The notes under the pieces: generated by a model
What the model was told of the DNA's origin: nothing
The model's input: only the letters and a program-made list of their open reading frames with translations
Database searches by the model: none
IMG/VR virus record: IMGVR_UViG_3300015050_001523
Location: 96,001-160,000 of that record
Strand: one strand, 5' to 3'
Origin: a virus
Lineage: Duplodnaviria > Caudoviricetes
DNA length: 64,000 nt
Made by a program: the position numbers and the translations under genes
In this document: piece by piece, positions 1 to 64,000 of the stretch
Layout of the letters: each line of letters opens with the position of its first letter
Position numbering within the stretch: position 1 is the first letter of the stretch

Positions 1-346
1 GTGTCACGACATCCGATGGATGCCATTCACTTTTACCTTTATAATTCATCATAATATGTTTAGGAATATCTTCAAGAAAAGGACTGATCTCCAAATAATT
101 ACAAAGACTTATTTCATAAAGTAATGCATTTCTTTCTGAAAGATTTTGTTCTTCAAATGAAAATTTTGAAATTGTATCATATAAATCAATAAGATTTATT
201 CTAAAATTTTTAGAAATATTAAAATCTTTCATCCAAAACAAATGTCCAACTTCATGAAGAATTAACTGACGCAGCACTTGATCGTCAATTTTTTGTCCTA
301 ATAAATTTAGTCTTTTAATAAATTCTAAATTATTTTTTTTGGTCAT
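1..346 (-). CDS. Hypothetical protein with HEVGH motif (runs off window start); paralog of 12845..13402
   Basis: Translated by hand: MTKKNNLEF...ILHEVGHFC...QNLSERNALLYEISL, open to position 1. Confidence 0.75.
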   Translation of the reverse strand, partial: MTKKNNLEFIKRLNLLGQKIDDQVLRQLILHEVGHLFWMKDFNISKNFRINLIDLYDTISKFSFEEQNLSERNALLYEISLCNYLEISPFLEDIPKHIMMNYKGKSEWHPSDVVT

Positions 347-349
347 AAA

Positions 350-1030
350 TTATACCATAAAGATAATTTCTTCTTCAGAAGAGCAAGAACCACAAGCAAT
401 GCTAGCTGATTCTTTTGCTCGGCAAATTTGCTTACAGGAAGGGCACTTCCACTTTTTATAACCAGTTTGCACACTTGGCCGACGCTGAGACAATCCAAGA
501 AATGGAAGCTTTAAATTTTCTGGCAACTTCTTAAAAGCTTGAGAAAAATTTCCATCCTGAATGATTGAGTGATACATGCTCAATCCTGTAATTTTTGACG
601 GGCTTTTATTGTTTACTGGCCTCAGTCCAACAGCAATCATTTTTTCTGCCCATTGCTTATTATGATAACCGTTCTTTCCTGGAGAGCCGTAAAGATCTTG
701 CCAAAAATGACAAAGCTCATGAACAAAAGTTGCCATAATTTCTTCAAATGAAAAGCCGACCATTTTGGCAGGATTCATTGAAATTTCGGCCTTTTGTTCT
801 TTTCCGTCTTTTTCGATCCAAGCTCCTCGATTGTCGGACAAAAAGCCCATATAAAATCCAAGAGTTGATCGACCAGCAGTCCGCGAACAATTAAGAATTA
901 CTCGATTTTTATCTAGCTCTGAATCAAATAGTTCATCATTGAAAAAATGGAAAAGTCCGTGCCATGATTCCCACAGCTTTTCGGATGCACTTTGAGTTTC
1001 TTCTTTGGATGAATTTTCTTGTTCAGTCAT
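350..1030 (-). CDS. SprT-like zinc metalloprotease with C-terminal Zn ribbon
   Basis: TFVHELCHFWQ..GSPGKNGYHNKQWAEKM (HExxH plus downstream His) and CPSC..CGSC. Confidence 0.85.
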   Translation of the reverse strand: MTEQENSSKEETQSASEKLWESWHGLFHFFNDELFDSELDKNRVILNCSRTAGRSTLGFYMGFLSDNRGAWIEKDGKEQKAEISMNPAKMVGFSFEEIMATFVHELCHFWQDLYGSPGKNGYHNKQWAEKMIAVGLRPVNNKSPSKITGLSMYHSIIQDGNFSQAFKKLPENLKLPFLGLSQRRPSVQTGYKKWKCPSCKQICRAKESASIACGSCSSEEEIIFMV

Positions 1031-1090
1031 GTCTTCTTTGCCTCCCCTTGAATGATAGCATAAAGGGTTCGCAAGGCAAGGAAGATTTAT

Positions 1091-1447
1091 TTATGCGTTC
1101 TTCTTAAGATTGGAAAGAATATAATTAAGAGATTTTATCCTTTTAATTATATTCCAATAATATTCTTCAGAATAATAAAATCCATTTATATAATAATAGG
1201 TTCCTCCATTTGCACATTCAAGTGCTGGGCCATTTTCTCGATGCAAAAGCCCATGAATTCTCCATTGTTTTTCTCCATTTGACCATTCACAAGCGGGAAG
1301 ATTCCCTTCTCGATGAAGTTTTCCATGAATATAGTAAAGTTTAGTTCCGCTTAGAAATTCAATAGCAGGACCATCTTCTCGATGATACTTGTTATTTAAA
1401 TAATATCGTTTGGTTCCAGATTCATCAACAATTAATTCATTTTTCAT
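1091..1447 (-). CDS. HREDGPA-repeat protein (MORN-variant/YwqK-like family)
   Basis: Three HRE(D/N/G)GPA-type repeats; C-terminal YWNIIKRIKSLNYILSN. Confidence 0.8.
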   Translation of the reverse strand: MKNELIVDESGTKRYYLNNKYHREDGPAIEFLSGTKLYYIHGKLHREGNLPACEWSNGEKQWRIHGLLHRENGPALECANGGTYYYINGFYYSEEYYWNIIKRIKSLNYILSNLKKNA

Positions 1448-1643
1448 TTAATATTTCCTTTTTTAAATTTGATTTTTTTCCCATATTATAGGCTTCTTCT
1501 AGCGCCGCCCTTATCTCCCAAACACCAAGCTCATAAAAATCATCATCATCATTCCATCTTCTCTCTAAAGAATTTATTCCCAACTTGTACTTGGCAATTT
1601 CTTTAATAATCTTTTTAATATTTTTTTGTTTTTGAGTTTTCAT
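1437..1643 (-). CDS. Small conserved phage protein (DUF6900-like)
   Basis: IAKYKLGINSLERR..DDFYELGVWEIRAALEEAYNMG pattern recalled for this family. Confidence 0.55.
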   Translation of the reverse strand: MKTQKQKNIKKIIKEIAKYKLGINSLERRWNDDDDFYELGVWEIRAALEEAYNMGKKSNLKKEILNEK

Positions 1644-1652
1644 GATTTGTTT

Positions 1653-2012
1653 TTAGCCTAAATTAATAATAGAATATAAAAGCTTTTGGATGCCGGCTCC
1701 AAACATAAAATCAAATAAAAGAACTATAGCAAGAATCCAATAAAATGATCGGCCAGGAAGAAAAAAGAAAATGCAGCAAGAAACAAGAAATAAAGATAAA
1801 AATAAAACTAAGGCTTGTGGCCAAAAATAAGATGAAATTGCTCCAAGAAATAACATTAAAATCATAAAAATACCCTCAGAAAGAGCACTATTATGATATG
1901 GCGTTTCTATTTCATTATTCCCATTTAAATTTTCGGCAGGCATTTTTGTTTTCAACTTTGTGACGATTGGTTTCTTTTTGTCCTCGGCGAACATGTCCAT
2001 TGACAAGAACAC
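1653..2012 (-). CDS. Hypothetical membrane protein
   Basis: About three hydrophobic stretches in the C-terminal half; start uncertain. Confidence 0.6.
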   Translation of the reverse strand: MFLSMDMFAEDKKKPIVTKLKTKMPAENLNGNNEIETPYHNSALSEGIFMILMLFLGAISSYFWPQALVLFLSLFLVSCCIFFFLPGRSFYWILAIVLLFDFMFGAGIQKLLYSIINLG

Positions 2013-2103
2013 CAGAAAGCTTCATTGAAATATACATCTCATGTTTTGCAACAGAAATATCATGTCTTTTTTGTTTATTTGCATTCATTTTCTTCCTCGA
2101 CAA
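1915..2103 (-). CDS. Small basic hypothetical protein
   Basis: ORF in the co-directional gene chain. Confidence 0.5.
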   Translation of the reverse strand: MSRKKMNANKQKRHDISVAKHEMYISMKLSGVLVNGHVRRGQKETNRHKVENKNACRKFKWE

Positions 2104-2266
2104 TTATCATCTCATCGATTTCATCTAATTCTTGATTTTTTCTTTGAATCGTTGGAGTTTGATTTTTTGGACTATTTGACTTCCATTTTTTATGTGGCCG
2201 GCAAAGTCCGCAAGTTTTTCCACATCCATTATGATTTGAACGGCTCATAAATATAATATAAAACAC
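2075..2266 (-). CDS. Small Cys/His hypothetical protein
   Basis: CGKTCGLCRPHK motif; likely start MSRSNH. Confidence 0.55.
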   Translation of the reverse strand: MFYIIFMSRSNHNGCGKTCGLCRPHKKWKSNSPKNQTPTIQRKNQELDEIDEMIIVEEENECK

Positions 2267-2277
2267 TTAAAGAAGTA

Positions 2278-2643
2278 TTAAAGCGAATTATTATAACAAA
2301 AACATTTTTTATGAGAAGATGAAGTTAAATGTTTTTCAGATAAGGCAAATTGATTTCCTGTCAAAGCATACATAACTCCATAAACATTTCCTTTATAAAC
2401 TAAAATATCTTGAGGGAATATTTTCTTTTCGGAAGTGTTTTTTGGATTTATGTGAGGATGGTTGCATCTGGAATATTTTGGAACAATCGCTCTTCCATTA
2501 ATGTTATTAATGTTAATAACTAATTCAACATCAAATAATTTCCAATTTTCCATATCCAGCCAAAATCTATTGGCCATTTGCATACAATCTATATCAAATG
2601 AAATAAATTGAACTTCTAGTTTTTTTAGTTTAGAATTTTCCAT
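2278..2643 (-). CDS. Hypothetical protein
   Basis: ORF in the co-directional chain. Confidence 0.6.
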   Translation of the reverse strand: MENSKLKKLEVQFISFDIDCMQMANRFWLDMENWKLFDVELVININNINGRAIVPKYSRCNHPHINPKNTSEKKIFPQDILVYKGNVYGVMYALTGNQFALSEKHLTSSSHKKCFCYNNSL

Positions 2644-2648
2644 TTAAC

Positions 2649-2924
2649 TCATCGATACGGATGCGAAATTTTTTCTGAATATATTGTTCGTTGCGTATCA
2701 ACAATTAAATTCCAAGCGGCTATGGCATCAAGTTCACTTGAGTCTCCGCTAAACCAAATTGAATAAGAATCTTTATTGCGAAATTTGCCTTTGACAAAAT
2801 AATCTCTATTTTTAGTATGTTCTGTGACCGAACAACTAATAATTTCACGAACATCTAATGCTGTTTTTTCAACAGCATTTGGAAATGAAACAATTGGATT
2901 ATCCTGAATTGTTTGATTTGACAT
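2649..2924 (-). CDS. Hypothetical protein
   Basis: ORF directly downstream of tRNA-Glu. Confidence 0.6.
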   Translation of the reverse strand: MSNQTIQDNPIVSFPNAVEKTALDVREIISCSVTEHTKNRDYFVKGKFRNKDSYSIWFSGDSSELDAIAAWNLIVDTQRTIYSEKISHPYR

Positions 2925-2925
2925 A

Positions 2926-2997
2926 TGACCTTGCTGGGACTCGAACCCAGATTAGCGGCTTGAAAGGCCACCGTCTTAACCTTTAGACTACAAGGCC
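2926..2997 (-). tRNA. trnE: tRNA-Glu(TTC)
   Basis: Acceptor GGCCTTG/CAAGGTC, anticodon arm GTGGC-CTTTCAA-GCCGC, T-loop TTCGAGT. Confidence 0.95.
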
Positions 2998-2999
2998 AA

Positions 3000-3085
3000 T
3001 TTTTGGAAATGTTTGATGAAAAACGAAAAACGAAAATAATGAAAACTTGAAAACCATTTCACAAGCTTTCCAAACATTTCCAAAA
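3000..3085 (-). ncRNA. Inter-tRNA hairpin RNA, copy A
   Basis: 15-bp terminal inverted repeat TTTTGGAAATGTTTG/CAAACATTTCCAAAA enclosing CTTGTGAAATGGTTTTCA and a U-rich tract; related copy at 19285..19378. Confidence 0.6.
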
Positions 3086-3148
3086 TTCTCGCAGTCAGTA
3101 ACGAGCTGACATCTGGCCGTCGCCGATTTTTCATTAAACTATGCGAGA
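3086..3148 (-). ncRNA. Shrunken tRNA-like RNA
   Basis: Acceptor TCTCGCA/TGCGAGA+A, D-like TAGTTTAATG, short central arm, T-like arm GTCAG-CTCGTTA-CTGAC. Confidence 0.5.
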
Positions 3149-3150
3149 AA

Positions 3151-3294
3151 TTCCTGCGACTGGACTCGAACCAGCATGTCCGCCTTAAGGAGCGTTAGTT
3201 TTACGCATGCAATTTCAATCAACGTATTATAACAAGGTAACGCGTATATGCTATAACATTGGTTGATAATAAAATTGCTTTAAACTACACAGGA
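3151..3294 (-). ncRNA. tRNA-like RNA with ~70-nt hairpin inserted in the D-loop
   Basis: Acceptor TCCTGTG/CGCAGGA, T arm GCTGG-TTCGAGT-CCAGT, D stem GTTT/AAAC interrupted by hairpin GCAATTT...AAATTGC; anticodon arm non-canonical. Confidence 0.7.
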
Positions 3295-3295
3295 A

Positions 3296-3367
3296 AGCCC
3301 GTAACCGGATTTGAACCGGTATTCCCTGCTTGGAAGGCAGGCACTCTAGCCGTTGAGTTATACAGGC
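3296..3367 (-). tRNA. trnG: tRNA-Gly(TCC)
   Basis: GCCTGTA/TACGGGC acceptor, CCTGC-CTTCCAA-GCAGG anticodon arm. Confidence 0.95.
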
Positions 3368-3378
3368 AGGCAGGCAGG

Positions 3379-3606
3379 TCAAACAGCATCAATGTATAAT
3401 AAACATGTAGAAATAAGATGATAATGGTCTTTAGATGAAGCTTCGCTAAGAAATGTCTGAATTATCTCTTCAGGAGCGCCAGCTTCTCGCAATACCTTTC
3501 TACAGGCCATTAGAGTAAGTCGTGGCCGAACATTGAGAATTGGTAGCTGAATTTTTGGTTTTGGTATATTGGTACCTGGAATCACATTTAGATTTTGTTC
3601 ATTCAT
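3379..3606 (-). CDS. Small hypothetical phage protein
   Basis: ORF between tRNA-Ile and tRNA-Gly. Confidence 0.65.
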   Translation of the reverse strand: MNEQNLNVIPGTNIPKPKIQLPILNVRPRLTLMACRKVLREAGAPEEIIQTFLSEASSKDHYHLISTCLLYIDAV

Positions 3607-3613
3607 TTGAAAG

Positions 3614-3688
3614 TCCTCCTAGGTGGACTTGAACCACCAACTTCCCGCTTATAAGACGGACACTCTGACCAAATTGAGCTATAGGAGG
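3614..3688 (-). tRNA. trnI: tRNA-Ile with TAT (UAU) anticodon
   Basis: CCTCCTA/TAGGAGG acceptor, anticodon loop CTTATAA, T-loop TTCAAGT. Confidence 0.9.
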
Positions 3689-3730
3689 GAATTATGCCTC
3701 GGAAGATTTTTTGTTCCGAGGCATGTTCTA

Positions 3731-3760
3731 ACTATATCATCGAACCATTCGCTTGTCAAG
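3731..3760 (-). promoter_or_regulatory. Sigma70-type promoter for the tRNA cluster
   Basis: TTGACA-N17-TATAGT on the minus strand, followed by hairpin ATGCCTCGGAA/TTCCGAGGCAT. Confidence 0.7.
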
Positions 3761-3790
3761 TTTTTTCTGAAGCGATTAAGCAAAGAAATT

Positions 3791-4675
3791 TTATTGCCAT
3801 TTTTTCTTCTCATTTTTCAAAACATTATTAATTGCTTTATTTAAAATTTTATATCCGTTGTGGTTGCAGCTTTGGCTTCCTTCTCCAATTGTTTTAATCC
3901 AAGGCTTTCTTGTTTCTCTCAAGAATAAATTAATCCAAACACCTTTTAAAATGTCAATTAATAACAACTGAAGCTTATCATTTTCCATTTTTTCAACTAC
4001 TTCACTTGATAGAATTTCAAAAAATAACCCAAATGTTTCATTACTTCTAATGAATGAATAAATATATTTTGCAACCAAGTTTTTCTGATTATAACCTAAA
4101 GTAAGAATTGATTCTTTAAAGGAAAGAAGATCTTTGTACTCTGGAGTTTTATGTAACTTGATTTGTTCATGAACTCCTAAAATATAATCTGGCAAAAACT
4201 TTAGAATATCATTAAATGAATGATTTGATTTATAATCTTTGTATTTGAAATTTTCAATAATATAGTCAAATACTTCTTTATGAATTTGAACATGAGTCAA
4301 AGCATGTTCTTCTCCATCTATATCTTTGAAAAAGAGCCTTTGCTCATGATCTAATTCAAATAGCTGATCAATGTCAAAGGTTTCTTTTTTTGCTGGAATA
4401 TCATGGCACTCATTTTCGCCCAATTCTAATTCAACCAATCCTTCTTTTACTTTTTCAATAAGTAAATCCAGTCCTTCTCCATGACAACTCTCAACCGATC
4501 CATAATCGTTATATTTTCCATAAAATGGAATTAAGCATGGAGTGAAATAAGAATATATGTCACAATAATAATCATAATCATAACTTTTATTTTTTCTTAA
4601 CAAGAAAACAACTACTTCTTGACCAGCAGTTATATGCAAATTTGAAACCATGCAAGTTTTATTCCAACATCCCAT
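3791..4675 (-). CDS. Hypothetical phage protein (294 aa)
   Basis: Long ORF beginning MGCWNKTCMVSNLHI. Confidence 0.75.
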   Translation of the reverse strand: MGCWNKTCMVSNLHITAGQEVVVFLLRKNKSYDYDYYCDIYSYFTPCLIPFYGKYNDYGSVESCHGEGLDLLIEKVKEGLVELELGENECHDIPAKKETFDIDQLFELDHEQRLFFKDIDGEEHALTHVQIHKEVFDYIIENFKYKDYKSNHSFNDILKFLPDYILGVHEQIKLHKTPEYKDLLSFKESILTLGYNQKNLVAKYIYSFIRSNETFGLFFEILSSEVVEKMENDKLQLLLIDILKGVWINLFLRETRKPWIKTIGEGSQSCNHNGYKILNKAINNVLKNEKKKWQ

Positions 4676-4797
4676 ATTATTTATTCCTTTTTATTTTTTT
4701 CTTTTGTGATTGGGAATCTTATAGCCTTCTATTCCATAAGATTCGCCATACTCTGGCTGATGAAGTATTGTTTTTGCCTTTAGTCTTCTATTATTCT

Positions 4798-5058
4798 TTA
4801 GTTTTTCCTGCCGACATCCGTAATTTCCTCACACATTAATTCTTTAGCTGCTTCTTTGCAGAATATTGTTTTTCTCTCTGGGTTATACCATTCATTAGAT
4901 GAATTGATGCAATCAACAAAAAGTTGATTTATAACTTTAGAATCTGCCTTTGAACAATCAAATGCTTTTTCTCGGCAACCACTCAATAGAATCAAAGACA
5001 TAACAAAAATGAATTTTAAATTAATTCTTAATAACATATAACTTCCTTCCAAATCCAA
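4798..5058 (-). CDS. Putative lipoprotein
   Basis: Hydrophobic signal then LSGC lipobox; true start probably downstream of 5058. Confidence 0.6.
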   Translation of the reverse strand: MDLEGSYMLLRINLKFIFVMSLILLSGCREKAFDCSKADSKVINQLFVDCINSSNEWYNPERKTIFCKEAAKELMCEEITDVGRKN

Positions 5059-5566
5059 GTTTAATTAAAAGAGACTCTGCTTCTGCTTGGAATTCTTCTG
5101 TATCATGGTTTTGGAGAATTGCTTGCTCCATCGCATCCTGCCTGCTTATTTCTAGCTTGTTCTCAAGATACAGCGACGAAGCTGCTAAACATAGTGTTTG
5201 GTTGTCAAGATATTTTGTACATGTTACTATCTCCATAATCTTTTTATTGTCATCTAACGACAATGAATAAATTGAAGATTCTGGGTGCAAGGTATCGAGG
5301 CTATAAACTCGATTCATTTTTTCACTGAATTTATCAATTTTTATAAATTTACCTTTTATAAGGAATTCAAATTCTTCATCAATTTCATTTGAATAAGGGC
5401 CGCATTGATTAAAATCAAATTTAATCTCTTTGGCAGGTTCTAGTTTTTGCTGCTTTAAAACATAGATTAAATACTCTAATCGAGAATATTCACTTATGCT
5501 GCTTTGATGATTTAGAATCGATAGAATTACTGAGCGAATGTTAAAAGTATTATTTGATTCTGTCAT
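5021..5566 (-). CDS. YwgA/SocA (DUF4065)-like antitoxin-fold protein
   Basis: SRLEYLIYVLK...FDFNQCGPYSNEIDEEFEFL resembles the KLQKLxY..GPYS motif; start at MTESNN. Confidence 0.5.
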   Translation of the reverse strand: MTESNNTFNIRSVILSILNHQSSISEYSRLEYLIYVLKQQKLEPAKEIKFDFNQCGPYSNEIDEEFEFLIKGKFIKIDKFSEKMNRVYSLDTLHPESSIYSLSLDDNKKIMEIVTCTKYLDNQTLCLAASSLYLENKLEISRQDAMEQAILQNHDTEEFQAEAESLLIKLGFGRKLYVIKN

Positions 5567-5719
5567 TTGATAATTTCCTTTCAGATCTACTTCGCGGATG
5601 CATAAAATCATAAATTTTAAATGATAAAATTTCTCTAAATCCAAATTTATCTTCAGTTTTTAATAGCCATGCCAAACAAATTAAAAATTGTGTTTGTTTC
5701 TTTTCAAAGTCATCTTTGA

Positions 5720-6106
5720 TTATTTTAAAGTAGGACATTTAATATAACATTTAATATTTGAAAGAATGCAATTAAGGGATTTTCTTTTCTTGATTTCTTC
5801 CCAATAATCTTGTTCAGAATATTTTTTCCCATTTAAATAAAAATAATTATTTTTATTTTCGTCGTTTTTTTCCCATTTATAAGCTGGGCCATCTTCTCTA
5901 TGATATTTCCCGTTGACGAAATAAGATTCATCTCCATTATGATATTCAATGGCAGGAAGATTTCCTTCTCGGTGACGTCTTCCATGAACAAACCATTCTT
6001 TGGTTCCATTTAACCTTTCAATGGCAGGACCGTCTTCTCGGTGAAGAAAACCATTAAAATAATAACAATTATTTCCACAACTATCAACATTTAATCCATT
6101 TTTCAT
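5720..6106 (-). CDS. HREDGPA-repeat protein
   Basis: Three repeats plus YWEEIKKRKSLNCILSN tail. Confidence 0.8.
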   Translation of the reverse strand: MKNGLNVDSCGNNCYYFNGFLHREDGPAIERLNGTKEWFVHGRRHREGNLPAIEYHNGDESYFVNGKYHREDGPAYKWEKNDENKNNYFYLNGKKYSEQDYWEEIKKRKSLNCILSNIKCYIKCPTLK

Positions 6107-6120
6107 ATTTTTATCCTTAA

Positions 6121-6432
6121 TTATTCTATATCCAAATTTGGATATAAATTTAAAGTTTTCTCATACCTAATTTCTAAATTTCCAATTAGGGATGGCGAAG
6201 AGAGAGAATACCATTTATTTCCATTAATGGCCATGATAGAATTAATGGAAACTTTCTCTCCAACATATTCAGAAGCATGATCTAATGCCTCATCCAATTT
6301 TTCAAAATGACATTTTATTGCATTTTTTGAATTCATTTGCTTATTTGCAAGGAACCCATTGAAATAAACTGTATAATATAAAGAATTATTCATTTTAGTT
6401 AAATTGGTTCTGTGCTTATCGATTTGATGCAA
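6121..6432 (-). CDS. Hypothetical protein
   Basis: ORF in chain. Confidence 0.55.
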   Translation of the reverse strand: MHQIDKHRTNLTKMNNSLYYTVYFNGFLANKQMNSKNAIKCHFEKLDEALDHASEYVGEKVSINSIMAINGNKWYSLSSPSLIGNLEIRYEKTLNLYPNLDIE

Positions 6433-6620
6433 GCGAGTATGACACTAGCTGGAACGCCATTTCCGTCCTGCGACCATGTAATGACGTTACCGTCCTCTTT
6501 GGCCCTGCATGAGCGTACATAGTGTGGCTGTTGGCGCTCGGCTTTGGTCTGTCCACTATCAACAGCATAGCCCTTTTCCCTAAATTCCCAATTTGGAGGG
6601 AGAATAATTGCATTATTCAT
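6399..6620 (-). CDS. Hypothetical protein
   Basis: ORF in chain. Confidence 0.5.
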   Translation of the reverse strand: MNNAIILPPNWEFREKGYAVDSGQTKAERQQPHYVRSCRAKEDGNVITWSQDGNGVPASVILACIKSISTEPI

Positions 6621-6946
6621 TTTTCAACGCTTCGAAATACTCCGCTTCCAAAATTAACAAAGCCAGAGTTTAATGTTTCTTCGTGCAGACTAAGATTTGT
6701 TTCTAAATCCTTAACAGCGTCTTCAATAGAATGTCTTGAACTACCATAAATTTTATGATTTATAGAAGTTCCAAATGGCAGAAAAATACAAATGCTTGTT
6801 TCAACATGCCATTTATATAAAACATGGTATTCTCCGATCTTATCTTGTTTTGGTTCAAGATTAGATTTACAAGAGATAGAAAATGTATGACCTGGATGTT
6901 TGTTTGAAAGGTCATGAATTATATTAACGATGTCATTAGTAATCAT
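6617..6946 (-). CDS. Hypothetical protein
   Basis: ORF downstream of a TTGACA-N17-TATAAA promoter (about 6961-6989). Confidence 0.65.
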   Translation of the reverse strand: MITNDIVNIIHDLSNKHPGHTFSISCKSNLEPKQDKIGEYHVLYKWHVETSICIFLPFGTSINHKIYGSSRHSIEDAVKDLETNLSLHEETLNSGFVNFGSGVFRSVEK

Positions 6947-6986
6947 AATAGGATTCCAGTCTTTATATCATCAAGATACTTTTTTG

Positions 6987-7946
6987 TCAAGGGATTAGGA
7001 AAGCAGGTTCGACATAGTTAGAGGCTTTTTTGCCTTTTTGAATATAAGTCAAAACTGCTGATTCTTTTGCCTTGCACTCGCACATTACCCAGGCACTTGT
7101 TTTATAATCAGTAACTTCTTCATAAATCCAATCTGCATGCGCCCTAGCCATCTGGTCAGGCGATTCATGATTTATTGTGGAAGAAAAATGAAATACAGGA
7201 GCAATATTGTCTGGCCATGTAGATGCCGCCATATTTGCAGCAGCTTTATGATTCATATTGCTTGAACAAAATTTGTGATGATGAACATCAAATACAATTG
7301 GAACATTTATATTCTTATAAACAAGATCATATAGATCTTTTACTGAATATTGAGAAGACTTATCATCATTTTCTATAGTTAGACGTTTTTTTGTATTTTC
7401 ATTTAGATCTTCAAATGATTTACAAAACCTTACAGCAGCTTTATCTTTTCCGTCCTGGGTTGTACTAATATGAATATTGATTTTATTCCAAACAGACGGA
7501 ACAAATCCCATCTCATCAAAAATTTGAGAATGTTGATTGAGTTCTTTTATTGTCTTGGAGATAACATTAGGATTAAGTGATGCCAAAACATTAAAATGGC
7601 CAGGATGAAAGGTTAGCCTTTGATTATATTTAGTTGCCAAATCTCCAACCAATTTCAAATTTTTTGCAATAAGGGACCAATTAGGAAGATCGGTTAGTTC
7701 GTACTCTGACATCCATGGAAATAAATTGGAGGAGATACGAAAAAATTTTATTCCATTTTTTTCATTCCATTCAACAATTTTTGCAAGATCTTTAATATTT
7801 TGCAATGCCAAATTGGATACTTTTTTATTTGAAGTCTTTTGAGCTTCAAAAGTTTTTTTAATCATTCCTCTACTTGTAAAAATTCCTTGTTCTTTTTGAA
7901 GCCTGTCATTGATGCAAGGGTATCCAAGGCGTTTATTTATTTCCAT
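6987..7946 (-). CDS. uvsE: UV-damage endonuclease (UvsE/UvdE)
   Basis: RLGYPCIN, FFRISSNLFPW, RLTFHPGHF, KINIH, RLTIENDD, IVFDVHHH, HAD, ECKAKE motifs. Confidence 0.93.
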   Translation of the reverse strand: MEINKRLGYPCINDRLQKEQGIFTSRGMIKKTFEAQKTSNKKVSNLALQNIKDLAKIVEWNEKNGIKFFRISSNLFPWMSEYELTDLPNWSLIAKNLKLVGDLATKYNQRLTFHPGHFNVLASLNPNVISKTIKELNQHSQIFDEMGFVPSVWNKINIHISTTQDGKDKAAVRFCKSFEDLNENTKKRLTIENDDKSSQYSVKDLYDLVYKNINVPIVFDVHHHKFCSSNMNHKAAANMAASTWPDNIAPVFHFSSTINHESPDQMARAHADWIYEEVTDYKTSAWVMCECKAKESAVLTYIQKGKKASNYVEPAFLIP

Positions 7947-8084
7947 TTAATCTTTCTTTTTTATAAAGCTATCTGGGCTCGAACCAGAAATACAATTTTA
8001 GGAAAATTGTGTGATATCCATTTCACCATAGCTTCATGGTCTCTTTGATTGTAGCATGTAAGTTGCCTCAATGCAACTACTAGA

Positions 8085-8630
8085 TCAATACCAGATTTTA
8101 GTATCTTTTATAATATTTGATTCTAAAGAGCGAAGAAGATTTCTATTATATCCAAGAATTCTATCGATTAAGGTTACCATACGACGATTCGGAAGAATTT
8201 GTTGTTTTACATCTAGCAATTGATTAATTGCCAAATCTGCACTTTCTTGAGAGGGCTCAAGTCTTTGTGCTAAAATTGCTAGAGCAGCGGCAGAACTTCT
8301 AGAAATGCCAGCACCACAATGAACTAAAACATTTACATTATCTTTATTTTCTGAATCGTTAAAAGCTTTATTGACCAATTTTGCGAAATCAATAATTTGA
8401 ACCATATCATTATGTGATGGCAAAATCATGTCTCCACGAATTTTTGTCAAATCATAAAATGATAAAACAAGATGTTCTCCATTATGATTTGATAGATTTG
8501 CAGGAGGATTTTCTCCTGGATCATTTATTGAAATTACATGAGAGATTGAAGAATTTAAACTTGGATTTTCCAATAAAGCATTTGCTTCAAATTTTCCAAG
8601 AATTCTAATATTTGGATGGTTATTGTTCAT
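8085..8630 (-). CDS. Cys-based protein tyrosine/dual-specificity phosphatase
   Basis: VLVHCGAGISRSSA (HCxxGxxR) P-loop. Confidence 0.9.
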   Translation of the reverse strand: MNNNHPNIRILGKFEANALLENPSLNSSISHVISINDPGENPPANLSNHNGEHLVLSFYDLTKIRGDMILPSHNDMVQIIDFAKLVNKAFNDSENKDNVNVLVHCGAGISRSSAAALAILAQRLEPSQESADLAINQLLDVKQQILPNRRMVTLIDRILGYNRNLLRSLESNIIKDTKIWY

Positions 8631-9027
8631 AGTTTATCCCAAATTTCTTTTTCATATTCGAAAGAATATAATTCAGAGATTTTCTCCTTTTAATTTCTTT
8701 CCAATAATTTTGTTCAGAAAATTCTATTCCATCTAAATAATAAAATTTTGTTCCATTTACATATTCAGAAGCAGGTCCATCTTCTCGATGAGCCTTTCCG
8801 TGAATATAGTAAAATTTGTCTCCATTAGAAAACTCAACAGCAGGAAGATTTCCATCTCGATGCATTTCTCCATTAATGCACCAATATTTGGTTCCACTTA
8901 GATATTCAATTGCTGGGCCGTCTTCTCGATGAAACCTGTCATTTAAATAATATTTAATTGAAACATCATCAACAATTTTGCCATTTTTTGGTTTTGATTT
9001 ATTGTTTTCCATAACTGTATCATCCAT
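8620..9027 (-). CDS. HREDGPA-repeat protein
   Basis: Three repeats plus YWKEIKRRKSLNYILSN tail. Confidence 0.8.
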   Translation of the reverse strand: MDDTVMENNKSKPKNGKIVDDVSIKYYLNDRFHREDGPAIEYLSGTKYWCINGEMHRDGNLPAVEFSNGDKFYYIHGKAHREDGPASEYVNGTKFYYLDGIEFSEQNYWKEIKRRKSLNYILSNMKKKFGINYEQ

Positions 9028-9421
9028 AAGATGTAAGAAGCAATAACTTTCCTGGTTGCGGTTTTACCCCAAAGAATTTAGCAATTTCTCGAAGCTTTTC
9101 ATCAGCATTGTCAGGGATGGAAAGGTCTCCAATCTCTTGAGCAGCATCCCAGCTACCCGAGACAAACTTAAAGCCAAAAGCATAGCTCGGATCTCCATCA
9201 TATGGCACTCCCCACAAGATGAGCTGCCCGGCTTCTCGCAATGCCGCATTTTCTGCTTTGAAATTGTAATCCTTTGGATTTATTCCGACCGCTTCGTAAA
9301 CCATGGCATTCCATGCCTCGCTAAGCTTATCGAAATGTTCAGATTGGTCATCTTCGTCGCTTTCCCAATCGAATGTATATACAAAACCATAAATAATGTC
9401 AGATTGTGGGCTTTGTCCCAT
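9020..9421 (-). CDS. Hypothetical protein
   Basis: ORF in chain. Confidence 0.65.
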   Translation of the reverse strand: MGQSPQSDIIYGFVYTFDWESDEDDQSEHFDKLSEAWNAMVYEAVGINPKDYNFKAENAALREAGQLILWGVPYDGDPSYAFGFKFVSGSWDAAQEIGDLSIPDNADEKLREIAKFFGVKPQPGKLLLLTSYG

Positions 9422-9423
9422 AT

Positions 9424-9693
9424 TTAATCTTCTCCAAATTTTTCTAATGTATTATTTTTTAAGTAAATTTCTTTATAATTGGAAATTGCTTCATTTAAAG
9501 AAATATTTTCTTTTTTGTTCTCTAAGAGATGTGAAGCGGCAGCACAAGCATTTTGCAAATCTCGCGCATGCAATTTATCATGAGTTGATACGCTCCATAC
9601 ATATTTAACATTATTTCTAAATCCACTGGAGTTATCATAATATTCTCTGGCAGTTAGGTTTGGATATTCATCAATATTTTCAATGCGAATCAT
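9424..9693 (-). CDS. Hypothetical protein
   Basis: ORF in chain. Confidence 0.6.
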   Translation of the reverse strand: MIRIENIDEYPNLTAREYYDNSSGFRNNVKYVWSVSTHDKLHARDLQNACAAASHLLENKKENISLNEAISNYKEIYLKNNTLEKFGED

Positions 9694-9701
9694 AATTTTC
9701 C

Positions 9702-10046
9702 TTATTTTTTTCTGATATCTTCAAGATTAGCTCCTCCATTGCAAAATTTTCGATAAAGTTGCCAATCAATCATTGGCAAAAAATCTTCACAAAGAAGACG
9801 ATTTGTAAGCTCTCCTCCAAGCTTCTCAATCATCAAATTTTTAACATCTTCTGGTAACTCATGCAAAGGATTATTTTTATTTCCATTTGTAAAATGGGTC
9901 CTAATTCTAATTGGTTTGACATCGCTTTCCCAATTAGAACCAAGTGGAGTTAGGTTTACTTCCACAAACAAACTGTTTGAAGGGATATGAAATCCTTTAT
10001 TTAGAAGTCTTGACCAAGTACCCCAATAATCACTCTTGATGAACAT
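9702..10046 (-). CDS. Hypothetical protein, probably leaderless
   Basis: TTGCCA-N17-TATTCT then 6 nt then ATG. Confidence 0.7.
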   Translation of the reverse strand: MFIKSDYWGTWSRLLNKGFHIPSNSLFVEVNLTPLGSNWESDVKPIRIRTHFTNGNKNNPLHELPEDVKNLMIEKLGGELTNRLLCEDFLPMIDWQLYRKFCNGGANLEDIRKK

Positions 10047-10095
10047 GCTTGAAGAATAGCACGTCTTTCAAGGTGTGGCAAGAAATTTTAAGTAT

Positions 10096-10719
10096 TCAAA
10101 AAAAGCGAACCTCTTCCAATAATTCAATTTCTGGTTTTGACTGATTTAAAATTTCTTCTTTCAGAAGAAAAGGAATCATACATTTTGCAGGAACAGAAAA
10201 TATTTGGTCTTGAACAAGTACGCTGTATACAATCCCCAAACAAGAAACAAGCTTATTCTCTTCTTTTTTAATGACCCTCCCAATTAAAGGCTCTTTAAAA
10301 ACTGTCCAACCATACATGGTTTTTGGGTCATGTGATTCAAAAACTATTACTTCTTCATTTGAGTCAAATATAAAGGAATAATTTGATTGCATTCCTTTGT
10401 ATTCTATTTTATTATTATTTCCAAAAAAATGTTCAATTTCAGAAGTTTTTGGATCTGGCAAACTTGAAATTGGTCCTTTAAAAAATCTTTTTGGCCCAAT
10501 ATATTCTTCAATAATGTGCTCGATTCCTAGAGCATTTTTTTCCATATCATGGAGATAATGTGGTCTAAAGTTGCACCAATGAACTTTCAATCCAGGCTTG
10601 AAAAGAATATAATCATATAGCCTTATTTTTTGATTTGTCATTAGATATTCGTTGGTCGCATTTTTGCGATATATTCTTTGCATCCATGATTTTGCATAAA
10701 AAATGCCTTTCCTGCACAA
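10096..10719 (-). CDS. Hypothetical protein
   Basis: Long ORF; start probably MTNQKIR. Confidence 0.65.
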   Translation of the reverse strand: MCRKGIFYAKSWMQRIYRKNATNEYLMTNQKIRLYDYILFKPGLKVHWCNFRPHYLHDMEKNALGIEHIIEEYIGPKRFFKGPISSLPDPKTSEIEHFFGNNNKIEYKGMQSNYSFIFDSNEEVIVFESHDPKTMYGWTVFKEPLIGRVIKKEENKLVSCLGIVYSVLVQDQIFSVPAKCMIPFLLKEEILNQSKPEIELLEEVRFF

Positions 10720-10955
10720 TCAAGAGTTACAGGGTTTCCATTGACAAGAAATGAACATGCTAAATATCCATCATAGTCCGTATCATGTTTCATGCATGAA
10801 ACAAACTTAACATCGGCACCAGCAGCGCTAGCTTCTTTGGCATAAAATTTGGCTTCTTTTTCGGCTTGCTGCTGATTGGCACCGGTCCAATTGAAACAAC
10901 CAGATAAAAAAGTAAGCAAAACAATTGAAGGAATGAATTTTTTAATGCTTTTCAT
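10641..10955 (-). CDS. Putative lipoprotein
   Basis: MKSIKKFIPSIVLLTFLSGC lipobox signal. Confidence 0.75.
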   Translation of the reverse strand: MKSIKKFIPSIVLLTFLSGCFNWTGANQQQAEKEAKFYAKEASAAGADVKFVSCMKHDTDYDGYLACSFLVNGNPVTLDCAGKAFFMQNHGCKEYIAKMRPTNI

Positions 10956-10975
10956 ATAAGTTCTCTTTTCTAAAA

Positions 10976-11329
10976 TTAATCTACTTCGTCAGAACCATCT
11001 CCAAAACAAGTAATATAATCTAATTTTGATTTCCATAAAATTGTTAGCAAGAAAGCAGCAGCTTCTTTGGTGGATTTAAAGTTTGTTGGATTTCCTGAAG
11101 GTTCAGAGCCCATAAGCCCTGCCGAATAATCTGAAATGTCTTCTCCACGATCAATTGAAATATTGTTAGATGATTCATCAATCCAAACAAAAAATCCGCC
11201 TCTGTCATAACCGCTGCTATAAAATAACATTTCTTCAACTTCGACTTCATTATTATGAAATCCCATCGAGAATGAAAGATGTTTGAATTCGTTTGCAAAG
11301 TTTTTTAAAGTATTCATTTTAGTTACCAT
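10976..11329 (-). CDS. Hypothetical protein
   Basis: ORF in chain. Confidence 0.6.
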   Translation of the reverse strand: MVTKMNTLKNFANEFKHLSFSMGFHNNEVEVEEMLFYSSGYDRGGFFVWIDESSNNISIDRGEDISDYSAGLMGSEPSGNPTNFKSTKEAAAFLLTILWKSKLDYITCFGDGSDEVD

Positions 11330-11846
11330 AACGGCTTTTGGTCAATTTGGTAATTTCGAGGATGCTGAAACCAGTATTTATAATTTCGCTAATCGAAACT
11401 TTATTCTTATAAAGCTCGATCATTTTTCCAACCTTTGTTGCGCTTAGAAACTCATTCAAGGTTACATCTTCCTTCCGCTCAGTATAGGACACATTCCATC
11501 GAATGCATGTTATACAAACAGCCCAAAGATGCTGACTTTGCTCGGGAGTAAAAGAAATTTCATTATCATTCAAAAACAAAATGAAATTGGCAATATCTTC
11601 ATATCCTCGAAAATCAAAAGAAATATGATTGACATGATCTTCTTCATTTCGAATCATTGCCATGAAGTCTGAATAAGTTGAACGCTTTGGAGCGTTAACC
11701 CTGCCATTGCTTGGATTTGTTGTTTGAGTTACGAATCGATATCCTTTTCCTGGTTTGAATTCAAGATTAAATGTAATCTTGCATCGAAGCCTTCCATAAG
11801 GATAATCATTGCTAACTTGCTCGCCAGTCAAAATTTCGTACTTCAT
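11319..11846 (-). CDS. Hypothetical phage protein
   Basis: YPYGRLRC..FVTQTTNPSNGRVNAPKRSTYS motif-rich N-terminus. Confidence 0.7.
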   Translation of the reverse strand: MKYEILTGEQVSNDYPYGRLRCKITFNLEFKPGKGYRFVTQTTNPSNGRVNAPKRSTYSDFMAMIRNEEDHVNHISFDFRGYEDIANFILFLNDNEISFTPEQSQHLWAVCITCIRWNVSYTERKEDVTLNEFLSATKVGKMIELYKNKVSISEIINTGFSILEITKLTKSRYGN

Positions 11847-11872
11847 TATGTGATTTCCTTTTTGTTTTAGTT

Positions 11873-12115
11873 TTACTTCAATTCAGCTTGACCAAGTTCA
11901 TAGGTAATAATATATTGGTATCTGCAACCGAACCATTTATATTCAGTTCTTACTGGCTGAGCACACATAACAAACATGAATTGTTTAACGGCTAAACATA
12001 AACGCTGAACAAACTTGAATCGAGAGTTATGCGCATATTTTTCGGCGACTTCGGCTTCAACGCGAGCAAAGGCAAGAGAATTCATGATTCGTCGAAATTT
12101 GTTTGTAATACGCAT
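11873..12115 (-). CDS. Hypothetical protein
   Basis: ORF in chain. Confidence 0.55.
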   Translation of the reverse strand: MRITNKFRRIMNSLAFARVEAEVAEKYAHNSRFKFVQRLCLAVKQFMFVMCAQPVRTEYKWFGCRYQYIITYELGQAELK

Positions 12116-12421
12116 TTAACTACTATTTTTAGTATTGTTTTGTATATGCTCAGCTGCGACTGCAAAAGCTTTAGCTCTTCCCGCATGATATTGTGCAGAA
12201 TCTAAATGCTCATTATCTCGATAAGAAGAAGCTAGTATAAGATCCATTTTTTCAAGAGCATTAAGTTCTTTATGAATTGAATCAATTATACTTTTCACTT
12301 TTTCTAGAGCATCAACCATATCTTCATCAGGTGTGGTTGGCGCAAAGATTGCTGATTCAAGTTCTTTAAGGGATTCTTGTAGATTCATGTTTGAAGCTCC
12401 AATGATGGTAGAATAGCACAC
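12116..12421 (-). CDS. Hypothetical protein
   Basis: ORF; start probably MNLQES. Confidence 0.6.
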   Translation of the reverse strand: MCYSTIIGASNMNLQESLKELESAIFAPTTPDEDMVDALEKVKSIIDSIHKELNALEKMDLILASSYRDNEHLDSAQYHAGRAKAFAVAAEHIQNNTKNSS

Positions 12422-12433
12422 GAAAAAAAGATG

Positions 12434-12736
12434 TCAATATGGCCGAGGAGGAAAAAGAAATGGGAGAAAAGGCTTAATTTGTTTTTGCAAATTTTGCATT
12501 TGCTTAATCTTATCTTTTTTTTCTTTTTCCAAGTAATCAACATAACAAGACGGACAAAACCATTTAGGAGGTTTATTTTTTGATTGATAATTTATTGATT
12601 GAGTTCCCCAACCAATTGATACTGCATCTTTTCCACGAGAAGGTCCAATTGTCTTGCATGTTTCACAAGTGGCTTTATTATTTGATTTCGCTTGTCCCAT
12701 TATTTTCCAAATCTTTTTTTGTCCAATTTTCACCAT
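12434..12736 (-). CDS. Zn-finger-like hypothetical protein
   Basis: CETC..CPSC pairs. Confidence 0.6.
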   Translation of the reverse strand: MVKIGQKKIWKIMGQAKSNNKATCETCKTIGPSRGKDAVSIGWGTQSINYQSKNKPPKWFCPSCYVDYLEKEKKDKIKQMQNLQKQIKPFLPFLFPPRPY

Positions 12737-12848
12737 AGGAAGAAAGTGGCAAACAGAATTTTACACGCCAACAGGCTAACACACAAGCATGATGGCATTT
12801 TCCATCGTCAGGACATTTTATAATGCATTTTTGTTGTTCATTGTTCAT
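12678..12848 (-). CDS. Small Cys-rich protein not in the ORF track (56 aa)
   Basis: Hand translation MNNEQQKCIIKCPDDGKCHHACVLACWRVKFCLPLSSYGENW... Confidence 0.5.
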   Translation of the reverse strand: MNNEQQKCIIKCPDDGKCHHACVLACWRVKFCLPLSSYGENWTKKDLENNGTSEIK

Positions 12849-13402
12849 AGCCGACCACCTATTTCGGCAATCTGATTGTCATTATAATATTCTTCGTCAT
12901 AATTGTCATTATAAAACATTTCATTATGATTGAATGGTGGTTTTGCCCATTTTGAAATAATATCTTTTGAAAAAAGAAAGAGTTCTTTTTGAATGTTTGG
13001 AGATAGACCACCCGCCATTAAACAAACTTCATTATAAATTTTAGAAGATTGATAATATTGGTTCTCATTATCAATATCTGTTTCAAATTTGTAATTATAA
13101 AATATAAAATTTGTTATACTGATAAAATCTAAATCTTGATTTAGCATATTGTAAAGTGAAATTTCATACATTAATGCATTTTTCTCTGATTGATTTCTTT
13201 CTTTTAACGATAAAGAACTATAAAATTTATCCATTTCCAATAGATTTAGCATAAAATCATGTTTTGATTCAAATTTATTTTTGATATCAAAACAGTGGCC
13301 TAGATCATGGATAATGAATCTTGAACCAGGTCGACCTTCGATCTTTTTTTCTAGTTTTTGAATATTGTTTAGAAATTCTTCTTTTTCAGATAAAGAAATC
13401 AT
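12845..13402 (-). CDS. Hypothetical protein, paralog of 1..346
   Basis: IIHDLGH and RNQSEKNALMYEISL match ILHEVGH and QNLSERNALLYEISL. Confidence 0.75.
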   Translation of the reverse strand: MISLSEKEEFLNNIQKLEKKIEGRPGSRFIIHDLGHCFDIKNKFESKHDFMLNLLEMDKFYSSLSLKERNQSEKNALMYEISLYNMLNQDLDFISITNFIFYNYKFETDIDNENQYYQSSKIYNEVCLMAGGLSPNIQKELFLFSKDIISKWAKPPFNHNEMFYNDNYDEEYYNDNQIAEIGGRL

Positions 13403-13812
13403 TTACTTATCCTTTCATTTAAGGATTGAGGATCAAATTTTTTTTCATAATTTTCAAAGTCTACAAAATCTTCACGCACAAGAGGAGAACGATACACGCC
13501 TTCTCTGAGCTTGATTTGGCTGGAGAAGTCAGATGTCCATCCTTCAGGAAAAGACGCCTCTACAGCCTCCACAGAAGCTCCTGATGCATATTCTACATAT
13601 GGACCAACGGCCGATTCAAGAACAACAGAAATTTCTTGGCAAACAAATGGTTTTATTTTTTGACAAATCTGTGGCCCTCCATAAGAATAGCCAAAACATA
13701 AATCTGTAATCATCCATGGATATCTTTGGCTATCTTTAATTTCCCACCAAATACTTCCTATCTTTGCATTTTTAGATGAATCTGGGAGTTTTACAATTTT
13801 ATGATTTTTCAT
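13399..13812 (-). CDS. Hypothetical protein
   Basis: ORF in chain. Confidence 0.6.
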   Translation of the reverse strand: MKNHKIVKLPDSSKNAKIGSIWWEIKDSQRYPWMITDLCFGYSYGGPQICQKIKPFVCQEISVVLESAVGPYVEYASGASVEAVEASFPEGWTSDFSSQIKLREGVYRSPLVREDFVDFENYEKKFDPQSLNERISK

Positions 13813-13824
13813 CTTAAATCTTAT

Positions 13825-14232
13825 TTAGGTTTGAAGTTTTAATGGTCCAATTCGAGCCATAAGATCAGGAAAGAATTCTAGGGCCAATGACCACATCATT
13901 TCGAAATCGAGCGTTCCTTGGACAATGAAGTTTCCGTTAGAGTTTGGGCGAGGATCTCCGCTTCGATCCCAAAACGAAAGCATTGTCCAACCATTTTTAT
14001 GATGGAGACAAGCCACGCCAAGAGGTTGGGAATCTCCCGGAATTCCTTGTGGTTGCATCTTTCCGTCGATTTCCCACCCCCACGGAATCTGTGGTTTGTT
14101 GATGAAAGTCATCCCTCGAAGCTCGGGCTCTCTCCCTGACATTCCTGGCTTGGGCGTCGGCATTGTCATACATGAGGTATAGAAATGATGACCGGGAGAA
14201 TCTCCCTTTCCATAAAAATAGATATTTAGCAT
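13825..14232 (-). CDS. Hypothetical phage protein
   Basis: ORF in chain (YFYG..PGHHF, WTMLSFWDRSGDPRPNSN). Confidence 0.7.
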   Translation of the reverse strand: MLNIYFYGKGDSPGHHFYTSCMTMPTPKPGMSGREPELRGMTFINKPQIPWGWEIDGKMQPQGIPGDSQPLGVACLHHKNGWTMLSFWDRSGDPRPNSNGNFIVQGTLDFEMMWSLALEFFPDLMARIGPLKLQT

Positions 14233-14242
14233 AGAATTTTCT

Positions 14243-14698
14243 TTAAAATTTATTTAGGATTTGAATGGCGAACCAACATAAAAATCCAATAAATGATGCG
14301 CTCAAGAGAAATCCGCAAAACCACATAAAATAAATCATTTTTTCCATTTTATTTTTTCCTTTTAATTGTTTTTTAACTTTCAAATTTTTACAATAATCTT
14401 CTTTTGAAAAGAAGCGTTTCCCATTTAAAAAATACCATTTGTCTCCATTGGAATGTTCAATTGCAGGGCTGTTTTCCCGATGAAGAAGATCATTTATATA
14501 CCAAGATTTAGTTCCGTCAGAATATTCAACAGCAGGACCATCTTCTCGATGGCGTTTTCCATTGATATACCAAACTTTGGTTCCTTTTGGATTCTCCCAT
14601 GCAGGACCATCTTCTCTATGAAGAATATCATTTACAAAATAAACCCTGATCCCATCTTTTGGGTCAATAAATAATCCATTTTTCATATTTTTCATCAT
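14243..14698 (-). CDS. HREDGPA-repeat protein with C-terminal transmembrane helix
   Basis: Three repeats then MIYFMWFCGFLLSASFIGFLCWFAIQI. Confidence 0.75.
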   Translation of the reverse strand: MMKNMKNGLFIDPKDGIRVYFVNDILHREDGPAWENPKGTKVWYINGKRHREDGPAVEYSDGTKSWYINDLLHRENSPAIEHSNGDKWYFLNGKRFFSKEDYCKNLKVKKQLKGKNKMEKMIYFMWFCGFLLSASFIGFLCWFAIQILNKF

Positions 14699-15024
14699 CG
14701 GTCGAAATATCCATTATTTTCTGACTTTGTATCAGAAAAAGTATAAGTCATTTCAATATATTTAATTTCGCCTCGCTGATCAGCCACATGTTCTTTTGTA
14801 GTTCCATATGAAATAAACCATCCAGCAGCACGAAAACGATCAAGAGCGGCTTCGATTGTAATGTTTGGATATTTGTCTGGATGATTTGAAATTTTTACTT
14901 CAAAAGGAATCGAAACCGCTCGATTAATTTGATCGTTAATTATTTTTGACAATTTAATTGAAAGCTCTGAGCTTTCGGCTGTAAGTTTGTTGCGTATTTG
15001 TTTTGGTGTTGTAATATTTGTCAT
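14695..15024 (-). CDS. Hypothetical protein
   Basis: ORF in chain. Confidence 0.6.
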   Translation of the reverse strand: MTNITTPKQIRNKLTAESSELSIKLSKIINDQINRAVSIPFEVKISNHPDKYPNITIEAALDRFRAAGWFISYGTTKEHVADQRGEIKYIEMTYTFSDTKSENNGYFDR

Positions 15025-15030
15025 AATTTT

Positions 15031-15357
15031 TTAAACCCAATAAATCCCTTTCTCTTTATCAAAGTCATTTTTAATTCGAGGATCTGCAACCCAGCTAAGC
15101 ATTTCGAATATAGCACCATTTTGAATGTCCCATTCAAGACAATAAAATAATATGGGTCCACTTGACCATGGAGCTATTTGCAATTTTTCACGGATTACTC
15201 CGCGCTCAGGATGCTTCCATTTTCGTAATGGAGTCTTCTCTTCATACATTTCTAAAAATGTAGAAATAGTAGAGGTATCTGATGGCAAAGGCTCCAAATC
15301 TTTTACAAAATCTAATGCACTTTGAGTAAGGCCAACTATTTGAATTGAGCGTGACAT
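15031..15357 (-). CDS. Hypothetical phage protein
   Basis: ORF in chain. Confidence 0.65.
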   Translation of the reverse strand: MSRSIQIVGLTQSALDFVKDLEPLPSDTSTISTFLEMYEEKTPLRKWKHPERGVIREKLQIAPWSSGPILFYCLEWDIQNGAIFEMLSWVADPRIKNDFDKEKGIYWV

Positions 15358-15527
15358 AATTTTATCCTTAATTGTTTTAATTCAAAAGAAAAGGGAGCCC
15401 AATATCAGAAATTGATTGGAGCCGAAAGATGCCAGAATCATTAGCAACAAAAATTAATTTTTGTTTGACTGCTCTTTTTGGAGGAGTTCCGTCCATCGTA
15501 GAAAGGTGAATTGTTCGAATAATTTCT

Positions 15528-15866
15528 TTAGTTATCATAAATATTGCAGGAGAATTTCTCATTTGATGCTGAGAAATCATGATTATTATAATCAGCTTGG
15601 GATGGGTCAGAACACCAAGCAGATAAAATCCATTCTTCTCCGTCAAAAAATTTTTCTATAAGTTGATATTGACAAACTCGAACATCTTCTTCATTTAGAT
15701 CGGTAGGAGGATCTAGATAATAATGGAAAGAGCCATCTTTAAAGACTCCTTTTATAATATCAAAAGAACCTCTCTCCCAATTGAATTCAGTTGAGAATAG
15801 ATTATAAACTTCTTCAATTTGAAGCAGATCAAAAAAAACGTCAAGGGACCAAAATTCCATAATCAT
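15528..15866 (-). CDS. Hypothetical protein
   Basis: ORF in chain. Confidence 0.6.
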   Translation of the reverse strand: MIMEFWSLDVFFDLLQIEEVYNLFSTEFNWERGSFDIIKGVFKDGSFHYYLDPPTDLNEEDVRVCQYQLIEKFFDGEEWILSAWCSDPSQADYNNHDFSASNEKFSCNIYDN

Positions 15867-15948
15867 ATTATTTTATTTCCTTTTATTGCTCGGGATCCAA
15901 GCCATCCACCATAGAAAGAGAAAAGAACCAGCCAAATTTCATTATTTA

Positions 15949-16317
15949 TCATGGATTTTTAATTAGTCGAGCAACAGCCCATCCATCCATTTCGGTTTCT
16001 CCGTCATCTTCTTCAGGAAAATAATTGGACACAATTGCAACATAAATTCCTGGATGGCTAAGAATATGATCTTCGAGATAGCCACCAATAAATTCTGAAT
16101 TGTGCATAATGGGTCCCATATATCGGCCGCTAGGTCCGCTTCCAGCTTGGCTAGAAAACCCAGATAGAAGTTCCCACTCAGAGGAGTCTAGCTTCCCTTC
16201 CCACAATTCAGGAGCTGAAATTGAGTTTGGTCCGTCCGTAACAGAACCGTCCTCATGAACCGTTACAATATGATCAAAGTCCATAATGCTGCTCAGGGAT
16301 TTTTGATTGGTGCTCAT
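15949..16317 (-). CDS. Hypothetical protein, probably leaderless
   Basis: TTGCTC-N17-TATCCT then 6 nt then ATG. Confidence 0.7.
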   Translation of the reverse strand: MSTNQKSLSSIMDFDHIVTVHEDGSVTDGPNSISAPELWEGKLDSSEWELLSGFSSQAGSGPSGRYMGPIMHNSEFIGGYLEDHILSHPGIYVAIVSNYFPEEDDGETEMDGWAVARLIKNP

Positions 16318-16357
16318 AAGAAGAGGATAGCATGAGACGAATAGAGGAGCAAGAATT

Positions 16358-16777
16358 TTAAATGGCTTCTAGATTACAATATTGAAACCATAAAGTTCCA
16401 AATTTTGGATGTTTTGTTTTGACATATTGTCCTGGAGCTACGATTTCTTTACTATTATAAAATTGAATTGTTTCTTTCGCCTTAATAATAGATTTACAAC
16501 CTGACAAATTTCCACACTGGCAACCGATTAATTCACAATTAATTAAAGACATATAAGAAAATACATAAAGTCGTTTCTTTTTTTGGTTAAATTTAATTGA
16601 TTTAGATTTTTTGTAAGGCTTCCTAAAAAGATGCCGAAAGGGAAAATGTTGGCATCTAATTGTTCCAAATAATTTTAATTTATTTTGTTCGGATAAAGAT
16701 AATTTAATGAAAGCAAATTTTTTTATAGCTGGTCGTGAATCAAACTTTATCAAACATTTTTCATTTATAGGATTCAT
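16358..16777 (-). CDS. Hypothetical basic protein
   Basis: ORF in chain. Confidence 0.6.
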   Translation of the reverse strand: MNPINEKCLIKFDSRPAIKKFAFIKLSLSEQNKLKLFGTIRCQHFPFRHLFRKPYKKSKSIKFNQKKKRLYVFSYMSLINCELIGCQCGNLSGCKSIIKAKETIQFYNSKEIVAPGQYVKTKHPKFGTLWFQYCNLEAI

Positions 16778-17370
16778 GCTTCTCTTTCAAACATTGTACA
16801 TTGATTATTTGCGTCCAAAAATAATGGCCGAGAATAATTAACAGGTTTTCCTTGATCAGCATGGCATCTAAATTGTCTATCTATTTTGCCATTTACATCT
16901 TCAGACCATTTAGCGAATCGACATAATTTTCCACATGGAGTTTTGTTTGGCGGCGGAATTTGTTTCCCTGGCAATCTTATTTGTGCCAAAACTGCACCAT
17001 TTTTATCAACAATTTCTGCCATTACTTTTTCAAGTTTTTTCTCTCTTTCTTTAGATAGGGAAAGTTCTTCATTTGCTTCTTTAAGCTTTTTTGTTGATAA
17101 TTCGATGGTGCTTCTAAGAGAATTTAATTCTTCATTTGCATTTGTTATTTTTTGCTGAACTTCTGAATCAAGCCTGGCGCCAGGCAAAGCTAATTGGCCG
17201 CGAATATTTCCATCATCATCAAGAACCTCGACAAGAGTTTCTTCTAGCATCAACCTTTTATTTTTTTCTTCTTCAAGAAAATTAATTAATGTTTTGTTTC
17301 TCTTTGCGATATAGAAAAAAGGAATTCCAAAAACAGGAATTAAAATTATTGTAAAAATGAAATATCCCAT
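16774..17370 (-). CDS. Membrane-anchored coiled-coil protein with Cys-rich tail
   Basis: N-terminal TM segment, E/K-rich coiled coil, CGKLC..C..C. Confidence 0.7.
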   Translation of the reverse strand: MGYFIFTIILIPVFGIPFFYIAKRNKTLINFLEEEKNKRLMLEETLVEVLDDDGNIRGQLALPGARLDSEVQQKITNANEELNSLRSTIELSTKKLKEANEELSLSKEREKKLEKVMAEIVDKNGAVLAQIRLPGKQIPPPNKTPCGKLCRFAKWSEDVNGKIDRQFRCHADQGKPVNYSRPLFLDANNQCTMFEREA

Positions 17371-17371
17371 T

Positions 17372-17764
17372 TTAAAAATTGATCATTGCGTATAGATATA
17401 GTTTTCCAAATAGCCAAGCAATTGTTGGAAAAATCATATAATATGAAACAAAGTGAATAAAGGTTTGTTTCATATTGGCTTTATCTTGCTTTTGCTTTTT
17501 CTCTAGATCGTCCTGGTCCTGATTTATTTCACTCTTGTCGAGTTGAAGCCAAATAATAACAGAAGAGGATCCGCTAAGCCAACTACAAATCGACCACAAC
17601 GCAACAGCGTGCCAAATCCCAATCGGAATGACACCAAGAGGGACCACAAACCATCCCCATAGCTGAGTCAAGACCCAGCCACTCCAAACTATGGCTGGAA
17701 AAAATAGTAAGAATTGAGCGAGGGAGAACCCCCAATGATTTTTATAATTTTTTTTGTGATTCAT
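17372..17764 (-). CDS. Membrane protein
   Basis: Three hydrophobic segments. Confidence 0.7.
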   Translation of the reverse strand: MNHKKNYKNHWGFSLAQFLLFFPAIVWSGWVLTQLWGWFVVPLGVIPIGIWHAVALWSICSWLSGSSSVIIWLQLDKSEINQDQDDLEKKQKQDKANMKQTFIHFVSYYMIFPTIAWLFGKLYLYAMINF

Positions 17765-17790
17765 TTTGATTCTTTCTGACTTTATGGTTT

Positions 17791-18480
17791 TTATTCATTT
17801 TCTTTTAAATCGCTTTCAAGCCAAATTGTGGTAACCATGCAGTCTTTTGAAAGCATCATTGGATTACCATCAATATCATGTGCGTGAATTATTCCATCTT
17901 TAATATAACCAGGGCTTGATATCCATGGCTCACGACTTGGACATTCAATTGACCATCTCTTTTCTGGGTCTGAGCTGGAAACTACTACCTCAAGAAGATA
18001 TACCATTCCTAAAAATCCCGAAATAAGTAGAATGAGAATCCCAAATGGAATAATTAGGTCGGACCAGTTATCCAACACGTTCAATAAATGCCTGAATGAA
18101 AATTTCAGTTTTGCACTAACCTTTTCAAATCGAGTTGAAGGGCCAGTAACTGGAGGAATTCGATATGGATTATTCATTTGTTTAATTTCTTTCCAATACT
18201 CTTGTTCTGAAAATTCTTTTCCTTCTATATAAAATAAGGTATATCCATCAAAATATGAGAATGCCGGGCCGTCAAGCTTATGAAGTTCTCCATTTTTATA
18301 CCAAAATTTTGATCCATTTGCAAATTCAACAGCAGGACCATCTTCTCGGTGAAGCTTTCCTTCAACCCACCATTCTTTGGTTCCATTTATCCATTCAACA
18401 ACATGGCCGTTTTCTTGTTTATATGTTTTATTTATCTCAGGAAACATGGCTGCCCATTGCCGCCATCTTGTCAAAAACAA
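17791..18480 (-). CDS. HREDGPA-repeat protein fused to a TM/extracellular domain
   Basis: Two repeats, YWKEIK, then TM IIPFGILILLISGFLGMVYLL. Confidence 0.7.
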   Translation of the reverse strand: MFLTRWRQWAAMFPEINKTYKQENGHVVEWINGTKEWWVEGKLHREDGPAVEFANGSKFWYKNGELHKLDGPAFSYFDGYTLFYIEGKEFSEQEYWKEIKQMNNPYRIPPVTGPSTRFEKVSAKLKFSFRHLLNVLDNWSDLIIPFGILILLISGFLGMVYLLEVVVSSSDPEKRWSIECPSREPWISSPGYIKDGIIHAHDIDGNPMMLSKDCMVTTIWLESDLKENE

Positions 18481-18494
18481 GGCTTGGATCCAAA

Positions 18495-19021
18495 TCCCTG
18501 ATTATTTCTACATCGTCAAGAAACATTTTAATTTTTTCGCCTGATTTTTTGTTTTGTGCTCAACTTATTCAGACTTCACGGCAATGTTTCGAAATGAATA
18601 AATTTAATTCTCGCGTTCCAATTGGCTCAAGGTTATTTTGAGTTATAAACTTTTGAACTCGAACCCAAACATTTGCATAAGGTAGAAGCGCGAATCCATT
18701 ATGGAAAGCTTTCATTGTTGAAATGATGACAAATTCTTCATTTTTAATTTGAAGCTCAAGAACAGGAGACGCTGATGCTCCAAGCTTTTTATAAATTTCA
18801 GGCTCTAGAAAAAAGAAAATATTGTGATAAATTTCTTGGCGAGAACTTCGTGAATCTAAACGAACTTCATCATATTCACAAAGAGCGCTAAAATCAAAGG
18901 TTGAAACAGTAAATTTATTTTTCATGATTGTATAGCCTTTATGGACAACAGTCTGGATTCATACAGTGTGCGTCCCTGATTATTTCTACATCGTCAAGAA
19001 ACATTTTAATTTTTTCGCCTG
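18495..19021. repeat. 49-bp perfect direct repeat (18495-18543 and 18973-19021)
   Basis: TCCCTGATTATTTCTACATCGTCAAGAAACATTTTAATTTTTTCGCCTG occurs twice, 478 bp apart. Confidence 0.9.
18569..18925 (-). CDS. Hypothetical protein between the 49-bp repeats
   Basis: ORF in chain. Confidence 0.65.
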   Translation of the reverse strand: MKNKFTVSTFDFSALCEYDEVRLDSRSSRQEIYHNIFFFLEPEIYKKLGASASPVLELQIKNEEFVIISTMKAFHNGFALLPYANVWVRVQKFITQNNLEPIGTRELNLFISKHCREV

Positions 19022-19160
19022 GACACCAATCACTTTCATAAAGCAACCCCATCAAAATTAGTTCGACAAACTCCAAATCTAAGTTAGCCGGAACATTGAT
19101 TGTATACTCATGTTCATTGGCATTATAAAAATAAATGACTTTTGCAATTTTGGTTTCCAT
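18939..19160 (-). CDS. Hypothetical protein
   Basis: ORF downstream of tRNA-Arg; contains one copy of the 49-bp repeat. Confidence 0.6.
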   Translation of the reverse strand: METKIAKVIYFYNANEHEYTINVPANLDLEFVELILMGLLYESDWCPGEKIKMFLDDVEIIRDAHCMNPDCCP

Positions 19161-19206
19161 TTTTATTTCCTTTTTTTGAAATAATTTATTTGATGTTAAA
19201 AATTTT

Positions 19207-19280
19207 TGCGTCCGATAGGAATTGAACCTATAACCTATGGCTTAGAAGGCCATTGCTCTATCCTGTTGAGCTACGAACGC
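19207..19280 (-). tRNA. trnR: tRNA-Arg(TCT)
   Basis: ATGGC-CTTCTAA-GCCAT anticodon arm; full cloverleaf. Confidence 0.95.
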
Positions 19281-19284
19281 ATAT

Positions 19285-19378
19285 TTAAGTGATAACTGAA
19301 AATATGAAAAGCGAAAAACCAAGAACAAGAAACGCAAGTGAAACCATTTTCACAAGAGTTTATTCAGTTATCACTTAA
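19285..19378 (-). ncRNA. Inter-tRNA hairpin RNA, copy B
   Basis: 16-bp terminal inverted repeat TTAAGTGATAACTGAA/TTCAGTTATCACTTAA enclosing CTTGTGAAAATGGTTTCAC and a U-rich tract. Confidence 0.6.
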
Positions 19379-19451
19379 TGCACCTAGATGGACTTGAACC
19401 ATCAACTTCCATTTTATAAGAATGGCACTCTAACCATTGAGTTATAGGTGC
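19379..19451 (-). tRNA. trnI: tRNA-Ile with TAT (UAU) anticodon
   Basis: GCACCTA/TAGGTGC acceptor, CCATT-CTTATAA-AATGG anticodon arm. Confidence 0.9.
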
Positions 19452-19780
19452 AGAAAAAATCTAGCCCGACCCCTGTTTACCATTACATTTCAATGGACCA
19501 AACCATTTGGTATGGGTAGAGTATCGAGATAGAAATAAGCCTCCCAGATTCCGTGGACCAACAATATCTTGCTCAAGGATATTGATTTATTTAATCGACG
19601 AGTCTGCCCCAAACATTTTCAATCAAAAACCAATTCGAAAACCCTTGGGGATTTTGGCTGCCAAGCTTCCCTGGCATCTCTTGAAGGATAGCATCTTCTG
19701 GCGAAGGGTCAAGGCTATCTTTCATCCTTTTTTTGGGCTGTTCTATCTAAACAATAAATGCAAATCTTATATCATAAGAT

Positions 19781-20221
19781 ATGGGTTATATAGATATTGA
19801 TTATAGATCATTAAAAATATTAGAAGAAGATATAAAATGTATTTTGAAATCTCCAATGGTTTATTCTGAAAACATTTATTCATTCGAAGTCATGTTAGAT
19901 TTATTTTTAAAAAGTTATTTAAAAATAAAAGGATATGATGAGGATTATAGAAAAAAAATTCTCAAAAAATCTAGAGAAAAAATACATAAAAAATACTCAT
20001 TTAAATACCCGGCAGGTGGTGTACTGAAATATTATCTTTATTGCAGTATGCCTAAAAAATATTTAACACCTTACTGGGATGACATTAAATGGGAAATGCT
20101 GCAAGAAATATTTGATATATATGATGAGTTTGTAAGAGAAGTTTTAGAATATCCTCTTCCAATTAAAACAATTTTTGAAAAAATATTGTCAGAAAATCAC
20201 TATAACCCATATTATGATTAA
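19781..20221 (+). CDS. Hypothetical protein on the minority strand
   Basis: 146-aa ORF; weak likeness (ILKxPxM..ExML) to 50706..51425. Confidence 0.65.
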   Translation: MGYIDIDYRSLKILEEDIKCILKSPMVYSENIYSFEVMLDLFLKSYLKIKGYDEDYRKKILKKSREKIHKKYSFKYPAGGVLKYYLYCSMPKKYLTPYWDDIKWEMLQEIFDIYDEFVREVLEYPLPIKTIFEKILSENHYNPYYD

Positions 20222-20235
20222 TTTCAAATTTATTG

Positions 20236-20312
20236 GCCCATCCTTTGCATGGGCACTTATTGTTAATTAATAACCATATTAAAAAAAGAAATACAATATT
20301 GTATTTCTTTTT
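20236..20312. promoter_or_regulatory. Outlying degenerate cassette element plus bidirectional terminator
   Basis: CATCCTTTGCAT..TTATTGTTAATTAATAA and hairpin AAAAGAAATACAATATTGTATTTCTTTT. Confidence 0.55.
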
Positions 20313-20321
20313 GAAAATTGC

Positions 20322-20582
20322 TTAGTCTACGTCACAATCTCTTGTAATTGCATTAAGCAAATCTTGCACATCACTTAATTCATTAATTTGGCCAGATTCT
20401 TCTCCTCCGTAGCGATAAGCAATGCGCCATGCCCAACCCTCATTTTCGCAGTCCTGGTTATTCCCAGAAAACTCGGGCATGAGGAACATGCTCTTCACTA
20501 ATAATAAGACAAGTGCCGCTATCATAACGCCAATTAATATCATTAGTAGATAATTCAGCGGCAATAAGATTAAGATCATCAA
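20322..20582 (-). CDS. Small membrane protein
   Basis: Hydrophobic N-terminal half. Confidence 0.5.
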   Translation of the reverse strand: MMILILLPLNYLLMILIGVMIAALVLLLVKSMFLMPEFSGNNQDCENEGWAWRIAYRYGGEESGQINELSDVQDLLNAITRDCDVD

Positions 20583-20614
20583 TTTGTAGACTTGTTGACA
20601 TAATATATTTCCAA

Positions 20615-21130
20615 TTAAATCTTATTAAGTTTGTGTTTTTTTAAAGACCAAGACTTTGTTGATAAATCAAAACGAGGATCTTTAAGATCAAAATCTTGAA
20701 TATTGACAAATCCTCCAATTCCTTCAACTTCTCCCCCAAGAATCGGGCAAAAAGCAAATAAATCTTTTTCAATAAAAACTTGGTTCAAACTTTTTTGAAT
20801 TAGCTCATATTCAATTGAGGATAATTCATTATTCTCATTCATTTTTGCTGCAATGGCTTTTGCATCTTCAACTGTGGGGCATTTATCAAAATGCATGGCA
20901 ATGGGTTTTTCAACCAAATCATCAGGATTTTTGTCGAGATCAAGAATTGGGATTTTCAACTCAAAAATATAATCATTTTTTTCATTATTGCGGCATGAAT
21001 AAACGCCAGCTCTAAAACCCTTTTTTAGAGCCAAATAATGATCTGGCTCATAACCACAATAAGTTGATTTGAGGTCTGGTGCGAAAGAATGTATCCATTT
21101 TTTGAACAAGTATGTCCAAGAAGTATTCAT
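20615..21130 (-). CDS. Hypothetical protein
   Basis: ORF in chain. Confidence 0.65.
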   Translation of the reverse strand: MNTSWTYLFKKWIHSFAPDLKSTYCGYEPDHYLALKKGFRAGVYSCRNNEKNDYIFELKIPILDLDKNPDDLVEKPIAMHFDKCPTVEDAKAIAAKMNENNELSSIEYELIQKSLNQVFIEKDLFAFCPILGGEVEGIGGFVNIQDFDLKDPRFDLSTKSWSLKKHKLNKI

Positions 21131-21262
21131 TGATTAAGCCAATCCCAACAATAAGATCCATCTTCTGCACGATAATAAAAAACCCAACGTCCACGGATTC
21201 GTCCAATATCATCTATAGTGGCAGAACCGATTTTTGTTCCAATCAGTTTATTTCTCATAATT

Positions 21263-21769
21263 TTATGTAAGGTATTGTTTAATTTCATTTTTTATAACCT
21301 CTGCTACTATTTGCTCTGGATCAATTCCAAGTTCGTCCCAAATCACATCGATGATTGTATTCTGTAAAACTTCATTACAATATTTCGTCGGACCTGGTGG
21401 TCCACTGAGTATTGCAGCCACTCGCTGCTGTACCCAACGCTGAAGACTCTGCCACTCCTGAAGATTGAGCTGGTCGTGTTCAGGCTCGATTCCTTGCAAC
21501 CGCTGCGCAAGCTCTCGCGCTGATTCAGTAGTCAAATTTTGGCGCAGAATCTCTGCCCATCCTCGATATTCTTCTGCATGAGCAAGCTCATATGTGGCTC
21601 GCTTACGATGTGATCTCTCGTTATTTTCAACCAGTTCAAGCATATATTCACGAGATCCAGAAGCGATTCCATCGCACCACTCATCTTCGATATAAATTTC
21701 AATTATAAAATGATCTGCACTTGATTGAACAAGTCTGCAATCACCATGCTTTGGACTTGGACTATTCAT
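21263..21769 (-). CDS. Hypothetical protein
   Basis: ORF in chain. Confidence 0.65.
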   Translation of the reverse strand: MNSPSPKHGDCRLVQSSADHFIIEIYIEDEWCDGIASGSREYMLELVENNERSHRKRATYELAHAEEYRGWAEILRQNLTTESARELAQRLQGIEPEHDQLNLQEWQSLQRWVQQRVAAILSGPPGPTKYCNEVLQNTIIDVIWDELGIDPEQIVAEVIKNEIKQYLT

Positions 21770-21995
21770 CAGATTTCCCGCGAATAAAATTTTCTAAATT
21801 TAGTGTAGGGATTCCTAGTGGACCATCTGTCTCAGTGAATAATTCAATACTGCTTCCATCAGTAAAATTAATTACCCACATATTGATACAAGTAGTATCA
21901 ATTGACTGAATTGTTTTTCCATAAATGTGATTTTTATTTTTTGCCTTATTTAACATATTTAATCCTTTATTTTCTAGCTCTTCATCGCCACCCAA
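21762..21995 (-). CDS. Hypothetical protein
   Basis: ORF in chain. Confidence 0.5.
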   Translation of the reverse strand: MGGDEELENKGLNMLNKAKNKNHIYGKTIQSIDTTCINMWVINFTDGSSIELFTETDGPLGIPTLNLENFIRGKSDE

Positions 21996-22303
21996 CGTCG
22001 CGGCATCATTTTGCCCCTATAACGTGAAAATTGACGGTTACGGGTTCCTTCGCTTATTTGCAGACTGCCGATGCCGCTCATATCGACTCGACGCGAAGCA
22101 ATTGCAGTAAGCGCCATGGCTACCCTCACAAATTCCCATCGTCCGCGTGGCGTGGGTCCAAGTCGGCGATGTATTTCAGCAGCGGTTGTAGACCCATATG
22201 ATTTTGTTAGCTCAAGCGCTGCTGCGAATACCTGGCATTCAACGCGATCATCAAAATCCCCATGCATTTCAACGGGTCGTTTTTTTGGTAGTTGTTCTTC
22301 CAT
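21974..22303 (-). CDS. Hypothetical protein
   Basis: ORF in chain. Confidence 0.55.
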   Translation of the reverse strand: MEEQLPKKRPVEMHGDFDDRVECQVFAAALELTKSYGSTTAAEIHRRLGPTPRGRWEFVRVAMALTAIASRRVDMSGIGSLQISEGTRNRQFSRYRGKMMPRRWVAMKS

Positions 22304-22314
22304 TTTTTTATCTA

Positions 22315-22605
22315 CTAATATCGAATAAAAAATTCTGAAAAATCATCGATTGAAAGATTTCGAATATCTGACATATTAGGCCGAGCACATGTCATATTGG
22401 TTTTGGCAGCCTTAATATATCCGGCAGTTTCGCTGGGAGTTTGACACTCAGAATCGCTCCCAAATCGAACCCACCGAGCCCAACCAGACTTGGCCTCAGA
22501 AATTTCAAAGCCATGACGATGCATTAGCGGAAATTCCTTCGCTTCGCAAGTGAGAACTTCATTAAGGGAAAGAACTTGAGCAGAATATGAAACATTGTTA
22601 ATCAT
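22315..22605 (-). CDS. Hypothetical protein
   Basis: ORF in chain. Confidence 0.55.
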   Translation of the reverse strand: MINNVSYSAQVLSLNEVLTCEAKEFPLMHRHGFEISEAKSGWARWVRFGSDSECQTPSETAGYIKAAKTNMTCARPNMSDIRNLSIDDFSEFFIRY

Positions 22606-22652
22606 TGAACTAATCTCCTAAAATTAACTAATCATATATTTAGAGTTTATTG

Positions 22653-22958
22653 TCAATCAATTTCCCAAATTTTGGATCGGCTTTTAAGGGCTTGCAATTT
22701 TTGATTCAGCAATTCCGAATGAAGCTCGGAAGCAGCCCAACGCAAGGTCCGAGCACGCTCCCTCATTTCGGCTTCATACACCCCGCGCTTATAGCCAGAC
22801 GGGCGATCATTCGTCAAAGTTTTCTCTTGGCTTTCAAGGCGATCAGCTTCTGCGCGCCACCTAACAACAAGATCTTCGATTTTGGAATTCATTGTCCTGA
22901 ATCTTTCTTTCTTTTTTATTTGTTGAAATCCATGGCCCCGCTTTTGGAGCCTCTGCAC
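22653..22958 (-). CDS. Coiled-coil hypothetical protein
   Basis: ORF after tRNA-Arg; true start probably MNSKIED. Confidence 0.55.
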   Translation of the reverse strand: MQRLQKRGHGFQQIKKKERFRTMNSKIEDLVVRWRAEADRLESQEKTLTNDRPSGYKRGVYEAEMRERARTLRWAASELHSELLNQKLQALKSRSKIWEID

Positions 22959-23027
22959 CAGATAGGATTCGAACCTATGACCTACGGCTTAGAAGGCCGT
23001 TGCTCTATCCAGCTGAGCTACTGATGC
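22954..23027 (-). tRNA. trnR: tRNA-Arg(TCT)
   Basis: ACGGC-CTTCTAA-GCCGT anticodon arm; TTGACT-N17-TATACT promoter just upstream. Confidence 0.95.
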
Positions 23028-23084
23028 GTATTCTAAAGTATAAACGAGGCCAAGTGAAAAGTCAAGGGAGAAATCGCATAAATT

Positions 23085-23309
23085 TTATTCGTATGTAGTA
23101 CAAATATGTTTTACATCTTTTCCTGCATAATCTTGATCCCATCGGCAGCCAACTTCTTCATGAGAATCTTTATTGGTTGCATAATACCTTTTTTCCCCCT
23201 TAATCCAATGACCATCTTCCAAAATCATAAAAGTTACCAAATATGAATCTGAGTAAGTGCAACGATCTTTTGTATTTTTTAGTTCTGAGTCAATTTTAAT
23301 CATTAGCAA
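23085..23309 (-). CDS. Hypothetical protein
   Basis: ORF in chain. Confidence 0.55.
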   Translation of the reverse strand: MLMIKIDSELKNTKDRCTYSDSYLVTFMILEDGHWIKGEKRYYATNKDSHEEVGCRWDQDYAGKDVKHICTTYE

Positions 23310-23483
23310 TCTCCTAAATCTACATGAACAAGACCATCTTTAATTTCATGCTCTTCTACGCTTACATCTGGATCATAATTGTATGAATCTTTCATTAATT
23401 CACGAGCAGAAGCCTCAGAAGTAGAGACCACAACAATTGAACCACGCCAACTTAAATTTTGAACATAAATTTTAAGATTCATT

Positions 23484-23777
23484 TTAATTCTTCTTCTTTT
23501 TGATAGACGAGATAAAAGCGTCAAGAGCAGCAGAATCAAATTCGACAACTTTACATTCTCGAATTTCCTCCCAAGCCGAGACAACACCTTCCATAACTTC
23601 CAGAAAGTCCATCATACTCAGATCGGGAGCGGTTGCAGCTTCAAGAACCAATTCCCTCAAATCTCCAACCTTTCCAATGTCTGAAATCTCATCCAGCTTA
23701 TCCAAGAAATTCGTTCGAAGATCGCAAGATTTTGGGTCGAAATGAGGAGGAGGCAAGGTTCCTGGCAGCAGATTCAT
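23484..23777 (-). CDS. Hypothetical protein
   Basis: ORF in chain. Confidence 0.55.
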   Translation of the reverse strand: MNLLPGTLPPPHFDPKSCDLRTNFLDKLDEISDIGKVGDLRELVLEAATAPDLSMMDFLEVMEGVVSAWEEIRECKVVEFDSAALDAFISSIKKKKN

Positions 23778-23830
23778 GAAAGAATGATAGCATCAAATGG
23801 TGGGAGGGCAAGAGATTTTGATCTGGATTT

Positions 23831-24223
23831 CTAAATCTTTTCCAGTTTTTGAAAATTAACACTTTCACTATAGTAACCGTTGCTACTACCAAGCCAACGA
23901 ACAGTTACATAACCTTTGACTGTAGCGAATTTATAGAATGTCCAAGTGAAACTTTCAGCGTTGTCTGGATGAGGACGGTCTTCGCCTTCATTATCAATAC
24001 TCTCAGCCAACAATATCGGAGAATCCATAAGATCACTTAAGTCGCCAGAAATATCTTCAATATAAACATATTCGCAGCAACTCTGAGAATGAATAAAAGC
24101 ATAGGTAGTGCCATCGCTTAGATGAAATATGATGGATTCATCATCCTGTTCAACAAGAGTAGCGGTTTGGTCGATAAGAACGTCGATATCTGCCATAGCT
24201 CCGATTTTGTAATGCTGGGTCAT
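23831..24223 (-). CDS. Conserved phage protein (HxQxCCE / TWTFY / SNGYYSE family, DUF7448-like), leaderless
   Basis: HSQSCCEYVYIEDISGDL..SFTWTFYKFATVKGYV..SSNGYYSES; TTGCAT-N16-TATAAT-N6-ATG. Confidence 0.75.
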   Translation of the reverse strand: MTQHYKIGAMADIDVLIDQTATLVEQDDESIIFHLSDGTTYAFIHSQSCCEYVYIEDISGDLSDLMDSPILLAESIDNEGEDRPHPDNAESFTWTFYKFATVKGYVTVRWLGSSNGYYSESVNFQKLEKI

Positions 24224-24307
24224 CAACATATTATAGCCCATATCTGGCGTGATGCAATCCAAAAAAAATTTCTTGCATACTCATTTTTTAGGTGTATACT
24301 CAAGCTT

Positions 24308-24727
24308 ATGAATTTGAGTAAGGACGAATTTGAAAGCATTCTAAATCTTGAAGTTGGTGAGGACTTTCAGGATTCAACTGGTACTGTTTGGGCTCGCTTC
24401 CCGAGCACCGATGGAAATATGGAATATAAAATTAGCACAAACGGCCATAATAATGATTATGATACAGGTTCTTCTTGGGTCCCTAAAAAAGAATTGCAAG
24501 AAATTTTTGACATTGGCCAGCGAGAAGCTCAGCTTCATAAAACCCCAAATTGCTCACGTCCGCTCTATGGGATTCGATTGAAGGCCGGAGACACCTTGCA
24601 GGCAACCGATATGTATGATTCAACTGGAGGCGACTGGGCGCCTTGTCCAGTGCCAGGATTGAAGCTTGGGCATCTTGGTTCAGATTCAGTAGTCTGGGTT
24701 CGCCCAATAATAACTAATAAGGAATAA
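24308..24727 (+). CDS. Hypothetical protein, leaderless, divergent from 23831..24223
   Basis: TTGCAT(24273)-N16-TATACT(24295)-N7-ATG(24308). Confidence 0.7.
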   Translation: MNLSKDEFESILNLEVGEDFQDSTGTVWARFPSTDGNMEYKISTNGHNNDYDTGSSWVPKKELQEIFDIGQREAQLHKTPNCSRPLYGIRLKAGDTLQATDMYDSTGGDWAPCPVPGLKLGHLGSDSVVWVRPIITNKE

Positions 24728-24730
24728 ATT

Positions 24731-24922
24731 ATGCGAGAACTAATTCTATCAAAAATTGAATTTCATAAAAATGGATCACAAAATTTTTCAAATGAATATC
24801 GATGGAAAAATGCTATATTGAATGATATTCATGCTTCAAAAATTAAATTTGAAGACTTGTCAGATGAGGACTTACTTAAGATTTTTGAAAAAATCCTATA
24901 TCATTCATTCAGAATGATTTAA
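24731..24922 (+). CDS. Small hypothetical protein
   Basis: Follows 24308..24727. Confidence 0.6.
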   Translation: MRELILSKIEFHKNGSQNFSNEYRWKNAILNDIHASKIKFEDLSDEDLLKIFEKILYHSFRMI

Positions 24923-24934
24923 AAAATGAAATGA

Positions 24935-25004
24935 AAAAATGGCGAAATTTCGCCATTTTTCTTTTTAATGGAACTTATTAATTAATAACCAAGAGCTATG
25001 CAAA
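24935..25004. promoter_or_regulatory. Outlying cassette element (terminator plus palindrome)
   Basis: AAAAATGGCGAAATTTCGCCATTTTT then TTATTAATTAATAA-N9-ATGCA; near twin at 38958..39028. Confidence 0.7.
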
Positions 25005-25042
25005 ATTCGAGCCAAGTGGCTCGAATTTTTTCTTTCTTGAAA

Positions 25043-25714
25043 TTAAGTCGAAAGAAGATTGTCGGTTCGCTTAATTGTTCCAATTTTAACAAGCATTTCG
25101 ACTGTCTCGAAAATAAACTTGATTTTTGTTTCATTTACAGAATCAATTTTTGCCTTGGTGCAAGGACCAGACTTGAGGCACTTAAGAATAAATTCCCTTG
25201 CAGGAAGAGTATTCAATCGAAAACCAGAATCATCTTTAACAATGGTTCCAAGGCTTAATAGTTTATTTGTCCGATACAAAACCCTTTGATATGGAATTGA
25301 AGTCCTTTTTGCAATAGTTGCGGTGCCAAAGCTGGATGCTGGGTCTCGGCTCAAAAAATTGATAACTTTATCCATTTCTTGCTGAATGTCGATGGCCTCT
25401 TTTTGAGGCTCGATCAAATAATCATCTCGGCGATGCAAGATTTCATTTTTTTGAGGAATCAACAATTGCGCAAATTCCGTCAATGGAATTTCCATAACTT
25501 GTTCCTTTACTCCCTTGGACCGCTTAATCTCATCCCAAAGACTTCCAAAAGAATAAAAAGGATTTTCTTCAATCCTTTGCTGAATCAAATCAATAAGGCT
25601 TTGCTTTGCGGCAGCTGCACGCATTTCCTTGAGCTTTTCATTTGTTTGTTTTGAAACTTGATCTGCAAATGACATATTGATTGTTTTCCTTTTTAAAATG
25701 AAAGAAGAGTCCAA
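25043..25714 (-). CDS. Putative winged-helix DNA-binding protein
   Basis: FGTATIAKRTSIPYQRVLYRTNKLLSLGTIVKDDSGFRL and a second wHTH-like segment. Confidence 0.55.
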   Translation of the reverse strand: MDSSFILKRKTINMSFADQVSKQTNEKLKEMRAAAAKQSLIDLIQQRIEENPFYSFGSLWDEIKRSKGVKEQVMEIPLTEFAQLLIPQKNEILHRRDDYLIEPQKEAIDIQQEMDKVINFLSRDPASSFGTATIAKRTSIPYQRVLYRTNKLLSLGTIVKDDSGFRLNTLPAREFILKCLKSGPCTKAKIDSVNETKIKFIFETVEMLVKIGTIKRTDNLLST

Positions 25715-26016
25715 TAAGAAACACCATCAATCTCAAATCGACACACTTCGATATCGTCTAAGGTAAATGTTTCCAAAATTGGCCATGAGAGTTTTTTACA
25801 TTCATTGTCATTTTCATATTTTTGATCAATGTTTGTCATGACATCATAAAGATAAACACACTCTTCATTATCTTCAAAATGACGATAAGCTTTATCATCC
25901 ATTGAATACAAAACTGTATAAGCAACAGCCAATGACTTTTTGAGAAAAACTGGATATGAAGTATATTTAATCATATATTCTACAGCTCTAGGGCTTCTCG
26001 CTGTGTAGGTTCTCAA
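25693..26016 (-). CDS. Hypothetical protein
   Basis: ORF in chain. Confidence 0.55.
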   Translation of the reverse strand: MRTYTARSPRAVEYMIKYTSYPVFLKKSLAVAYTVLYSMDDKAYRHFEDNEECVYLYDVMTNIDQKYENDNECKKLSWPILETFTLDDIEVCRFEIDGVSYWTLLSF

Positions 26017-26251
26017 TCGCTGGCACGCATGCGTCTAAAATCTCGCGCAGAGACACACCTGCCTCTAGAGCTTCCACAAGAACACCTTCGATACCCTTCA
26101 AGAAAGACTGGGAACTCAGAATAAACCGATCCTTGTCGTCGATCACTCGAAGCTGGCTTTGCACGGCAAGGCACTGGCCACGGACGCAACGTTCACCGCT
26201 GTTACGTTGGGACAGGCATCCATCCGATAGGCATATGAGTTTGATTGGCAT
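25988..26251 (-). CDS. Cys-rich hypothetical protein
   Basis: CLSDGC..C...C. Confidence 0.55.
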   Translation of the reverse strand: MPIKLICLSDGCLSQRNSGERCVRGQCLAVQSQLRVIDDKDRFILSSQSFLKGIEGVLVEALEAGVSLREILDACVPAIENLHSEKP

Positions 26252-26259
26252 AATAAAAT

Positions 26260-26565
26260 TTACAGTCCGAGGACTTCCCGTTCTTCTTTGGTGAGCTTAG
26301 AAATGGCTTCAACTTTAAGTTCTTCACGACGTTGAAGTTCAAGTTCGTCGCAGGTATCAAGAATTGTTATTACTGTCTCGTAAATATTGTTGATATCCGC
26401 TTTCTCGCTTTGATATCCCATTACACACCAGCGGACGTATGCCGGCGACTTCACAAACTTAATTGCAGCCCGTTCATTGGAGAATCGCGCTACAACTTTC
26501 ATAGGGCCTCGACCCTCCATTGTGTCGGTGTGGCCCATTACTTCAAAACATTTAATAATTTGCAT
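26260..26565 (-). CDS. Hypothetical phage protein
   Basis: DTMEGRGPM..AISKLTKEEREVLGL pattern. Confidence 0.65.
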   Translation of the reverse strand: MQIIKCFEVMGHTDTMEGRGPMKVVARFSNERAAIKFVKSPAYVRWCVMGYQSEKADINNIYETVITILDTCDELELQRREELKVEAISKLTKEEREVLGL

Positions 26566-26624
26566 TTTTTTAGTTTCCTATTTCTTTAAAAAATGAATCT
26601 ATTTTTTGGCAGGATTGTAACGAA

Positions 26625-26885
26625 TCAATCAATGATGGTATAATCCCTCTTTTTCCTCAAAAAATAACCATCACAAAACCCGTGGAATCCAAGCCATGTA
26701 CTCTCATTATGTTCAAGGCGACTCATTGATTGAGGAATAAAATCAGAACCATATGCACCTTGATCTCGCTCCTCCTTTCGGCGCTGAGCCATCCCAGAGT
26801 CAAACCCTGAATCATATTGGACTTTGAGCCATTCTTTAGCGCCAATCTTTGCCATAAGACAGTTCTCATTAAGATTTGTGAACAT
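26625..26885 (-). CDS. Hypothetical protein
   Basis: ORF in chain. Confidence 0.55.
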   Translation of the reverse strand: MFTNLNENCLMAKIGAKEWLKVQYDSGFDSGMAQRRKEERDQGAYGSDFIPQSMSRLEHNESTWLGFHGFCDGYFLRKKRDYTIID

Positions 26886-26916
26886 TTATTTTTTCTTTCT
26901 AAAAAATGAAAGGAAA

Positions 26917-27294
26917 TTAGTAGCCGATGACTGCCAGGCCAGGTTCGATTTGATAACTGCGAATTATTGGCGTTGCATAAGCGAAATAATTTTGTGAATT
27001 ATTTGCAGTATCTACAAGATCGATTACTGGATTAAAGGACTTTATAGCCTTTGTGGCGGCAACCAACCTAATCGCTGTATCTTCCATAAATCCTGACCAC
27101 TTGCAGAGATGGCGAGAAATAAGAAAATAACCAGCTGCATTAAGCTGAGTCTCTGCACTTTTGGCCAATTTTAGAGTGACTGAAAATCGATGAGTATCAG
27201 AATAATTCTGAGTCACATTACGAATAAGGTGTACCTCGATATCATGCTTGTCAAGCTGATATCGCGGAAAATCGTTGGAGTCAACCTTAATCAT
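26917..27294 (-). CDS. Hypothetical protein
   Basis: ORF in chain. Confidence 0.6.
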   Translation of the reverse strand: MIKVDSNDFPRYQLDKHDIEVHLIRNVTQNYSDTHRFSVTLKLAKSAETQLNAAGYFLISRHLCKWSGFMEDTAIRLVAATKAIKSFNPVIDLVDTANNSQNYFAYATPIIRSYQIEPGLAVIGY

Positions 27295-27408
27295 TTTATT
27301 CCTTTTGCAAAGATTTGCTGCTTGCTAAATGCTGTGATTTGATTCTAATTTTTGGCAAGAAATGAAAAAATAATTCCATTTAATGCCAATTTATTATTAA
27401 AAAATCAT

Positions 27409-27813
27409 TCAGATATCAGAACGATGAAATAATTTTGAGTAATCAGCACTTGATGACGTTCCAAACCGGCGCTCGTCTTTAAACAACGATTCCTTTAATT
27501 CTGGGCAGTAAATAACCCATCCAAAGCCAAGTGAATCAGTTTTCCATTCAAGTTCAAAAAACTGGGTAATTTCTTCAAAAAAATCGTCCAGTCGATCATC
27601 TTCATCGTCAACACAATTATTCCTCGCAAACATAAAAAGACAAGGGATAAGTTTCCCAAAAAATTGGAGAGGGCTTGCGTTAGATTCTGGATCGGAATTG
27701 AAACAAAAGCAGCTTTCACCGAACATTCCGCGACCAGAGTAAAGACTAACAGAAAATTCCATTTCGTCAACTGCAAACATCAAAGCATCGATCATGTTGT
27801 TTGACAAGTTCAT
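27409..27813 (-). CDS. Hypothetical phage protein
   Basis: YSGRGMFGESC..DSLGFGWVIY motif. Confidence 0.7.
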   Translation of the reverse strand: MNLSNNMIDALMFAVDEMEFSVSLYSGRGMFGESCFCFNSDPESNASPLQFFGKLIPCLFMFARNNCVDDEDDRLDDFFEEITQFFELEWKTDSLGFGWVIYCPELKESLFKDERRFGTSSSADYSKLFHRSDI

Positions 27814-27855
27814 TTTTTATATTCTTTCTTTGGAAGATGAAAAATCTTAGAAATT

Positions 27856-27927
27856 TGAGCCTAGTAAGATTCGAACTTACAACCTTGAGATTAAAAGTCT
27901 CTCGCTCTACCGTTGAGCTATAGGCCC
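27856..27927 (-). tRNA. trnK: tRNA-Lys(TTT)
   Basis: GGGCCTA/TAGGCTC acceptor, anticodon loop CTTTTAA, T-loop TTCGAAT. Confidence 0.93.
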
Positions 27928-28150
27928 TAAAACCCGGCAAATGGCCAAGCCGTTGCTTTTATCTAAACAATTGATTTTTTTCCAATCCTTTTTTCATATT
28001 CGGCCTTACTAACAGCAGGGCCGTCGATCAACCATTTCATCGGAGCGACTGGGCTAATTGGATCTGGAACGATGCCACTGCCCTTACATGGATTACATGA
28101 GTAAACAAATAGGAAACCTCGACCGTTGCAATCTGGACATTTCATGGATT

Positions 28151-28390
28151 TTATCCACAGCACTTAAGGATTGCTTCGGCAACCAGCTTCATTTCGAGCG
28201 GCGTTCCCATGATCCGATTGCCAACCTTTCCATCATCAGTATAGCATCGAACCTCGACAAGATCAATACCATCAGCATCAGGACCGACTTCAATGTATTC
28301 ACCAGACTTATCATTATAAATCCGATAAACGGTTTCGACACTATATTTCTCAAAGGTTTCGACCATTGGAGTTTTCATCAGGGCTTCCAT
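28151..28390 (-). CDS. Cassette ORF, leaderless
   Basis: TATCCT-N6-ATG downstream of the element at 28395..28542. Confidence 0.65.
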   Translation of the reverse strand: MEALMKTPMVETFEKYSVETVYRIYNDKSGEYIEVGPDADGIDLVEVRCYTDDGKVGNRIMGTPLEMKLVAEAILKCCG

Positions 28391-28543
28391 ATACAAAGGA
28401 TACACTGGAAACGGGGTGATGCAAGCGATCTTTGGCGATTTATTTTATGCTGCGCCTTTGGCGCTTTGGCACGGTTTGTGCATGGATTAATTTATTAATT
28501 AATAACAATTGCCTATGCAAAAAAAGGGCCATCGGCCCTTTTA

Positions 28544-28909
28544 TCAATCCGTTTTTTCAATTTCTTTACGTATTTTTTCAATATCCAATATGGAAATTTC
28601 AGAACATCCAGCCCCACAATCAAGAAGCCTTATTTCAAGTTTGTCAATCAAACTTTGAAGAACATTCATTTCGATTCCAAGTGTAGAACATGCGTCCCAT
28701 GTAGTAAGTGTGGAACCCATGTAAACTGCCGATTTTGAAAGGTTCGCAATTCGAGATTTAATTTCTGACAATTTTCCAATAGATGAAAGACCACAAAAAG
28801 TAGCGAAGATTTTAATTTCACGACCAGTCTTTAGATTGTTTTCAATCAAGGCCAAAGAGTCTTGAAAGTTCGACTTCTCAATCATTTCCTTTAGTTCGCG
28901 TGCCTTCAT
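28544..28909 (-). CDS. Hypothetical protein, leaderless
   Basis: TTGCGC-N16-TATCAT-N6-ATG (MKARELKE). Confidence 0.7.
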   Translation of the reverse strand: MKARELKEMIEKSNFQDSLALIENNLKTGREIKIFATFCGLSSIGKLSEIKSRIANLSKSAVYMGSTLTTWDACSTLGIEMNVLQSLIDKLEIRLLDCGAGCSEISILDIEKIRKEIEKTD

Positions 28910-29021
28910 GCTTTTATGATACCATATAACAAATGAAGCGCAACCCATTTAATGGAAATAAAAAAGGGCGCATAATGCGCCCTTTCATTTTTTTATTCTA
29001 TTTTTTGGCGCTTTGGCGCCT

Positions 29022-30098
29022 TTAGCGCTTCTCTACCATTTGAAGCATGCGAGCATGATGCTTCCAACGCTCACCAGGCAGTTGCATGCGATAGTTGCAA
29101 AGATGGACAATGAGCCGCAAGGAAAGCTGGCGCCACTTATTCACGTTTTCGTGAACAAAGTCAAGAATTTCTTGCTGGATTTTGGGGTCAGTGACCCCAT
29201 TTTCCACCATAATCCCAGAATCCTGGCAAACCTGAACAACGCGCAGAAGCCGCCGTCGCTTTGAAAAGAGCCCGAGATTCATGTAACCAGAGCGCGACAG
29301 AAGCGCCTTGACATGCTCGGCCTTTTTGGAGCCAGATTCGCATTCTCGCTGAAAATCGATATTTGTCAGGAACAAAATTCGACCCTGGAAATCAATAGAA
29401 TTTGGGATATCCTCCTTTTGAAGAGTACCAGATTCCTTGAGCCAGCAAATCTTGCGCGCCCTTCCCGGCGGCAAAACTTCAAGCGCTGCCTTCAAGAGAT
29501 TAAGAGTCGTTTCATCTTTGAAAACGCTATCGCAATCATCAAAGCAAAGCACGCCACCTTCAGATGCGCGATGAAGTGCCATGTAGAGATTGATGGGAGA
29601 AATATCCCCCTTAATCAATTCATAGTAAATTCCATCCTCGATTGCCTTTTCGGCATACTTGCCGATACAGTGACTTTTGCCGCAACCGGCAGGGCCGCTG
29701 ATCAGAGTGCTCGGGCGATTGCCCAAAACAACCTGCTCGACACACTCCTCAAAGGTTTCAAATCGACCGGCAATTTCGGTAATAATTTCATCATCCGAAA
29801 GAAGATCGTCAGGATCCTGATAGACAAATTCATTCGCCTCGCGGGGAGTAGCAGGAGCAGATCCAGATCGGGCGAAGCCTGGAGCGAAATCGCCCGAAGC
29901 AACCGCATCAGCCAAGGCGCGCATAGTTTGCGCAAGACGAGGGCTAATAGACTTGCTAGGATCATTGAGAGTCTGAGAGATCGTTGGCTGACTAACACTA
30001 TGTCCAAGCTTGTTAGCCTTGTCAGTCGCGGCCTTCTGCCATCCATGATTAGGATAGCCAAGCGCCTTACAGATCGTCATAAATTCGTCGTGATTCAT
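29022..30098 (-). CDS. AAA+ ATPase with N-terminal HTH-like domain
   Basis: Walker A GPAGCGKS, Walker B LCFDDCD, LFLTN sensor, ALLSR Arg finger; N-terminal VSQPTISQTLN helix. Confidence 0.85.
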   Translation of the reverse strand: MNHDEFMTICKALGYPNHGWQKAATDKANKLGHSVSQPTISQTLNDPSKSISPRLAQTMRALADAVASGDFAPGFARSGSAPATPREANEFVYQDPDDLLSDDEIITEIAGRFETFEECVEQVVLGNRPSTLISGPAGCGKSHCIGKYAEKAIEDGIYYELIKGDISPINLYMALHRASEGGVLCFDDCDSVFKDETTLNLLKAALEVLPPGRARKICWLKESGTLQKEDIPNSIDFQGRILFLTNIDFQRECESGSKKAEHVKALLSRSGYMNLGLFSKRRRLLRVVQVCQDSGIMVENGVTDPKIQQEILDFVHENVNKWRQLSLRLIVHLCNYRMQLPGERWKHHARMLQMVEKR

Positions 30099-30468
30099 TT
30101 TGTCTCGTTTGTTCGGGTTCGGTAAGGTTCCTGTCTCCCCCTCATGATAGCTTGAAGCCGACTTGACGCAAGGAACCTTCGCAACAAATTTCTTTCACCC
30201 TTTGGCATCCTTTATGCATCAATCCAAAATTATTACTAAACAAAATAAATGGTATGCAGCATCCGTGCCAAGCCTTTGCTTGGCGGGACCACTATAAAGG
30301 ATCGGAAGCATCTTTGCCGAAAAGGAAATGATTTCAATGGCTTGCGAGATTTGTCTGAAAAAGAGACCGGCCGAGGTTGCACTTCGAAGGTTATCGTCCA
30401 TACTGTGAGGGTGGTCGGGAAAGAGCCCGCCACGCCCAACCAAACCAAAAAGAAAGAAGATACCAATC

Positions 30469-31092
30469 ATGACCACCGAAACCGTCACCGCTCCCGCTGC
30501 CACCGAAACCGCCACCGCTCCCGCGAAGCCCGCTGGCCGCCCGCGCAAGATCTCCGATAAGGCCCTGGCTCGTGCCGAGCAGCTCTATGACTCTGGCCAG
30601 ACCATCGCGCAGATCTGTAGTCAGCCCTGGTGCAATGTCGGCCCTGCCGCGCTTTACTACCACTTCGCTGGCCGTTCGCCCAAGGGCGATTCTGGCGTCG
30701 AAATGCGACCGCGCGGTCGCAAGGGTCCGAATCCCACGCAGCTCGCGCACCTACTTGCCGAGTTTGAAAAGGGCCGCACCCTGACCGAGATCCGGGAGGA
30801 TGCCGTGCTTTGCTCGCGCGTCAAGGTCAAGAACCCCGCTGAAGGTGAGCCGGCGAGTAAGAAGCATATGTTCTCACTGGCCACGCTCAGCAAGGCCGTG
30901 AAGGATGCGGGATTCACGCCGCGCCGCGGCCGACCGGCGAATCCGGTTGCGGTTGAGGAGGTTGCGGAGGTTGCGGAGGTTGCGGCCGAGCCCGCTGCCG
31001 ACGCTCCGATGGCTGCTGAGCCGGTTGCGGAGGTTGCGGCCGAGCCCATGGCCGAGGCTCCGATGGTCGACGAGGCGAGCGCCGCGGAGTAA
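30469..31092 (+). CDS. DNA-binding protein: AT-hooks, two HTH-like segments, acidic Ala/Glu tail
   Basis: GRPRK, RPRGRKG and RRGRP motifs; GQTIAQIC..GPAALYYHF; GRTLTEIRE..LATLSKAV; EVAEVAEVAAEP repeats. Confidence 0.75.
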   Translation: MTTETVTAPAATETATAPAKPAGRPRKISDKALARAEQLYDSGQTIAQICSQPWCNVGPAALYYHFAGRSPKGDSGVEMRPRGRKGPNPTQLAHLLAEFEKGRTLTEIREDAVLCSRVKVKNPAEGEPASKKHMFSLATLSKAVKDAGFTPRRGRPANPVAVEEVAEVAEVAAEPAADAPMAAEPVAEVAAEPMAEAPMVDEASAAE

Positions 31093-31099
31093 TCCATGA

Positions 31100-31127
31100 A
31101 TGGTGGGAGGGTTTCCCCTCCCACCAT
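31100..31127 (+). terminator. Rho-independent terminator-like hairpin
   Basis: ATGGTGGGAGGG-TTT-CCCCTCCCACCAT after the AT-hook gene. Confidence 0.7.
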
Positions 31128-31147
31128 ATTATTTTAATCTTAATTTA

Positions 31148-31304
31148 AGGTGCGCCAATCGCGCACCTTTTTTTATGGACATCAAAAATTAATTAATTAA
31201 TAACAAGCCTTATGCATGAAAGATGCCAAAGCGCCAAAGGCGCGGCATAAATTAAATCGACCGAAGATGCTTGCATCCTGATTTAGATAAGCTATCTTTA
31301 GGTC
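31148..31304 (+). promoter_or_regulatory. Cassette element driving the tRNA-like RNA pair
   Basis: Full element; TTGCAT-N16-TATCTT places +1 at about 31305. Confidence 0.8.
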
Positions 31305-31419
31305 TGAGGATAGGCGAGATAAAGGAAAGACCAAGGGGCTCTGCCAAGAACCAAGGTCACTATTTCCAGGAACACGCAAGCTGGCAGGCTTTCTCCCGGG
31401 TTCGAATCCTGGATCCTCA
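31305..31419 (+). ncRNA. tRNA-like RNA (acceptor plus T arm, ~80-nt non-canonical interior)
   Basis: TGAGGAT/ATCCTCA stem stacked on CCGGG-TTCGAAT-CCTGG; internal CTGCCA/TGGCAG and GAAAG/CTTTC helices. Confidence 0.65.
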
Positions 31420-31426
31420 TTTTTGA

Positions 31427-31547
31427 CGGTATGAGACGAATAGGAGCACGTCTGCACCAAGCCACCCCGGTGCAAGAGATCTAAAGATCTATGCGAAAGC
31501 TAAGGATTTATTTAGATTTATAGTTGGTTCGAATCCAGCCATATCGA
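31427..31547 (+). ncRNA. Elongated tRNA-like RNA (10-nt anticodon-position loop, long variable arm)
   Basis: CGGTATG/CATATCG acceptor, GACG/CGTC D stem, GCACC-AAGCCACCCC-GGTGC arm, long hairpin capped GCGAAAGC, GTTGG-TTCGAAT-CCAGC T arm. Confidence 0.75.
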
Positions 31548-31590
31548 AATTTTAATTGGACATCAAACCTTCTCATGCTAGGATTTTAAC

Positions 31591-31920
31591 ATGTTCAGGC
31601 AAATGAAAATTGTCGTTGAAGTTTCGCCCGAGCTTGCTGCTGGCATGAGCGAGTCTCAATTGGCGCGACTCGCGCGAGGGATTGATATCTCCTCATGTTA
31701 TCGAGGAATTAGGATTGATGGATTTCAAGATCCTCAAGTTTTTGATTCGCTTGGAAACGCTGTTATGTTCCTTCTAAACACGTCCGCGACCGAGCGAGCC
31801 CTGTCCCTTGCTTGTGGAGGAAAAGCGACTGCTACGGGCTTGTGGAGGCATGACCGAGCCGAATTCTTTAGGCTCGCGGCCGAGGCTCTTTACAATCATC
31901 GAAATCTTTTTTGGCCTTGA
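31591..31920 (+). CDS. Cassette ORF, leaderless
   Basis: TGGACA-N16-TAGGAT-N6-ATG. Confidence 0.6.
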   Translation: MFRQMKIVVEVSPELAAGMSESQLARLARGIDISSCYRGIRIDGFQDPQVFDSLGNAVMFLLNTSATERALSLACGGKATATGLWRHDRAEFFRLAAEALYNHRNLFWP

Positions 31921-31950
31921 CTCCCTCGAAATATAGGCTATAACCAAATC

Positions 31951-32175
31951 ATGAGCACCACGACGATCAAGATCTCTTTCTCTACTGACGGCGCCGCCTT
32001 CGAGGATAACTTTGATGGGGAAATGGCTCTCGTTATCCGACAGATCGCTAACAAGATCCCACGGCTTCAAGCCCGGCGACCAGGGTGCGTATGTTCCTGG
32101 CCCGAGGGCGATGATACCCTATTTGACAGCAATGGCAACACGATCGGCAGCATCGCCTATAAGGAAGCCAAGTAA
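31951..32175 (+). CDS. Small conserved phage protein, leaderless
   Basis: TTGACT-N16-TATAAC-N6-ATG; I.F.TDGAAFED..LFDSNGNTIG pattern. Confidence 0.7.
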   Translation: MSTTTIKISFSTDGAAFEDNFDGEMALVIRQIANKIPRLQARRPGCVCSWPEGDDTLFDSNGNTIGSIAYKEAK

Positions 32176-32531
32176 TGAAAGTTCGCAAACCTAAAACCGA
32201 AGCTGAAGATATGGCAATGTCTGCGCGGGCTCTGGATTTTCTTATTGAAAAAGAAAACAATTGGATTCCTATCGACGCTCCCAAGACACGAATGGATAAA
32301 GTCCATTGTCAGCATATCCATATTGACAATGGCGGAATCTCAATGTCGGTTGAGGATACTGGGAAGAGCATCAATTTTGAAATATCTGCCCAATATTTTG
32401 GATATCCGGCAATTTCGGCTTCTATGAACATTCAGGACCACGCAATCGAATTTGTTTCTGCGCTGAGGAAGCTAGCAGATTCCGTTGAAAAAGACATCGA
32501 AAATATCAATTGGCAGGAACGATACGAATAA
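32175..32531 (+). CDS. Hypothetical protein
   Basis: Stop/start overlap with the previous ORF. Confidence 0.65.
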   Translation: MKVRKPKTEAEDMAMSARALDFLIEKENNWIPIDAPKTRMDKVHCQHIHIDNGGISMSVEDTGKSINFEISAQYFGYPAISASMNIQDHAIEFVSALRKLADSVEKDIENINWQERYE

Positions 32532-32641
32532 AGAAAAGGATGCCATTTGGCATCCTTTTTGCATGGCCAATTTTTATTAATTAATAATTTAACGATATGC
32601 AAAAAAGATGCCAAGCTTGGCATCTTTCAATGTTACCAGAG

Positions 32642-32770
32642 TCAGTCTCGCCTGGATGGCACGGCCGGCCATTGGCAGGCACACTTGGCAGTTCCACAGC
32701 TCGAAGGGATCCAAATGTTCCCGCACCACGGACAGCGCGGGAAGGTCTTGGTCTTGGTCTTGGTTTCCAT
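32642..32770 (-). CDS. 42-aa Cys-rich micro-protein (not in the ORF track), leaderless
   Basis: METKTKTKTFPRCPWCGNIWIPSSCGTAKCACQWPAVPSRRD; TTGCGT-N16-TATGCT-N6-ATG. Confidence 0.65.
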   Translation of the reverse strand: METKTKTKTFPRCPWCGNIWIPSSCGTAKCACQWPAVPSRRD

Positions 32771-32907
32771 AAACTAAGCATAACGTATTCTGGCGAGAAC
32801 GCAACCCAGTTCAGTGATTTATTTTTGGCATTCTTTATGCATGCTTAAAATTTATTAATTAATTAAAAAAGAACATTAAAAGAAAAGGCGCATTATGCGC
32901 CTTTTGG

Positions 32908-33453
32908 TTATCGGGCCGTCATTTCTCCGAGCCAAAGCTTGGCATCCTTACTGTCTCGAAAGATAACAAAGCTGGCATCAATAACAAACCATCCAATATA
33001 ATTTAGATCTTTCATTCGTGGTTCTTCCTTATGGCGCAAGGCTGGCCGATCGTTATGTTGGTCTTCAACCAGCATGACTGCCATATCAAACTTTTCTTCG
33101 GGGCCAACAAACCAACCAAAGCTGCTATCTCCAACTTTGATTTCCTTAAAGGACAGAGCCTTGACAGCATGCAAAGCTCGCATTTCTCGCAAGGCGCTCG
33201 GCAAAGCTCCAAATTCAAACTCGGCCGAGCCCATATAATCGAAAGAGAAGTATTGGTCAACACCTTTACTTTGGCCTACAGAATGCTTCTTCGCACAAAT
33301 CCGCTGTACCAAATAAGTCGCCCGAGAAGGATAATTAATCTTCTCCCAATCAAGGCGCTGCTGACGCTGTGACTTTGTGGACTTTGTTTGCGAATCAGGT
33401 TGCGGCTTGGTCCAAGTGTTCGCAGAATTCATCAGTGACTTTAGGCTGGCCAT
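32908..33453 (-). CDS. Cassette ORF, leaderless
   Basis: TTGCAT-N16-TATCCT-N7-ATG; FSFDYMGSAEFEFGALP motif. Confidence 0.75.
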   Translation of the reverse strand: MASLKSLMNSANTWTKPQPDSQTKSTKSQRQQRLDWEKINYPSRATYLVQRICAKKHSVGQSKGVDQYFSFDYMGSAEFEFGALPSALREMRALHAVKALSFKEIKVGDSSFGWFVGPEEKFDMAVMLVEDQHNDRPALRHKEEPRMKDLNYIGWFVIDASFVIFRDSKDAKLWLGEMTAR

Positions 33454-33457
33454 GATT

Positions 33458-33548
33458 AAAAGGATAGCCTATCCGAATCAGGATGCAAGGCCAAAAATAA
33501 ATTTATTTTGATGTTGCGCGAGCGACCTTTATGGACCATCCTATAATC
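33458..33548. promoter_or_regulatory. Compact divergent promoter pair around palindrome AAAATAAATTTATTTT
   Basis: Palindrome at 33494-33509 with TTGC(A/G) -35 boxes pointing outward. Confidence 0.75.
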
Positions 33549-33953
33549 ATGGAAACCGAAGCCGCCGCTATCACTCTCAAGCCCGAGCCCACCAATAGCA
33601 AAGAAGAGCTTTTGCTGGCAAAGATTCCGATGCCTGACAGCGCCAATCAAAAGGAAGGCACGCGAAATGAATTGGAGATAAAGGTTCGGTATATCAAGGA
33701 TGGAATGGGAAGGCTCGGCGGCCGAGGCTTTTTCCTAACCATTCATGGATATGCGGTTGAAGGTCTATTTAAAACCTTTATGCTTTGTCAGGACCCTTCG
33801 GAGTATATCTTTGTCGAGCCCTGTCAGCGATTTGGCGCAAAGGCCATGAATCAGGCCGCTTCCCGCGCTTGCGGAGAAGAATTTCGCGCTAAGATCGAAA
33901 AAGAGGTTGTCAAGGCACAAAAGTATTATCTTGGAAAGACTTTTCCAATGTAA
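33549..33953 (+). CDS. Cassette ORF, leaderless
   Basis: TTGCGC-N17-CATCCT-N6-ATG. Confidence 0.7.
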   Translation: METEAAAITLKPEPTNSKEELLLAKIPMPDSANQKEGTRNELEIKVRYIKDGMGRLGGRGFFLTIHGYAVEGLFKTFMLCQDPSEYIFVEPCQRFGAKAMNQAASRACGEEFRAKIEKEVVKAQKYYLGKTFPM

Positions 33954-34111
33954 ATCAAAAGGCGCATAAAGCGCCTTTCTTTTTAAATGTTCTTTTTTAT
34001 TAATTAATAACAAGCCTTATGCATTAGCCATGCCAAGCGCCTTTGGCGCGGCATGAAATTAAAGATCGGTTTGAGGTTGCATCTTCGGAAAAATGCTTCA
34101 TGCTAAAAGAG

Positions 34112-34348
34112 ATGAAAGACAAGCCTCTTTATCCAGGAAATGTTTATGACAACCCGATTAAGGGGTATAACACCCTTTATGATGAGGTAAATATTGTGAT
34201 TAGGGAACTTGAGCGCCTTCGCAAGTTTGCTCATGATGATTCTCTCAAAAATGAACATGCACTTCACCGAGAAAATGCTTTAGGCCGAACTTGTGCCTAC
34301 GAAACTGCCAAATCATTGCTTAGTGATATCTTTGTTCGTCTTGAATGA
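34112..34348 (+). CDS. Cassette ORF, leaderless
   Basis: TTGCAT-N16-CATGCT-N7-ATG. Confidence 0.65.
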   Translation: MKDKPLYPGNVYDNPIKGYNTLYDEVNIVIRELERLRKFAHDDSLKNEHALHRENALGRTCAYETAKSLLSDIFVRLE

Positions 34349-34529
34349 AACGATCCACTAAAAAGGCGCATAAAGCGCCTTTCTTTTAAATGTTCTTTTT
34401 TATTAATTAATAAATTAAGCCCATGCAAAAAGGATGCCAATGCGCCAAAGGCGCGGCATGAAATTAAAATCGATTTGGCCTTGCATCTTAGCTGGAATGC
34501 ATTATCATCAGAAGAGGAGCTAAAGAAAA

Positions 34530-34781
34530 ATGTCACGCACTACTCGAACGGTTCCAGGACATATGATTGATCGCGGCAGTTTGACAATTACTCCTGCCAT
34601 GCAAGATTATTTGGTGAAGGTTCAGCGAGGCCAGGCTCGGGCTGTAAGCACCGTTGTTTGCGAGCATGGCTGGCCCGAGCATATTTCCGGTTCAGACCGC
34701 AAGCGAATCAAGCGCTTTGTGGCGAAGGTTCGCCGCCGTCAGGCTCGGCAAGATATCCGAGATTCTTTTATGCTTGGCTGA
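34530..34781 (+). CDS. Cassette ORF, basic
   Basis: Downstream of a full element; GAGGAG SD. Confidence 0.7.
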   Translation: MSRTTRTVPGHMIDRGSLTITPAMQDYLVKVQRGQARAVSTVVCEHGWPEHISGSDRKRIKRFVAKVRRRQARQDIRDSFMLG

Positions 34782-34792
34782 GTCACCGCTAT

Positions 34793-35107
34793 ATGAATAA
34801 TCTCTCCGACCAAACCGCTTGCATCCATCCCAATCTCGCATCGCTTATTGCTGAGGAATTTACCCAATTTGGCTTTGTGCGAGTTAACCTCACAAACGGC
34901 TACGTGATCGAAATCGAACTTTACGATAGCGGTAACACCGCCGTGGTGGTCCGCGCGCCCGTAACGGAGCGATCCCCCTATGGAGGTTGCGATCTTATTT
35001 ACCAAACCAAGACTAAGCCCGCATCGGTTGCGATTGATGCGATGATGGCGCGGATCGTTGAATGGATGCGTCCGAAGACCGAGCCTGCTGACCTTGCACC
35101 ATTCTGA
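34793..35107 (+). CDS. Cassette ORF
   Basis: Second gene of the cassette. Confidence 0.6.
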   Translation: MNNLSDQTACIHPNLASLIAEEFTQFGFVRVNLTNGYVIEIELYDSGNTAVVVRAPVTERSPYGGCDLIYQTKTKPASVAIDAMMARIVEWMRPKTEPADLAPF

Positions 35108-35220
35108 GAATCGAGGATGCCAGATTAAATCTGGCATCCTTTTTGCATTCTGGTTTAATTATTAATTAATAACTTTCTTTAAAATAAAAAGAGCGCAATA
35201 AATGCTGCGCTCTTTTTCCA

Positions 35221-35490
35221 TTAATAAAGTGTAAAGTTTTGGGCTGGACTTGGGCTTAGTCCGTTTAAAACGCATGCTCCAATTGCAGCAACCAAAGTAG
35301 AGGCATTATTCGTATTAAATTCGTATCCAACATATCGCTTTCCTTTGTGCATCCTGGTTTTATCCGAGCCTCCCCAAATGCAAAGTTTGTTCAAGTCTGT
35401 GCGAAGCTCGGGAGCCGAATCTTCACAAACAAAGATCCGATGTCCATAATAGGTTCCGCCAAGAACGACCACAAACTTTGGATTCTCCAT
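35221..35490 (-). CDS. Cassette ORF, leaderless
   Basis: TTGCTT-N16-TAGACT-N6-ATG. Confidence 0.65.
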   Translation of the reverse strand: MENPKFVVVLGGTYYGHRIFVCEDSAPELRTDLNKLCIWGGSDKTRMHKGKRYVGYEFNTNNASTLVAAIGACVLNGLSPSPAQNFTLY

Positions 35491-35568
35491 ATATAGAGTC
35501 TAATTCATGCTGAGCCAAAAGCAAGAAAGAAATCCTAAAAAAAAAGGCGCCTAAAGCGCCTTTCCTCG

Positions 35569-35766
35569 TTATTGAAGGTTAGCTAGAAATTTAGAGATCC
35601 TTTCACGAACCCATGGGTTTTCTGGGTCGTGCTCAATCGAGCCGCTTGCGGAGCTTTGGAAGGTGCTCGTGATTGCAAGAGGCGAGCCATAATGGCCCGT
35701 GCATCCGCGAAACATGCGAGCATCAATAACATCTGCCATGGTCATTTGAATAGAATTATTATTCAT
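35569..35766 (-). CDS. Cassette ORF
   Basis: Ends at terminator hairpin GGCGCCTAAAGCGCC. Confidence 0.55.
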   Translation of the reverse strand: MNNNSIQMTMADVIDARMFRGCTGHYGSPLAITSTFQSSASGSIEHDPENPWVRERISKFLANLQ

Positions 35767-35772
35767 GATCTA

Positions 35773-36003
35773 TCATCCTTGCCAATTGCGCGGACGTGGA
35801 ACCGGCGGATCGTGCGGGTGTGGCTGGGCTTGAATAACAACCACTTCTGGCAAGAACCAGGACAAGTGTCCCGATGCCATGTTATAGCCAGCCAACCTTC
35901 CGCGCTCGTCGTAACGTGTTAGTCGCTTGTGTTTGGCACCGCTCCAAAACATATCTCCGTCTACAAGCTCGGACAGTGGAACTTTGATTGGGTCAGTCAC
36001 CAT
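35773..36003 (-). CDS. Cassette ORF
   Basis: Downstream of a minus-oriented element. Confidence 0.6.
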   Translation of the reverse strand: MVTDPIKVPLSELVDGDMFWSGAKHKRLTRYDERGRLAGYNMASGHLSWFLPEVVVIQAQPHPHDPPVPRPRNWQG

Positions 36004-36137
36004 CTAATAATGCCAGAAGAAAGACAGGATGCAAGCAGACTTAATGATTTATTTTTTGCCGTGCCAAGGCACGGCTCATGCATGATGCTTGTTATTAATT
36101 AAGATTTTAATGCTAAATGCGCCAAAGGCGCTTCTTT

Positions 36138-36323
36138 TCAGTCGGACTTGCGCTTTGTGTCGGCCGCAATTTGAATCGCTCGTGCCGCAGCCGTAATTGC
36201 TGACAAGACGGCCGGCAACTGAGTAACTGCGAGAAAGCTCAGATCGCTGGCGAGCTTGCCGTATTTGCGAGCAGCATCCGCGATCTCCTTTTGAGTTTCG
36301 TTGTTGAGTATTGGATCAGCCAT
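36138..36323 (-). CDS. Cassette ORF, leaderless
   Basis: TTGCAT-N16-CATTAT-N6-ATG. Confidence 0.65.
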   Translation of the reverse strand: MADPILNNETQKEIADAARKYGKLASDLSFLAVTQLPAVLSAITAAARAIQIAADTKRKSD

Positions 36324-36484
36324 AAGCTAATAATGCCAGAAGAAAGACAAGATGCAAGTACCTTCTGTCTATATTTATTTATTCCGCGCCTTTGGCGCTT
36401 GGCATCCTTTATGCATGAAAGTTTTTATTAATTAATTAATAACGGAACCTTAAATGAAAAAGGCGCTTTATGCGCCTTTTCAAA

Positions 36485-36937
36485 TTATTCGCACTTATTA
36501 TTGGAATCGATTGACGTCCAACAGCCAGAGTGTGGACCGACTTCGCCGATTTCCTCGTCAAGCATCAAAGCATAAACGGGAAAAAAGATAGAACCTCCAC
36601 CATGACTGTTAAAGTAAGGGAACCTCGCATCAATCGCTGTGCAGAGCGGCATGGTAATTGCACGATACAGAATCTCGGAATCAGAAGGTGCAATTTCCTT
36701 TCCATCATAATCGATAATGGAGGCAACAACCATCTTTCCAAGAGAGTCAACAATCGACTTGTAAGAATTGTCGACAATTTCGACCTTGATTCCTTCGGCG
36801 CTCAATTCCGCATGGATCTTCAAAGCCTTTTCGAAGGTATGATATTCTCCCTCAAAAACTCGCCTTCCGCTTCCATTACCAGGAACGCTAGGAACGAAAG
36901 AGAGGACAGCAAACGGAGCATTGATTGGCTGGCTCAT
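36485..36937 (-). CDS. Cassette ORF, leaderless (true start MSQPIN)
   Basis: TTGCTC-N16-TATCTT-N7-ATG. Confidence 0.7.
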   Translation of the reverse strand: MSQPINAPFAVLSFVPSVPGNGSGRRVFEGEYHTFEKALKIHAELSAEGIKVEIVDNSYKSIVDSLGKMVVASIIDYDGKEIAPSDSEILYRAITMPLCTAIDARFPYFNSHGGGSIFFPVYALMLDEEIGEVGPHSGCWTSIDSNNKCE

Positions 36938-37033
36938 CCCTAACAAGATAGCATCCTCCAATGAGCGAGCAACGATTAAAATAAATTTATTTTCGTTCTT
37001 GACTCTCTCGGATTCTCGGCCAGACTTATAATC
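36938..37033. promoter_or_regulatory. Compact divergent promoter pair around palindrome AAAATAAATTTATTTT
   Basis: Palindrome at 36978-36993; same design as 33494. Confidence 0.75.
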
Positions 37034-37321
37034 ATGACCCGCCAGATCGCCATCGCTGAAGCTGCTCGGCCTTTCTATGTTGTGGAGGTTGCGCCGACCT
37101 ACCATCCTGTTACAGATGGAATTACTGGTTACCGCGAATACCGCGAAAGCGAAGCAAGCTACGAAACCTTTGGTGGCGCTAGCTGGCGCGTTGGAATGCT
37201 GGATCGGCGATATGGCGGGGATGTCTGGTATGCGATTCGTGATGCGCTTGGGCGTAGTGTTTACTTCCCGCGAGTCGAGCCCGAGCAGGCACCTTGCGAG
37301 GATGGCGATATTCCGTTCTAA
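37034..37321 (+). CDS. Cassette ORF, leaderless
   Basis: TTGACT-N16-CAGACT-N7-ATG. Confidence 0.65.
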   Translation: MTRQIAIAEAARPFYVVEVAPTYHPVTDGITGYREYRESEASYETFGGASWRVGMLDRRYGGDVWYAIRDALGRSVYFPRVEPEQAPCEDGDIPF

Positions 37322-37357
37322 GCTTGCATCCCATCATTTTCGAGGTATAACTCTCTC

Positions 37358-37792
37358 ATGGAAACCGCCGAGTCTTTTATTTCCAAGTTGAATCTTTCTT
37401 TTACTGAAAGCTTCCCTAACGGATTCATTTCGACTCAGATTCACCGGTCACTTTGCAAGGCTGATGCCTTTAAAATTTATGTTGTTTTTACGATTCTTCC
37501 GCTTGGAGCGCAAACAAACGGAATCGTTGAAAACGATCCGAGCCTGAACAAATTTTTCATTTACATCGGCGAAAATCTTGAATCTTTGCCGGAATCGATC
37601 CAAACTGATCTATTCCAAGGAAATAGGCTTTACAGCCCAAAGGGACCGCAAGCGGGCAGCGAAAAGCTGGGCTGGCGCAATGGCAAGGCATCGGCCGAAA
37701 AGATCCTAAAAAAGTTTGATCTTTTCTTTAAGAAGGTTCGGGCGATGGTCGATGCCAATGGTGGAATTGAGGCTTATCAAAAGAGCGCATAA
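37358..37792 (+). CDS. Cassette ORF, leaderless
   Basis: TTGCAT-N16-TATAAC-N6-ATG. Confidence 0.7.
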   Translation: METAESFISKLNLSFTESFPNGFISTQIHRSLCKADAFKIYVVFTILPLGAQTNGIVENDPSLNKFFIYIGENLESLPESIQTDLFQGNRLYSPKGPQAGSEKLGWRNGKASAEKILKKFDLFFKKVRAMVDANGGIEAYQKSA

Positions 37793-37935
37793 CGCGCTCT
37801 TTTTCTTTTTAAGATCATGGCTTATTAATTAACAAGAAAAGCCATGCAGGAAGCATGCCAAGCGCCAAAGGCGCTGCATAAAATAAACCGTCAAAGTCCG
37901 CTTGCATCTTGGCTTCTATGAGGTATCATTACATC

Positions 37936-38199
37936 ATGCGAAATCGAAACTTTCTTCTTCCTTTGGTGCTTTGCTTTGGCTTTCTTATTGGCTGCACCGT
38001 GCCCAGCGATCGGGCTATGCACGTGCTAAAGGGAGCCGGTTATACTGAGGTCAACCTCGGTGATCATGCGTGGTATAGCTGCGGAAAGGATGATACCCTC
38101 GCAACTGAGTTTGTGGCCAAAGGTCCAAATGGCCAGCGTGTTCAGGGTGCGGTTTGTTGCGGTGTTTGGGGCAAGAGCTGCACCGTTCGGCTTGACTAG
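37936..38199 (+). CDS. Conserved phage lipoprotein, leaderless
   Basis: FLIGC lipobox; GYT..WYSCGKDD..F.AKGPNGQRVQGAVCCG; TATCAT-N6-ATG. Confidence 0.75.
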   Translation: MRNRNFLLPLVLCFGFLIGCTVPSDRAMHVLKGAGYTEVNLGDHAWYSCGKDDTLATEFVAKGPNGQRVQGAVCCGVWGKSCTVRLD

Positions 38200-38203
38200 A
38201 TTT

Positions 38204-38299
38204 ATGACGACCGCGATCGGTATGCCTCTAACAATTCTAGTATGCTTATTCTCTGGAATAGCCGTTTCGCTGCTCCTAAACAAGAAACGAAGGAGCTAA
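38204..38299 (+). CDS. 31-aa single-TM micro-protein
   Basis: MTTAIGMPLTILVCLFSGIAVSLLLNKKRRS. Confidence 0.5.
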   Translation: MTTAIGMPLTILVCLFSGIAVSLLLNKKRRS

Positions 38300-38459
38300 A
38301 CCTAAAGGCGCATTACGCGCCTTTTCTTCTTTGCCAAAAACATTTATTAATTAATAAAAATTCTTCATGCACAAGGCATGCCAAGGCGCCAAAGGCGCGG
38401 CATGAAATTAAAGATCGATTTGAGGTTGCATCTTGATTTGGATAGGTTATCCTTGGAGT

Positions 38460-38705
38460 ATGGGAAAGACGCAACGAAACCGGAAGCAGCAGTCCAAGGG
38501 CCAAGAAATGACCCGAGCCGCCGCCCGAGCATACATGGTTCGAAACCTCAAGGATTACACCGATCGAATCAGCGGCGATGTCAATCTGACCCGCCTCGCC
38601 GAGTCATGTTGTCAAGCTTTCAATTGTAACCATGATGGTGGTCCCCTCGATCAAGAGGATCATTGGATTTGGGATGTTACCGCGGATTTCTCAAATATCC
38701 GGTAA
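38460..38705 (+). CDS. Cassette ORF, leaderless
   Basis: TTGCAT-N16-TATCCT-N6-ATG. Confidence 0.7.
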   Translation: MGKTQRNRKQQSKGQEMTRAAARAYMVRNLKDYTDRISGDVNLTRLAESCCQAFNCNHDGGPLDQEDHWIWDVTADFSNIR

Positions 38706-38712
38706 AACCCAT

Positions 38713-38943
38713 ATGACCACAATCCTAATGTTTTTCGTGGGAATCGTTGTTGGCACAATGATTGGCTGGATTCTTGGCTGGAGCCTCATTGTTATTTGTA
38801 GCTATCCTTTGGAATGGCTCCGAAGGCGCAAGCGACTCAAGGAATTTGAGCGCGAGGAGCGCGAAAAAGAAAATGATTTGATCCTCAACTTGGATCCTCA
38901 ACTTCTAACCGAGCTAATTCAAGCATTCCGAAACCAAAAGTAA
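38713..38943 (+). CDS. Small membrane protein
   Basis: N-terminal TM segment then charged tail. Confidence 0.6.
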   Translation: MTTILMFFVGIVVGTMIGWILGWSLIVICSYPLEWLRRRKRLKEFEREEREKENDLILNLDPQLLTELIQAFRNQK

Positions 38944-39058
38944 AAAAATCAAACGAAAAAATGGCGAATTTTCGCCATTTTTTGCTTAAGGTATCAGGTT
39001 ATTAATTAATTAATCTTAAGAATGCAAAAAATGTTCCAAAGGATTTCCTTTGGAACAT

Positions 39059-39160
39059 TGCACCAAATAGGATTTGAACCTATATCCCTCCAGACAACGC
39101 TGGTAGCACTTAATTCTTGCAAAAATCAGTGCAGTGCTTTACCCATTAAGCTATTGGTGC
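39059..39160 (-). ncRNA. Atypical 102-nt tRNA (8-nt anticodon loop and 33-nt extra arm, or tRNA-Ile(GAT) with ~30-nt insertion)
   Basis: GCACCAA/TTGGTGC acceptor, GCTT-AATGGGTA-AAGC D arm and ATAGG-TTCAAAT-CCTAT T arm are all canonical. Confidence 0.75.
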
Positions 39161-39163
39161 GAT

Positions 39164-39298
39164 TTAAATTGCCCAGTCCCAAAAAGAACTTGACAAAAGA
39201 TAAAGCGCGAAAAGGCACATTCCAAAAACAGCGCAGGTTGCAACAACCATTGTCCAAGTAATAATGTCTGAAATGAGCATTTGGGTGGAGACCTTCAT
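39164..39298 (-). CDS. 44-aa membrane peptide, leaderless, co-transcribed with the atypical tRNA
   Basis: MKVSTQMLISDIITWTMVVATCAVFGMCLFALYLLSSSFWDWAI; TTGCGC-N16-CATCAT-N7-ATG. Confidence 0.6.
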   Translation of the reverse strand: MKVSTQMLISDIITWTMVVATCAVFGMCLFALYLLSSSFWDWAI

Positions 39299-39374
39299 AT
39301 GCTTAATGATGGCAGAAAAAATCAGAAGCGCAAGCCATTTTTTCGTTTGATTTTTTGGCAAAAATTTAAATAAA

Positions 39375-39399
39375 AAAGGGAGCCCGACCGGCTCCCTTT
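39375..39399 (-). terminator. Rho-independent terminator
   Basis: AAAGGGAGCC-GGTCG-GGCTCCCTTTTTT on the minus strand. Confidence 0.8.
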
Positions 39400-39900
39400 C
39401 TCGCATGTCTTTCCAGGCTGTCAAGCATGCCAAGATTTGATCAAAACTAGATTGTTCATGCTGAAACTTTCTAGCCTTTAGCTTGTCTTTCCAAGCTGTC
39501 AAGCATGCCAAGATTTGATCAAAACTAGATTGTTCATGCTGAAACTTTCTAGCCTTTAGCTTGTCTTTCCAAGCTGTCAAGCATACCAAGATTTGATCAA
39601 AACTAGATTGTTAATGCTGAAACTTTCTAGCCTTTAGCTTGTCTTTCCAAGCTGTCAAGCATATCTTTTTAAGATCCAGGTGCTATTATGCCGGATAGCC
39701 GCCTTTAAGACTGTTATTCCAAGTTAATCCCGACCAAGTGTGCAAAACAGCCAAAAAGTTTGGTCGAATGCTTGTCTTTCCAAGCTGTCAACCCTTAGAC
39801 TTGCGTCACAGGCTTTAAGAAGCTGTCCGCCGACTTTTCGGCGGAGCTAAGAGTTAGTTTTATCTGGACCATTCCAGTCGAGCCATTGGCTCTAATACAC
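39400..39900 (-). ncRNA. Candidate large structured RNA
   Basis: ORF-poor; serial hairpins (GAGCC-AAT-GGCTC, CTGGA-ATGG-TCCAG, CCGCCGA-AAAG-TCGGCGG, five GGAAAGAC hairpins); terminator at the 3' end. Confidence 0.55.
39406..39663. repeat. 78-bp tandem repeat, 3.3 copies, plus an extra core at 39770-39790
   Basis: Units start at 39406, 39484, 39562 and 39640; the minus-strand core GACAGCTTGGAAAGACAAGC forms hairpin GCTTG-GAAAGA-CAAGC. Confidence 0.95.
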
Positions 39901-40012
39901 TTTTTTTCAGAAATTTTTGTTAGGGGTTGAAAGCGACTTATCGCTTCGGAGGAGCCCGCGCAGTGTTATTAGATTTGTTCATTTTTGTCCTTTCAGACAG
40001 AAGATGGCTGAA

Positions 40013-40087
40013 TCAGACAGAAGAGAAGATGGCCGAAGGAACCGTAATCAAGAAAACAAAGGTAAAAACGATGAAAGCGGTCGTCAT
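40013..40087 (-). CDS. 24-aa hydrophobic micro-ORF
   Basis: MTTAFIVFTFVFLITVPSAIFSSV downstream of a minus promoter at about 40134-40161. Confidence 0.4.
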   Translation of the reverse strand: MTTAFIVFTFVFLITVPSAIFSSV

Positions 40088-40126
40088 TTTGGTTTCTTTC
40101 TGGCGGGAGAAGTTCTCCGCTGCCGA

Positions 40127-40315
40127 CCCTCAAAGTATGAGGCATTCTGCCGAGGATGCAAGCCGCCTTTGACGATTTAATTTGCGGCGACAAAGGCGCC
40201 TTGGCATGGTTCATGCATGGCTTAATTTATTAATTAAGAACATTGCGTCAAAGGCGCAAAAAATTTAAGATCGATTTGGGCTTGCATCTTACCTTGGCCA
40301 TGGTATCCTGAAGTC
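40127..40315. promoter_or_regulatory. Bidirectional cassette element (two promoters sharing one palindrome)
   Basis: TTGCAT-N16-CATACT (minus) and TTGCAT-N16-TATCCT (plus) either side of TTATTAATTAAG. Confidence 0.8.
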
Positions 40316-40711
40316 ATGGCACTAACCAAAGCTGTCGCTGGTCTTGCTCGCGTGATGGGTCTCCAATCCTCGCGCTTGGCGCTCCCAAACGAAAAGGGAG
40401 ACGCAGAAGTTGCGCGATGCAAGAAATGCGCGAGCTACATTCTGAGCGAGAATCGCCATGACTTTGTGACTTGTTTTTGTGGCGCAGTTTCGATTGATGG
40501 TGGCCGAGACTACACGCGAATTACTGGAAATGACGAGGATTATGAACTTTTGTCGGTTGTGTTCGGATACGATACGGAGGAACAACTAAAACAAAAAATC
40601 CTAATTCTTTCCGCGCGATTAATGCCAAAAATTAATACAGAATTATATGGGCTCTTGCTCGAATTGATGCAAGCCGAAATTGAGCTAGATCGGGTTCGCG
40701 CTAGGCACTAA
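40316..40711 (+). CDS. Zn-binding phage protein (CxxC..RHDFVTCxCG..DGG family), leaderless
   Basis: RCKKC..SENRHDFVTCFCGAVSIDGGRDYTR. Confidence 0.75.
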   Translation: MALTKAVAGLARVMGLQSSRLALPNEKGDAEVARCKKCASYILSENRHDFVTCFCGAVSIDGGRDYTRITGNDEDYELLSVVFGYDTEEQLKQKILILSARLMPKINTELYGLLLELMQAEIELDRVRARH

Positions 40712-40896
40712 ACAAACCAAACATTCCTTAAGAGCGCCTTGTGCGCCCTTTTCTTCTTGAGTTATTAATTAATAACAATTATCATGCATTAAGGATGCCA
40801 AGGCGCCTTTGGCGCGGCATAAAATAAATCGACCGAAGGCTTGCATCTTCTCTAGACTCTGATAAGATAAACCTGACTCCAAAAAGGAACCCAACC

Positions 40897-41043
40897 ATGC
40901 AAAAGTTCATCATCGCCTCCATCATCGCTTTTTCTCTCTTTCTTTCTGGTTGCGATCTCGCCGAGCAGGGTTACACTTGCGACGACGCTGGTCAGCTTAT
41001 CGAGCCGACCGGAAAGCCGACCGGCCTGCCCTGTCCTTTCTGA
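40897..41043 (+). CDS. 48-aa lipoprotein (not in the ORF track)
   Basis: MQKFIIASIIAFSLFLSGCDLAEQGYTCDDAGQLIEPTGKPTGLPCPF; AAGGA SD; sole payload of its cassette. Confidence 0.75.
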   Translation: MQKFIIASIIAFSLFLSGCDLAEQGYTCDDAGQLIEPTGKPTGLPCPF

Positions 41044-41221
41044 GAGGAAAGACACAACTTTGGAAAAGGGCGCTTTATGCGCCCTTTGTTTTTTAAAGTT
41101 TTCGACTTATTAATTAATAAAACTTATTATGCATGAAGGATGCCAAGCGCCAAAGGCGCGGCATAAAATAAATCGTCAAAGATGGGTTGCGTCTTATGTA
41201 AATCCACACTAATATGAAGTC

Positions 41222-41536
41222 ATGTCCAGTCCATTTCTTGTCGATGTCAAGCGGTATCTCCTCCATTTGATTGCAACTGACATTGTTACTGGATTACCAT
41301 TTGGAGGTGGTTTTCCGAAATCGCTAATGATGCAACTGCTTCCGTGGTCAAACTTGCAAGCTGATTTCATTGAAGCAATGCGCGGCAAAACTTGCGGCGT
41401 GGGAGAGGCTACTGATACAGACCCCGATGGTGAATGTGTGTACTACATGGATAATGTCGTCGACTGGCTCCAAAGCGACGAAACCGAACAAGTCTCTCCC
41501 TATGTTAAAAGCCTCTCAAAACTCAAGGACATGTAA
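41222..41536 (+). CDS. Cassette ORF, leaderless
   Basis: TTGCGT-N17-TAATAT-N6-ATG. Confidence 0.7.
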   Translation: MSSPFLVDVKRYLLHLIATDIVTGLPFGGGFPKSLMMQLLPWSNLQADFIEAMRGKTCGVGEATDTDPDGECVYYMDNVVDWLQSDETEQVSPYVKSLSKLKDM

Positions 41537-41712
41537 AAAATCCAGCCGCATCTAAAGGGGCATAAAGCCCCTTTTTTCTTTAAGTTTCCTAAATTATTAA
41601 TTAATAAAAATCCTTCATGCATAGTCCATGCCAAAGCGCCAAAGGCGCTTCATAAAATAAATCGTCAATGCGGCTTGCATAACTCTTTGATTGGTTTATG
41701 CTTCGGATTGCA

Positions 41713-42057
41713 ATGCTTCTCACTTTCGAAGAAAAGCTCATCGGGATTTCTCTCATGCAAGCGGGATGCTCGGCTTCCTCGGCTTCCGTTCAAATGAATG
41801 CATATTCAGGAGGCCAGTACACACTGGAAAAGATGCGCGATCTTTTCAAGTCCTTGGAAGAGGCCAAGAAAACTCACAAGGCGATTGGCGGCGTATTGAT
41901 CGAACTTCAAAACCCAGAAGCCACGGTAGAAGATCGCGTGTTTTTTCTGTATTCCATGGACAATCGAAGCGTGCAAGTAACAAAAGCGTTTCTGAACACC
42001 TGCTTGCCAGAATGGGCGATCCAGCTCGAAAAGATCATGGATTCGTGGGATTTCTAA
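41713..42057 (+). CDS. Cassette ORF
   Basis: TTGCAT-N16-TATGCT-N10-ATG. Confidence 0.7.
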   Translation: MLLTFEEKLIGISLMQAGCSASSASVQMNAYSGGQYTLEKMRDLFKSLEEAKKTHKAIGGVLIELQNPEATVEDRVFFLYSMDNRSVQVTKAFLNTCLPEWAIQLEKIMDSWDF

Positions 42058-42234
42058 CAAGTCACACGTTCAAAAAGGGCGCACAAAGCGCCCTTTTTCT
42101 TTTTTAAGTTCCTGAGTTTATTAATTAATAAAGCTTATTATTCATGAATCGTGCCAAAGCGCCAAAGGCGCATGATAAAATAAATCGTCAAAGATGGCTT
42201 GCGCCCCTCGCCAATCCAAGCTAAGGTTAATCCG

Positions 42235-42678
42235 ATGGCAAATTTCAAAACCCTCCTCGCTGCTTCCCTCGTTCGCAATTCGCGCAAGGAACAGGCCCAG
42301 GAATGGCAGCAATCCATCGCGCTTGCCGCGCAAAGCGAAGATAACTTCGAGCGCGAGGTTGAAGTCCGAACCCGTGCGATTTGTGAGCATGATTTCTGCG
42401 CGAGTTTCACCAGCCTCGTGGAAAGCGAGGTTCACAGCGCGCTTCTCGCGCAGGTCAAGGAACTTTCGATTTGCGCGGCATGCGCAGAGTATGAAAGTCG
42501 GCATTGTTCGGATTGTCGCGGATATGGCTTCACTTCATGGGAGAATCGTTCGACTCGGGCCATGCTTGCCGATCCGCATACTGTGAACAAAATCGATGAA
42601 TCCATCCGAGCCGAGCTTGAAAGCCGCTTGGGAAAAGGAGCTTGGGAGGATATGATGGAATGCATGAATGATGCATAA
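42235..42678 (+). CDS. Cassette ORF with CxxC motifs, leaderless
   Basis: TTGCGC-N17-TAAGGT-N7-ATG; CAAC..CSDCRG. Confidence 0.7.
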   Translation: MANFKTLLAASLVRNSRKEQAQEWQQSIALAAQSEDNFEREVEVRTRAICEHDFCASFTSLVESEVHSALLAQVKELSICAACAEYESRHCSDCRGYGFTSWENRSTRAMLADPHTVNKIDESIRAELESRLGKGAWEDMMECMNDA

Positions 42679-42851
42679 CAAATCAAACATTCCCAAGGGC
42701 GCATAAGGCGCCCTTTTTCTTTTTAGACTTCCAATTTATTAATTAATAAATTTGAATATGCATGAAGGATGCCAAGGCGCCAAAGGCGCGGCATAAATAA
42801 AAAATAAATCGTTGCTTGACTTCGGCCGAGACTCGATTAGAATGATCTTCG

Positions 42852-43043
42852 ATGGAAACCGTCCGCTTCACCTTCACCGCTACCGCCATCGGCTCGACTC
42901 ACGAGATCACGATTGTCGTTCCGATTGAAGATGATCCAGAGCTTGCTTACTCGGAACTTGCGGACAACGCGCAAGAGCAAGCTGAGCAGATCGCGCGCGA
43001 GCGACTCGGAGTCGAGGATGTCGAGGTTCTGCTGCGCAGCTAG
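42852..43043 (+). CDS. Small acidic cassette ORF
   Basis: TTGACT-N16-TAGAAT-N8-ATG. Confidence 0.7.
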   Translation: METVRFTFTATAIGSTHEITIVVPIEDDPELAYSELADNAQEQAEQIARERLGVEDVEVLLRS

Positions 43044-43222
43044 CGCCGCTCTCTTCGGATCCTTAAGGGCGCTTGAAGCGCCCTTTTCTTTTTAAGTTTC
43101 CTGAGCTATTAATTAATAAAGTTTACTATGCATAAAGGATGCCAAAGCGCCAAAGGCGCGGCATAAAATAAATCGACCGAGGTTGCTTGCATCTTCTCAA
43201 TCATGATTTATAGTTCCTTTGC

Positions 43223-43579
43223 ATGGCGACCCAAATGGTTCCGACCCTCTCGATCTTCTCTATGCCTGAGAACGTCTATTGGCAGGCGAACGAATTGCGC
43301 AATTCGGACAATCCGCATCGATACTCTGCGTGCAATTATTTCACGCATGGTAGCGTATACTTCCAAAAAGGCCATTGGCTGAGCGAAGACATGTGGATCG
43401 TCGAAATCGATGGCGAGGAGATCGCTACCTTTAAGCTTCGATTCTTGACCGAGGCGGTTGCTTTTATGTCGGTCCAAGTCGACAAGGATGGTGATCGTGA
43501 TGCGATGGTGAATGCTATGCAAAGCACGCAAAGTGACTATGAGGAGGATTGGGATTATGAAGAGGAGTTTCGTGAATAA
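43223..43579 (+). CDS. Acidic cassette ORF
   Basis: TTGCAT-N16-TATAGT-N8-ATG. Confidence 0.7.
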   Translation: MATQMVPTLSIFSMPENVYWQANELRNSDNPHRYSACNYFTHGSVYFQKGHWLSEDMWIVEIDGEEIATFKLRFLTEAVAFMSVQVDKDGDRDAMVNAMQSTQSDYEEDWDYEEEFRE

Positions 43580-44024
43580 ACAGGATAAAATCAAACATTC
43601 CTTAAGGGCGCTTTGTGCGCCCTTTTTGCTTTAAGTTTCCTAAATTATTAATTAATAACCCCTAGCCATACACCTTCTATGCCAACGTCTTTATTTTGTT
43701 GCACATTATTCGCAGCATAAGCTGGCTTCCTAGAAGCTTCCAGAAGGCGGCGAGGACTCGGCCGGTACCCTCGCCGCCCGACAGGCCGAAAACGGCTCAG
43801 CAAGGCGCATAACAATGTTTCCTTTGATGCTAGCATCTGGCCGGCGCTGCCCAAAAACGGAGGAGAAGATCGAACCCTAGCCTCCACCCCCCTCCAAAAA
43901 ATGGCCCAAATCTTGCTTAAATTCTGGGCGTTAATTAATTAAAATTCTCTATGCAAAAAATGGACCAAAGTTAAATAAAAAAGGGCGCTTTATGCGCCCT
44001 AACAAAATGAAAGCTTTGGGAGGA

Positions 44025-44408
44025 TTAAATGAAATAATCGCTTTCGTACCAAAGATCATGGTCAAAGGTATCAAAACCCATAACCTCGTTGAAGGCGTGA
44101 GCGCCTCCTATCATTCCTGCATGAACTGCCATTTCATCCAAGCATGCACGCTCGAATTGCGCAGCTTCATGCGCCTTTTGCGCATTCATTTGCGCAATTT
44201 CTGCGTCAGTTTTGACGCGGCGAGAAACTCCCAAATCTGGGATCTCAAGCCAAGCTGTCCAAACCAACATTTTATTTAGAGGTTTTGAATCGTGAGGATT
44301 GTGAAAAAACTCCAAAGCCTCAGCTTCCGTTTCGAACGAAACGCTAGAATGACAATCATCGTTACCATTGGCAGGATTGGAACCCCAGAAAAAAACTTCG
44401 ATAGCCAT
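44025..44408 (-). CDS. Cassette ORF
   Basis: TTGCCT-N17-TATAAA-N8-ATG; ends at a terminator hairpin. Confidence 0.7.
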   Translation of the reverse strand: MAIEVFFWGSNPANGNDDCHSSVSFETEAEALEFFHNPHDSKPLNKMLVWTAWLEIPDLGVSRRVKTDAEIAQMNAQKAHEAAQFERACLDEMAVHAGMIGGAHAFNEVMGFDTFDHDLWYESDYFI

Positions 44409-44620
44409 CGCACAAATTTATAGCAAAGGACATGCTCCAAGGCAAGCCAACTTAAAGATTTATTTTTTGGCATCATTTATGCATGAGCCAAATTTATTAA
44501 TTAATGAATTTCTCGATGCAAAAAATAGGCCGAAACATTAAAATAAAAAGGGCGCATAAAGCGCCCTTCAAAAGCTATTAATAAAAAATGGCGCGGATCT
44601 TGCAACCCGCGCCATTGGCG

Positions 44621-45586
44621 CTAACCGAGCACCGCTTCGATTTTCTCGACCGCGAACTTCACGCGATCGTTACCCTTCGCGTCGAAATGATTGCGCTCGT
44701 CGGACAAAACCCACAAAACATAATCAACCATCGATTTGTTAGCATGGATCTTCGAGGGATGCGGGATTCGCGCGATGTCGGCGCGAAGGTCGCGCATCAA
44801 CCGATTGAGCCGATCAAACGCGGTCTCGGCGCGCTCGGGATCCGGCGCAGCCTGGCCATCATGCGCACGGAGCGCTTCATCGGTCACGTTGAGGATCTCG
44901 CGGTAAATGCGCCCAAGCATGCCGGGGTTGTTGCAGTGGCGGTGATCGCGCCCTTCGGTCCAAGTGCCAAGGCGCCCAACGCGCTTCACAGTGTGACCCT
45001 TGCGCTGGTCGCGCGTCTTCGAGCTGACGCCGGGAGCGCAGATCCGAATCTGATCCGAGCCGAGCGGCCGAACGGCGCCGCCAACGCGCTTGCCGTTGGC
45101 GCTCTTGCCGCCAACAATCGAAGTGAAGACCGAGACCACGATCGGCATGCCGCGCGAGTCGCGCCCAACCTCACGAACCCAGATCTCCTCACCGGGAGTC
45201 AGCGGAGATCCCGCGGTCTCGCTGGCGAACGCGAACCCCGCAATGAGCAGAACATCGCGGATCGCGCCAGCGAGCATTTCGCGCGATTGCGTGCTATGCG
45301 GATCGTACTTGGTTTCCGCGGTGTACGCGGTATGCGGGGTTTGCGCCCACGTCTGCGACTCTCGCGCAGCATCGGCCGCGGCTTGCGCAGCCGCACGCAA
45401 ATCTTGCTCCGGGTTCTCAGCGCGCAGTTCCCGCGAAGCTTGCGCGAGGAGCGCATCGTAATCCAGACCATGCTCGGCGCAGATCTTGCACGCGTTAAGT
45501 CGCGCGTTAAGCGCTTCGGTCGAGCTAGTCGCGGGATGCGCAACGATCTTAAGGAGCTTTACCACTTTGGAGGAGAAGTTCGACAT
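44621..45586 (-). CDS. DUF2786-like N-terminal domain protein (321 aa, GC-rich)
   Basis: KVVKLLKIVAHPATSSTEALNARLNACKICAEHGLD resembles the DUF2786 KxxKLL..EAxxA..A..LMAKYGI helix pair. Confidence 0.6.
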   Translation of the reverse strand: MSNFSSKVVKLLKIVAHPATSSTEALNARLNACKICAEHGLDYDALLAQASRELRAENPEQDLRAAAQAAADAARESQTWAQTPHTAYTAETKYDPHSTQSREMLAGAIRDVLLIAGFAFASETAGSPLTPGEEIWVREVGRDSRGMPIVVSVFTSIVGGKSANGKRVGGAVRPLGSDQIRICAPGVSSKTRDQRKGHTVKRVGRLGTWTEGRDHRHCNNPGMLGRIYREILNVTDEALRAHDGQAAPDPERAETAFDRLNRLMRDLRADIARIPHPSKIHANKSMVDYVLWVLSDERNHFDAKGNDRVKFAVEKIEAVLG

Positions 45587-45649
45587 GGTAGCTTTGTCGC
45601 TTTCGGCACCGGTCAGCGGCGCATCGGGAAAAAATCAGGATCGATTTGA

Positions 45650-48600
45650 TTATGGTCCGAGATCAAGATTAAGCAAGCGATACGCAAAGAAAAAAATCCA
45701 CCTAATTAAATCAATCACTTACACTTGGCACCAATCTTGCCGATCAGAATTCCTAACATAAGCGATTTTTTAACTTTCTTTTAACTAATATTCCTATGGA
45801 TCGAATCTTGCAAAGGATCTTCCTTGGATCAGATCTTGCATAAAAAGCACGTTATTAATTAATAGCTCAGGCATATGCATAAAAGATGCCAGCGCAAGGT
45901 TTGCGCTCCAAAGCAAGCCAAAATCATTGAACATTTAAGGCATAGGGCTGGGACGTCGTATAAGGCTCATGGCGAGGCGATCGCCAAAACAAGGGAGAGG
46001 TTAGGGGTCACCCTTAAAAACCCGTCTCCGTCAATCCTCGCGCGTCGAGCCTAGAACCGCTGCTAGTCGCCGATCCAAGCCCGAAACCGCCAAAATCCCT
46101 TAAATCCGCAAGCCGCGCACAAGAAAAGATAAGGAAAGGTGAGCAAACCTCATGAAATGTAATTAAAGGTAAAGAGATGGAATCAATCATAAACAAACCT
46201 CCCACCATGTAAGTAAAGGTCATGACGTCTGGGATAATGTCATGACATATAAGTGAATTGGATCAAAGATAATAAAATATAACCAAACATAATGAAAGGT
46301 AGGCAAACATCGGGAAAGGTAATAAGAGGTAGCCTAAGATAATCCAAGGAAATGAAAGGTAGGCAAATGTCATGAGACTTGGGGAAACCTAAGAGAAGTA
46401 AACACGCGCCGCATAACCTATACAAAAAACTTATATTGAAGGGAAATAAAATCAAATATCCCTCATGTATGACACCATCCCAGCTTGTAAACCGTTGCAG
46501 CATTTACTGTAACAGCATTCATTGATTCAATAAACACTGAAACATCTTAACCGTCTCACTCGCAACCGTTACAGTAAACGCTGTCACAGTGTTCGCTGAA
46601 ACACTAATCAATGTCTCAATAAAAATGTTTCAGTAAACAATGACATAATAACATAACTAACCCTTATCCCATCCTTGCCTACATATAAGCTTTCCTCATG
46701 ACATTTCCTTACCCCTTTTTGTGAACTAGCTTACATATCGTTTCATGCGTTGCAACATCACTTGAAACACTCCGCGCATGATTCGCAAACATCGTTCCAG
46801 CATGGCTAAACATCATGCTAGACCCCCATATCCCTCAGGTTTGGCGTGAAACATGGGGGCAATGGTCCTATCGCCCCCCATCCTATCGCCTCGCAGAATC
46901 CATCCTGGCGCGCGACAGCCTATGAAGGTTTCTTGCCTACATATAAACTTTCCATAAACTAACTCTCCCATAATAAATCTAACCTTCCTATAACCAACTA
47001 TTTCCTAACTCTATACAAATTATATGCCATCAAATTCCTAACTTTCCTTAACCCTTTCATAATTCCTTCTATATCTTCCGTTCCTTCCTCTCCTATTACC
47101 ATTTAAAGCTAATAATAATCAGATAACCCATTTCCCTTATGGATCAATGGCCCAATTACCATTTCAAACATTCCTGCCATATCTAATATGTTTGTTTTGC
47201 TATATTTGGCCAAATAACTGCTTAAACTATTATAAATAGTAAAGCTTACTTTACTATCTCCTTAGTTTTTCAAAATATTGAATATTAATTATATCATTAT
47301 TTTTTGAATTGTTGGGATTGTCTAAAACGATAGCTATGTTCGATTAGGGAGCTTTTTGACATATTAGCCGCTATAAATAACGATCAGTTTCTTGCATATT
47401 TCATGCCAGTTAAAAGGCTACCATTCCTCAAAAACCTATTATGCCGAATCATTCATATTTAATGATCCTAACTCCACGAATTCAAACATTTCGCATTAAT
47501 TAATAACCCCTTATTTCATTATTTCCAGAATATCAAAGAAAGCTAGCAAAACAAAAGGATGGAAAAAGCTAACAAAAGCGATATTTCCAAGAAAGCTAAA
47601 ATGCCGAATCATTCATATTTAATGATCCTAGCTATTCGAATTCGAAGTTTTGATAGTTATGTTTGGATTGGTAGAAATATAAGGAAAGTTAGAAATGGGA
47701 GTTATTAATTAAGAAGGTAAAGGCATGCACAAGGCATGCCAACCACAAAAGTTAGGAATGATAGATTAGGAAGGAAAGTTAGGAAGGAAAGTTAGGAATG
47801 AGAGAAAGAGGAGGAGAACCCAGCCAAATCAAACCTCCTATTCCTACCTAACCTTATATCTCTTATGCTAGATATATGGGATATGTCTGGGTTGATAGGT
47901 TATGCTCGCCCATCCTTAATTAACAATCCTTCTCTATGCAATCCCTATGCCATGTCTCCATGTTCGATATGTTAGCTTTGTTCCAAAAGCTCTTAATTAA
48001 CAAATCCGATTCATGCAACCCTTATGCCAATAGCTTTGATACTAATGTTAGGAATGGGAGCCTTATATCCCTTCAGCTTTGTTAGGTTATGCTTTGGCAT
48101 GAAGTATGCAAGATGTTAGGTTTGGTAGGCTAACATTGTTCTAAATTTAGTTATAGGAATGGATGCTATGTTGGGATTGTTAGGATTGATAGGTAAATTT
48201 TAAATAGCTTTGGCAGCTTTGATGCTTTCGCGCCAAGGCCGCCATGTTCGGTTTGTTATTAATGTTTGATATGGGAGGATTGGGTATATTAGTTTTCTTC
48301 GATATGTTAGCTTCGCCGGGTTTGCGCTCGGGCCGCATAGCTCCTATTCCTCCCGGTAGGATACCCGCCTACATCACCCCCCTTTAGACCCCCCCTGTTT
48401 ACCCCCCCTTACACCCCCCTACCATGCGTCACTAATCGCCCCCTTATGGACCTGCTCTAAGAGCCCTCGCAAAAATTTTCTAAATTTTTAACATTTTTAA
48501 ATGATTACATTTTTCCGAAAATGTAATCAAAAAATATTTGATATATGGGTCGAAAAAATTTTTGGGGAAAATTTTTGAAAATTAGGAATTTATAGATGTT
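45650..48600. other. ~3-kb non-coding repeat-rich region (candidate terminus, terminal-repeat junction or origin)
   Basis: No credible ORF; repeated AAAGGTAGGCAAA, GGAAAGTTAGGAA, TTGCCTACATATAA, a 30-bp direct repeat at 47441/47601, degenerate TTAATTAA..ATGCA..ATGCCA sites, alternating purine/pyrimidine skew. Confidence 0.75.
48377..48419 (-). other. Four-tract G-quadruplex motif (C6-N6-C7-N6-C7-N5-C6 on plus)
   Basis: C-runs at 48377-82, 48389-95, 48402-08 and 48414-19. Confidence 0.7.
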
Positions 48601-48629
48601 TATGTTTATGTTTTATATTTATAGTTTAT

Positions 48630-49316
48630 ATGAGACTGTTAGAGAATGTTTACAGGGCAATATTGAGGGAGGCGCGCGCACAATCGCAAGAATTTGAAAA
48701 CGGAGCGATTGAGTGGACTCTTCCGAGCGGAGTGCTGCACAATGAAAACGGCCCAGCCATTGAACAGGGAGATGGTAGCAAATATTGGTACATTGATGGA
48801 GATCGTCACCGAGATGGAAATCTTCCTGCCATTGAAATGGCAAATGGAGACAAGGAATGGTGGGTTGAAGGGAAGCGTCACAGAGACGGAGGTCTTCCTG
48901 CTGTTGAAAAGGCAAACGGAGATAGAGAATATTGGTTCAATGGAAAGCGTCACAATGAAGACGGACCAGCCATTGTTTCAGGAAAGAATTCTAGTTTTTG
49001 GATAAACGGGAAACGCATTGAAACGATTGATGAATTTTTAAAACAAGCATATTTTTTTGGAATTTATATACCTATTGAGGGGCCATTTCGAGGCAATCGA
49101 GATTTAAATCGGGAAGTATTTTCAAAATACGACGAGTCTTTTGAAGTTATTTCAGATTTATTGATGGCTCGTGGATTTTCGGAAGAGAAGGTAGATAACA
49201 TGATGTCAGGAACCTTGCTTCCTGACGGAGAATATTATATTCTTATTCCGCAAGAGGTAAGTGACATTGTATCAAGAATTTTGGAACGCGATAATATTTC
49301 TTATTATCATTCTTAG
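48630..49316 (+). CDS. HREDGPA-repeat protein with distinct N-terminal leader and C-terminal domain
   Basis: Four HNENGPA/HRDGNLPA repeats; MRLLENVYRAILREA start. Confidence 0.8.
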   Translation: MRLLENVYRAILREARAQSQEFENGAIEWTLPSGVLHNENGPAIEQGDGSKYWYIDGDRHRDGNLPAIEMANGDKEWWVEGKRHRDGGLPAVEKANGDREYWFNGKRHNEDGPAIVSGKNSSFWINGKRIETIDEFLKQAYFFGIYIPIEGPFRGNRDLNREVFSKYDESFEVISDLLMARGFSEEKVDNMMSGTLLPDGEYYILIPQEVSDIVSRILERDNISYYHS

Positions 49317-49825
49317 GTCAAATGCCAATGGAGTCTTCGTGCTTCATCTTCGATATCCTTGGCGCCCCAGCCGGCCTTAATTGGGTCGAGAACAGGTTGC
49401 CCGAATATGGCTCGTTTAGAATTGATGTATTCTAGCTGCTGCCGAACAAGTTCGGGACAACTTGTTTCATCTTTCTTCTCAAAAGATTTGATAGAGACCC
49501 AGGTATCCAGCCACTCATGACCGATTGCCAGAATCTCGGGTTCAAACCCTGTTTCCGATCCTCTTGAAAGGATGAGTCGGCATTTGGAAAGTCCGCCCAA
49601 GGCAAGAACCAAGGCGGCTGAAATATCGCCCAGCATGGATGGGATTGTAGATATAATATATGGAGGTTTAAGATTGCCTTCTACACAAAGGAGCAGGAGC
49701 AGATTTTGCGACCCGAGCTTTAAAACGAGTTTTCGAAGCTCTGCTGAAACTACGCTACCTTCTGGCATATTTTTAATGGATTGGGTTACGATCTTCATTT
49801 GGATTTCCTGGGAGAAGGATGACAC
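49313..49825 (-). CDS. Hypothetical protein
   Basis: ORF convergent with 48630..49316. Confidence 0.65.
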   Translation of the reverse strand: MSSFSQEIQMKIVTQSIKNMPEGSVVSAELRKLVLKLGSQNLLLLLCVEGNLKPPYIISTIPSMLGDISAALVLALGGLSKCRLILSRGSETGFEPEILAIGHEWLDTWVSIKSFEKKDETSCPELVRQQLEYINSKRAIFGQPVLDPIKAGWGAKDIEDEARRLHWHLT

Positions 49826-49872
49826 AAGGAAGAAGAAAAGTCAAGGGACCGATTTAAGCTTTAAACCCCCGT

Positions 49873-50139
49873 TTATTTCTGGATTGTTATTTCCCAATCA
49901 CCCAACGAGCCAATGATCGCGGGTAGGTCCGAAGGAGACATAGCTCCAGCTGTCAGCATATGATCTAGCATATGGCCGACGATCTCGCATAGGCGATTGT
50001 GTTTAGCGGCCAATAAATTTGCGGGGTTGCATACCTCGTTTTCACAGGCTCGCTCGACTAAATCGACAGCGGAGGTTTCTCGTGGAGCTGCTAATCGCGG
50101 GTTGAACTTATGACGGATCCATATCGTGTTATCGGTCAT
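49873..50139 (-). CDS. Hypothetical protein
   Basis: ORF in chain. Confidence 0.6.
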   Translation of the reverse strand: MTDNTIWIRHKFNPRLAAPRETSAVDLVERACENEVCNPANLLAAKHNRLCEIVGHMLDHMLTAGAMSPSDLPAIIGSLGDWEITIQK

Positions 50140-50693
50140 TGGCCATTCTCCTGAGAAAAGTTTTCCTTTGTTCTTAATTTATACATAACATCAGTTCTTA
50201 AGACATATTTTACACCAGAAATAACAGGAAGCCCTTCATGCATTAGGTGATGAAGAAACAGAGTAGCTTGGCCGATTTTTGGAGAGATTGTTTCCATTCC
50301 AAGGAATTCGGTTTCGCCGCCTTCATAATCTTCATTTAGATATATTAGAAAAGTTTGGAAGCTTTTTTCTTTTTCATTTCTTATAAAGGAAGCATCTGTA
50401 TGCAATGCAAAGCTTTGCTCTGGTTTATAGCGATAAACTTTAAATCTTTCATTTAGGCCGGCTGGTTGCCATTCTAGATCGCTGTATATTAATTGTGATT
50501 TTATTTTATCAAATAAACTTTGAGCTAGATCAGGATCATCAAAAATATAACGATCATTATTTCTATAGCTTGTATCTATTTTGTTTCCGTTTGGTGTTGT
50601 AATTGAAGCTTGTTCCATGCCAGACTTTTCTGCCAAGTCAATAAAGTGCTGACATTCTTCGGGGGTTAATAAGTTTTCTATAATTGTTCTCAT
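50136..50693 (-). CDS. 2OG-Fe(II) oxygenase (prolyl-4-hydroxylase-like)
   Basis: RFKVYRY..FALHTD..TFLIYLNEDYEGGET..HEG..V.SGVKYVLRTD. Confidence 0.9.
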   Translation of the reverse strand: MRTIIENLLTPEECQHFIDLAEKSGMEQASITTPNGNKIDTSYRNNDRYIFDDPDLAQSLFDKIKSQLIYSDLEWQPAGLNERFKVYRYKPEQSFALHTDASFIRNEKEKSFQTFLIYLNEDYEGGETEFLGMETISPKIGQATLFLHHLMHEGLPVISGVKYVLRTDVMYKLRTKENFSQENGQ

Positions 50694-50705
50694 ATATTTC
50701 TCATT

Positions 50706-51425
50706 TTAGCAGCCCCATGGATGTGTAAATATAACGCTAAATTTGCCCATAAGATTTGGTTTTCCTGTTTTTGGATCGGTTCCGGTAAACCCTTTTCCTT
50801 CAGGAATTTCGCAACCATAAACTCCTGGCTCGCAGCTATTTCTTTCAATTTGGTTGGCGGCTGCTCGTAAAAGATCTGCCAAACGTTTATTTGCTACTTC
50901 GAATGAGCCTGCGGCTCGAACCATTGTCATATAGATTTCGTGAGGATCTGTTTTATTGATATGTTCTTCGGTTTTGTTTTCTTTGTTTTCTTCCATATTG
51001 GTGTTTTCCGTCTCTTCTTGAATTTTCTCATTTAAAATTGCTTCATGAATTGCTGCGACCCATTTCTTATAGAAATTCATAATCTCTTCAAATTTAGAAT
51101 GATTTGGATTGAGGATATCTTTCCCATAAAAATGCCCATAAAAATGAGTAATTTCGTGAGAGACAGATCTATTCCTTATATTATATTCTTTAGCCGCCAT
51201 TTCTCGTAGCGGCATGTTTGCATCGATATTTGCTTGCGCCAAACGAATCCTCATAACAAGCAAGACATATAACATGCTCTCCATCGCCTCCAAAGAAAGG
51301 GCATGCATTGATGGCCTCTTTAGAATGTCCTGAATATAATTATCAATAAATTCTTCGTTCGAATATATCTTATTGAATTTTTCTATTGTTAGATTTGTTT
51401 CATTATCAATAAATGTGTTTTTCAT
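50706..51425 (-). CDS. Hypothetical protein
   Basis: 239-aa ORF in chain. Confidence 0.65.
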   Translation of the reverse strand: MKNTFIDNETNLTIEKFNKIYSNEEFIDNYIQDILKRPSMHALSLEAMESMLYVLLVMRIRLAQANIDANMPLREMAAKEYNIRNRSVSHEITHFYGHFYGKDILNPNHSKFEEIMNFYKKWVAAIHEAILNEKIQEETENTNMEENKENKTEEHINKTDPHEIYMTMVRAAGSFEVANKRLADLLRAAANQIERNSCEPGVYGCEIPEGKGFTGTDPKTGKPNLMGKFSVIFTHPWGC

Positions 51426-51437
51426 AAAATAATTCCT

Positions 51438-51938
51438 CTAAGAAGATTTTTTTTGAGCGGCTTCGAGGGCAGCTACAAGAGCTTCAGATTTGGTTGATCC
51501 TTTTGCTAATAGAGGGAGATCCATGCCCCATACCAACCACTCTATTGGTTCGCCATAGTTTGGACAAACCGTTTCGCAGCGACGGCCCCATTCGACCTTG
51601 ATATGGCGCCCTAACGCCTTTTGAATAAGCTCAAGAAAGCATCCAATTGTGGCGGGGTCCTCTAGATCAGGTACCAAATTTTCTTTTAGCCACCACATAA
51701 TCGACCTTGAAAAGTCCATCATTCTTGGTTGCAAATCACAAACAATTACAGAATTGCTGGCTGGGTTTGGAGTTTCAACAATCGTTACATACACTTCGCG
51801 CTGAGTATCAAAAGCTCTCATTCCTTGGATTAGTGAAAAGTCTGCACATGCAACAGCGCGCTTGGCCAAATCAAGATTTATTATATTTGTTTGTTTTATA
51901 TCTTTCATAAAGATTTCTTTATTTTGATCGATTACCAT
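51438..51938 (-). CDS. Hypothetical protein
   Basis: DLEDPATIGCFLELI..ALVAALEAA motif. Confidence 0.65.
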   Translation of the reverse strand: MVIDQNKEIFMKDIKQTNIINLDLAKRAVACADFSLIQGMRAFDTQREVYVTIVETPNPASNSVIVCDLQPRMMDFSRSIMWWLKENLVPDLEDPATIGCFLELIQKALGRHIKVEWGRRCETVCPNYGEPIEWLVWGMDLPLLAKGSTKSEALVAALEAAQKKSS

Positions 51939-51947
51939 ATTACAATA

Positions 51948-52412
51948 ATGGAATCAACCATGGAAAAGGATAGGATATTTAATGAAGCGCGCGAGAAGGC
52001 CAAGGAGCACGGAATAGAATTTAAAATTAAGATTGAAGAGATGCCGGAATTGCCTGAGTATTGTCCGGTTCTTGGAATAAAGATAAACGAGAGCGAAGTT
52101 GATCGTCGCGCAACATTGGATAGGATTGATCAAGAATTGGAATATGTTCTTGGAAATGTTAAAGTTATTTCCGCGCGCGCTTCGCGCTTGCGTTCTGATG
52201 GAACGGCTGAAGAGTTTCAGCGGATAATAAATTATATGAGGGGAATATCGAATAAGAAGAACAAATTATTGGATGAAGAGGTTCTTGAGATTCGGAGATT
52301 ATTGAAAAAGGGAATGAGTCAAAGAAAGTTGGCTCATAAATACAACGTTTCCCAGGCAGTAATTGGAAAGATAAATCGAGAAGAGATTTGGAAGAACATC
52401 ATTTCAGAATAG
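51948..52412 (+). CDS. HNH/EndoVII-like endonuclease with C-terminal HTH, possibly degenerate
   Basis: CPVLG..ATLDRIDQELEYVLGNVKVISARASRL; VLEIRRLLKKGMSQRKLAHKYNVSQAVIGKI. Confidence 0.7.
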   Translation: MESTMEKDRIFNEAREKAKEHGIEFKIKIEEMPELPEYCPVLGIKINESEVDRRATLDRIDQELEYVLGNVKVISARASRLRSDGTAEEFQRIINYMRGISNKKNKLLDEEVLEIRRLLKKGMSQRKLAHKYNVSQAVIGKINREEIWKNIISE

Positions 52413-52469
52413 CCTGGAAGGTCGTATAAAGAAATGATTGATTTGCTATAACGCGAGAAATAATTCATA

Positions 52470-52762
52470 TTATTGATCATGAACATTTTGATAATCTTTC
52501 GTTATTTTAATAAATTCTTTTTCAGAAAGCTGTTTTCCATCGATCCACCATTGAGGAAAGGCACTATGTTCTAAAGCTGGTCCATCAATTCTATGTTTCT
52601 TATTATTTACAGCCCATATTTTTATATCATATGTTTCATATGCTGGGCCGTTTTCTCGATGCCATTCTCCATTTAGACGACACGGCCGCCATATACAGGA
52701 CCACTATAAATAACTCCATTGTTAATAATTGAGTTATTAACTTGCCAATTTATATTCGTCAT
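52470..52762 (-). pseudogene. Frameshifted HREDGPA-repeat paralog
   Basis: MTNINWQ..GGRVV-stop in one frame; LNGEWHRENGPA..HRIDGPA..WWIDGKQLSEKEF in the -1 frame with no own start. Confidence 0.65.
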
Positions 52763-53115
52763 AGATTTGTTACAAACCAAACAACTAATCCGATTGCTGC
52801 AAGAATAAGTGACCATTTCATTACAAACATTCCGATGATTATTGAACGAACGACCCATGTTTTTGGAACAAAGTCTTCTAGAACGTTGATAAGCTTACAT
52901 GCTCGTTCAGAATTCCCTGCCTTACAGAGTTTGCTGACATGTTTTGCAAATCGCGGTGCGTCGGTTAGTCCTGGAATTAGATCGGCCAGGGCTTCAACTT
53001 TTGTTTCAATTTCGGAGAATTCAAGTTCTTTATCAAGGGCGATCTTAACCATCTCAGATTTTAGGTCTCGACAATCGAACATGAACCATGTTTTTTTTGA
53101 TTTTATATTTGTCAT
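52759..53115 (-). CDS. Hypothetical protein with C-terminal TM segment
   Basis: ORF in chain. Confidence 0.6.
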   Translation of the reverse strand: MTNIKSKKTWFMFDCRDLKSEMVKIALDKELEFSEIETKVEALADLIPGLTDAPRFAKHVSKLCKAGNSERACKLINVLEDFVPKTWVVRSIIIGMFVMKWSLILAAIGLVVWFVTNL

Positions 53116-53130
53116 TTGAATCTCATTTTA

Positions 53131-53562
53131 TTATTGTAAATGTCTAAATTTTTTGTCAATAGATTTATTTTCTGGTGTTTCATTTGATAAATTGAATTCC
53201 TTCAATTCTTTTTTAGAAAGGGCTTCTATTTTATATGAAGACTTTGCAGGGACTATAATCCATTTTCCATCAGAATCTTTTTTTCTGATTCCATTTTTAT
53301 CGCATTCATAGCTTTGCGAAAAGTTTTTTGATTTTAAATAATTTGGATGGCCATACATTCGAATATAAGTTTTTGAACTTTGAATATATTGCTTTATAAA
53401 ATCTTCTTCTTTTACATCGTCAGAATATGTTACTGAATGCCAAATTTTATTTTGGCCAATTTCAAACTTAATAAGAAACTTCTTTTTGCTAAGTTTTCTA
53501 ATTATATGATCAATGCTCAATTTGTTTTTGCAAATATCTTTTAATTGGCGAGAAATATTCAT
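53131..53562 (-). CDS. Hypothetical basic protein
   Basis: ORF in chain. Confidence 0.6.
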   Translation of the reverse strand: MNISRQLKDICKNKLSIDHIIRKLSKKKFLIKFEIGQNKIWHSVTYSDDVKEEDFIKQYIQSSKTYIRMYGHPNYLKSKNFSQSYECDKNGIRKKDSDGKWIIVPAKSSYKIEALSKKELKEFNLSNETPENKSIDKKFRHLQ

Positions 53563-53776
53563 TTAAATATTTTGAGCCGCCAGCACTTCCCAGACCTTTC
53601 ATTGAAATGTTTTTGTCGGCATCTGATTCAATAAAATAACCTTCTTCATCTTCTACAGAAACAATTTTACATTTCTTTCTTTCATTCCTTGGAATGGCTC
53701 TCATTTTGTCTTTGGATCTTGAGCTTCCACCAAGTCTTGGCCTTAGACAAAGAAGCTTATGCATATCTTTTCTCAT
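53510..53776 (-). CDS. Hypothetical protein
   Basis: Downstream of TTGACA-N17-TATGAT (about 53795-53823). Confidence 0.6.
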   Translation of the reverse strand: MRKDMHKLLCLRPRLGGSSRSKDKMRAIPRNERKKCKIVSVEDEEGYFIESDADKNISMKGLGSAGGSKYLNEYFSPIKRYLQKQIEH

Positions 53777-53821
53777 ATAGTCTTATCTCAAGCGATATCA
53801 TAGCAAGAACTTATTCCATTG

Positions 53822-54034
53822 TCAAGCTTTTAGCCTTGATATCATATCTTTGAACATTCTTGCTTTTTGGCATTTTTCGCACATAAGAACGGTATATAAT
53901 TTTCCTGTTATTTTAGATTTAAGTTTCCACAAATCTGTAGAAAGTGCTGGTCCATTGCAATCCTCACAACGTGGTTTATTTTGCTTTATTTTATTAAAAC
54001 AATAATTTGAAATGATAGAATTTAGATTACTCAT
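53822..54034 (-). CDS. Zn-ribbon hypothetical protein
   Basis: CEDC..CEKC. Confidence 0.6.
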   Translation of the reverse strand: MSNLNSIISNYCFNKIKQNKPRCEDCNGPALSTDLWKLKSKITGKLYTVLMCEKCQKARMFKDMISRLKA

Positions 54035-54302
54035 ATTGATTTATAGGATTTCGATGAATAACAAGCTTAACAGCTATAGAAATTAAGGGTTTAAGCAAAT
54101 TATAAAGCTCTACTTCATTTATATCTCCATGATAGTCTAGGAATATTTCGCCCTTTCCTATATTTGTGCTGAAAGAGTCAACTCTAACAAAGCTATTGGC
54201 CAAACTCAAAATATCTCTTTCAGATGATCTAGCAGATTCTACAATCTGCATATGCAATTTGCTGCATATTTTTATATTATTTAATATTGTATTTAATTTC
54301 AT
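54027..54302 (-). CDS. Hypothetical protein
   Basis: ORF in chain. Confidence 0.55.
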   Translation of the reverse strand: MKLNTILNNIKICSKLHMQIVESARSSERDILSLANSFVRVDSFSTNIGKGEIFLDYHGDINEVELYNLLKPLISIAVKLVIHRNPINQYE

Positions 54303-54657
54303 AATCTTTGGCTAATAATTTGTTTGTTAGATTAACATAATCCATAATACAATCAATATAATATTTGTTCCAAGCATGTATTTTATATTCTGTAAGAATT
54401 TTATTTAAATTATTCATATTCGCTTATTATTCTCCATCATTATTGAATTCAAACATTTTTCTTTCAAATATTTGTTCTTCCTCTTCAAACATTATCCTTT
54501 CTAATTCTCTATTAGTTTCTATGATCATTTTAAATAAAGCTTTATTTAAAATAAAATTATTAATTATATAATTTAAATTATTCATTTTTTGCTTTCTGTG
54601 TTTTGAGTGCATCAAGCATTGCATTGAATTGTTCCCCATTGATTGCTTGCTCCAATG

Positions 54658-55023
54658 TCAATTCTTCGGCGTAGAATCTCCATTCTTCAGAACTATCTTT
54701 TTTGGGGGTTCCCAAGCTCGCAGTTCCCAAGCTATCACTGTTTCCAGACCCTCTTCAGGATTGTCATCGCCTTGCCAAACTTCTAGAAGTCCATAGTTTG
54801 GAAAATTATCTAAAAAATAATAGGCAACCAATGTTGAATTGGCAGAATTATTTACCCTACTTGGAAGCTGTCCTGTATGAAGCTCGCAGAGAGAAATCAT
54901 AGCTCTAAATAAAGCAGCTTGTTTAGGAATGATTCGCGGAGTAAGCTCATCATAAGGTTTCTCAATCGCTTTTTGAATGCGGGCTTCAATTTCTGGCCAT
55001 GATAAAATTTTGTTTTTTTCCAT
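54658..55023 (-). CDS. Hypothetical protein
   Basis: ORF in chain. Confidence 0.65.
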   Translation of the reverse strand: MEKNKILSWPEIEARIQKAIEKPYDELTPRIIPKQAALFRAMISLCELHTGQLPSRVNNSANSTLVAYYFLDNFPNYGLLEVWQGDDNPEEGLETVIAWELRAWEPPKKIVLKNGDSTPKN

Positions 55024-55028
55024 AATTA

Positions 55029-55685
55029 TTATTCTTTATAAATTGATAGAAAGTGTTCTATAAGAGAATTGCTTAGCCAAAAGGATCGATCTTTTATTTT
55101 TTTGCCTTCCCAATAAATGCAAACAACATTTATTCCTGGAGTTATGCTGCTTGGCTTAATCATCCAAATAATGTCAGAACTTCCTCTCCATGAGACTTCA
55201 ACAATCCCTGATTCAAAACTAATATCAGCTTCAAGTCTTGGATTCTCATATAAGGCCATCCTAATAAGTCTTGCTGTTTGGCGAACTAAATTTTTTGATG
55301 CACCTTTTGATTTCATATCTTCAAGAGCTGAAGTCAGGGTTGGCGGAGTTTCTCCCATTTTTGGTTCTGGAATGTCACGAACTTGAATTCTAATCTTTGC
55401 TTCAATATTATCTAGCCAGCGCTTTTGATATCGGGCAATAAATTCAAGGAGAAATAGGCTTAAATGCTTCATAAAATAAGATTTTTTATATTTTTTGGAT
55501 TTGAAAGAATTGTTTGGTATAGGACGCGAAACTGCATATGAATGACTTCCTTGTCGTTCGATAACCGTTACTTCCATTATCCGATCTGGAGAGTTTAAAT
55601 CTCTCATCGCCTTTTGAACCGTTTCAAGCGCTTGTTTTTTTGTTCTTCGATGCTTCATGACGACGCCCTCGCTGTTTTTCTTCAA
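55029..55685 (-). CDS. Hypothetical protein
   Basis: ORF in chain. Confidence 0.65.
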   Translation of the reverse strand: MKKNSEGVVMKHRRTKKQALETVQKAMRDLNSPDRIMEVTVIERQGSHSYAVSRPIPNNSFKSKKYKKSYFMKHLSLFLLEFIARYQKRWLDNIEAKIRIQVRDIPEPKMGETPPTLTSALEDMKSKGASKNLVRQTARLIRMALYENPRLEADISFESGIVEVSWRGSSDIIWMIKPSSITPGINVVCIYWEGKKIKDRSFWLSNSLIEHFLSIYKE

Positions 55686-55956
55686 TCTCTATAAGACGTT
55701 CAATATTTGCTATTGTTCTTTTTATTTGCGATACAAAATATTTGTCTTCTGAGAAGATTTGAATTAATGGTTCAAATGACTTAATTTCGGCTTGTCGACT
55801 TTCTTTTGTTGGGCGCTTTGTCAGGCATACTAGACAAGATTCATTATTTCCAATATAACTTCCACATGCTCCGCAAGAACAATTTATGCAACAAACATCC
55901 TCATCTATTGGTTCATTACAAGTTTGGCAATAAAGTTGTTTTTGTTTTTTGGTCAT
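55624..55956 (-). CDS. Cys-rich hypothetical protein
   Basis: CQTC..CCINCSCGAC..CLVC. Confidence 0.6.
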   Translation of the reverse strand: MTKKQKQLYCQTCNEPIDEDVCCINCSCGACGSYIGNNESCLVCLTKRPTKESRQAEIKSFEPLIQIFSEDKYFVSQIKRTIANIERLIEIEEKQRGRRHEASKNKKTSA

Positions 55957-56354
55957 TTTATTTCCATATTGTATGGAAGTGAAATAAAATCATCGGTTCC
56001 AGGCATCCATTCAGAGAAATTTTCAGGTTCGCAACTATCTACAATATCAAGCATACAAATAGAATTATTAGAAATTAATTCTTCAATTCCAAGAATTAAA
56101 CGATTCCATGTATCATTAAATGGATATGTATCATCATTTTTGGTTGATGCCCATGCAACTGGGGTTCTAGAGTGTGTAATAAATGTAGGATACCCTTGAT
56201 TATTTAAAATTCCATAAAGAGCTGGGCCAACCTTGAGTGGATTCTCTTCTTTTGGATGTATAATATATGTTGGAAAAGGTGCTCCGCCTCTAACAACCTT
56301 AGTAAATTGTAAATTTCTATCCATCATTTCTAAGTTCTCTCCATCTTTCTTCAA
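55953..56354 (-). CDS. Hypothetical protein
   Basis: ORF in chain. Confidence 0.6.
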   Translation of the reverse strand: MKKDGENLEMMDRNLQFTKVVRGGAPFPTYIIHPKEENPLKVGPALYGILNNQGYPTFITHSRTPVAWASTKNDDTYPFNDTWNRLILGIEELISNNSICMLDIVDSCEPENFSEWMPGTDDFISLPYNMEIK

Positions 56355-57048
56355 TCATTCTTGCGTAAAGAATACTTCCTATTCCATAATTCCCTAATGA
56401 ATATGAATCATTTACTTCAACAAGAACAGTTTTTCCATCTTTAGTTACTCCAACATCAATTGATCCAGATACAGGTTTTTCTTTATATGATTTAAAAATT
56501 TCTTCAATAATTTTTCTATCAGGAAAAATTAAAGAATCTCCATGATAATGTTTGCATCCGACAATTTCATTTTTTAAAAAATAAACTCTGTACTCCGATT
56601 TAAATTCTAAGCATTCACTAATATAAATTTCAGTTCCCTTTTTCAAATGTGCAACCTGCAATAAATCTAAAAAAGATGAAAAAACAAATCCTTTAAATTC
56701 TTTTTCTTTGACTGGTTTTAGAAAAAAAGGTTTAATATTTTCATTATTTGCTTCTTGCCTTGCAAAATCAATTGTTGATTTTTCTATTTTTCTATGAAGA
56801 AATTTTTCCAATGATTCTGGGTAATTCATTTCTTTTGGTTGTGGAATTCCCATTTTTGTCATGGCATCTAAAACAATTGGAATTCCCCCAAATAAAATAT
56901 CATCTTTTTCATATTCAAAATTTGGAGCTTGAAGTTCTTTAATCTCAAAAGGAATTACCTCATAGCCTAAAATATCAAATCCTTTTGAGGCATGAAATGA
57001 ATTTATTGTCATATCATTTCCTTGCACATGTTGAATATATGCCTTCAT
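56317..57048 (-). CDS. ATP-grasp domain protein (DUF4343/R2K-like)
   Basis: FFLKPVKEKEFKGFV..SEYRVYF..IDVGV..LVEVNDSYSLGNYG. Confidence 0.85.
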   Translation of the reverse strand: MKAYIQHVQGNDMTINSFHASKGFDILGYEVIPFEIKELQAPNFEYEKDDILFGGIPIVLDAMTKMGIPQPKEMNYPESLEKFLHRKIEKSTIDFARQEANNENIKPFFLKPVKEKEFKGFVFSSFLDLLQVAHLKKGTEIYISECLEFKSEYRVYFLKNEIVGCKHYHGDSLIFPDRKIIEEIFKSYKEKPVSGSIDVGVTKDGKTVLVEVNDSYSLGNYGIGSILYARMIEERWRELRNDG

Positions 57049-57081
57049 GATTTGATGTGCCTTTGTAATGATTTTGAATTT

Positions 57082-57567
57082 CTATCCATAACACCTATTA
57101 ACAGATGGGTTAGTTCGTTTTCCGATAGAGATTGCTTGATCTATAAGTGCAGCCACCCATTTTTCTTTTTCTTCGGGGTTGTCTACGTTGCCATATATTA
57201 CATATCCAGAAATATATGAGATCAGATCACTACGCTCTTCGTCCAGTCCTGCCTGATATTCAAATGGAAATTGCACATGTAAAGGAAGGTTTGTAATTTG
57301 GCTTTTTGGCACTGGCTGTGCATCATCCCGCTGTCGCTCAAGATCGAGACACCCCATTTCAAGAGGGCAAAAGTCTGGGAAGTCATGACCTTTACGTTTT
57401 TCTCTATCCCACTCTACATAACCTGCAACAATTTTTCGAGGGGTAACTGCATTGCAATAATAATCAATTGCATAACCTGCTCCTGGTGTTTTCTCCTCCG
57501 AAATATGTTGGCATTGATGACAATTGGTAATTTTATTAATTCTAATTTGTTTATTCATAGGAGTCAA
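57082..57567 (-). CDS. Hypothetical protein
   Basis: CHQCQH..C..PDFCPL. Confidence 0.65.
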   Translation of the reverse strand: MTPMNKQIRINKITNCHQCQHISEEKTPGAGYAIDYYCNAVTPRKIVAGYVEWDREKRKGHDFPDFCPLEMGCLDLERQRDDAQPVPKSQITNLPLHVQFPFEYQAGLDEERSDLISYISGYVIYGNVDNPEEKEKWVAALIDQAISIGKRTNPSVNRCYG

Positions 57568-58421
57568 ATAATTTCAATAACATGAAATGCTTTTGGTTGT
57601 ATTATTTCAATCTTAGATCTTATAATAGAATGCAAGCTATCATTAGGATTTGAAGATTTACATAAATAAATTGAATAAATGTTCATAAGAATAGATGGAC
57701 TTAAAAATGATTTTCCTCTTTGCGCTAAAATAATTTTTTCTTTAGGCAAGAATGGAGAATGCTCTGCTTCTATTTTTATAAAATTAGTAATAATTTGAGT
57801 ATTGATTATTTTACAGATTTCTTTTGATTCCGAAAAAACAGTAACTTTATCTGAATTATGTGTCCGTGAATAAATTGCAGATGCAGCCCTAATAACTGTT
57901 TCTTTTATATTTTTTATATCAGAATTATATATAAAATTATTTTCTGCACAAATATGCAACATATTAAAAAATAATTCGTGGTCAATTTCTATAGCTATTT
58001 GCTCAAGGAATGAATCAAAAATATCAGATTCACATTCTCCATGAATGCTTATTATTTCATTTAGTGAATTCTCTGACAAAAAACGTGCTTTTAAATGTTT
58101 TGATTGAGCTATTATATTTTTTTGTTTTAAATCAAAATTTATTTCAGGAACTCCATTATTTAAAACTGGTTCAGATAATGAATTCCAAAATAAAGTTCCT
58201 GAAGGACTTTTCATAGCTCCAATATAGCATCCTTTAGAGCTAATCATTTTTGACCACATAGTTTCTAAATTTTTTTCATCTGATAATTTTAATTGCATCT
58301 TTAAAGCATAATCAGAGTAATAATCTTTTATTCTTTCAGAATAAATTCTATTATTTTCAGATACAATTTTCCATGGCTCATCATAAATTATTTTTTGTTC
58401 TTCTGTATTTATTACATTCAT
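57564..58421 (-). CDS. Truncated, divergent T4 gp23-like major capsid paralog
   Basis: MKSPSGTLF, FDLKQKNIIAQSKHLKARF and SIHG..EQIAIEIDHEL match gp23 motifs MTGPTGLIF, F.IEK.TVTAKSR.LKA and AIHGLD..EI..EI.RE. Confidence 0.65.
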   Translation of the reverse strand: MNVINTEEQKIIYDEPWKIVSENNRIYSERIKDYYSDYALKMQLKLSDEKNLETMWSKMISSKGCYIGAMKSPSGTLFWNSLSEPVLNNGVPEINFDLKQKNIIAQSKHLKARFLSENSLNEIISIHGECESDIFDSFLEQIAIEIDHELFFNMLHICAENNFIYNSDIKNIKETVIRAASAIYSRTHNSDKVTVFSESKEICKIINTQIITNFIKIEAEHSPFLPKEKIILAQRGKSFLSPSILMNIYSIYLCKSSNPNDSLHSIIRSKIEIIQPKAFHVIEII

Positions 58422-58432
58422 AAATTACTCTT

Positions 58433-58699
58433 TTAGAAATTTTCGTCATAGAATTTGTCATATGCAAATCTTTTTAAGGATTCATATACAGGTTTGCGCA
58501 TCAAAGGATGTGGAATTGCTTTTCCATTTTTCCATCGATTTACTGTAGATCTAGAAACTGCCAAACTATTAGCAAAAACTATATCTTCCAAATTAAGATC
58601 TTGCATAGTTTGTGAAACACATTCTTTAAAAAGATCGTCATCTGTTAGATTAAATTGAGCATATTCAATTCTATTTTTAATTTCATTAAAATTATCCAT
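58433..58699 (-). CDS. XRE-family HTH protein
   Basis: FANSLAVSRSTVNRWKNGKAIP. Confidence 0.8.
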   Translation of the reverse strand: MDNFNEIKNRIEYAQFNLTDDDLFKECVSQTMQDLNLEDIVFANSLAVSRSTVNRWKNGKAIPHPLMRKPVYESLKRFAYDKFYDENF

Positions 58700-58720
58700 T
58701 TTTGCCTTGATGAAAATATA

Positions 58721-59140
58721 TTATTTGTCTTTTATCTGGGAAAGTAGCTCTCGCTCTGTTGGTTCATTTCGCATAAACCAAGCCATCCAACCACAAAGAA
58801 CAGTGGTAAACCCATATAATCCAACAACCCACAATTTATCGTTAGAATGATCAAATATACACATAATATTAGCGACGGCACATAGCAAGAACATGTAGAA
58901 TGGAGTTATTCTTTTCATCAAGAGCAGGATAGAGATCGCTATCAAGGCGCCGAATCCAATCCATCCCAATACTGTTAGAGGTCCTAAAATCCCCAACGAG
59001 ATGAGTAGTAGTTCGATTATTGTACTTACTAAAAAGACGAATTTATAAAATTGAAAGGAATCAAGGAGTGAATCCGCTACAGAATTACTTTTTGACGACA
59101 TTGTGGGTTCTTGTATAATATTCATTAATTCGATATCCAT
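58721..59140 (-). CDS. Integral membrane protein
   Basis: Four hydrophobic segments. Confidence 0.7.
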   Translation of the reverse strand: MDIELMNIIQEPTMSSKSNSVADSLLDSFQFYKFVFLVSTIIELLLISLGILGPLTVLGWIGFGALIAISILLLMKRITPFYMFLLCAVANIMCIFDHSNDKLWVVGLYGFTTVLCGWMAWFMRNEPTERELLSQIKDK

Positions 59141-59142
59141 AC

Positions 59143-60039
59143 TTAATAATCTATTTCCCCATCATCATAATGGCTGTCGTCGTCGTCATCATAGTCACTA
59201 TAGTCATCATCATAATTGTCATCATTGTCATCATCATTGTCATATTCTTCAGAACTATCATCATATTCAGATGTATATGTGTCATCAAGTGCTCTTTCAA
59301 ATTCGGCAACCACTTTATATTTACAGGTTCTTAGTTTCTGATGTTCGCAATCAACTGGGATGCTAACAACATCAGCAGGATTGATTTCTACAATAACAAC
59401 TTTACCACCTCTTCCTGCAAACTCTTGTGCATAAGACAAACTCCCAGCATGCATTCCTGTAGAGCAGCCAATACTGCTATCATCACAAACCTGAGTCCTA
59501 ACACATTCAATCTCTTCTCCTATACCATTATAGATTTGGCCACCTTCATTAACTTTTCCAGAAAGAAGCGTAAGGTTTCCAGAGCGAATACTCCAATAAT
59601 CATCTGTTAGTCCTTTATAAGCCAAAAAGTTTCCATTTGGAATTATTGGCATATTTTTATGTTCAAGGAATTTGTATAATTCATCAATTGCCCTTCTTGA
59701 AGGATTACTTAATAGTTTTTCAAGGAATCTAACAATTGTTTCAAAGGGCAAGTTTTTAGCATAGAATTCAAGAATTCTATCAACAACAACACCGCCTATT
59801 GAAACTCCTTTATATAAAAGGTTTCCTCTTTCAATTGAAATATTTCCATTTGAATATTTCATAATCGAATTGGCAGTATCTAACAGTCTTGGAATTAATT
59901 CTTCATTTTTTTCATTAATTGCATCCAGGATCTCAGACCATTTTGGATGAGATGAATTGGCACTATATGTTTTTGATTCTCCATTTTCATCAATGATAAG
60001 AATGGTTAGATTGTTGTTTGTTAGTGATGTAGTTATCAT
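59143..60039 (-). CDS. rIIB: rIIB-like protein with acidic low-complexity tail
   Basis: GNFLAYKG..CSTGMHAGSLSYA..VEINPADVVSIP.DC..KLRTCKYKVV; follows rIIA. Confidence 0.85.
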   Translation of the reverse strand: MITTSLTNNNLTILIIDENGESKTYSANSSHPKWSEILDAINEKNEELIPRLLDTANSIMKYSNGNISIERGNLLYKGVSIGGVVVDRILEFYAKNLPFETIVRFLEKLLSNPSRRAIDELYKFLEHKNMPIIPNGNFLAYKGLTDDYWSIRSGNLTLLSGKVNEGGQIYNGIGEEIECVRTQVCDDSSIGCSTGMHAGSLSYAQEFAGRGGKVVIVEINPADVVSIPVDCEHQKLRTCKYKVVAEFERALDDTYTSEYDDSSEEYDNDDDNDDNYDDDYSDYDDDDDSHYDDGEIDY

Positions 60040-60057
60040 GGATTTTTCTCTTCCTAT

Positions 60058-62361
60058 TTAAGCGCTCTTCATAAGAGTTTGGTCTAAAGTATTATCTTTT
60101 TCCTTATAAGACTTTATAGAATTCATATCTTCAATATAGTCTATAATAATTTTATCAAAACCATCAAGGATACCATATGGTTTATTGAAGTAACCAATCA
60201 TTGGATAGGTTGTTTTTATATCTAAAAAGCATTTTTTAAGCCTTTTGTAATATTCATTGTTTTTTATTTCTTGATTTGTAATTTTCATTCTATGAAGTAT
60301 AGAATGAAAATTGTTTTCTTGCAATTTTTTTATTGCTCCATTTATTATACTACTTTTTATAGTGAAAAAATCATTAAATGGACCATCTTTACAATTAGGA
60401 TTTTTTAAGATCTCATTTAATATTTTTTCATTTTCCAAAATAAATGACAAACATTTTGCAGAATCGACCAATTTCATTGCTTCACGAAAAACCCCATAAT
60501 CTAAAAAGCTTTGAAGCTTCAGAAGATTGTCTAGTCCTTCATCAACATATTGAGAGACTTCAGTCCAATTTTTTTCATTGTCTTTAAAGTCTTTAGATTG
60601 CATTATCTTTTGTCCAAAAATATAAATTTTATTTAAAGCAACATCATTTGATAATATTTTATAACAATCAATATTTTTTCTAATAGAACCAATATCAGTT
60701 CCAAAAACACTATCAAATTGACCATTGGCCTTTTTAATATAAAATCCTTTTTCTGCCTTTAAATCCAATTTAGATTGGAAAAATGATTCTGTTGTTTCAT
60801 ATTTTTTTGAGAATTCAAAACCAGACACATCATTTATAACATTTGGAATTTTTATTACTTTTGCTTTTTTATTATTTTCTTGTTTATTTGATTTAAGTCC
60901 GCGACGCGATTTTAGAGTTTCATGCAAATCGCTATATTTTATCATTGGATAAGTTCCAATTTCGCCTTCCAAAACCTTCTTTTTGGTTTCTTCGCTTTGA
61001 AACTTTATAACATAAACAAACTTTATTTCATCATTTTCTTCAAAAATTAGCTCAGCAGCTTTCTTTTCTCCTATTTTTCTAGAGTCCATTAGGAGAAACT
61101 TTTTTTCTTCTGAACAAAGAATATTATCGACACCAGACTTAGCCGATTTTTGTTTTATTTTATCGCCGGTATTCTCATAAAGAAAACACCATCTTTCTCT
61201 TCTATTAGATGCAGAAATGTCAAGGTATTCTTGATTTATTAATTTATCTGCCCATATTATTTTTATATGCTTGCACAAGCGGCGCAAATTATAATTTCCA
61301 TTATTTGAAAATAATTTTCCATACAAACTTCTTGCTTCAAATAAGTTTTTGCAATTTTTAAATTGTTTAGAAATGTTTGTTTTAAATTCTGCAAACACTT
61401 CTAATATAAGATCTTTTATTACTTTTTTTGTATGATCTGTATATTGTAAACTTTCTCGACTTGGAGAAAATTGCACCGAACCTATTGGGACTTGTAAAAT
61501 AAAACTTTCTGATCTAAGATATAATATAAAATCACTTATTTCTTCATTCCAATCAATTGCACTTGAAAAGCAAGTATTCCAATCAATTGGATATGGGGTA
61601 TTTCCCATAACTGCATAACTTTTTTGATCTACTGAATAATAAGAATTATATGATTGTTTTGAAGCGGAAATTTCCCAATTGCTTCCTGAAAATAAGATTT
61701 CTTTTTTCTTAAGAAGTTGTTCTTCTTCTTCTTTATTAAAGTTTACATCTGGCATTACGCGCCAGAACTTAAAAAAGTTTAAAGCTGTTTTTCTTACAGT
61801 CTCAACGTCGGCTAATTTTATATTAATTACAATTTCAATGCCAGGCAAGTCATCTTTTCCCATTTGACTTGAATGCATTACAATAAGAGAACCTACACTA
61901 TCTTCGCCGATGGCACAATTATAAACCGTTTTAATCCCAGAATTGAAGCTGGTGACTATAAAATTATCTGTATAACAAAAGCCGGCCTTGCTTCCGATTC
62001 CCATTTGGCCAATTGCATCATTTGTATTTCTTTTTGTAGATTCCCCATAACTAATAAAAGTATCTACTATTTCTTGTCGATTTAGCCCATTTCCATAGTC
62101 TCTAATTTTTAGACTTTGGTCAAATTTATTTGGAAGAGAAACAGATATCGGCCAATCTTTTTTTCCCGCTTCTACATTTGCATCATGGGCATTACAAGAA
62201 TATTCTCTAATAATTGCCAAGATTTTGTCTGAATAAACATCATTTCTAAGCAATCCAATGAGAATCGGAAGATTTTTGGCCTTAATTCCAAAGCTATGAT
62301 TTTCAAGCTCGCTTGAATTTGTAATAGTTTGGATTTCTTCAGAAGATTTAATTATTTTCAT
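60058..62361 (-). CDS. rIIA: rIIA-like protein (N-terminal GHKL ATPase)
   Basis: VYSDKILAIIREYSCNAHDA, IRDYGNGL, YGESTKR, IGQMGIGSKAGF.YTD.F. Confidence 0.88.
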   Translation of the reverse strand: MKIIKSSEEIQTITNSSELENHSFGIKAKNLPILIGLLRNDVYSDKILAIIREYSCNAHDANVEAGKKDWPISVSLPNKFDQSLKIRDYGNGLNRQEIVDTFISYGESTKRNTNDAIGQMGIGSKAGFCYTDNFIVTSFNSGIKTVYNCAIGEDSVGSLIVMHSSQMGKDDLPGIEIVINIKLADVETVRKTALNFFKFWRVMPDVNFNKEEEEQLLKKKEILFSGSNWEISASKQSYNSYYSVDQKSYAVMGNTPYPIDWNTCFSSAIDWNEEISDFILYLRSESFILQVPIGSVQFSPSRESLQYTDHTKKVIKDLILEVFAEFKTNISKQFKNCKNLFEARSLYGKLFSNNGNYNLRRLCKHIKIIWADKLINQEYLDISASNRRERWCFLYENTGDKIKQKSAKSGVDNILCSEEKKFLLMDSRKIGEKKAAELIFEENDEIKFVYVIKFQSEETKKKVLEGEIGTYPMIKYSDLHETLKSRRGLKSNKQENNKKAKVIKIPNVINDVSGFEFSKKYETTESFFQSKLDLKAEKGFYIKKANGQFDSVFGTDIGSIRKNIDCYKILSNDVALNKIYIFGQKIMQSKDFKDNEKNWTEVSQYVDEGLDNLLKLQSFLDYGVFREAMKLVDSAKCLSFILENEKILNEILKNPNCKDGPFNDFFTIKSSIINGAIKKLQENNFHSILHRMKITNQEIKNNEYYKRLKKCFLDIKTTYPMIGYFNKPYGILDGFDKIIIDYIEDMNSIKSYKEKDNTLDQTLMKSA

Positions 62362-62561
62362 TTATATTCCTTTCAAGAAATACGAACAATACATAACATA
62401 TAAAAGCAAAGAAGTTGATAGTCCATAAACTGTGAGAAGGTTGCGGCGGCCAGTTAAGACCCAGACAACCAGCACAAATTGCGCAAAGATGATCGGAGCT
62501 GTAATAATTTGATGAAGAGTTAGTGTTATGTTCATAAAATATGTTTCTCTGCTTTTATATC

Positions 62562-62840
62562 TTATAGATCTGCATACTCACAATCTAGCACAGAGTTACC
62601 TAAAGTGCAAGTACAAACTGTCAGCATGCATCGTGGTGCAGAATAATTGACCAACTTGGCATTTGCTAGCCATCTATCATGTTTTCGGATAGTATCAACA
62701 AAAATGGATTCTGGGATTGTTTGGCCAAGCAAATTATCTAACATTATGGCAGCAGTTCGAGCCCGAAATTCTATTTCGAATTTAGGCATTGATTCTTTTC
62801 TATCTGACCACCTTTGTTCACGGTTAGATTTAGTCATCAT
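62562..62840 (-). CDS. Hypothetical protein
   Basis: ORF in chain. Confidence 0.55.
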   Translation of the reverse strand: MMTKSNREQRWSDRKESMPKFEIEFRARTAAIMLDNLLGQTIPESIFVDTIRKHDRWLANAKLVNYSAPRCMLTVCTCTLGNSVLDCEYADL

Positions 62841-63450
62841 TTGATATCATTTCCATATATTCTTCATCCATATAAGAATTTAATGCATCTTTTATATGGC
62901 CACGAGCTACCGAATATCCAACATCAAGACCTGAATTATATTCAGAATCAGGATCAGCACCAGGATCAAGACGTAATTCTTTGATTATATTATTGAGAAT
63001 TTTTTTAATATTTTCTAAATAAGAATTGGAATTTTGTGCTTCTTCTTTAACATTGGCTATTTCTTTTTTTAATTCTTCATTTTCTTTTTTTAATTCTTCA
63101 TTTTCTCTTTCAAGACCTTCAGGAAATATTTCTGTTTTGAAATTTGACAAAATATAATTTATAGATTTTCTCCTTTCAATTTCTTTCCAATAATTTTCTT
63201 TGGAAAAGTTTTTTCCATTTAGATAATAACTTTCAGGCTCTGATTTGTCCCCATATTCACAAGCAGGTCCGTCTTCTCTATGAAGAAGATCATTGATGTA
63301 CCAAAATTTATTTCCAACTGTATTTTCAACAGCAGGTCCATCTTCTCTATGAAATTTATCATTTAAATAGTAAATTTTTGTTTTCCATTCATTAATAATT
63401 AATCCATTTTTCATATTTATTTCCTTAAGCTCTAATATCATGCCATTCAA
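62830..63450 (-). CDS. HREDGPA-repeat protein fused to a coiled coil
   Basis: Two repeats, YWKEIERRKSINYILSN, then ENEELKKENEELKKE. Confidence 0.8.
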   Translation of the reverse strand: MNGMILELKEINMKNGLIINEWKTKIYYLNDKFHREDGPAVENTVGNKFWYINDLLHREDGPACEYGDKSEPESYYLNGKNFSKENYWKEIERRKSINYILSNFKTEIFPEGLERENEELKKENEELKKEIANVKEEAQNSNSYLENIKKILNNIIKELRLDPGADPDSEYNSGLDVGYSVARGHIKDALNSYMDEEYMEMISNDD

Positions 63451-63700
63451 CTTTTTGAAGAGGTTCGACTTTGAAGGTTTTAATCATCTCCATAACACAT
63501 TTTTCACAGAGTGAAAAGGTAAAAGAATTCATGTCTCCTATAAATTTAGAAAAATAACCTCCACGAACACAAACTTCTATTAATCCATCATATTCTCCAA
63601 ATTCAATATCTGTTTTACAGGATTCTCCGCATTTATTACAAATAATATCTTTAATGACTGTAATAGTTTCTGTTATTGTTTCTTCTTTTGTTATTTTCAT
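63425..63700 (-). CDS. Zn-binding hypothetical protein
   Basis: CNKCGESC..FSLCEKC. Confidence 0.7.
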   Translation of the reverse strand: MKITKEETITETITVIKDIICNKCGESCKTDIEFGEYDGLIEVCVRGGYFSKFIGDMNSFTFSLCEKCVMEMIKTFKVEPLQKVEWHDIRA

Positions 63701-63703
63701 AAA

Positions 63704-64000
63704 TTAGTCTACGGCATTCCACGCATTTTCTTCCGCTTTGCGAGCAGCTTCATATTCAATAGCGGCTGCAACTCGTTCGGTGGTTGGTATGCTGGACATG
63801 GAAAGATCTTGTGCGCGACACTTGGCTTGTGCCCTGCGAGCGCGAAGAGTGGCCTCTTCGGCAACATTAAGAATCTCATTGTCATGACGAAATGATGAAA
63901 TATTTTCTAATATATTTACATTTGTTTTTGTATCATAACAAATTAGTTCAATTTTACATCTAAGAACCTTGCAATTATTTGCTTCTATTTGAGAAACAAT
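63704..64000 (-). CDS. Hypothetical protein (3' part; start outside the window)
   Basis: Open frame from 64000 to the stop at 63704 (..ARKAEENAWNAVD). Confidence 0.6.
   Translation of the reverse strand: MVSQIEANNCKVLRCKIELICYDTKTNVNILENISSFRHDNEILNVAEEATLRARRAQAKCRAQDLSMSSIPTTERVAAAIEYEAARKAEENAWNAVD

What the first reader, a model, noticed from the sequence alone, without database searches (positions are those of the whole stretch)
31305..31547. A cassette whose payload is a pair of oversized tRNA-like RNAs
Seen: the element's promoter places +1 at about 31305, exactly where a TGAGGAT/ATCCTCA acceptor stem begins. RNA 1 (115 nt) has a canonical T arm but an ~80-nt non-cloverleaf interior. 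RNA 2 (121 nt, 7 nt later) is a full cloverleaf with a 10-nt loop (AAGCCACCCC) at the anticodon position and an ~45-nt variable arm capped by a GAAA tetraloop. Neither looks able to decode normally. Inference: tRNA mimics acting as decoys for anticodon nucleases or other tRNA-targeting defences, or as synthetase, T-box or RelA modulators, expressed early from the array.
Basis: partly seen in the sequence, partly recalled or inferred. Interest (0 to 1): 0.8.

Follow-up and report, generated by a model that had tools for sequence, protein, structure and literature searches.

The report
Phage tRNA-shaped RNAs without anticodons
A 322-kb freshwater jumbo phage carries two tandem tRNA-shaped RNAs that cannot decode; the first is kept in shape by selection and is built like the 50-year-old, still unexplained 'species 1' RNA of phage T4.

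Summary
RNA1 (31305-31419) and RNA2 (31427-31546) each have a 7-bp acceptor stem and a canonical T arm. ARAGORN and Rfam do not call either one a tRNA. RNA1 starts 6 nt after the -10 box of a repeated cassette promoter, where other cassettes place a start codon.

A diverged homologue (L165) and short contigs from other freshwater metagenomes show that RNA1's structure is under selection:
- a retained D stem with a long hairpin inserted in the D loop;
- a 3-bp stem with a 6-nt loop in place of the anticodon arm;
- six base pairs between that loop and the apical loop of the long hairpin;
- 120 of 128 pair cells standard, and six pairs changed on both sides.

So RNA1 is not a decaying pseudogene. 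It has no anticodon to offer, so an anticodon-nuclease decoy role is unlikely. T4 rnaC has the same design, but I found no sequence homology, and its function is unknown.

RNA2 folds as a stable cloverleaf. It is absent from L165, and its G3:U70 pair is not conserved, so it is an accessory with no comparative support.

Function remains inferred. Earlier scan notes (TL3, TL4) cover this same stretch, not other DNA.

The parts
31189..31298 (+). Cassette head element. It runs TTAATTAATTAATAA, ATGCAT...ATGCCAA, the GCGCC-AAA-GGCGC hairpin and an A-rich tract, then the promoter-like TTGCAT (31271-31276)-N16-TATCTT (31293-31298).
   Evidence: The repeat families are. There are 12 regex copies, and ORFs start 0-28 nt after the -10 box (6-10 nt in 7 of 11). 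The hexamers are unchanged in the X2, X6 and X8 variants, while the spacer changes at 31284 and 31290. The same element lies upstream of the L165 homologue.
31305..31420 (+). RNA1, a 115-nt tRNA-shaped RNA plus the discriminator U.
- Acceptor stem: 31305-11 with 31413-19.
- D stem: 31314-16 with 31375-77.
- Hairpin inserted in the D loop: 31323-31368, with apical loop CUGCCA at 31341-46.
- D-loop remnant GGAACA: 31369-74.
- Mini-hairpin in the anticodon-arm position: 31379-90, with loop UGGCAG at 31382-87.
- T arm: 31396-31412.
   Evidence: 120 of 128 pair cells are standard and 6 pairs change on both sides; slid controls give 30-57 of 128 and 0-1 pairs. Model R1 scores 131.7 bits on the window and 131 bits on L165.
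31341..31387 (+). Proposed intramolecular loop-loop (kissing) pairing, CUGCCA (31341-46) with UGGCAG (31382-87).
   Evidence: All six pairs are Watson-Crick in the window, X6, X8 and L165. The pair U38:A82 becomes A:U in L165.
31420..31426 (+). The spacer UUUUUGA. In L165 the U tract after RNA1's acceptor stem is 8 U long.
   Evidence: flags the place as terminator-like.
31427..31547 (+). RNA2, a 120-nt cloverleaf plus the discriminator A.
- Acceptor stem: 31427-33 with 31540-46, including G3:U70.
- D arm: 31434-53.
- Stem with the 10-nt loop AAGCCACCCC: 31454-73.
- Variable arm with a GAAA tetraloop: 31477-31519.
- T arm: 31523-39.
   Evidence: (z = -3.67). RNA2 is absent from L165. U70 (31544) is C in the X2 variant.
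31576..31920 (+). An extended -10-like box TGCTAGGAT (31576-84), 6 nt, then the ATG of a 109-aa ORF (31591-31920). This is probably a separate, leaderless-type unit. ORFs 31951-32175 and 32175-32531 follow, and a terminator lies at 32534-32559.
   Evidence: The box and the ORF are conserved in L165.

Best explanation
RNA1 is a functional tRNA-shaped RNA that cannot decode. It is transcribed from a cassette promoter whose +1 coincides with the first acceptor nucleotide.

It keeps the parts of a tRNA that form the acceptor/T-arm helix and the elbow: a 7-bp acceptor stem, a canonical T arm, a 3-bp D stem and a GG-containing D-loop remnant. The anticodon arm is replaced by a 3-bp stem with a 6-nt loop. 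That loop pairs with the apical loop of a roughly 45-nt hairpin inserted in the D loop.

This is the design of phage T4 species 1 RNA (rnaC).

Inferred steps:
- The 3' end forms at the U tract, or by RNase P cleavage at the head of RNA2 followed by trimming and CCA addition. None of the phage's 37 tRNAs encodes CCA.
- The RNA acts through proteins that read the acceptor end and elbow rather than an anticodon. It either exploits them for stability or competes with tRNAs for them.

RNA2 is an accessory, lineage-specific tRNA-like cloverleaf, and its functionality is unproven.
For: Anatomy and chance level.

Homologues:
- L165, about 60% identical, has the same cassette element and the same downstream ORF.
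- Logan contigs from X2, X6 and X8/X9 are 93-99% identical.

The L165 RNA folds this way unconstrained. The window RNA does so once the T stem is enforced, at an energy equal to its unconstrained minimum.

Changes on both sides of a pair:
- acceptor 3:113, AU to GC;
- mini-hairpin 75:86, AU to GC, and 76:85, GC to AU;
- apical stem 36:43, UA to AU;
- kissing pair 38:82, UA to AU.

A64U, seen in three variants, destroys a competing fold that would consume the T arm. Single-base indels in X6 and X8 rule out a coding frame.

The promoter +1 is inferred from the other cassettes.

T4 rnaC has an acceptor-like stem, a T arm and a long first hairpin whose apical UUGACG is complementary to the invariant 6-nt loop CGUCAA of its second hairpin. 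Its stems covary across five phages spanning at least four genera.
Against: There is no expression or end-mapping data, and no RNA run holds the stretch.

Only two diverged lineages are available, and the structure was derived from the same sequences used to test it.

In L165 the two outermost acceptor pairs are mismatches. In X8 one T-stem pair is G.A.

No homologue turned up in IMG/VR, JGI metagenome contigs, GTDB genomes or 1.17 Mb of related phages.

There is no detectable sequence or covariance-model homology to rnaC: 14.5 bits, on the T arm only. rnaC's own function is unknown (PMC3014915, PMC9697503).

The kissing pairing rests on one compensatory pair.
Confidence: 0.6

Rival explanations
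1. Both elements are decaying tRNA pseudogenes, disrupted by insertions and with no function of their own.
For: Neither is called by ARAGORN or Rfam. RNA2 is missing from the homologous locus in L165, and its G3:U70 pair is G:C in the X2 variant. No comparative support exists for RNA2.
Against: RNA1 keeps every helix across about 40% sequence divergence, with pairs changed on both sides, and it keeps exactly 116 nt. RNA2's fold is far more stable than shuffles, z = -3.67. No difference is listed for RNA2's 5' part in the X6 and X8 contigs, while RNA1 carries about 7% differences in X8. Neither element resembles any of the phage's own tRNAs beyond the T arm.
Confidence: 0.1
2. The elements act in cis. 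They would be a structured 5' module, terminator or insulator, or a processing signal, that sets the expression or stability of the downstream ORFs (31591-32531), rather than trans-acting RNAs.
For: RNA1 is linked to the 109-aa ORF in both diverged lineages. A U tract follows RNA1 in both. No hairpin terminator separates RNA2 from the ORFs.
Against: The ORF has its own conserved extended -10 box 6 nt before its ATG, like the other leaderless cassettes. More distant homologues of the ORF have no such RNA upstream. A tRNA core maintained by selection is more than a terminator needs.
Confidence: 0.15
3. This is the first reader's reading: decoys for anticodon nucleases (PrrC, RloC, PARIS-type), or modulators of T-box or RelA sensing.
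For: Both are tRNA-shaped and lie in a jumbo phage rich in tRNAs. RNA2 has an exposed, enlarged loop.
Against: RNA1 offers no 7-nt anticodon loop; its 6-nt loop is complementary to another loop of the same RNA. From established knowledge, these enzymes and sensors read specific anticodon loops or codon-anticodon pairing. RNA2's loop has 10 nt. Nothing in the phage genome is complementary to more than 8 nt of that loop.
Confidence: 0.07
4. RNA2 is an alanine-accepting mimic in the manner of the tmRNA tRNA-like domain (G3:U70 with A73).
For: The acceptor stem has C1-G72, G2-C71 and G3.U70, with discriminator A73.
Against: U70 is C in the X2 variant. There is no tag reading frame and no pseudoknots, and ARAGORN's tmRNA search finds nothing. 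RNA2 is absent from L165.
Confidence: 0.08

Closest known systems
Phage T4 species 1 RNA (rnaC, 139 nt) with its tandem neighbour rnaD (119 nt)
   Same: Both are phage-encoded tRNA-sized-plus RNAs with an acceptor-like terminal stem and a canonical T arm (CCGGG-UUCGAAU-CCCGG in T4).

Both have a long hairpin in the D region. Both have a second hairpin, with a 6-nt loop, in the anticodon-arm position. In both, that loop is perfectly complementary to the apical loop of the first hairpin (UUGACG/CGUCAA in T4, CUGCCA/UGGCAG here).

Both sit in a tandem pair 6-7 nt apart. Neither has an encoded CCA.
   Different: There is no sequence or covariance-model similarity beyond the T arm.

rnaC sits inside tRNA clusters, with tRNAs on both sides where annotated in EcS1 and VIPECLOM01. 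RNA1 sits directly at a promoter in a gene-cassette array.

RNA1 keeps a recognisable D stem and a GGAACA D-loop remnant.

RNA2 is a cloverleaf, whereas rnaD has no T arm.

The function of rnaC and rnaD is unknown (PMC3014915, PMC9697503).
tmRNA tRNA-like domain
   Same: Both have an acceptor stem and T arm without an anticodon. RNA2 has G3:U70 and A73.
   Different: The RNAs here are 115-120 nt, with no tag frame and no pseudoknot series. ARAGORN finds no tmRNA. G3:U70 is not conserved.
Bacterial Y RNA-like YrlA
   Same: Both are non-decoding RNAs with a tRNA-like module.
   Different: In YrlA the 5' and 3' ends form the Ro-binding stem and the tRNA-like part is internal (from memory). Here the ends form the acceptor stem. 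There is no Rfam match.

Membership tests
Canonical tRNA (Rfam RF00005 / ARAGORN) | Cloverleaf recognised by the tRNA covariance model or by ARAGORN at default thresholds | tested here: not met
   There is no hit for 31305-31547 at the gathering score or at E <= 10. ARAGORN's default and intron modes find nothing. Only relaxed thresholds (-ps80) give forced, poor solutions with the same outer ends.
Canonical tRNA (Rfam RF00005 / ARAGORN) | 7-nt anticodon loop on a 5-bp stem | tested here: not met
   RNA1 has a 3-bp stem and a 6-nt loop. RNA2 has a 10-nt loop.
Canonical tRNA (Rfam RF00005 / ARAGORN) | 7-bp acceptor stem stacked on a 5-bp T stem with a GTTCRANNC loop | tested here: met
   One search shows this for both RNAs. 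In L165 the outer two acceptor pairs are mismatched.
T4 species 1 RNA (rnaC) class | Acceptor-like stem, T arm and two internal hairpins whose loops are complementary | tested here: met
   RNA1. rnaC. In rnaC both loops are invariant, so its pairing is consistent but unproven.
T4 species 1 RNA (rnaC) class | Detectable sequence or profile homology to rnaC | tested here: not met
   MAFFT shows similarity only in the T arm. Model R1 hits T4 rnaC at 14.5 bits, E = 0.4, over the T arm only. A blastn search with the window stretch finds nothing in 50,697 phage records.
T4 species 1 RNA (rnaC) class | Accumulates as a small stable RNA matured by the tRNA-processing enzymes | not testable with these tools
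   No RNA run holds the stretch.
tmRNA | G3:U70 alanine identity, a tag reading frame and pseudoknots | tested here: not met
   RNA2 has G3.U70 and A73, but U70 is C in X2. ARAGORN's tmRNA search is negative. Rfam gives no hit.
Intron-containing tRNA | A cloverleaf is restored when one insert in the anticodon loop is removed | tested here: not met
   ARAGORN -i at default settings finds nothing. Relaxed solutions need weak D and anticodon stems. RNA1's insert lies in the D loop and its anticodon arm is truncated.

The most novel reading that the evidence does not exclude
RNA1 and T4 rnaC, and perhaps TL1 at 3151-3294, may represent one ancient and widespread design of phage tRNA mimic. In it the anticodon end is deliberately capped by an intramolecular loop-loop pairing, leaving only the acceptor end and elbow to be read. 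Such RNAs would compete with cellular tRNAs for host factors or defence toxins that act on the tRNA acceptor end regardless of anticodon. That would give the unexplained T4 species 1 RNA a testable function.
Probability: 0.2. Interest if true: 0.8.

Novelty: new member of a known kind. Interest (0 to 1): 0.55.

Why it matters
T4's species 1 and 2 RNAs have been known since the 1970s, and recent reviews still say their roles are unknown.

Here an unrelated sequence in a distant freshwater jumbo phage has the same unusual layout, with compensatory changes that define the fold. This points to selection for a tRNA body whose anticodon end is closed off.

The fold also gives concrete, mutable targets, the two 6-nt loops, for testing the function in T4, where the genetics exist.

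It also shows that standard tRNA finders miss a class of tRNA-derived phage RNAs.

Tried and rejected
**Searches for further homologues (all empty)**
- blastn against 50,697 phage records.
- Exact and gapped motif scans of IMG/VR, JGI metagenome contigs and GTDB genomes. Every hit was a chance match in coding DNA or an ordinary tRNA.
- BLAST of ten related phage records, covariance-model search of eight of them, and my own structural scan.
- A protein-guided scan of IMG/VR with the neighbouring ORF.

**Contigs I could not read**
- The contigs of P0001 and P0002 could not be fetched because the sample files are too large.

**Function of the neighbouring genes**
- Pfam and PHROGs give nothing for the three downstream ORFs.
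- The AlphaFold model of the 109-aa ORF is confident (pLDDT 92.5) but has no PDB fold match.

**Trans targets**
- Nothing in the phage genome is complementary to more than 8 nt of RNA2's 10-nt loop, and there is no meaningful RNA1-RNA2 complementarity.

**Other readings**
- A protein-coding reading is rejected because of the 1-nt indels among variants.
- A two-piece tmRNA and YrlA were considered and rejected on architecture.
- The T4 rnaC loop pairing could not be tested by covariation, because both loops are invariant in five phages from at least four genera.

Full report
**Context**

The window is bases 96001-160000 of a 322,518-bp IMG/VR virus record. PHROGs matches to portal protein, major head protein and baseplate wedge subunit (families 213, 138 and 219) mark a tailed phage with a contractile tail; I read them as T4-type. 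The phage has hundreds of uncultivated relatives.

ARAGORN finds 37 ordinary tRNAs in the genome, and none has an encoded CCA.

Bases 29-46 kb of the window form a GC-richer island, 44-57% against about 32% elsewhere. The island is built of small genes separated by a repeated composite element: a terminator hairpin, TTATTAATTAATAA, ATGCAT..ATGCCAA, a GCGCC-AAA-GGCGC hairpin, an A-rich tract, then TTGCAT-N16-TANNNT.

**The observation**

I scanned independently for a 5-bp stem around TTCRANN, directly followed by a strand that pairs over 7 bp with a segment 45-260 nt upstream. The scan returns RNA1 (31305-31419) and RNA2 (31427-31546). The same scan over 1.17 Mb of eight related phage records gives only a few AT-rich chance hits and two probable missed tRNAs.

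Two GGTTCGAATCC-type elements 7 nt apart are therefore not chance.

Neither element is called by ARAGORN at default settings, with or without introns, or by Rfam's tRNA model even at E <= 10.

RNA1's unconstrained fold is unremarkable, z = -1.07.

**The promoter**

The simple sigma-70 scan does not flag TTGCAT-N16-TATCTT, because TTGCAT matches TTGACA in only 3 of 6 positions. The box recurs in 12 element copies, however. In the 11 other copies an ORF of 40 aa or more opens 0-28 nt after the -10 box, and in 7 of them the ATG lies 6-10 nt after it. That is where a transcript would start, so those mRNAs would be leaderless.

The copy at 31271-31298 is the only one without an ORF. The acceptor stem begins 6 nt after its -10 box. 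In variants from other metagenomes both hexamers are unchanged, while the spacer differs at two places.

**Homologues**

Sequence searches of phage records, IMG/VR, JGI metagenomes and GTDB genomes found nothing real. Two routes did work.

- *Logan contigs.* Contigs of freshwater metagenome runs hold RNA1 at 93-99% identity: X2, X6 and X8, with X9 identical to X8.
- *The downstream ORF.* The 109-aa ORF has close relatives. One of them lies on a 658-nt ENA scaffold, L165.

L165 carries the same cassette element and promoter boxes, then a 116-nt RNA1 homologue with 70 of 116 identical positions, eight U's, the same TGCTAGGAT box and the ORF. It has no RNA2.

**Structure of RNA1**

With only the T stem enforced, all four versions fold alike. 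For the window copy the energy equals that of the unconstrained minimum.

With position 1 at 31305, the elements are:
- acceptor stem 1-7 with 109-115;
- D stem G10-C11-G12 with C71-G72-C73, followed by the conserved GGAACA (65-70), which reads like the 3' half of a D loop;
- a hairpin inserted in the D loop, with base pairs 19-21 with 62-64, a middle helix of unrelated sequence in the two lineages, and an apical stem 32-36 with 43-47;
- a 3-bp stem 75-77 with 84-86 carrying a 6-nt loop, in the anticodon-arm position;
- T arm 92-96 with 104-108.

The apical loop C37-A42 (CUGCCA) is complementary to the loop U78-G83 (UGGCAG) in all versions.

The pair table shows changes on both sides at:
- 3:113 (AU to GC);
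- 75:86 (AU to GC);
- 76:85 (GC to AU);
- 36:43 (UA to AU);
- 38:82 in the loop-loop pairing (UA to AU).

It shows one-sided repairs at:
- 19:64;
- 33:46 and 34:45, where tandem G.A becomes U-A in X8 and L165;
- the T-stem G.U, which becomes G-C or A-U.

Overall 120 of 128 cells are standard pairs and 6 pairs change on both sides. Partners slid by 1-3 columns give 30-57 of about 128 cells and 0-1 such pairs. Randomly placed helices reach five or more such pairs in 0.05% of trials.

There are caveats. The structure was derived from these same sequences, and only two diverged lineages exist. L165's two outermost acceptor pairs are mismatched, and X8 has G.A in the T stem.

A 7-nt alternative pairing (61-67 with 103-109) would consume the T arm. 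The A64U change seen in X6, X8 and L165 breaks it.

Single-base indels among the variants exclude a reading frame.

The pseudogene alternative is therefore rejected for RNA1.

**RNA2**

RNA2 has C1-G72, G2-C71, G3.U70 and A73, a D arm with GG in its loop, a 5-6-bp stem with the 10-nt loop, a long variable arm and a canonical T arm.

It is present in the X6 and X8 relatives, and no difference is listed in its 5' part. It is absent from L165. In X2 its U70 is C.

It sits inside the U-rich tract that follows RNA1, between two ATTTT pentamers.

No covariation evidence exists. I treat RNA2 as a lineage-specific accessory tRNA-like RNA that could still be inert.

**Transcription unit**

No terminator hairpin follows RNA2, and the next one is at 32534-32559. 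The 109-aa ORF has its own conserved extended -10-like box 6 nt before its ATG, like the leaderless cassettes. The RNAs are therefore probably a unit of their own, with possible read-through.

More distant homologues of the ORF (43-47% identity) have no such RNA upstream. The ORF's confident AlphaFold model has no PDB match.

**Comparison with known RNAs**

The T4 record annotates rnaD (119 nt) and rnaC (139 nt, 'species 1 RNA') in tandem, 6 nt apart, next to tRNA-Arg.

rnaC has:
- an acceptor-like stem;
- the T arm CCGGG-UUCGAAU-CCCGG;
- a long first hairpin;
- a second hairpin with a 6-nt loop.

That loop, CGUCAA, is perfectly complementary to UUGACG at the tip of the first hairpin.

In five phages from at least four genera, the second hairpin's stem, the T stem and the acceptor stem covary, while both loop sequences are invariant. 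This is consistent with the pairing, but it is not a test of it.

rnaC occurs in about 750 phage records. In EcS1 and VIPECLOM01 it lies between annotated tRNAs.

RNA1 shares this design but no sequence. MAFFT aligns only the T arm, and model R1 hits rnaC only on the T arm at 14.5 bits.

Reviews state that the roles of RNAC and RNAD are unknown (PMC3014915, PMC9697503).

**Mechanism**

Shown:
- RNA1 has a tRNA-like core maintained by selection.
- It has no anticodon loop.

Inferred:
- It starts at the promoter's +1.
- Its 3' end forms at the U tract, or by RNase P cleavage at RNA2 followed by trimming and CCA addition.
- It acts through proteins that read the acceptor end and elbow.

From established knowledge, anticodon nucleases, T-box leaders and RelA all need an anticodon.

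**Verdict**

This is a real and interesting tRNA-mimic locus. RNA1 is a new member of the T4 species-1-like kind of phage RNA, and its function is still unknown. Earlier scan notes (TL3, TL4) describe this same stretch as read in an overlapping window, not other DNA.

Noticed in passing
window 3151-3294 (-): This is a 144-nt tRNA-like RNA abutting tRNA-Gly. It has an acceptor stem, a T arm, a D stem (10-13 with 94-97) with a roughly 70-nt hairpin inserted in the D loop, and a short hairpin with a 6-nt loop where the anticodon arm should be; z = -4.4. The apical-loop sequence GCGUUA is complementary to UAACGC at 98-103. The general design matches RNA1.
   Followed up: partly
window 39059-39160 (-): A 102-nt element inside the same cassette island scores 56 bits on Rfam's tRNA model, but only with a 33-nt insert at the anticodon loop. 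ARAGORN misses it.
   Followed up: partly
genome 215227-215306 (+), outside the window: An 80-nt element has a perfect 7-bp acceptor stem and the T arm GAAGG-TTCGAAT-CCTTC, but no convincing cloverleaf. It lies just upstream of a terminator.
   Followed up: no
window 28397-43214, cassette promoters: In 7 of 11 cassette copies the ATG of the ORF lies 6-10 nt after the -10-like box. Many cassette genes would therefore be leaderless mRNAs.
   Followed up: partly
window 31419-31423 and 31549-31553: The pentamer ATTTT flanks RNA2 on both sides, at the place where L165 has an uninterrupted U tract. This could be a target duplication or chance in AT-rich DNA.
   Followed up: no
G007:C1:25395-25745 (-) (related phage record, locus L146): ARAGORN calls a phage-encoded tmRNA (tag GADALQMAA*) in a 189-kb relative. 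It calls none in this genome.
   Followed up: no
L180:2540-2660 and 3130-3240: A Logan contig from a more distant relative has a similar TTATTAATTAATAA / ATGCA..ATGCCAAG head. It also has an odd tRNA-Glu(UUC)-like element with an enlarged T loop, just downstream of the homologue of the 109-aa ORF.
   Followed up: no
L184:20-159 (Enterobacter phage Q7622 rnaC): This rnaC homologue keeps both complementary loops but has a non-canonical T loop (GGGTGCATGCCCC). In that lineage the T loop is less constrained than the two loops.
   Followed up: no

Follow-up and report, generated by a model that had tools for sequence, protein, structure and literature searches.

How should a tRNA gene be understood when its acceptor, D and T arms are intact and some 30 additional bases lie between them where the anticodon arm is expected, i.e. 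as a decoder with an unusual loop, as a tRNA interrupted by an intron, as a tRNA-shaped RNA with another role or as a relic? The question is raised by a 102-nt gene at 39059-39160 (minus strand) in the 64,000-nt stretch of phage DNA analysed here, hereafter the window, which corresponds to bases 96001-160000 of a 322.5-kb virus record with an estimated completeness of 93%. The phage encodes T4-type rIIA and rIIB as well as a Gp23-type capsid protein, and its host is presumably bacterial, considering the intrinsic terminators and the occurrence of rIIA/rIIB in T4-type phages.

The first-pass annotation of this DNA had read the locus as a 102-nt tRNA with textbook acceptor, D and T arms, which is confirmed on the minus strand by a match to the tRNA family RF00005 at 56 bits, for a gathering score of 29, in cmscan. 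This match extends over the full model (positions 1-71) and a 33-nt insertion is placed in the anticodon loop. Numbering along the 102-nt gene follows the relation tRNA position p = window coordinate 39161-p; the discriminator A is at 39059 and no CCA is encoded. The 5' part of the body (39136-39160) comprises the 5' acceptor strand (39154-39160), U8-A9 and the D arm (39136-39151), with all pairs Watson-Crick and A14, G18G19 and A21 present, and the 3' part (39060-39083) comprises the T arm (39067-39083), with the T-loop motif GGTTCAAATCC, and the 3' acceptor strand (39060-39066). The acceptor stem GCACCAA/TTGGTGC forms seven Watson-Crick pairs, the D arm GCTT-AATGGGTA-AAGC has a four-pair stem closing the central stretch as its loop, and the T arm ATAGG-TTCAAAT-CCTAT has a five-pair stem and the loop TTCAAAT. 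All 16 stem pairs of these three arms are Watson-Crick, the conserved bases U8, A14, G18G19, A21, G53, T54, T55, C56, A58 and C61 are all present, the A15/U48 pair accompanies G18G19, and all damage is restricted to the anticodon region. As the first-pass annotation had proposed, the gene is therefore a tRNA-derived one with an aberrant middle, about 30 extra bases standing between intact arms.

Regarding automated detection, a default ARAGORN run missed the gene, which was recovered by a strict acceptor-plus-T-arm scan and by ARAGORN with introns allowed (-i). The latter called a tRNA-Gln(ttg) with a 30-nt intron at 33/34, an unusual position, so that the anticodon has to be considered ambiguous. 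In the window, the T-loop motif GGTTCRANNCC occurs 13 times for 0.6 expected by chance, and the gene at 39059-39160 is the last of nine minus-strand tRNA-type genes spread over the early region, where it is solitary.

Both drawings of the middle that had been offered in the first-pass annotation can indeed be made, with one correction. The arm CTGCA-CTGATTTT-TGCAA (39117-39134, minus strand, positions 27-44) consists of four pairs and a C-A mismatch, which had been left out of that description, and is followed by a 33-nt remainder containing CCAG/CTGG; once 30 nt are removed, the stem CTGCA/TGGAG, with one G-G mismatch, closes a 7-nt loop. The minimum free energy fold, unconstrained or with the tRNA body enforced, contains a hairpin A (39106-39132, minus strand, positions 29-55) that overlaps and excludes the 8-nt-loop arm, namely a stem of 11 pairs that is interrupted by one bulge and capped by the loop UGCA, in which G34-A35-U36 are predicted to pair with A47-U48-U49 (pair probabilities 0.55-0.99). 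Further 3', hairpin B, CCAG-CGTTGT-CTGG (39090-39103, minus strand, positions 58-71; pair probabilities 0.88-0.90), has a 6-nt loop (CGUUGU) that is not anticodon-like. When the three body helices (acceptor, D and T) are enforced, the fold combining hairpins A and B is computed at -29.2 kcal/mol, with pair probabilities mostly >0.86, the 8-nt-loop-arm fold at -24.0 to -24.8 kcal/mol, i.e. 4-5 kcal/mol worse, with stem pair probabilities of 0.006-0.008, and the open-loop 'intron' fold at -16.1 kcal/mol. Taken by itself, the insert does not exceed its shuffles in stability (z = -0.61), the whole 102-nt RNA compares to shuffled sequence at z = -1.77, and the fold with both hairpins is a prediction rather than evidence of design.

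In none of the registers does the gene combine a five-pair stem, a 7-nt loop, U33 and a purine at position 37, as would befit a functional decoder. All eight ways to excise 30 contiguous bases, which leave CTGCA/TGGAG and a 7-nt loop, yield U37 together with the G-G mismatch, whereas among 82 reference tRNAs, drawn from the ordinary ones of this phage, two related phages and T4, position 37 is A in 76, G in five, C in one and U in none, i.e. a purine in 81/82. Excision of 29 nt, following a MAFFT alignment, restores G37 but leaves an 8-nt loop, and excision at 37/38, the canonical intron position of archaeal and eukaryal tRNAs, gives the loop CUGAUUC, with U37. An 8-nt loop, CUGAUUUU, can be drawn without any excision, on the mismatched stem described above, which is predicted to be scarcely populated. 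The RNA encoded at 39059-39160 is without a standard anticodon loop and conventional decoding is impossible. The extra arm of class II tRNAs is about 10-24 nt long, starts two bases past the anticodon stem and usually goes with a three-pair D stem. An assignment to this class was considered and rejected, the 33-nt remainder having 10 unpaired bases before CCAG/CTGG and the D stem having four pairs, as in class I.

Concerning the origin of the gene, the identity proposed in the first-pass annotation, tRNA-Ile(GAU), is plausible as an ancestry, positions 8-36 including CTGAT matching a related-phage tRNA-Ile(GAU) and both sequences continuing as ...GCACT...CTGAT. The D arm is identical at 19/20 positions to the tRNA-Ile(GAU) of the related phage G033 (L089:14593-14666), the acceptor at 6/7 to the phage's own tRNA-Ile(tat), and the best T4 match of the single-sequence covariance model R1 is the T4 tRNA-Ile; the gene also has A73, C4-G69 and U12-A23, which we take to be IleRS identity elements. 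The 3' part is identical at 23/25 positions to the phage's own tRNA-Arg(tct) (22954-23027). With the tRNA-Ile(GAU) of G033 and the T4 tRNA-Ile, the gene has in common the acceptor, D and T arms, the tertiary bases and C32-U33-G34-A35-U36; unlike them, it has about 30 extra bases after U36, no purine 37, no clean five-pair anticodon stem and a GAU predicted to be buried in a helix. No copy of the insert was found elsewhere in the genome, where only short AT-rich chance matches occur. An internal duplication, UGCAAGAAUUAAG vs. UGGAGGGAUAUAG (9/13 matches), was considered and is not significant given the number of possible offsets. An intact tRNA-Ile(GAU) gene is present elsewhere (genome 177561-177635), so the copy at 39059-39160 would be free to decay.

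The gene belongs to a compact minus-strand unit, which supports the first-pass placing of the tRNA-like gene behind a 44-aa TM peptide gene in the same cassette: a small hydrophobic ORF and the tRNA-like gene share one promoter-to-terminator unit, as judged from the bracketing terminators and the apparently shared promoter module. An intrinsic terminator at 39372-39402, detected by a terminator scan, closes the preceding minus-strand unit and marks the start of the cassette. It is followed by a putative promoter module (39305-39357), made of an A-rich tract, a -35-like TTGCGC (39333-39328), a 17-nt spacer and a -10-like ATCATT (39310-39305), then, after six nucleotides, by the ATG at 39298 of a putatively coding ORF of 44 codons with a hydrophobic core (39164-39298; codons 39298-39167, TAA 39166-39164), which is the C-terminal part of a listed ORF and for which no homologue was found. 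Three nucleotides (ATC) separate this ORF from the 5' end of the tRNA-like gene. At the other end, a second intrinsic terminator (39030-39059), seen in the terminator scan and in the sequence as a 13-pair stem then TTTT, begins at the discriminator base itself. The promoter module (A-tract and GCTTGC) belongs to the repeat family D17 of the cassette array, and a strict sigma-70 scan does not call a promoter for this cassette. The ORF may be leaderless, as the neighbouring cassette (38441-38463) has the identical layout of -10 box, six nucleotides and ATG. The presence of a -10-like box, exactly six nucleotides and ATG in two adjacent cassettes (38441-38463 and 39296-39310) suggests that small genes of the array are made as leaderless mRNAs.

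Between the small units of the array, a repeated module is found that consists of a terminator hairpin, a palindrome TTATTAATTAATAA, a GCGCCAAAGGCGC hairpin, an A-rich tract and a TTGCAT-type -35 box. PeSL cassettes are promoter-terminator stem-loop modules found in the hyperplastic regions of T4-type phages (PMC2839356, PMC4122927), and a setting of this type is encountered here, with the repeat families D1-D8, the terminators and both rIIA and rIIB. As in PeSL cassettes, the small genes of a hyperplastic region are each flanked by a repeated module of terminator hairpin and early promoter in a phage with rIIA and rIIB; unlike them, the array appears to have its own repeat sequence (TTATTAATTAATAA, GCGCCAAAGGCGC) and one of its payloads is a tRNA-like RNA. 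The GC content is 45-52% over 28-46 kb of the window vs. about 33% for the genome, which suggests that the cassettes came from, or were exchanged with, phages of higher GC. Nearby, a symmetric hairpin at 38956-38983, whose two sides bear an A-run and a T-run, respectively, lies between convergent plus- and minus-strand units and looks like a bidirectional terminator. The sequence GGTTCGAAACC at 38537 was considered as a tRNA and rejected as it lies within an ORF.

The phage possesses 38-39 tRNA genes. None of the 37 other tRNAs encodes a 3'-CCA, so its absence from the gene at 39059-39160 is normal here; no CCA-adding enzyme was found in the phage genome. Besides, the first-pass view that the gene is one of several odd tRNA-like genes of the phage holds with respect to an element at 3151-3294 and to T-loop modules at 31399 and 31526. 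The element at 3151-3294 (minus strand) is 144 nt long, with a perfect acceptor stem and T arm and a large insert replacing the D/anticodon region; it abuts a tRNA-Gly and is called by ARAGORN -i as a tRNA-Asp(atc) with an intron of 59. In the strict acceptor-plus-T-arm scan of the genome, it is the one other long element. Matches to plastid ycf2 were dismissed as antisense images of tRNAs.

Homologues were sought by several routes. In viral contigs, neither an exact 26-mer of the 5' half nor a gapped D-arm...T-loop pattern gave a match; in metagenome contigs, neither did the gapped pattern nor a 22-mer of the 3' half, and the 22-mer gave none in genome contigs. Blastn against INPHARED returned no homologue for a 4-kb region and, for the gene alone, nothing beyond matches of the T arm (tRNA-Asn, Ser and Lys, E ~0.9). 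Model R1, applied to 37 capsid-related IMG/VR records and to further stretches including T4, detected ordinary tRNAs only, and a search of 27 related records with RF00005 for long tRNAs yielded two analogues and no orthologue. Searches via rIIA and the AAA ATPase found no relatives, the rIIB search only relatives at <=48% identity, the cassette-motif scan one unrelated GC-rich contig, and for the products of neighbouring ORFs neither homologues nor exact copies were found. With no homologue found, neither covariation nor purifying selection since the rearrangement is in evidence.

In the public run X1, one 151-nt contig is identical to the locus, without variation. The RNA run X4 gave no contig at the locus. 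In the public run X2, from an aquatic metagenome, a relative of about 90% identity is represented by contigs that extend over the two flanking regions and break off at either edge of the tRNA-plus-terminator block, at a depth of 2-5; this is no more than a hint that the block is dispensable or swappable, the low depth being another possible cause. Contigs of this relative also switch to unrelated sequence at 38705/38722, and 62 nt (38881-38942) are replaced by 19 other letters; the changes at 38705-38722 and 38880-38943 are cassette-level swaps between close relatives.

In the phage G033, which belongs to the same capsid clade (MCP 61% identical), an independent 97-nt tRNA-like gene was found at L087:439-535 (minus strand, 33.6 bits), the body of which is nearest to tRNA-Glu(UUC) and the 27-nt insert of which is predicted to pair with the former anticodon. 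Searched with its own model, R2, this analogue led to ordinary tRNA-Glu-like genes only. G033 also carries at L089:2057-2130 (plus strand) a tRNA of normal length with the anticodon UCA, labelled 'SeC' by ARAGORN, which is a possible opal reader. A further case occurs in a 359-kb phage contig (L094:3886-3977), where a tRNA of about 92 nt combines the anticodon loop CUUAUAA (UAU) with an additional hairpin that has a CUGAUAA loop, its Rfam score being only a weak tRNA-Sec match.

Among the possible interpretations, those in which the gene yields a decoding tRNA fare poorly. +1 frameshift-suppressor tRNAs (sufD, sufJ and similar) have 8-nt anticodon loops, a likeness found in one drawing of the present gene, so that a working decoder with the loop CUGAUUUU and a very long extra arm could be envisaged, either as an Ile tRNA or as a +1 frameshift (quadruplet) reader. 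Its arm stands exactly at the place of the anticodon arm and offers C32, U33 and GAU as in Ile tRNAs. This is nonetheless improbable, and the first-pass proposal of such a decoder is not supported: the fold is disfavoured, with only four pairs and a C-A mismatch, a predicted occupancy of 0.006-0.008 and a cost of 4-5 kcal/mol relative to hairpin A, the anticodon is followed by a U (0/82 reference tRNAs), the 33-nt variable region, which has no counterpart in the suppressor tRNAs, exceeds known class II arms and goes with a D arm of class I type, and the adjoining ORF showed no AAUC or comparable target in frame. In eukaryal and archaeal pre-tRNAs, introns pair with the anticodon, and the present insert of about 30 nt, located 3' of the anticodon, predicted to pair with it and to lengthen the helix, recalls this situation; both cmscan and ARAGORN model these additional bases as inserted into the anticodon loop, a similar insert exists in G033, and the phage encodes RNA ligases, one of Rnl1 type (54.7 bits) and two or three of Rnl2 type (genome 71154-71774, 35777-36376, 165831-166394 and 56383-56871), which could rejoin the halves left by some endonuclease into a 72-nt tRNA, Ile-GAU or Gln-UUG. 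Such an intron-containing tRNA is even less probable than the 8-nt-loop decoder, and the splicing of a 30-nt insertion from tRNA-Ile(GAT) put forward in the first-pass annotation is not supported. Every 30-nt excision leaves U37 and the G-G mismatch, unlike archaeal and eukaryotic introns, which are spliced by bulge-helix-bulge or ruler-type recognition, no bulge-helix-bulge could be drawn on inspection of the body-enforced fold, neither a tRNA splicing endonuclease (PF01974) nor RtcB was found in the phage genome, no group I or group II family matched (E up to 1), self-splicing would need more than 30 nt, a group I core (P3-P9) alone taking about 200 nt or more, and no description of short introns in phage tRNAs was found in the literature. 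Group I introns do interrupt bacterial tRNAs in the anticodon loop, for instance the Azoarcus pre-tRNA-Ile, also of Ile type, with about 200 nt and a catalytic core (PMC13168695), whereas the insert here measures 30-33 nt and matches no intron family; it could be at most the scar of a group I element. A bolder version, with only a very slim chance of being right, would have the anticodon-side inserts of this Ile-type gene and of the Glu-type gene of G033 represent a protein-dependent tRNA intervening sequence of a bacterial virus, pairing with the anticodon and silencing the tRNA until excision by a nuclease and resealing by Rnl1/Rnl2; if true, tRNA repair enzymes would double as a splicing or switching system. 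Equally remote is a divergent member of the two-arm tRNA-Ile design seen at L094:3886-3977, in which a UAU anticodon arm is accompanied by an extra hairpin showing the ordinary Ile loop CUGAUAA. The size class (93-102 nt), the Ile-like body, the two hairpins between D and T arms and a GAU-containing loop are shared, but the anatomy largely refutes such membership: there is no UAU arm, GAU lies in the first arm with the loop CUGAUUUU instead of CUGAUAA, the second loop is the 6-nt CGUUGU, and the L094 member does not stand out among the matches of R1.

Two other readings, a non-decoding RNA and an inert relic, account better for the locus. Tentatively, and with somewhat less than an even chance of being right, preference is given to a tRNA-shaped RNA that is processed out of a peptide-tRNA co-transcript, does not decode and has some role. 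After descent from tRNA-Ile(GAU), the anticodon arm would have been rebuilt by about 30 extra bases. The early-type promoter of the cassette would drive a short peptide-tRNA co-transcript, of which the gene would be the 3' part and which would end at the terminator abutting the discriminator; host RNase P would cut 3 nt past the ORF stop codon, the 3' trailer would be trimmed and a host enzyme would add CCA, as needed for all tRNAs of the phage. The product would be a stable tRNA-shaped RNA, its former anticodon GAU hidden within a long capped helix next to which a small second hairpin would stand. Its most likely role would be that of a tRNA mimic, to which host or phage proteins that recognise tRNAs would bind, be it as a decoy or as a partner, and alternatively it may be a plain processing and stability module for the peptide mRNA. 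This reading draws on the intact body, the lack of a canonical arm in any register, the predicted dominance of hairpins A and B, the bracketing terminators, the shared promoter module, the other insert-bearing tRNA-shaped genes, the G033 analogue and T4 RNA C and D, and it is weakened by the lack of a homologue, the z-scores of -0.61 and -1.77, the intact tRNA-Ile(GAU), the gap at the block in the X2 relative and the failure of the promoter in the strict scan. Nearly as likely is an inert relic: within a cassette that has been shuffled, a redundant copy of tRNA-Ile(GAU) would have had its anticodon loop disrupted in a single complex event, such as the imprecise loss of a mobile intron or an endonuclease-driven recombination, and might still be transcribed and folded with no selected role. 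In line with this possibility, no homologue is known from the collections searched, the insert folds no better than random sequence, either version of the stem has a G-G or C-A mismatch with U37 in all 30-nt excision products, the genome keeps an intact Ile(GAU) gene, and the block is uncovered in the X2 relative. The location in a hyperplastic, recombination-prone cassette array points the same way, considering PeSL shuffling (PMC2839356, PMC4122927), as does the finding that in G033 another tRNA bears, at the corresponding position, an insert of unrelated sequence, which is expected if anticodon loops recurrently break. Against a relic, the damage is confined to the anticodon region, with 16/16 body pairs and every conserved tertiary base intact, and a tight and complete expression unit is kept, with its 3-nt spacer and a terminator flush with the discriminator; this is weak evidence, since a very recent event would explain both.

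The closest comparison for the non-decoding RNA is offered by T4 RNA C and RNA D, small stable RNAs of the tRNA cluster (rnaC and rnaD, species 1 and 2) that carry tRNA-like elements, have no anticodon and are of unknown role (PMC3014915, PMC9697503). Like them, the present gene would specify a small phage RNA that is tied to tRNA genes, tRNA-like and devoid of a usable anticodon. Unlike them, it matches the tRNA model at 56 bits, whereas rnaC and rnaD match it only at the T arm and have no sequence relation to it, R1 matching only true tRNAs in the T4 stretch; and rnaC and rnaD are late RNAs inside a tRNA cluster, whereas the gene at 39059-39160 stands alone, following a small ORF in a cassette of early type. 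Judging from these sequences, the two resemble each other in kind and are not members of one family. Escape from host anticodon nucleases is documented for phage tRNAs in which the anticodon loop is altered (PMC10264068, PMC11555353), which makes a role as a decoy conceivable.

Ever since T4 RNA C and D became known, the tRNA look-alikes of phages have lacked an explanation, and the present gene is probably one more of them. If functional, it would be a clean example, with a perfect tRNA top half and a buried anticodon, travelling as payload in a mobile promoter-terminator cassette, and would point to decoys for tRNA-cleaving host defences or to RNase P-driven mRNA processing. As far as can be judged now, it ranks among the ordinary oddities of a tRNA-rich jumbo phage (giant, T4-like), and its value is mainly cautionary: gene finders miss such a gene or give it arbitrary anticodons (Gln by ARAGORN, Ile-type GAU by eye), and it should not count as a decoding tRNA. 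Elsewhere in the same capsid clade, the phage G032 has a tmRNA gene (RF00023, 110.9 bits) at L086:171-627 (G032:C1:12970-13426) and, one base past it, a 104-nt tRNA-like gene with a 39-nt D-loop insertion and a shortened anticodon loop.

What the first reader, a model, noticed from the sequence alone, without database searches (positions are those of the whole stretch)
39375..40127. Candidate long structured RNA whose 3' hairpin module is tandemly amplified
Seen: a minus-strand transcription unit from the bidirectional element (+1 at about 40127) to a terminator at 39375. It holds only micro-ORFs, then serial hairpins and five copies of GACAG-CTTG-GAAAGA-CAAGC; four lie in a 78-bp tandem repeat and one is 133 bp away in unique context. 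From memory only (unverified), a GACAG..GGAAAGAC hairpin occurs in phage-borne, tRNA-associated structured RNA motifs such as manA or GOLLD. Inference: a multivalent protein-sponge RNA expanded by tandem duplication.
Basis: partly seen in the sequence, partly recalled or inferred. Interest (0 to 1): 0.7.

Follow-up and report, generated by a model that had tools for sequence, protein, structure and literature searches.

The report
Amplified phage-wide RNA hairpin cassette
A 322-kb freshwater phage carries a non-coding gene whose RNA repeats, five times, a 22-base hairpin that is conserved, yet apparently uncatalogued, in hundreds of phages of many bacterial phyla, where it sits just ahead of tRNAs, other folded RNAs and accessory genes.

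Summary
On the minus strand, a promoter (-35 at 40161-40156) and a strong terminator (39396-39372) enclose about 750 nt with no credible ORF. The unit holds five copies of GACAG-CTTG-GAAAGA-CAAGC: four exact and one degenerate. Four lie in a 78-bp tandem repeat and one lies 133 bp upstream.

The main new result is that the hairpin is not local. T-GACAG-C-NN-G-GAAAGA-C-NN-G-C-A occurs in more than 230 IMG/VR contigs, more than 120 genomes of many phyla, and cultured phages such as mEp390, Alexa, Pokken and GP4. Its two free stem pairs covary (98.7% of cells paired; 0 of 500 shuffles reach this). Wobble pairs fall almost only on the sense strand, which points to RNA.

It is always co-oriented with what follows. 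A tRNA starts 3-6 nt after the stem in about 20% of cases. Elsewhere a long RNA helix begins at the next base, or an ORF follows. Rfam 15 has no match, so it is not manA, GOLLD or ROOL.

My best reading, at about 40%, is a protein-read punctuation or processing hairpin that has been tandemly amplified here. A sponge, a nut-like antiterminator and a DNA-level signal remain open.

This scan noted the same motif earlier in another prophage (e1-5323291).

The parts
40132..40161 (-). Cassette promoter: -35 TTGCAT (40161-40156) and -10 CATACT/TACTTT (about 40139-40132). The predicted start is near 40127.
   Evidence: It has the same TTGCAT-N16-18-TAnnnT architecture, with the AAATCG upstream box, as more than ten sister cassettes.
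39372..40127 (-). Non-coding transcription unit of about 750 nt.
   Evidence: There is no ATG at the leaderless position and only micro-ORFs. No Pfam family matches the ORFs across it. Fold z-score is -3.5. RNA-library contigs lie at 39720-39870 and 39967-40117.
39770..39789 (-). Solitary copy of the GACAG hairpin, followed by a hairpin of its own (CGACCAA...TTGGTCG).
39406..39662 (-). 78-bp tandem repeat of 3.3 units. Each unit is a GACAG hairpin, a 36-nt hairpin and a linker.
   Evidence: (family D9)
39637..39656 (-). GACAG hairpin, tandem copy 1.
39559..39578 (-). GACAG hairpin, tandem copy 2.
39481..39500 (-). GACAG hairpin, tandem copy 3.
39403..39422 (-). Degenerate fifth copy with two substitutions, one of which breaks a pair. 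It abuts the terminator.
39372..39396 (-). Intrinsic terminator: a GGGAGCC/GGCTCCC stem followed by T6.
   Evidence: Read from the sequence. It closes the MFE fold.
39164..39333 (-). Next cassette: promoter TTGCGC-N17-ATCATT-N6-ATG and a leaderless 44-aa hydrophobic ORF (39298..39164).
   Evidence: No Pfam match.
39059..39160 (-). tRNA-Gln(UUG)-like gene with a 30-33-nt insert in the anticodon loop, followed by a terminator (about 39026-39056).
   Evidence: Rfam tRNA, 56 bits. ARAGORN in intron mode.

Best explanation
Shown: the window lies in a 322.5-kb IMG/VR phage record rich in tRNA genes. Positions 28-46 kb of the window form an array of small self-contained cassettes, each with a terminator, a palindrome, a promoter and a leaderless gene. 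The cassette under study has no gene. It makes, or is built to make, an RNA of about 750 nt whose 3' half is a recently duplicated array of a two-hairpin module. The first hairpin of each module belongs to a very widespread phage RNA motif that Rfam does not hold: T-GACA, a 5-bp stem G-C-N-N-G / C-N-N-G-C, the loop GAAAGA, then A and a G-poor stretch.

Inferred: the motif is a cis-acting punctuation signal on phage transcripts. A conserved protein, most likely a host endoribonuclease or RNA-binding factor, would read the invariant loop and 5' flank. This would mark or cut the 5' boundary of the unit that follows, whether a tRNA, a tRNA-like or Y-like RNA, a ribozyme, a small hairpin RNA or an accessory mRNA.

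On this reading, the array in this phage yields several copies of a small RNA of about 58-78 nt, or presents four to five binding sites on one RNA. Copy number would have been raised by slippage or unequal recombination.
For: Distribution: the exact 20-mer is in at least 119 IMG/VR contigs with unrelated flanks. Stem variants are in at least 118 more. At least 120 genomes of many phyla carry it, as do cultured phages.

Structure: in the sample taken with both stem pairs left free, 115 of 122 instances keep both pairs, with 14 sense-strand wobbles against 3 A.C. The formal count gives 98.7% of cells paired, 58 cells changed on both sides, and 0 of 500 shuffles as high. The phage's own genome holds a compensated copy, GACAGCTCGGAAAGACGAGC, 6 nt ahead of tRNA-Thr. 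The hairpin forms with about 97% probability in its native contexts.

Position: T at -1 (85%), A at +21 (84%) and G depletion at +22 to +24. Among 275 non-redundant instances, 59 have a same-strand tRNA starting within 14 nt, and none has an opposite-strand tRNA nearby. Of those 59, 49 have a 3-6-nt leader, which is A-rich and mostly ends in U. A further 97 have a predicted helix starting at +1 to +6, and 55 have an ORF start within 6-60 nt.

Context: the motif occurs in direct arrays in other phages. It lies inside operons without a promoter of its own.

Non-coding status of this cassette.
Against: No protein partner was identified, and no 5' ends were mapped. No protein family recurs beside the motif: the best is 16 of 237 loci. 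If a host enzyme reads it, that enzyme must be shared by Pseudomonadota, Bacteroidota, Bacillota, Cyanobacteria and Spirochaetota. The widely shared endoribonucleases known to me (own knowledge: RNase P, RNase III, YbeY) are not known to read such a loop. In this window the hairpins are followed by small hairpins of unknown use, not by tRNAs. One variant in the same genome (G000 183572-183594) is followed by a T-run and looks like a terminator. Transcription rests on two 151-nt contigs in an RNA library that may contain DNA.
Confidence: 0.4

Rival explanations
1. Sponge or decoy RNA. The array exists to titrate a hairpin-binding protein, which could be a host RNA-processing factor, a regulator or a defence nuclease. 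This would parallel CsrB/RsmZ, or the pseudo-ToxI repeats that phages expand to neutralise ToxN.
For: There are four to five near-identical sites on one dedicated RNA with a strong promoter and terminator. The amplification is recent: units differ by 0-2 nt. The conserved loop is predicted to be unpaired. The layout of repeats followed by a terminator recalls type III antitoxin loci (own knowledge).
Against: Elsewhere the motif is usually present once or twice and sits in a fixed register with a downstream unit. That pattern indicates cis action. No ToxN-like gene follows here: only a 44-aa hydrophobic ORF and a tRNA, with no Pfam hit. No binding partner is known.
Confidence: 0.2
2. Nut/boxB-like antitermination hairpin. 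The hairpin would recruit an elongation-modifying factor to RNA polymerase, so that transcription runs through the many terminators and structured RNAs downstream.
For: It has a 5-bp stem with a purine-rich GAAAGA loop, like lambda boxB GAAGA/GAAAA (own knowledge). In four temperate phages it lies in the early-left leader just after the repressor gene, where nutL lies in lambda: mEp390, BUCT708, P7641 and an E. coli prophage. It precedes tRNA arrays and terminator-rich cassettes.
Against: There is no boxA-like element upstream; only T at -1 is conserved. From own knowledge, N proteins and their boxB sites diverge quickly, whereas this motif keeps at least 14 positions fixed across phyla. It occurs in tandem arrays and only 3-6 nt from tRNA 5' ends. 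In the window the array ends at a strong terminator.
Confidence: 0.13
3. DNA-level signal. A single-stranded DNA hairpin would mark cassette boundaries for recombination or mobility, in the manner of attC sites or the PeSL elements of T4-type phages. The repeat would then be a by-product of that recombination.
For: The motif sits at the 5' edge of accessory units in hyperplastic regions and module junctions, beside terminase, integrase, repressor and HNH genes. The same sequence appears in unrelated flanks. The window is itself a cassette array. PeSL-mediated shuffling is documented (PMC2839356, PMC4122927).
Against: Orientation is strictly tied to the transcribed strand of the downstream unit, and G.U wobbles outnumber A.C by 14 to 3. 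This fits RNA, although ssDNA of the same strand cannot be excluded. A 5-bp hairpin is far smaller than attC sites (own knowledge). No recombinase recurs nearby. Stem composition tracks local GC content, which suggests long residence rather than recent transfer.
Confidence: 0.1
4. Promoter array. Each hairpin would be, or would overlap, a promoter whose transcript starts at the A after the stem.
For: T-GACA resembles the -35 hexamer. C20-A21 is a typical pyrimidine-purine start. Some copies lie about 15 nt after a terminator. Downstream helices start at +1.
Against: No -10-like signal lies at the right distance. tRNAs begin 3-6 nt after the stem, leaving no room for a sigma-70 -10 element and start site. 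Covariation of the stem is not expected for a duplex promoter. Carriers include lambdoid and P2-like temperate phages, which to my knowledge encode no RNA polymerase of their own. The search for the PF00940 single-subunit polymerase found nothing in this phage, but its control also found nothing, so that result is uninformative.
Confidence: 0.05
5. Protein-coding repeat. The 141-aa ORF 39164..39589, with 26-aa repeats, would be translated.
For: The period of 78 is divisible by three, and the frame is open through 2.3 units.
Against: The first unit carries an in-frame TAA. The ORF starts at TTG and runs through a strong terminator and through the next cassette's promoter. It has no Pfam family above noise. 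Its conserved core is a covarying hairpin found in non-coding contexts in hundreds of phages.
Confidence: 0.02

Closest known systems
Lambda-type nut boxB hairpin (N antitermination)
   Same: A short GC-rich 5-bp stem with a purine-rich GAA(A/G)A-type loop that acts on the nascent phage RNA. In temperate carriers the motif lies in the early-left leader downstream of the repressor gene.
   Different: The loop has six bases rather than five. There is no boxA. The same sequence is kept across phyla. It occurs in tandem copies and directly ahead of tRNAs. No N-like partner was found.
CRISPR repeat hairpins cut by Cas6/Csy4, and phage solitary repeat units
   Same: A repeated small hairpin with a conserved sequence punctuates a longer transcript. 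In several families the downstream unit begins at the base of the stem, which is where Csy4 cuts (own knowledge).
   Different: The 'spacers' here are identical. No conserved 3' handle follows the stem. No cas genes were seen. The motif is host-independent.
ToxI / pseudo-ToxI repeats (type III toxin-antitoxin; expansion in phage PhiTE)
   Same: A tandemly amplified small RNA module in a phage, followed by a terminator. Copy-number expansion is the evolutionary step.
   Different: The period is 78 nt rather than about 36 nt. No ToxN-like gene follows. The core hairpin is a pan-phage motif that is usually single-copy.
PeSL promoter-terminator cassettes of T4-type phages (PMC2839356, PMC4122927)
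   Same: Short conserved regulatory elements that flank accessory genes in hyperplastic regions. The composite terminator-palindrome-promoter element that punctuates the window's cassette array fits this kind well.
   Different: The GACAG hairpin has neither a U-tract nor promoter hexamers. It is conserved between unrelated phages, not only within one genome.
Theta (minimal HDV-like) ribozymes next to phage tRNAs (PMC10879173)
   Same: A small conserved RNA element in a fixed register with phage tRNA genes, implying a role in tRNA end formation. Many carriers appear to infect Bacteroidota.
   Different: Theta ribozymes abut the tRNA 3' end, and their own 5' end is the cleavage site. This hairpin lies 3-6 nt before the tRNA 5' end, is only 22 nt long and is too small for that fold. 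No Rfam ribozyme match was found.

Membership tests
GOLLD (RF01998), ROOL and manA Rfam families | A match to the family covariance model. | tested here: not met
   No match at gathering score in the window, at E<=10 over 38800-40400, or at E<=10 over 39615-39675.
Lambda nut site (boxA + boxB) | A boxB hairpin with a 5-bp stem and a GNRA-like purine pentaloop. | tested here: inconclusive
   The 5-bp stem is present and covaries. The loop is the hexamer GAAAGA, with GAGAGA and longer variants in GP4.
Lambda nut site (boxA + boxB) | A boxA element a few nucleotides upstream of boxB. | tested here: not met
   No conserved positions lie between -20 and -2; only T at -1 is conserved.
Lambda nut site (boxA + boxB) | A cognate arginine-rich N protein encoded nearby. 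| not tested
   The ORF after the motif in the E. coli prophage is acidic, not arginine-rich. No systematic search was done.
Type III toxin-antitoxin (ToxIN-like) | Tandem RNA repeats, then a terminator, then a ToxN-family endoribonuclease gene. | tested here: not met
   The repeats and terminator are present. The downstream gene is a 44-aa hydrophobic ORF with no Pfam match.
CRISPR array or solitary repeat unit | Conserved repeats separated by different spacers, with a repeat matching a host CRISPR type. | tested here: not met
   The spacers are identical or differ at 2 positions. The motif is the same in hosts of many phyla.
PeSL | A composite of a sigma-70-like early promoter and a terminator stem-loop. 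| tested here: not met
   The hairpin has no U-tract and no -10 element. The surrounding cassette punctuation does have both.
Theta / HDV-like ribozyme | A nested double pseudoknot of about 45 nt or more whose 5' end abuts a tRNA 3' end. | tested here: not met
   The conserved part is 22 nt and no flank is conserved. It lies 5' of tRNAs. No Rfam ribozyme hit was found.
CsrB/RsmZ-type sponge | Multiple hairpins that present GGA in the loop for CsrA. | tested here: inconclusive
   A GGA is present, but its first G is the closing pair of the stem. By my own knowledge, not tested here, CsrA is absent from several of the carrier hosts' phyla listed.

The most novel reading that the evidence does not exclude
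The GACAG hairpin is a universal phage 'punctuation mark' read by a machine common to all bacteria. One concrete version is that it mimics a tRNA acceptor microhelix, and perhaps the RNase P core. It has a G:C first pair followed by A, and then CC up to 16 times more often than base composition predicts. GACAG and GGAAAG(A) echo the CR-V and CR-I strands around helix P4 of RNase P RNA. On this version phages would use it to steer RNase P, or other enzymes that act on tRNA ends, to their own RNAs, and the amplified array here would be a decoy for such an enzyme or for a defence toxin that targets tRNA ends.
Probability: 0.1. Interest if true: 0.9.

Novelty: new variant of a known kind. Interest (0 to 1): 0.72.

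Why it matters
A 22-nt RNA element with at least 14 fixed positions and a covarying stem is shared by phages of Pseudomonadota, Bacteroidota, Bacillota, Cyanobacteria, Spirochaetota and other phyla. It sits in a fixed register with tRNAs, tRNA-like RNAs, a possible hammerhead and accessory genes. This implies a common, still unnamed step in how phages make or control their small RNAs and moron-like genes.

It gives a simple sequence handle for finding unannotated phage non-coding RNAs. Cultured, tractable carriers exist (mEp390 in E. coli, Alexa in Acinetobacter, Pokken in Stenotrophomonas, GP4 in Ralstonia), so the question can be tested directly.

The array in this window is the most amplified example seen here. 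It is therefore a natural substrate for pull-down and cleavage assays.

Tried and rejected
- **Rfam.** Nothing matched the hairpin at any threshold. Proteo-phage-1, C4 and tmRNA hits lie near some copies but do not overlap them.
- **Phage RNA polymerase.** PF00940 was not found in this phage, but the control was also silent, so the result is uninformative.
- **Conserved neighbouring protein.** All-against-all clustering of 5978 ORFs from 237 loci gave no family in more than 16 loci. The top families are terminase, S24 repressor, DUF2800, an Enc34-type single-strand-binding protein and helicases.
- **Close relatives of this locus.** The 32-nt pattern taken from the module's second hairpin has no other IMG/VR match. 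The neighbouring DUF7695 protein has no relative by the pattern search. Copy number could therefore not be compared between strains.
- **Sequencing runs.** Only 151-nt contigs were recovered, with no ends and no strand information. Stretches without cover say nothing.
- **Literature.** Searches for the sequence and for descriptions of such a motif found nothing.
- **RNase P resemblance.** The motif was compared with E. coli rnpB. GACAG and GGAAAG(A/T)CCGG resemble CR-V and CR-I. The comparison is post hoc and I keep it only as a lead.
- **GAGGAAAGACC(A)ATG strings** in Enterobacterial prophages turned out to be mostly ribosome-binding sites with start codons, not copies of the motif.
- **BLAST hits inside genes** (Aeromonas nrdD, Proteus tail genes, Pseudomonas JBD68) are chance partial matches.
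- **Sigma-70 promoter reading** was rejected from the position matrix.
- **Upstream partner hairpin.** No general structural signal was found.

Full report
**Setting.** The window is bases 96001-160000 of a 322,518-base IMG/VR virus record estimated to be 93% complete. ARAGORN finds 37 tRNA genes in that record. DNA and RNA runs holding parts of the locus come from freshwater and estuary metagenomes.

Window positions 28-46 kb are richer in G+C than the rest. They consist of many short cassettes separated by a stereotyped element: a terminator hairpin, the palindrome TTATTAATTAATAA, an ATGCAT...GGATGCCAA box, a GCGCC...GGCGC palindrome, an AAATAAATCG box and then TTGCAT-N16-TATCMT. In more than ten cassettes an ATG lies exactly 6-8 nt after the -10 hexamer, so the mRNAs are probably leaderless.

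**The observation.**
- The minus strand carries a cassette promoter with TTGCAT at 40161-40156. Unlike its sisters it has no ATG within 45 nt.
- Downstream there are only micro-ORFs.
- A 78-bp tandem repeat of 3.3 units spans 39406-39662.
- There are five copies of GACAGC-NN-GGAAAGAC-NN-GC, where shuffles give none. Four read GACAGCTTGGAAAGACAAGC. The fifth has two changes and one broken pair.
- A strong terminator lies at 39396-39372.
- Units 2 and 3 are identical and unit 1 differs at two positions. The amplification is therefore recent, and the exact copy number of a short-read assembly is uncertain.
- Each unit folds into the GACAG hairpin plus a second hairpin of 9+4 bp.
- None of the ORFs across the unit matches a Pfam family above noise. 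The 141-aa repeat ORF is broken by a TAA in unit 1 and runs through the terminator and the next promoter.
- A metatranscriptome run holds two identical 151-nt contigs that lie wholly inside the predicted unit, at 39720-39870 and 39967-40117. Because DNA may be present in that library, this is only a weak hint of transcription.

**The hairpin is a pan-phage motif.** The flanks have nothing in common. A pattern that excludes T at stem position 8, and so the window's CTTG stem variant, found at least 118 further contigs. A 22-nt pattern with both inner stem pairs left free found at least 120 genomes. These are from Pseudomonadota, Bacteroidota, Bacillota, Spirochaetota, Cyanobacteria, Bdellovibrionota, Planctomycetota, Verrucomicrobiota and others.

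GenBank phages also carry it in unannotated intergenic DNA. Examples are mEp390, Alexa, Pokken, GP4 and its relatives, BUCT708, P7641, ESP2949-1, DIBBI, Medea1, and phages of Planktothrix, Microcystis, Bacteroides, Rhodobacter and Bacillus. It is rare in E. coli, occurring in 9 of 5426 complete genomes.

**It is a structure, read on the sense strand.**
- In the unbiased sample, 115 of 122 instances keep both free pairs, against roughly 14% expected by chance. There are 14 G.U wobbles against 3 A.C.
- The first variant scan gave 116 of 119 paired.
- On a 93-row alignment, 98.7% of cells pair and 58 cells changed on both sides. No shuffle or slid register comes close.
- The phage's own genome holds a compensated copy (CTCG/CGAG) 6 nt before tRNA-Thr inside its tRNA array. 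It also holds a 7-nt-loop variant followed by a T-run.
- Outside the stem, T at -1 and A at +21 are conserved at about 85%, and +22 to +24 avoid G.
- The 8-mer GGAAAGAC is enriched on the motif strand of these loci: 165 extra copies against 31 on the other strand and about 44 expected. Many of the extra copies sit in variant hairpins such as GGCAG, GACGG or GACA-UGCGG...CCGCA.

**What it stands next to.** I sorted 275 non-redundant instances.

| What follows the hairpin | Instances |
|---|---|
| Same-strand tRNA starting within 14 nt | 59 |
| Predicted helix beginning at +1 to +6 | 97 |
| ORF start 6-60 nt away | 55 |
| Other | 64 |

- No instance has an opposite-strand tRNA nearby.
- The tRNA spacing peaks at 4-6 nt. 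The leaders are A-rich, free of G and mostly end in U. By my own knowledge that is the kind of leader RNase P prefers.
- Many of these tRNAs carry inserts in the anticodon region.
- Units that start right after the stem include long hairpins enclosing tRNA-like T arms. There is a possible hammerhead in Alexa, with a Hammerhead_HH9 match at E = 0.019, below the gathering score; I also read the CUGAnGA...GAAA core by eye. Tiny hairpin-terminator RNAs also occur.
- In four temperate phages the motif lies in the early-left leader after the repressor gene.
- In Alexa it follows the integrase gene.
- In GP4 it precedes an HNH endonuclease gene.
- In Pokken it heads a non-coding stretch before a tRNA cluster.
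- Direct arrays of two or more copies 100-560 nt apart are common.
- No protein family recurs beside it.

**What it is not.** It is not manA, GOLLD, ROOL or any other Rfam 15 family.

It is unlikely to be a sigma-70 promoter, because there is no -10 signal and no room before the tRNAs. It is probably not a promoter for a phage polymerase either, because carriers include lambdoid and P2-like temperate phages.

It is not a CRISPR array, because the spacers are identical. It is not a ToxIN locus, because no ToxN gene follows. It is not a theta ribozyme, because it lies on the wrong side of the tRNA and is too small (PMC10879173).

The PeSL concept (PMC2839356, PMC4122927) describes the composite terminator-promoter punctuation of the window's cassette array well, but not this hairpin.

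**How it most likely works.** The following facts are shown. The RNA-strand hairpin has an invariant loop and 5' flank. It sits in a fixed register with the 5' edge of whatever functional unit follows. It occurs inside operons and in arrays.

The inference is that a sequence-specific reader binds the loop and flank and defines or protects that boundary. The simplest form is an endonucleolytic cut in the G-poor stretch at the base of the stem, after which RNase P would trim the short tRNA leaders.

The host range argues for either a very conserved host factor or a self-sufficient RNA property. I put about 0.4 on this punctuation or processing reading.

The window's array would then give several copies of one small RNA. 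A nut-like antitermination role (0.13), a DNA-level cassette signal (0.1) and a promoter (0.05) remain possible. The coding reading is very unlikely (0.02).

**Leads kept at low weight.** ACC follows the stem in 33% of GC-rich, 11% of intermediate and 5% of AT-rich contexts, against 1-2% expected. Together with the G:C first pair this recalls a tRNA acceptor end, though related families may inflate the count.

GACAG and GGAAAG(A)CCGG resemble the CR-V and CR-I strands that flank helix P4 of E. coli RNase P RNA. This comparison was made after the fact and may be chance.

**Earlier notes of this scan.** A follow-up on another prophage (e1-5323291) had already described repeated GACAG-hairpin modules ahead of tRNAs and accessory genes and found them absent from Rfam. 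I reached the same distribution independently before reading that note. Notes on the cassette array (e1-5319094), and on modular non-coding leaders of prophage early-left operons (e1-1899265, e1-393318), agree with what I saw.

Noticed in passing
window 39059-39160 (-): A tRNA-Gln(UUG)-like gene with a 30-33-nt insert in the anticodon loop at a non-canonical position (33/34). Default ARAGORN misses it; Rfam tRNA (56 bits) and ARAGORN intron mode find it. The insert can pair with the 5' half of the anticodon arm. Many tRNAs that follow the GACAG hairpin in other phages also carry inserts.
   Followed up: partly
window 39164-39333 (-): A leaderless cassette (TTGCGC-N17-ATCATT-N6-ATG) encoding a 44-aa strongly hydrophobic peptide, immediately followed by the tRNA above. 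It has no Pfam family and resembles a small membrane toxin or holin-like peptide.
   Followed up: partly
window 28000-46000, both strands: About 20 gene cassettes are punctuated by a composite terminator-palindrome-promoter element, with ATG 6-8 nt after the -10 hexamer (leaderless). The layout is analogous to PeSL elements of T4-type phages. Read on the opposite strand, the ATGCAT...GGATGCCAA box gives TGGCAT-N5-ATGCAT, with the spacing of a sigma-54 -24/-12 promoter. I did not test this.
   Followed up: partly
window 31271-31560 (+): A second cassette with no ATG after its promoter. It holds two tRNA T-arm-like GGTTCGAATCC hairpins, an acceptor-like GAGGAT...ATCCTC closure and a GGAAAGACCAAGGGG string. 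Neither Rfam nor ARAGORN recognises it, so it may be a new tRNA-like RNA.
   Followed up: partly
window 40003-40077 (-): A micro-ORF for a 24-aa hydrophobic peptide (MTTAFIVFTFVFLITVPSAIFSSV) lies about 50 nt into the non-coding unit, with no Shine-Dalgarno sequence. A 14-aa ORF follows it. There is no evidence for or against translation.
   Followed up: no
L246 (Acinetobacter phage Alexa) 34924-35015: Directly after the GACAG hairpin, between the integrase gene and the presumed attachment region, lies a sequence with a hammerhead core (CUGAnGA...GAAA...GUC). It gives a sub-threshold Rfam Hammerhead_HH9 match at E = 0.019. A degenerate second hairpin lies 200 nt further on.
   Followed up: partly
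L244 (mEp390) 2230-2480 and L372 (93.7-kb E. coli plasmid encoding a DNA pacase A subunit, possibly a P1-like phage-plasmid) 2430-2560: The annotated 81-aa gene mEp390_036 shares its sequence with a non-coding stretch beside tRNA-Ile in this plasmid, and both are followed by a GACAG-type hairpin and an ACACAAC... helix. The 'gene' may be part of a conserved non-coding RNA.
   Followed up: no
G000 contig 183572-183594 (-), outside the window: A variant hairpin, GACAG-CCGG-GAAAAGA-CCGG-C, with a 7-nt loop is followed by TTTT and so resembles an intrinsic terminator. It lies between tRNA-Tyr and tRNA-Phe.
   Followed up: partly
L167 527-604 and sister loci: In prophages that also encode an S24 repressor nearby (that ORF family occurs in 16 of the loci), the Rfam Proteo-phage-1 RNA lies about 100 nt upstream of a GACAG hairpin, which is itself followed by a tiny hairpin-terminator RNA. 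The two elements may form one unit.
   Followed up: no
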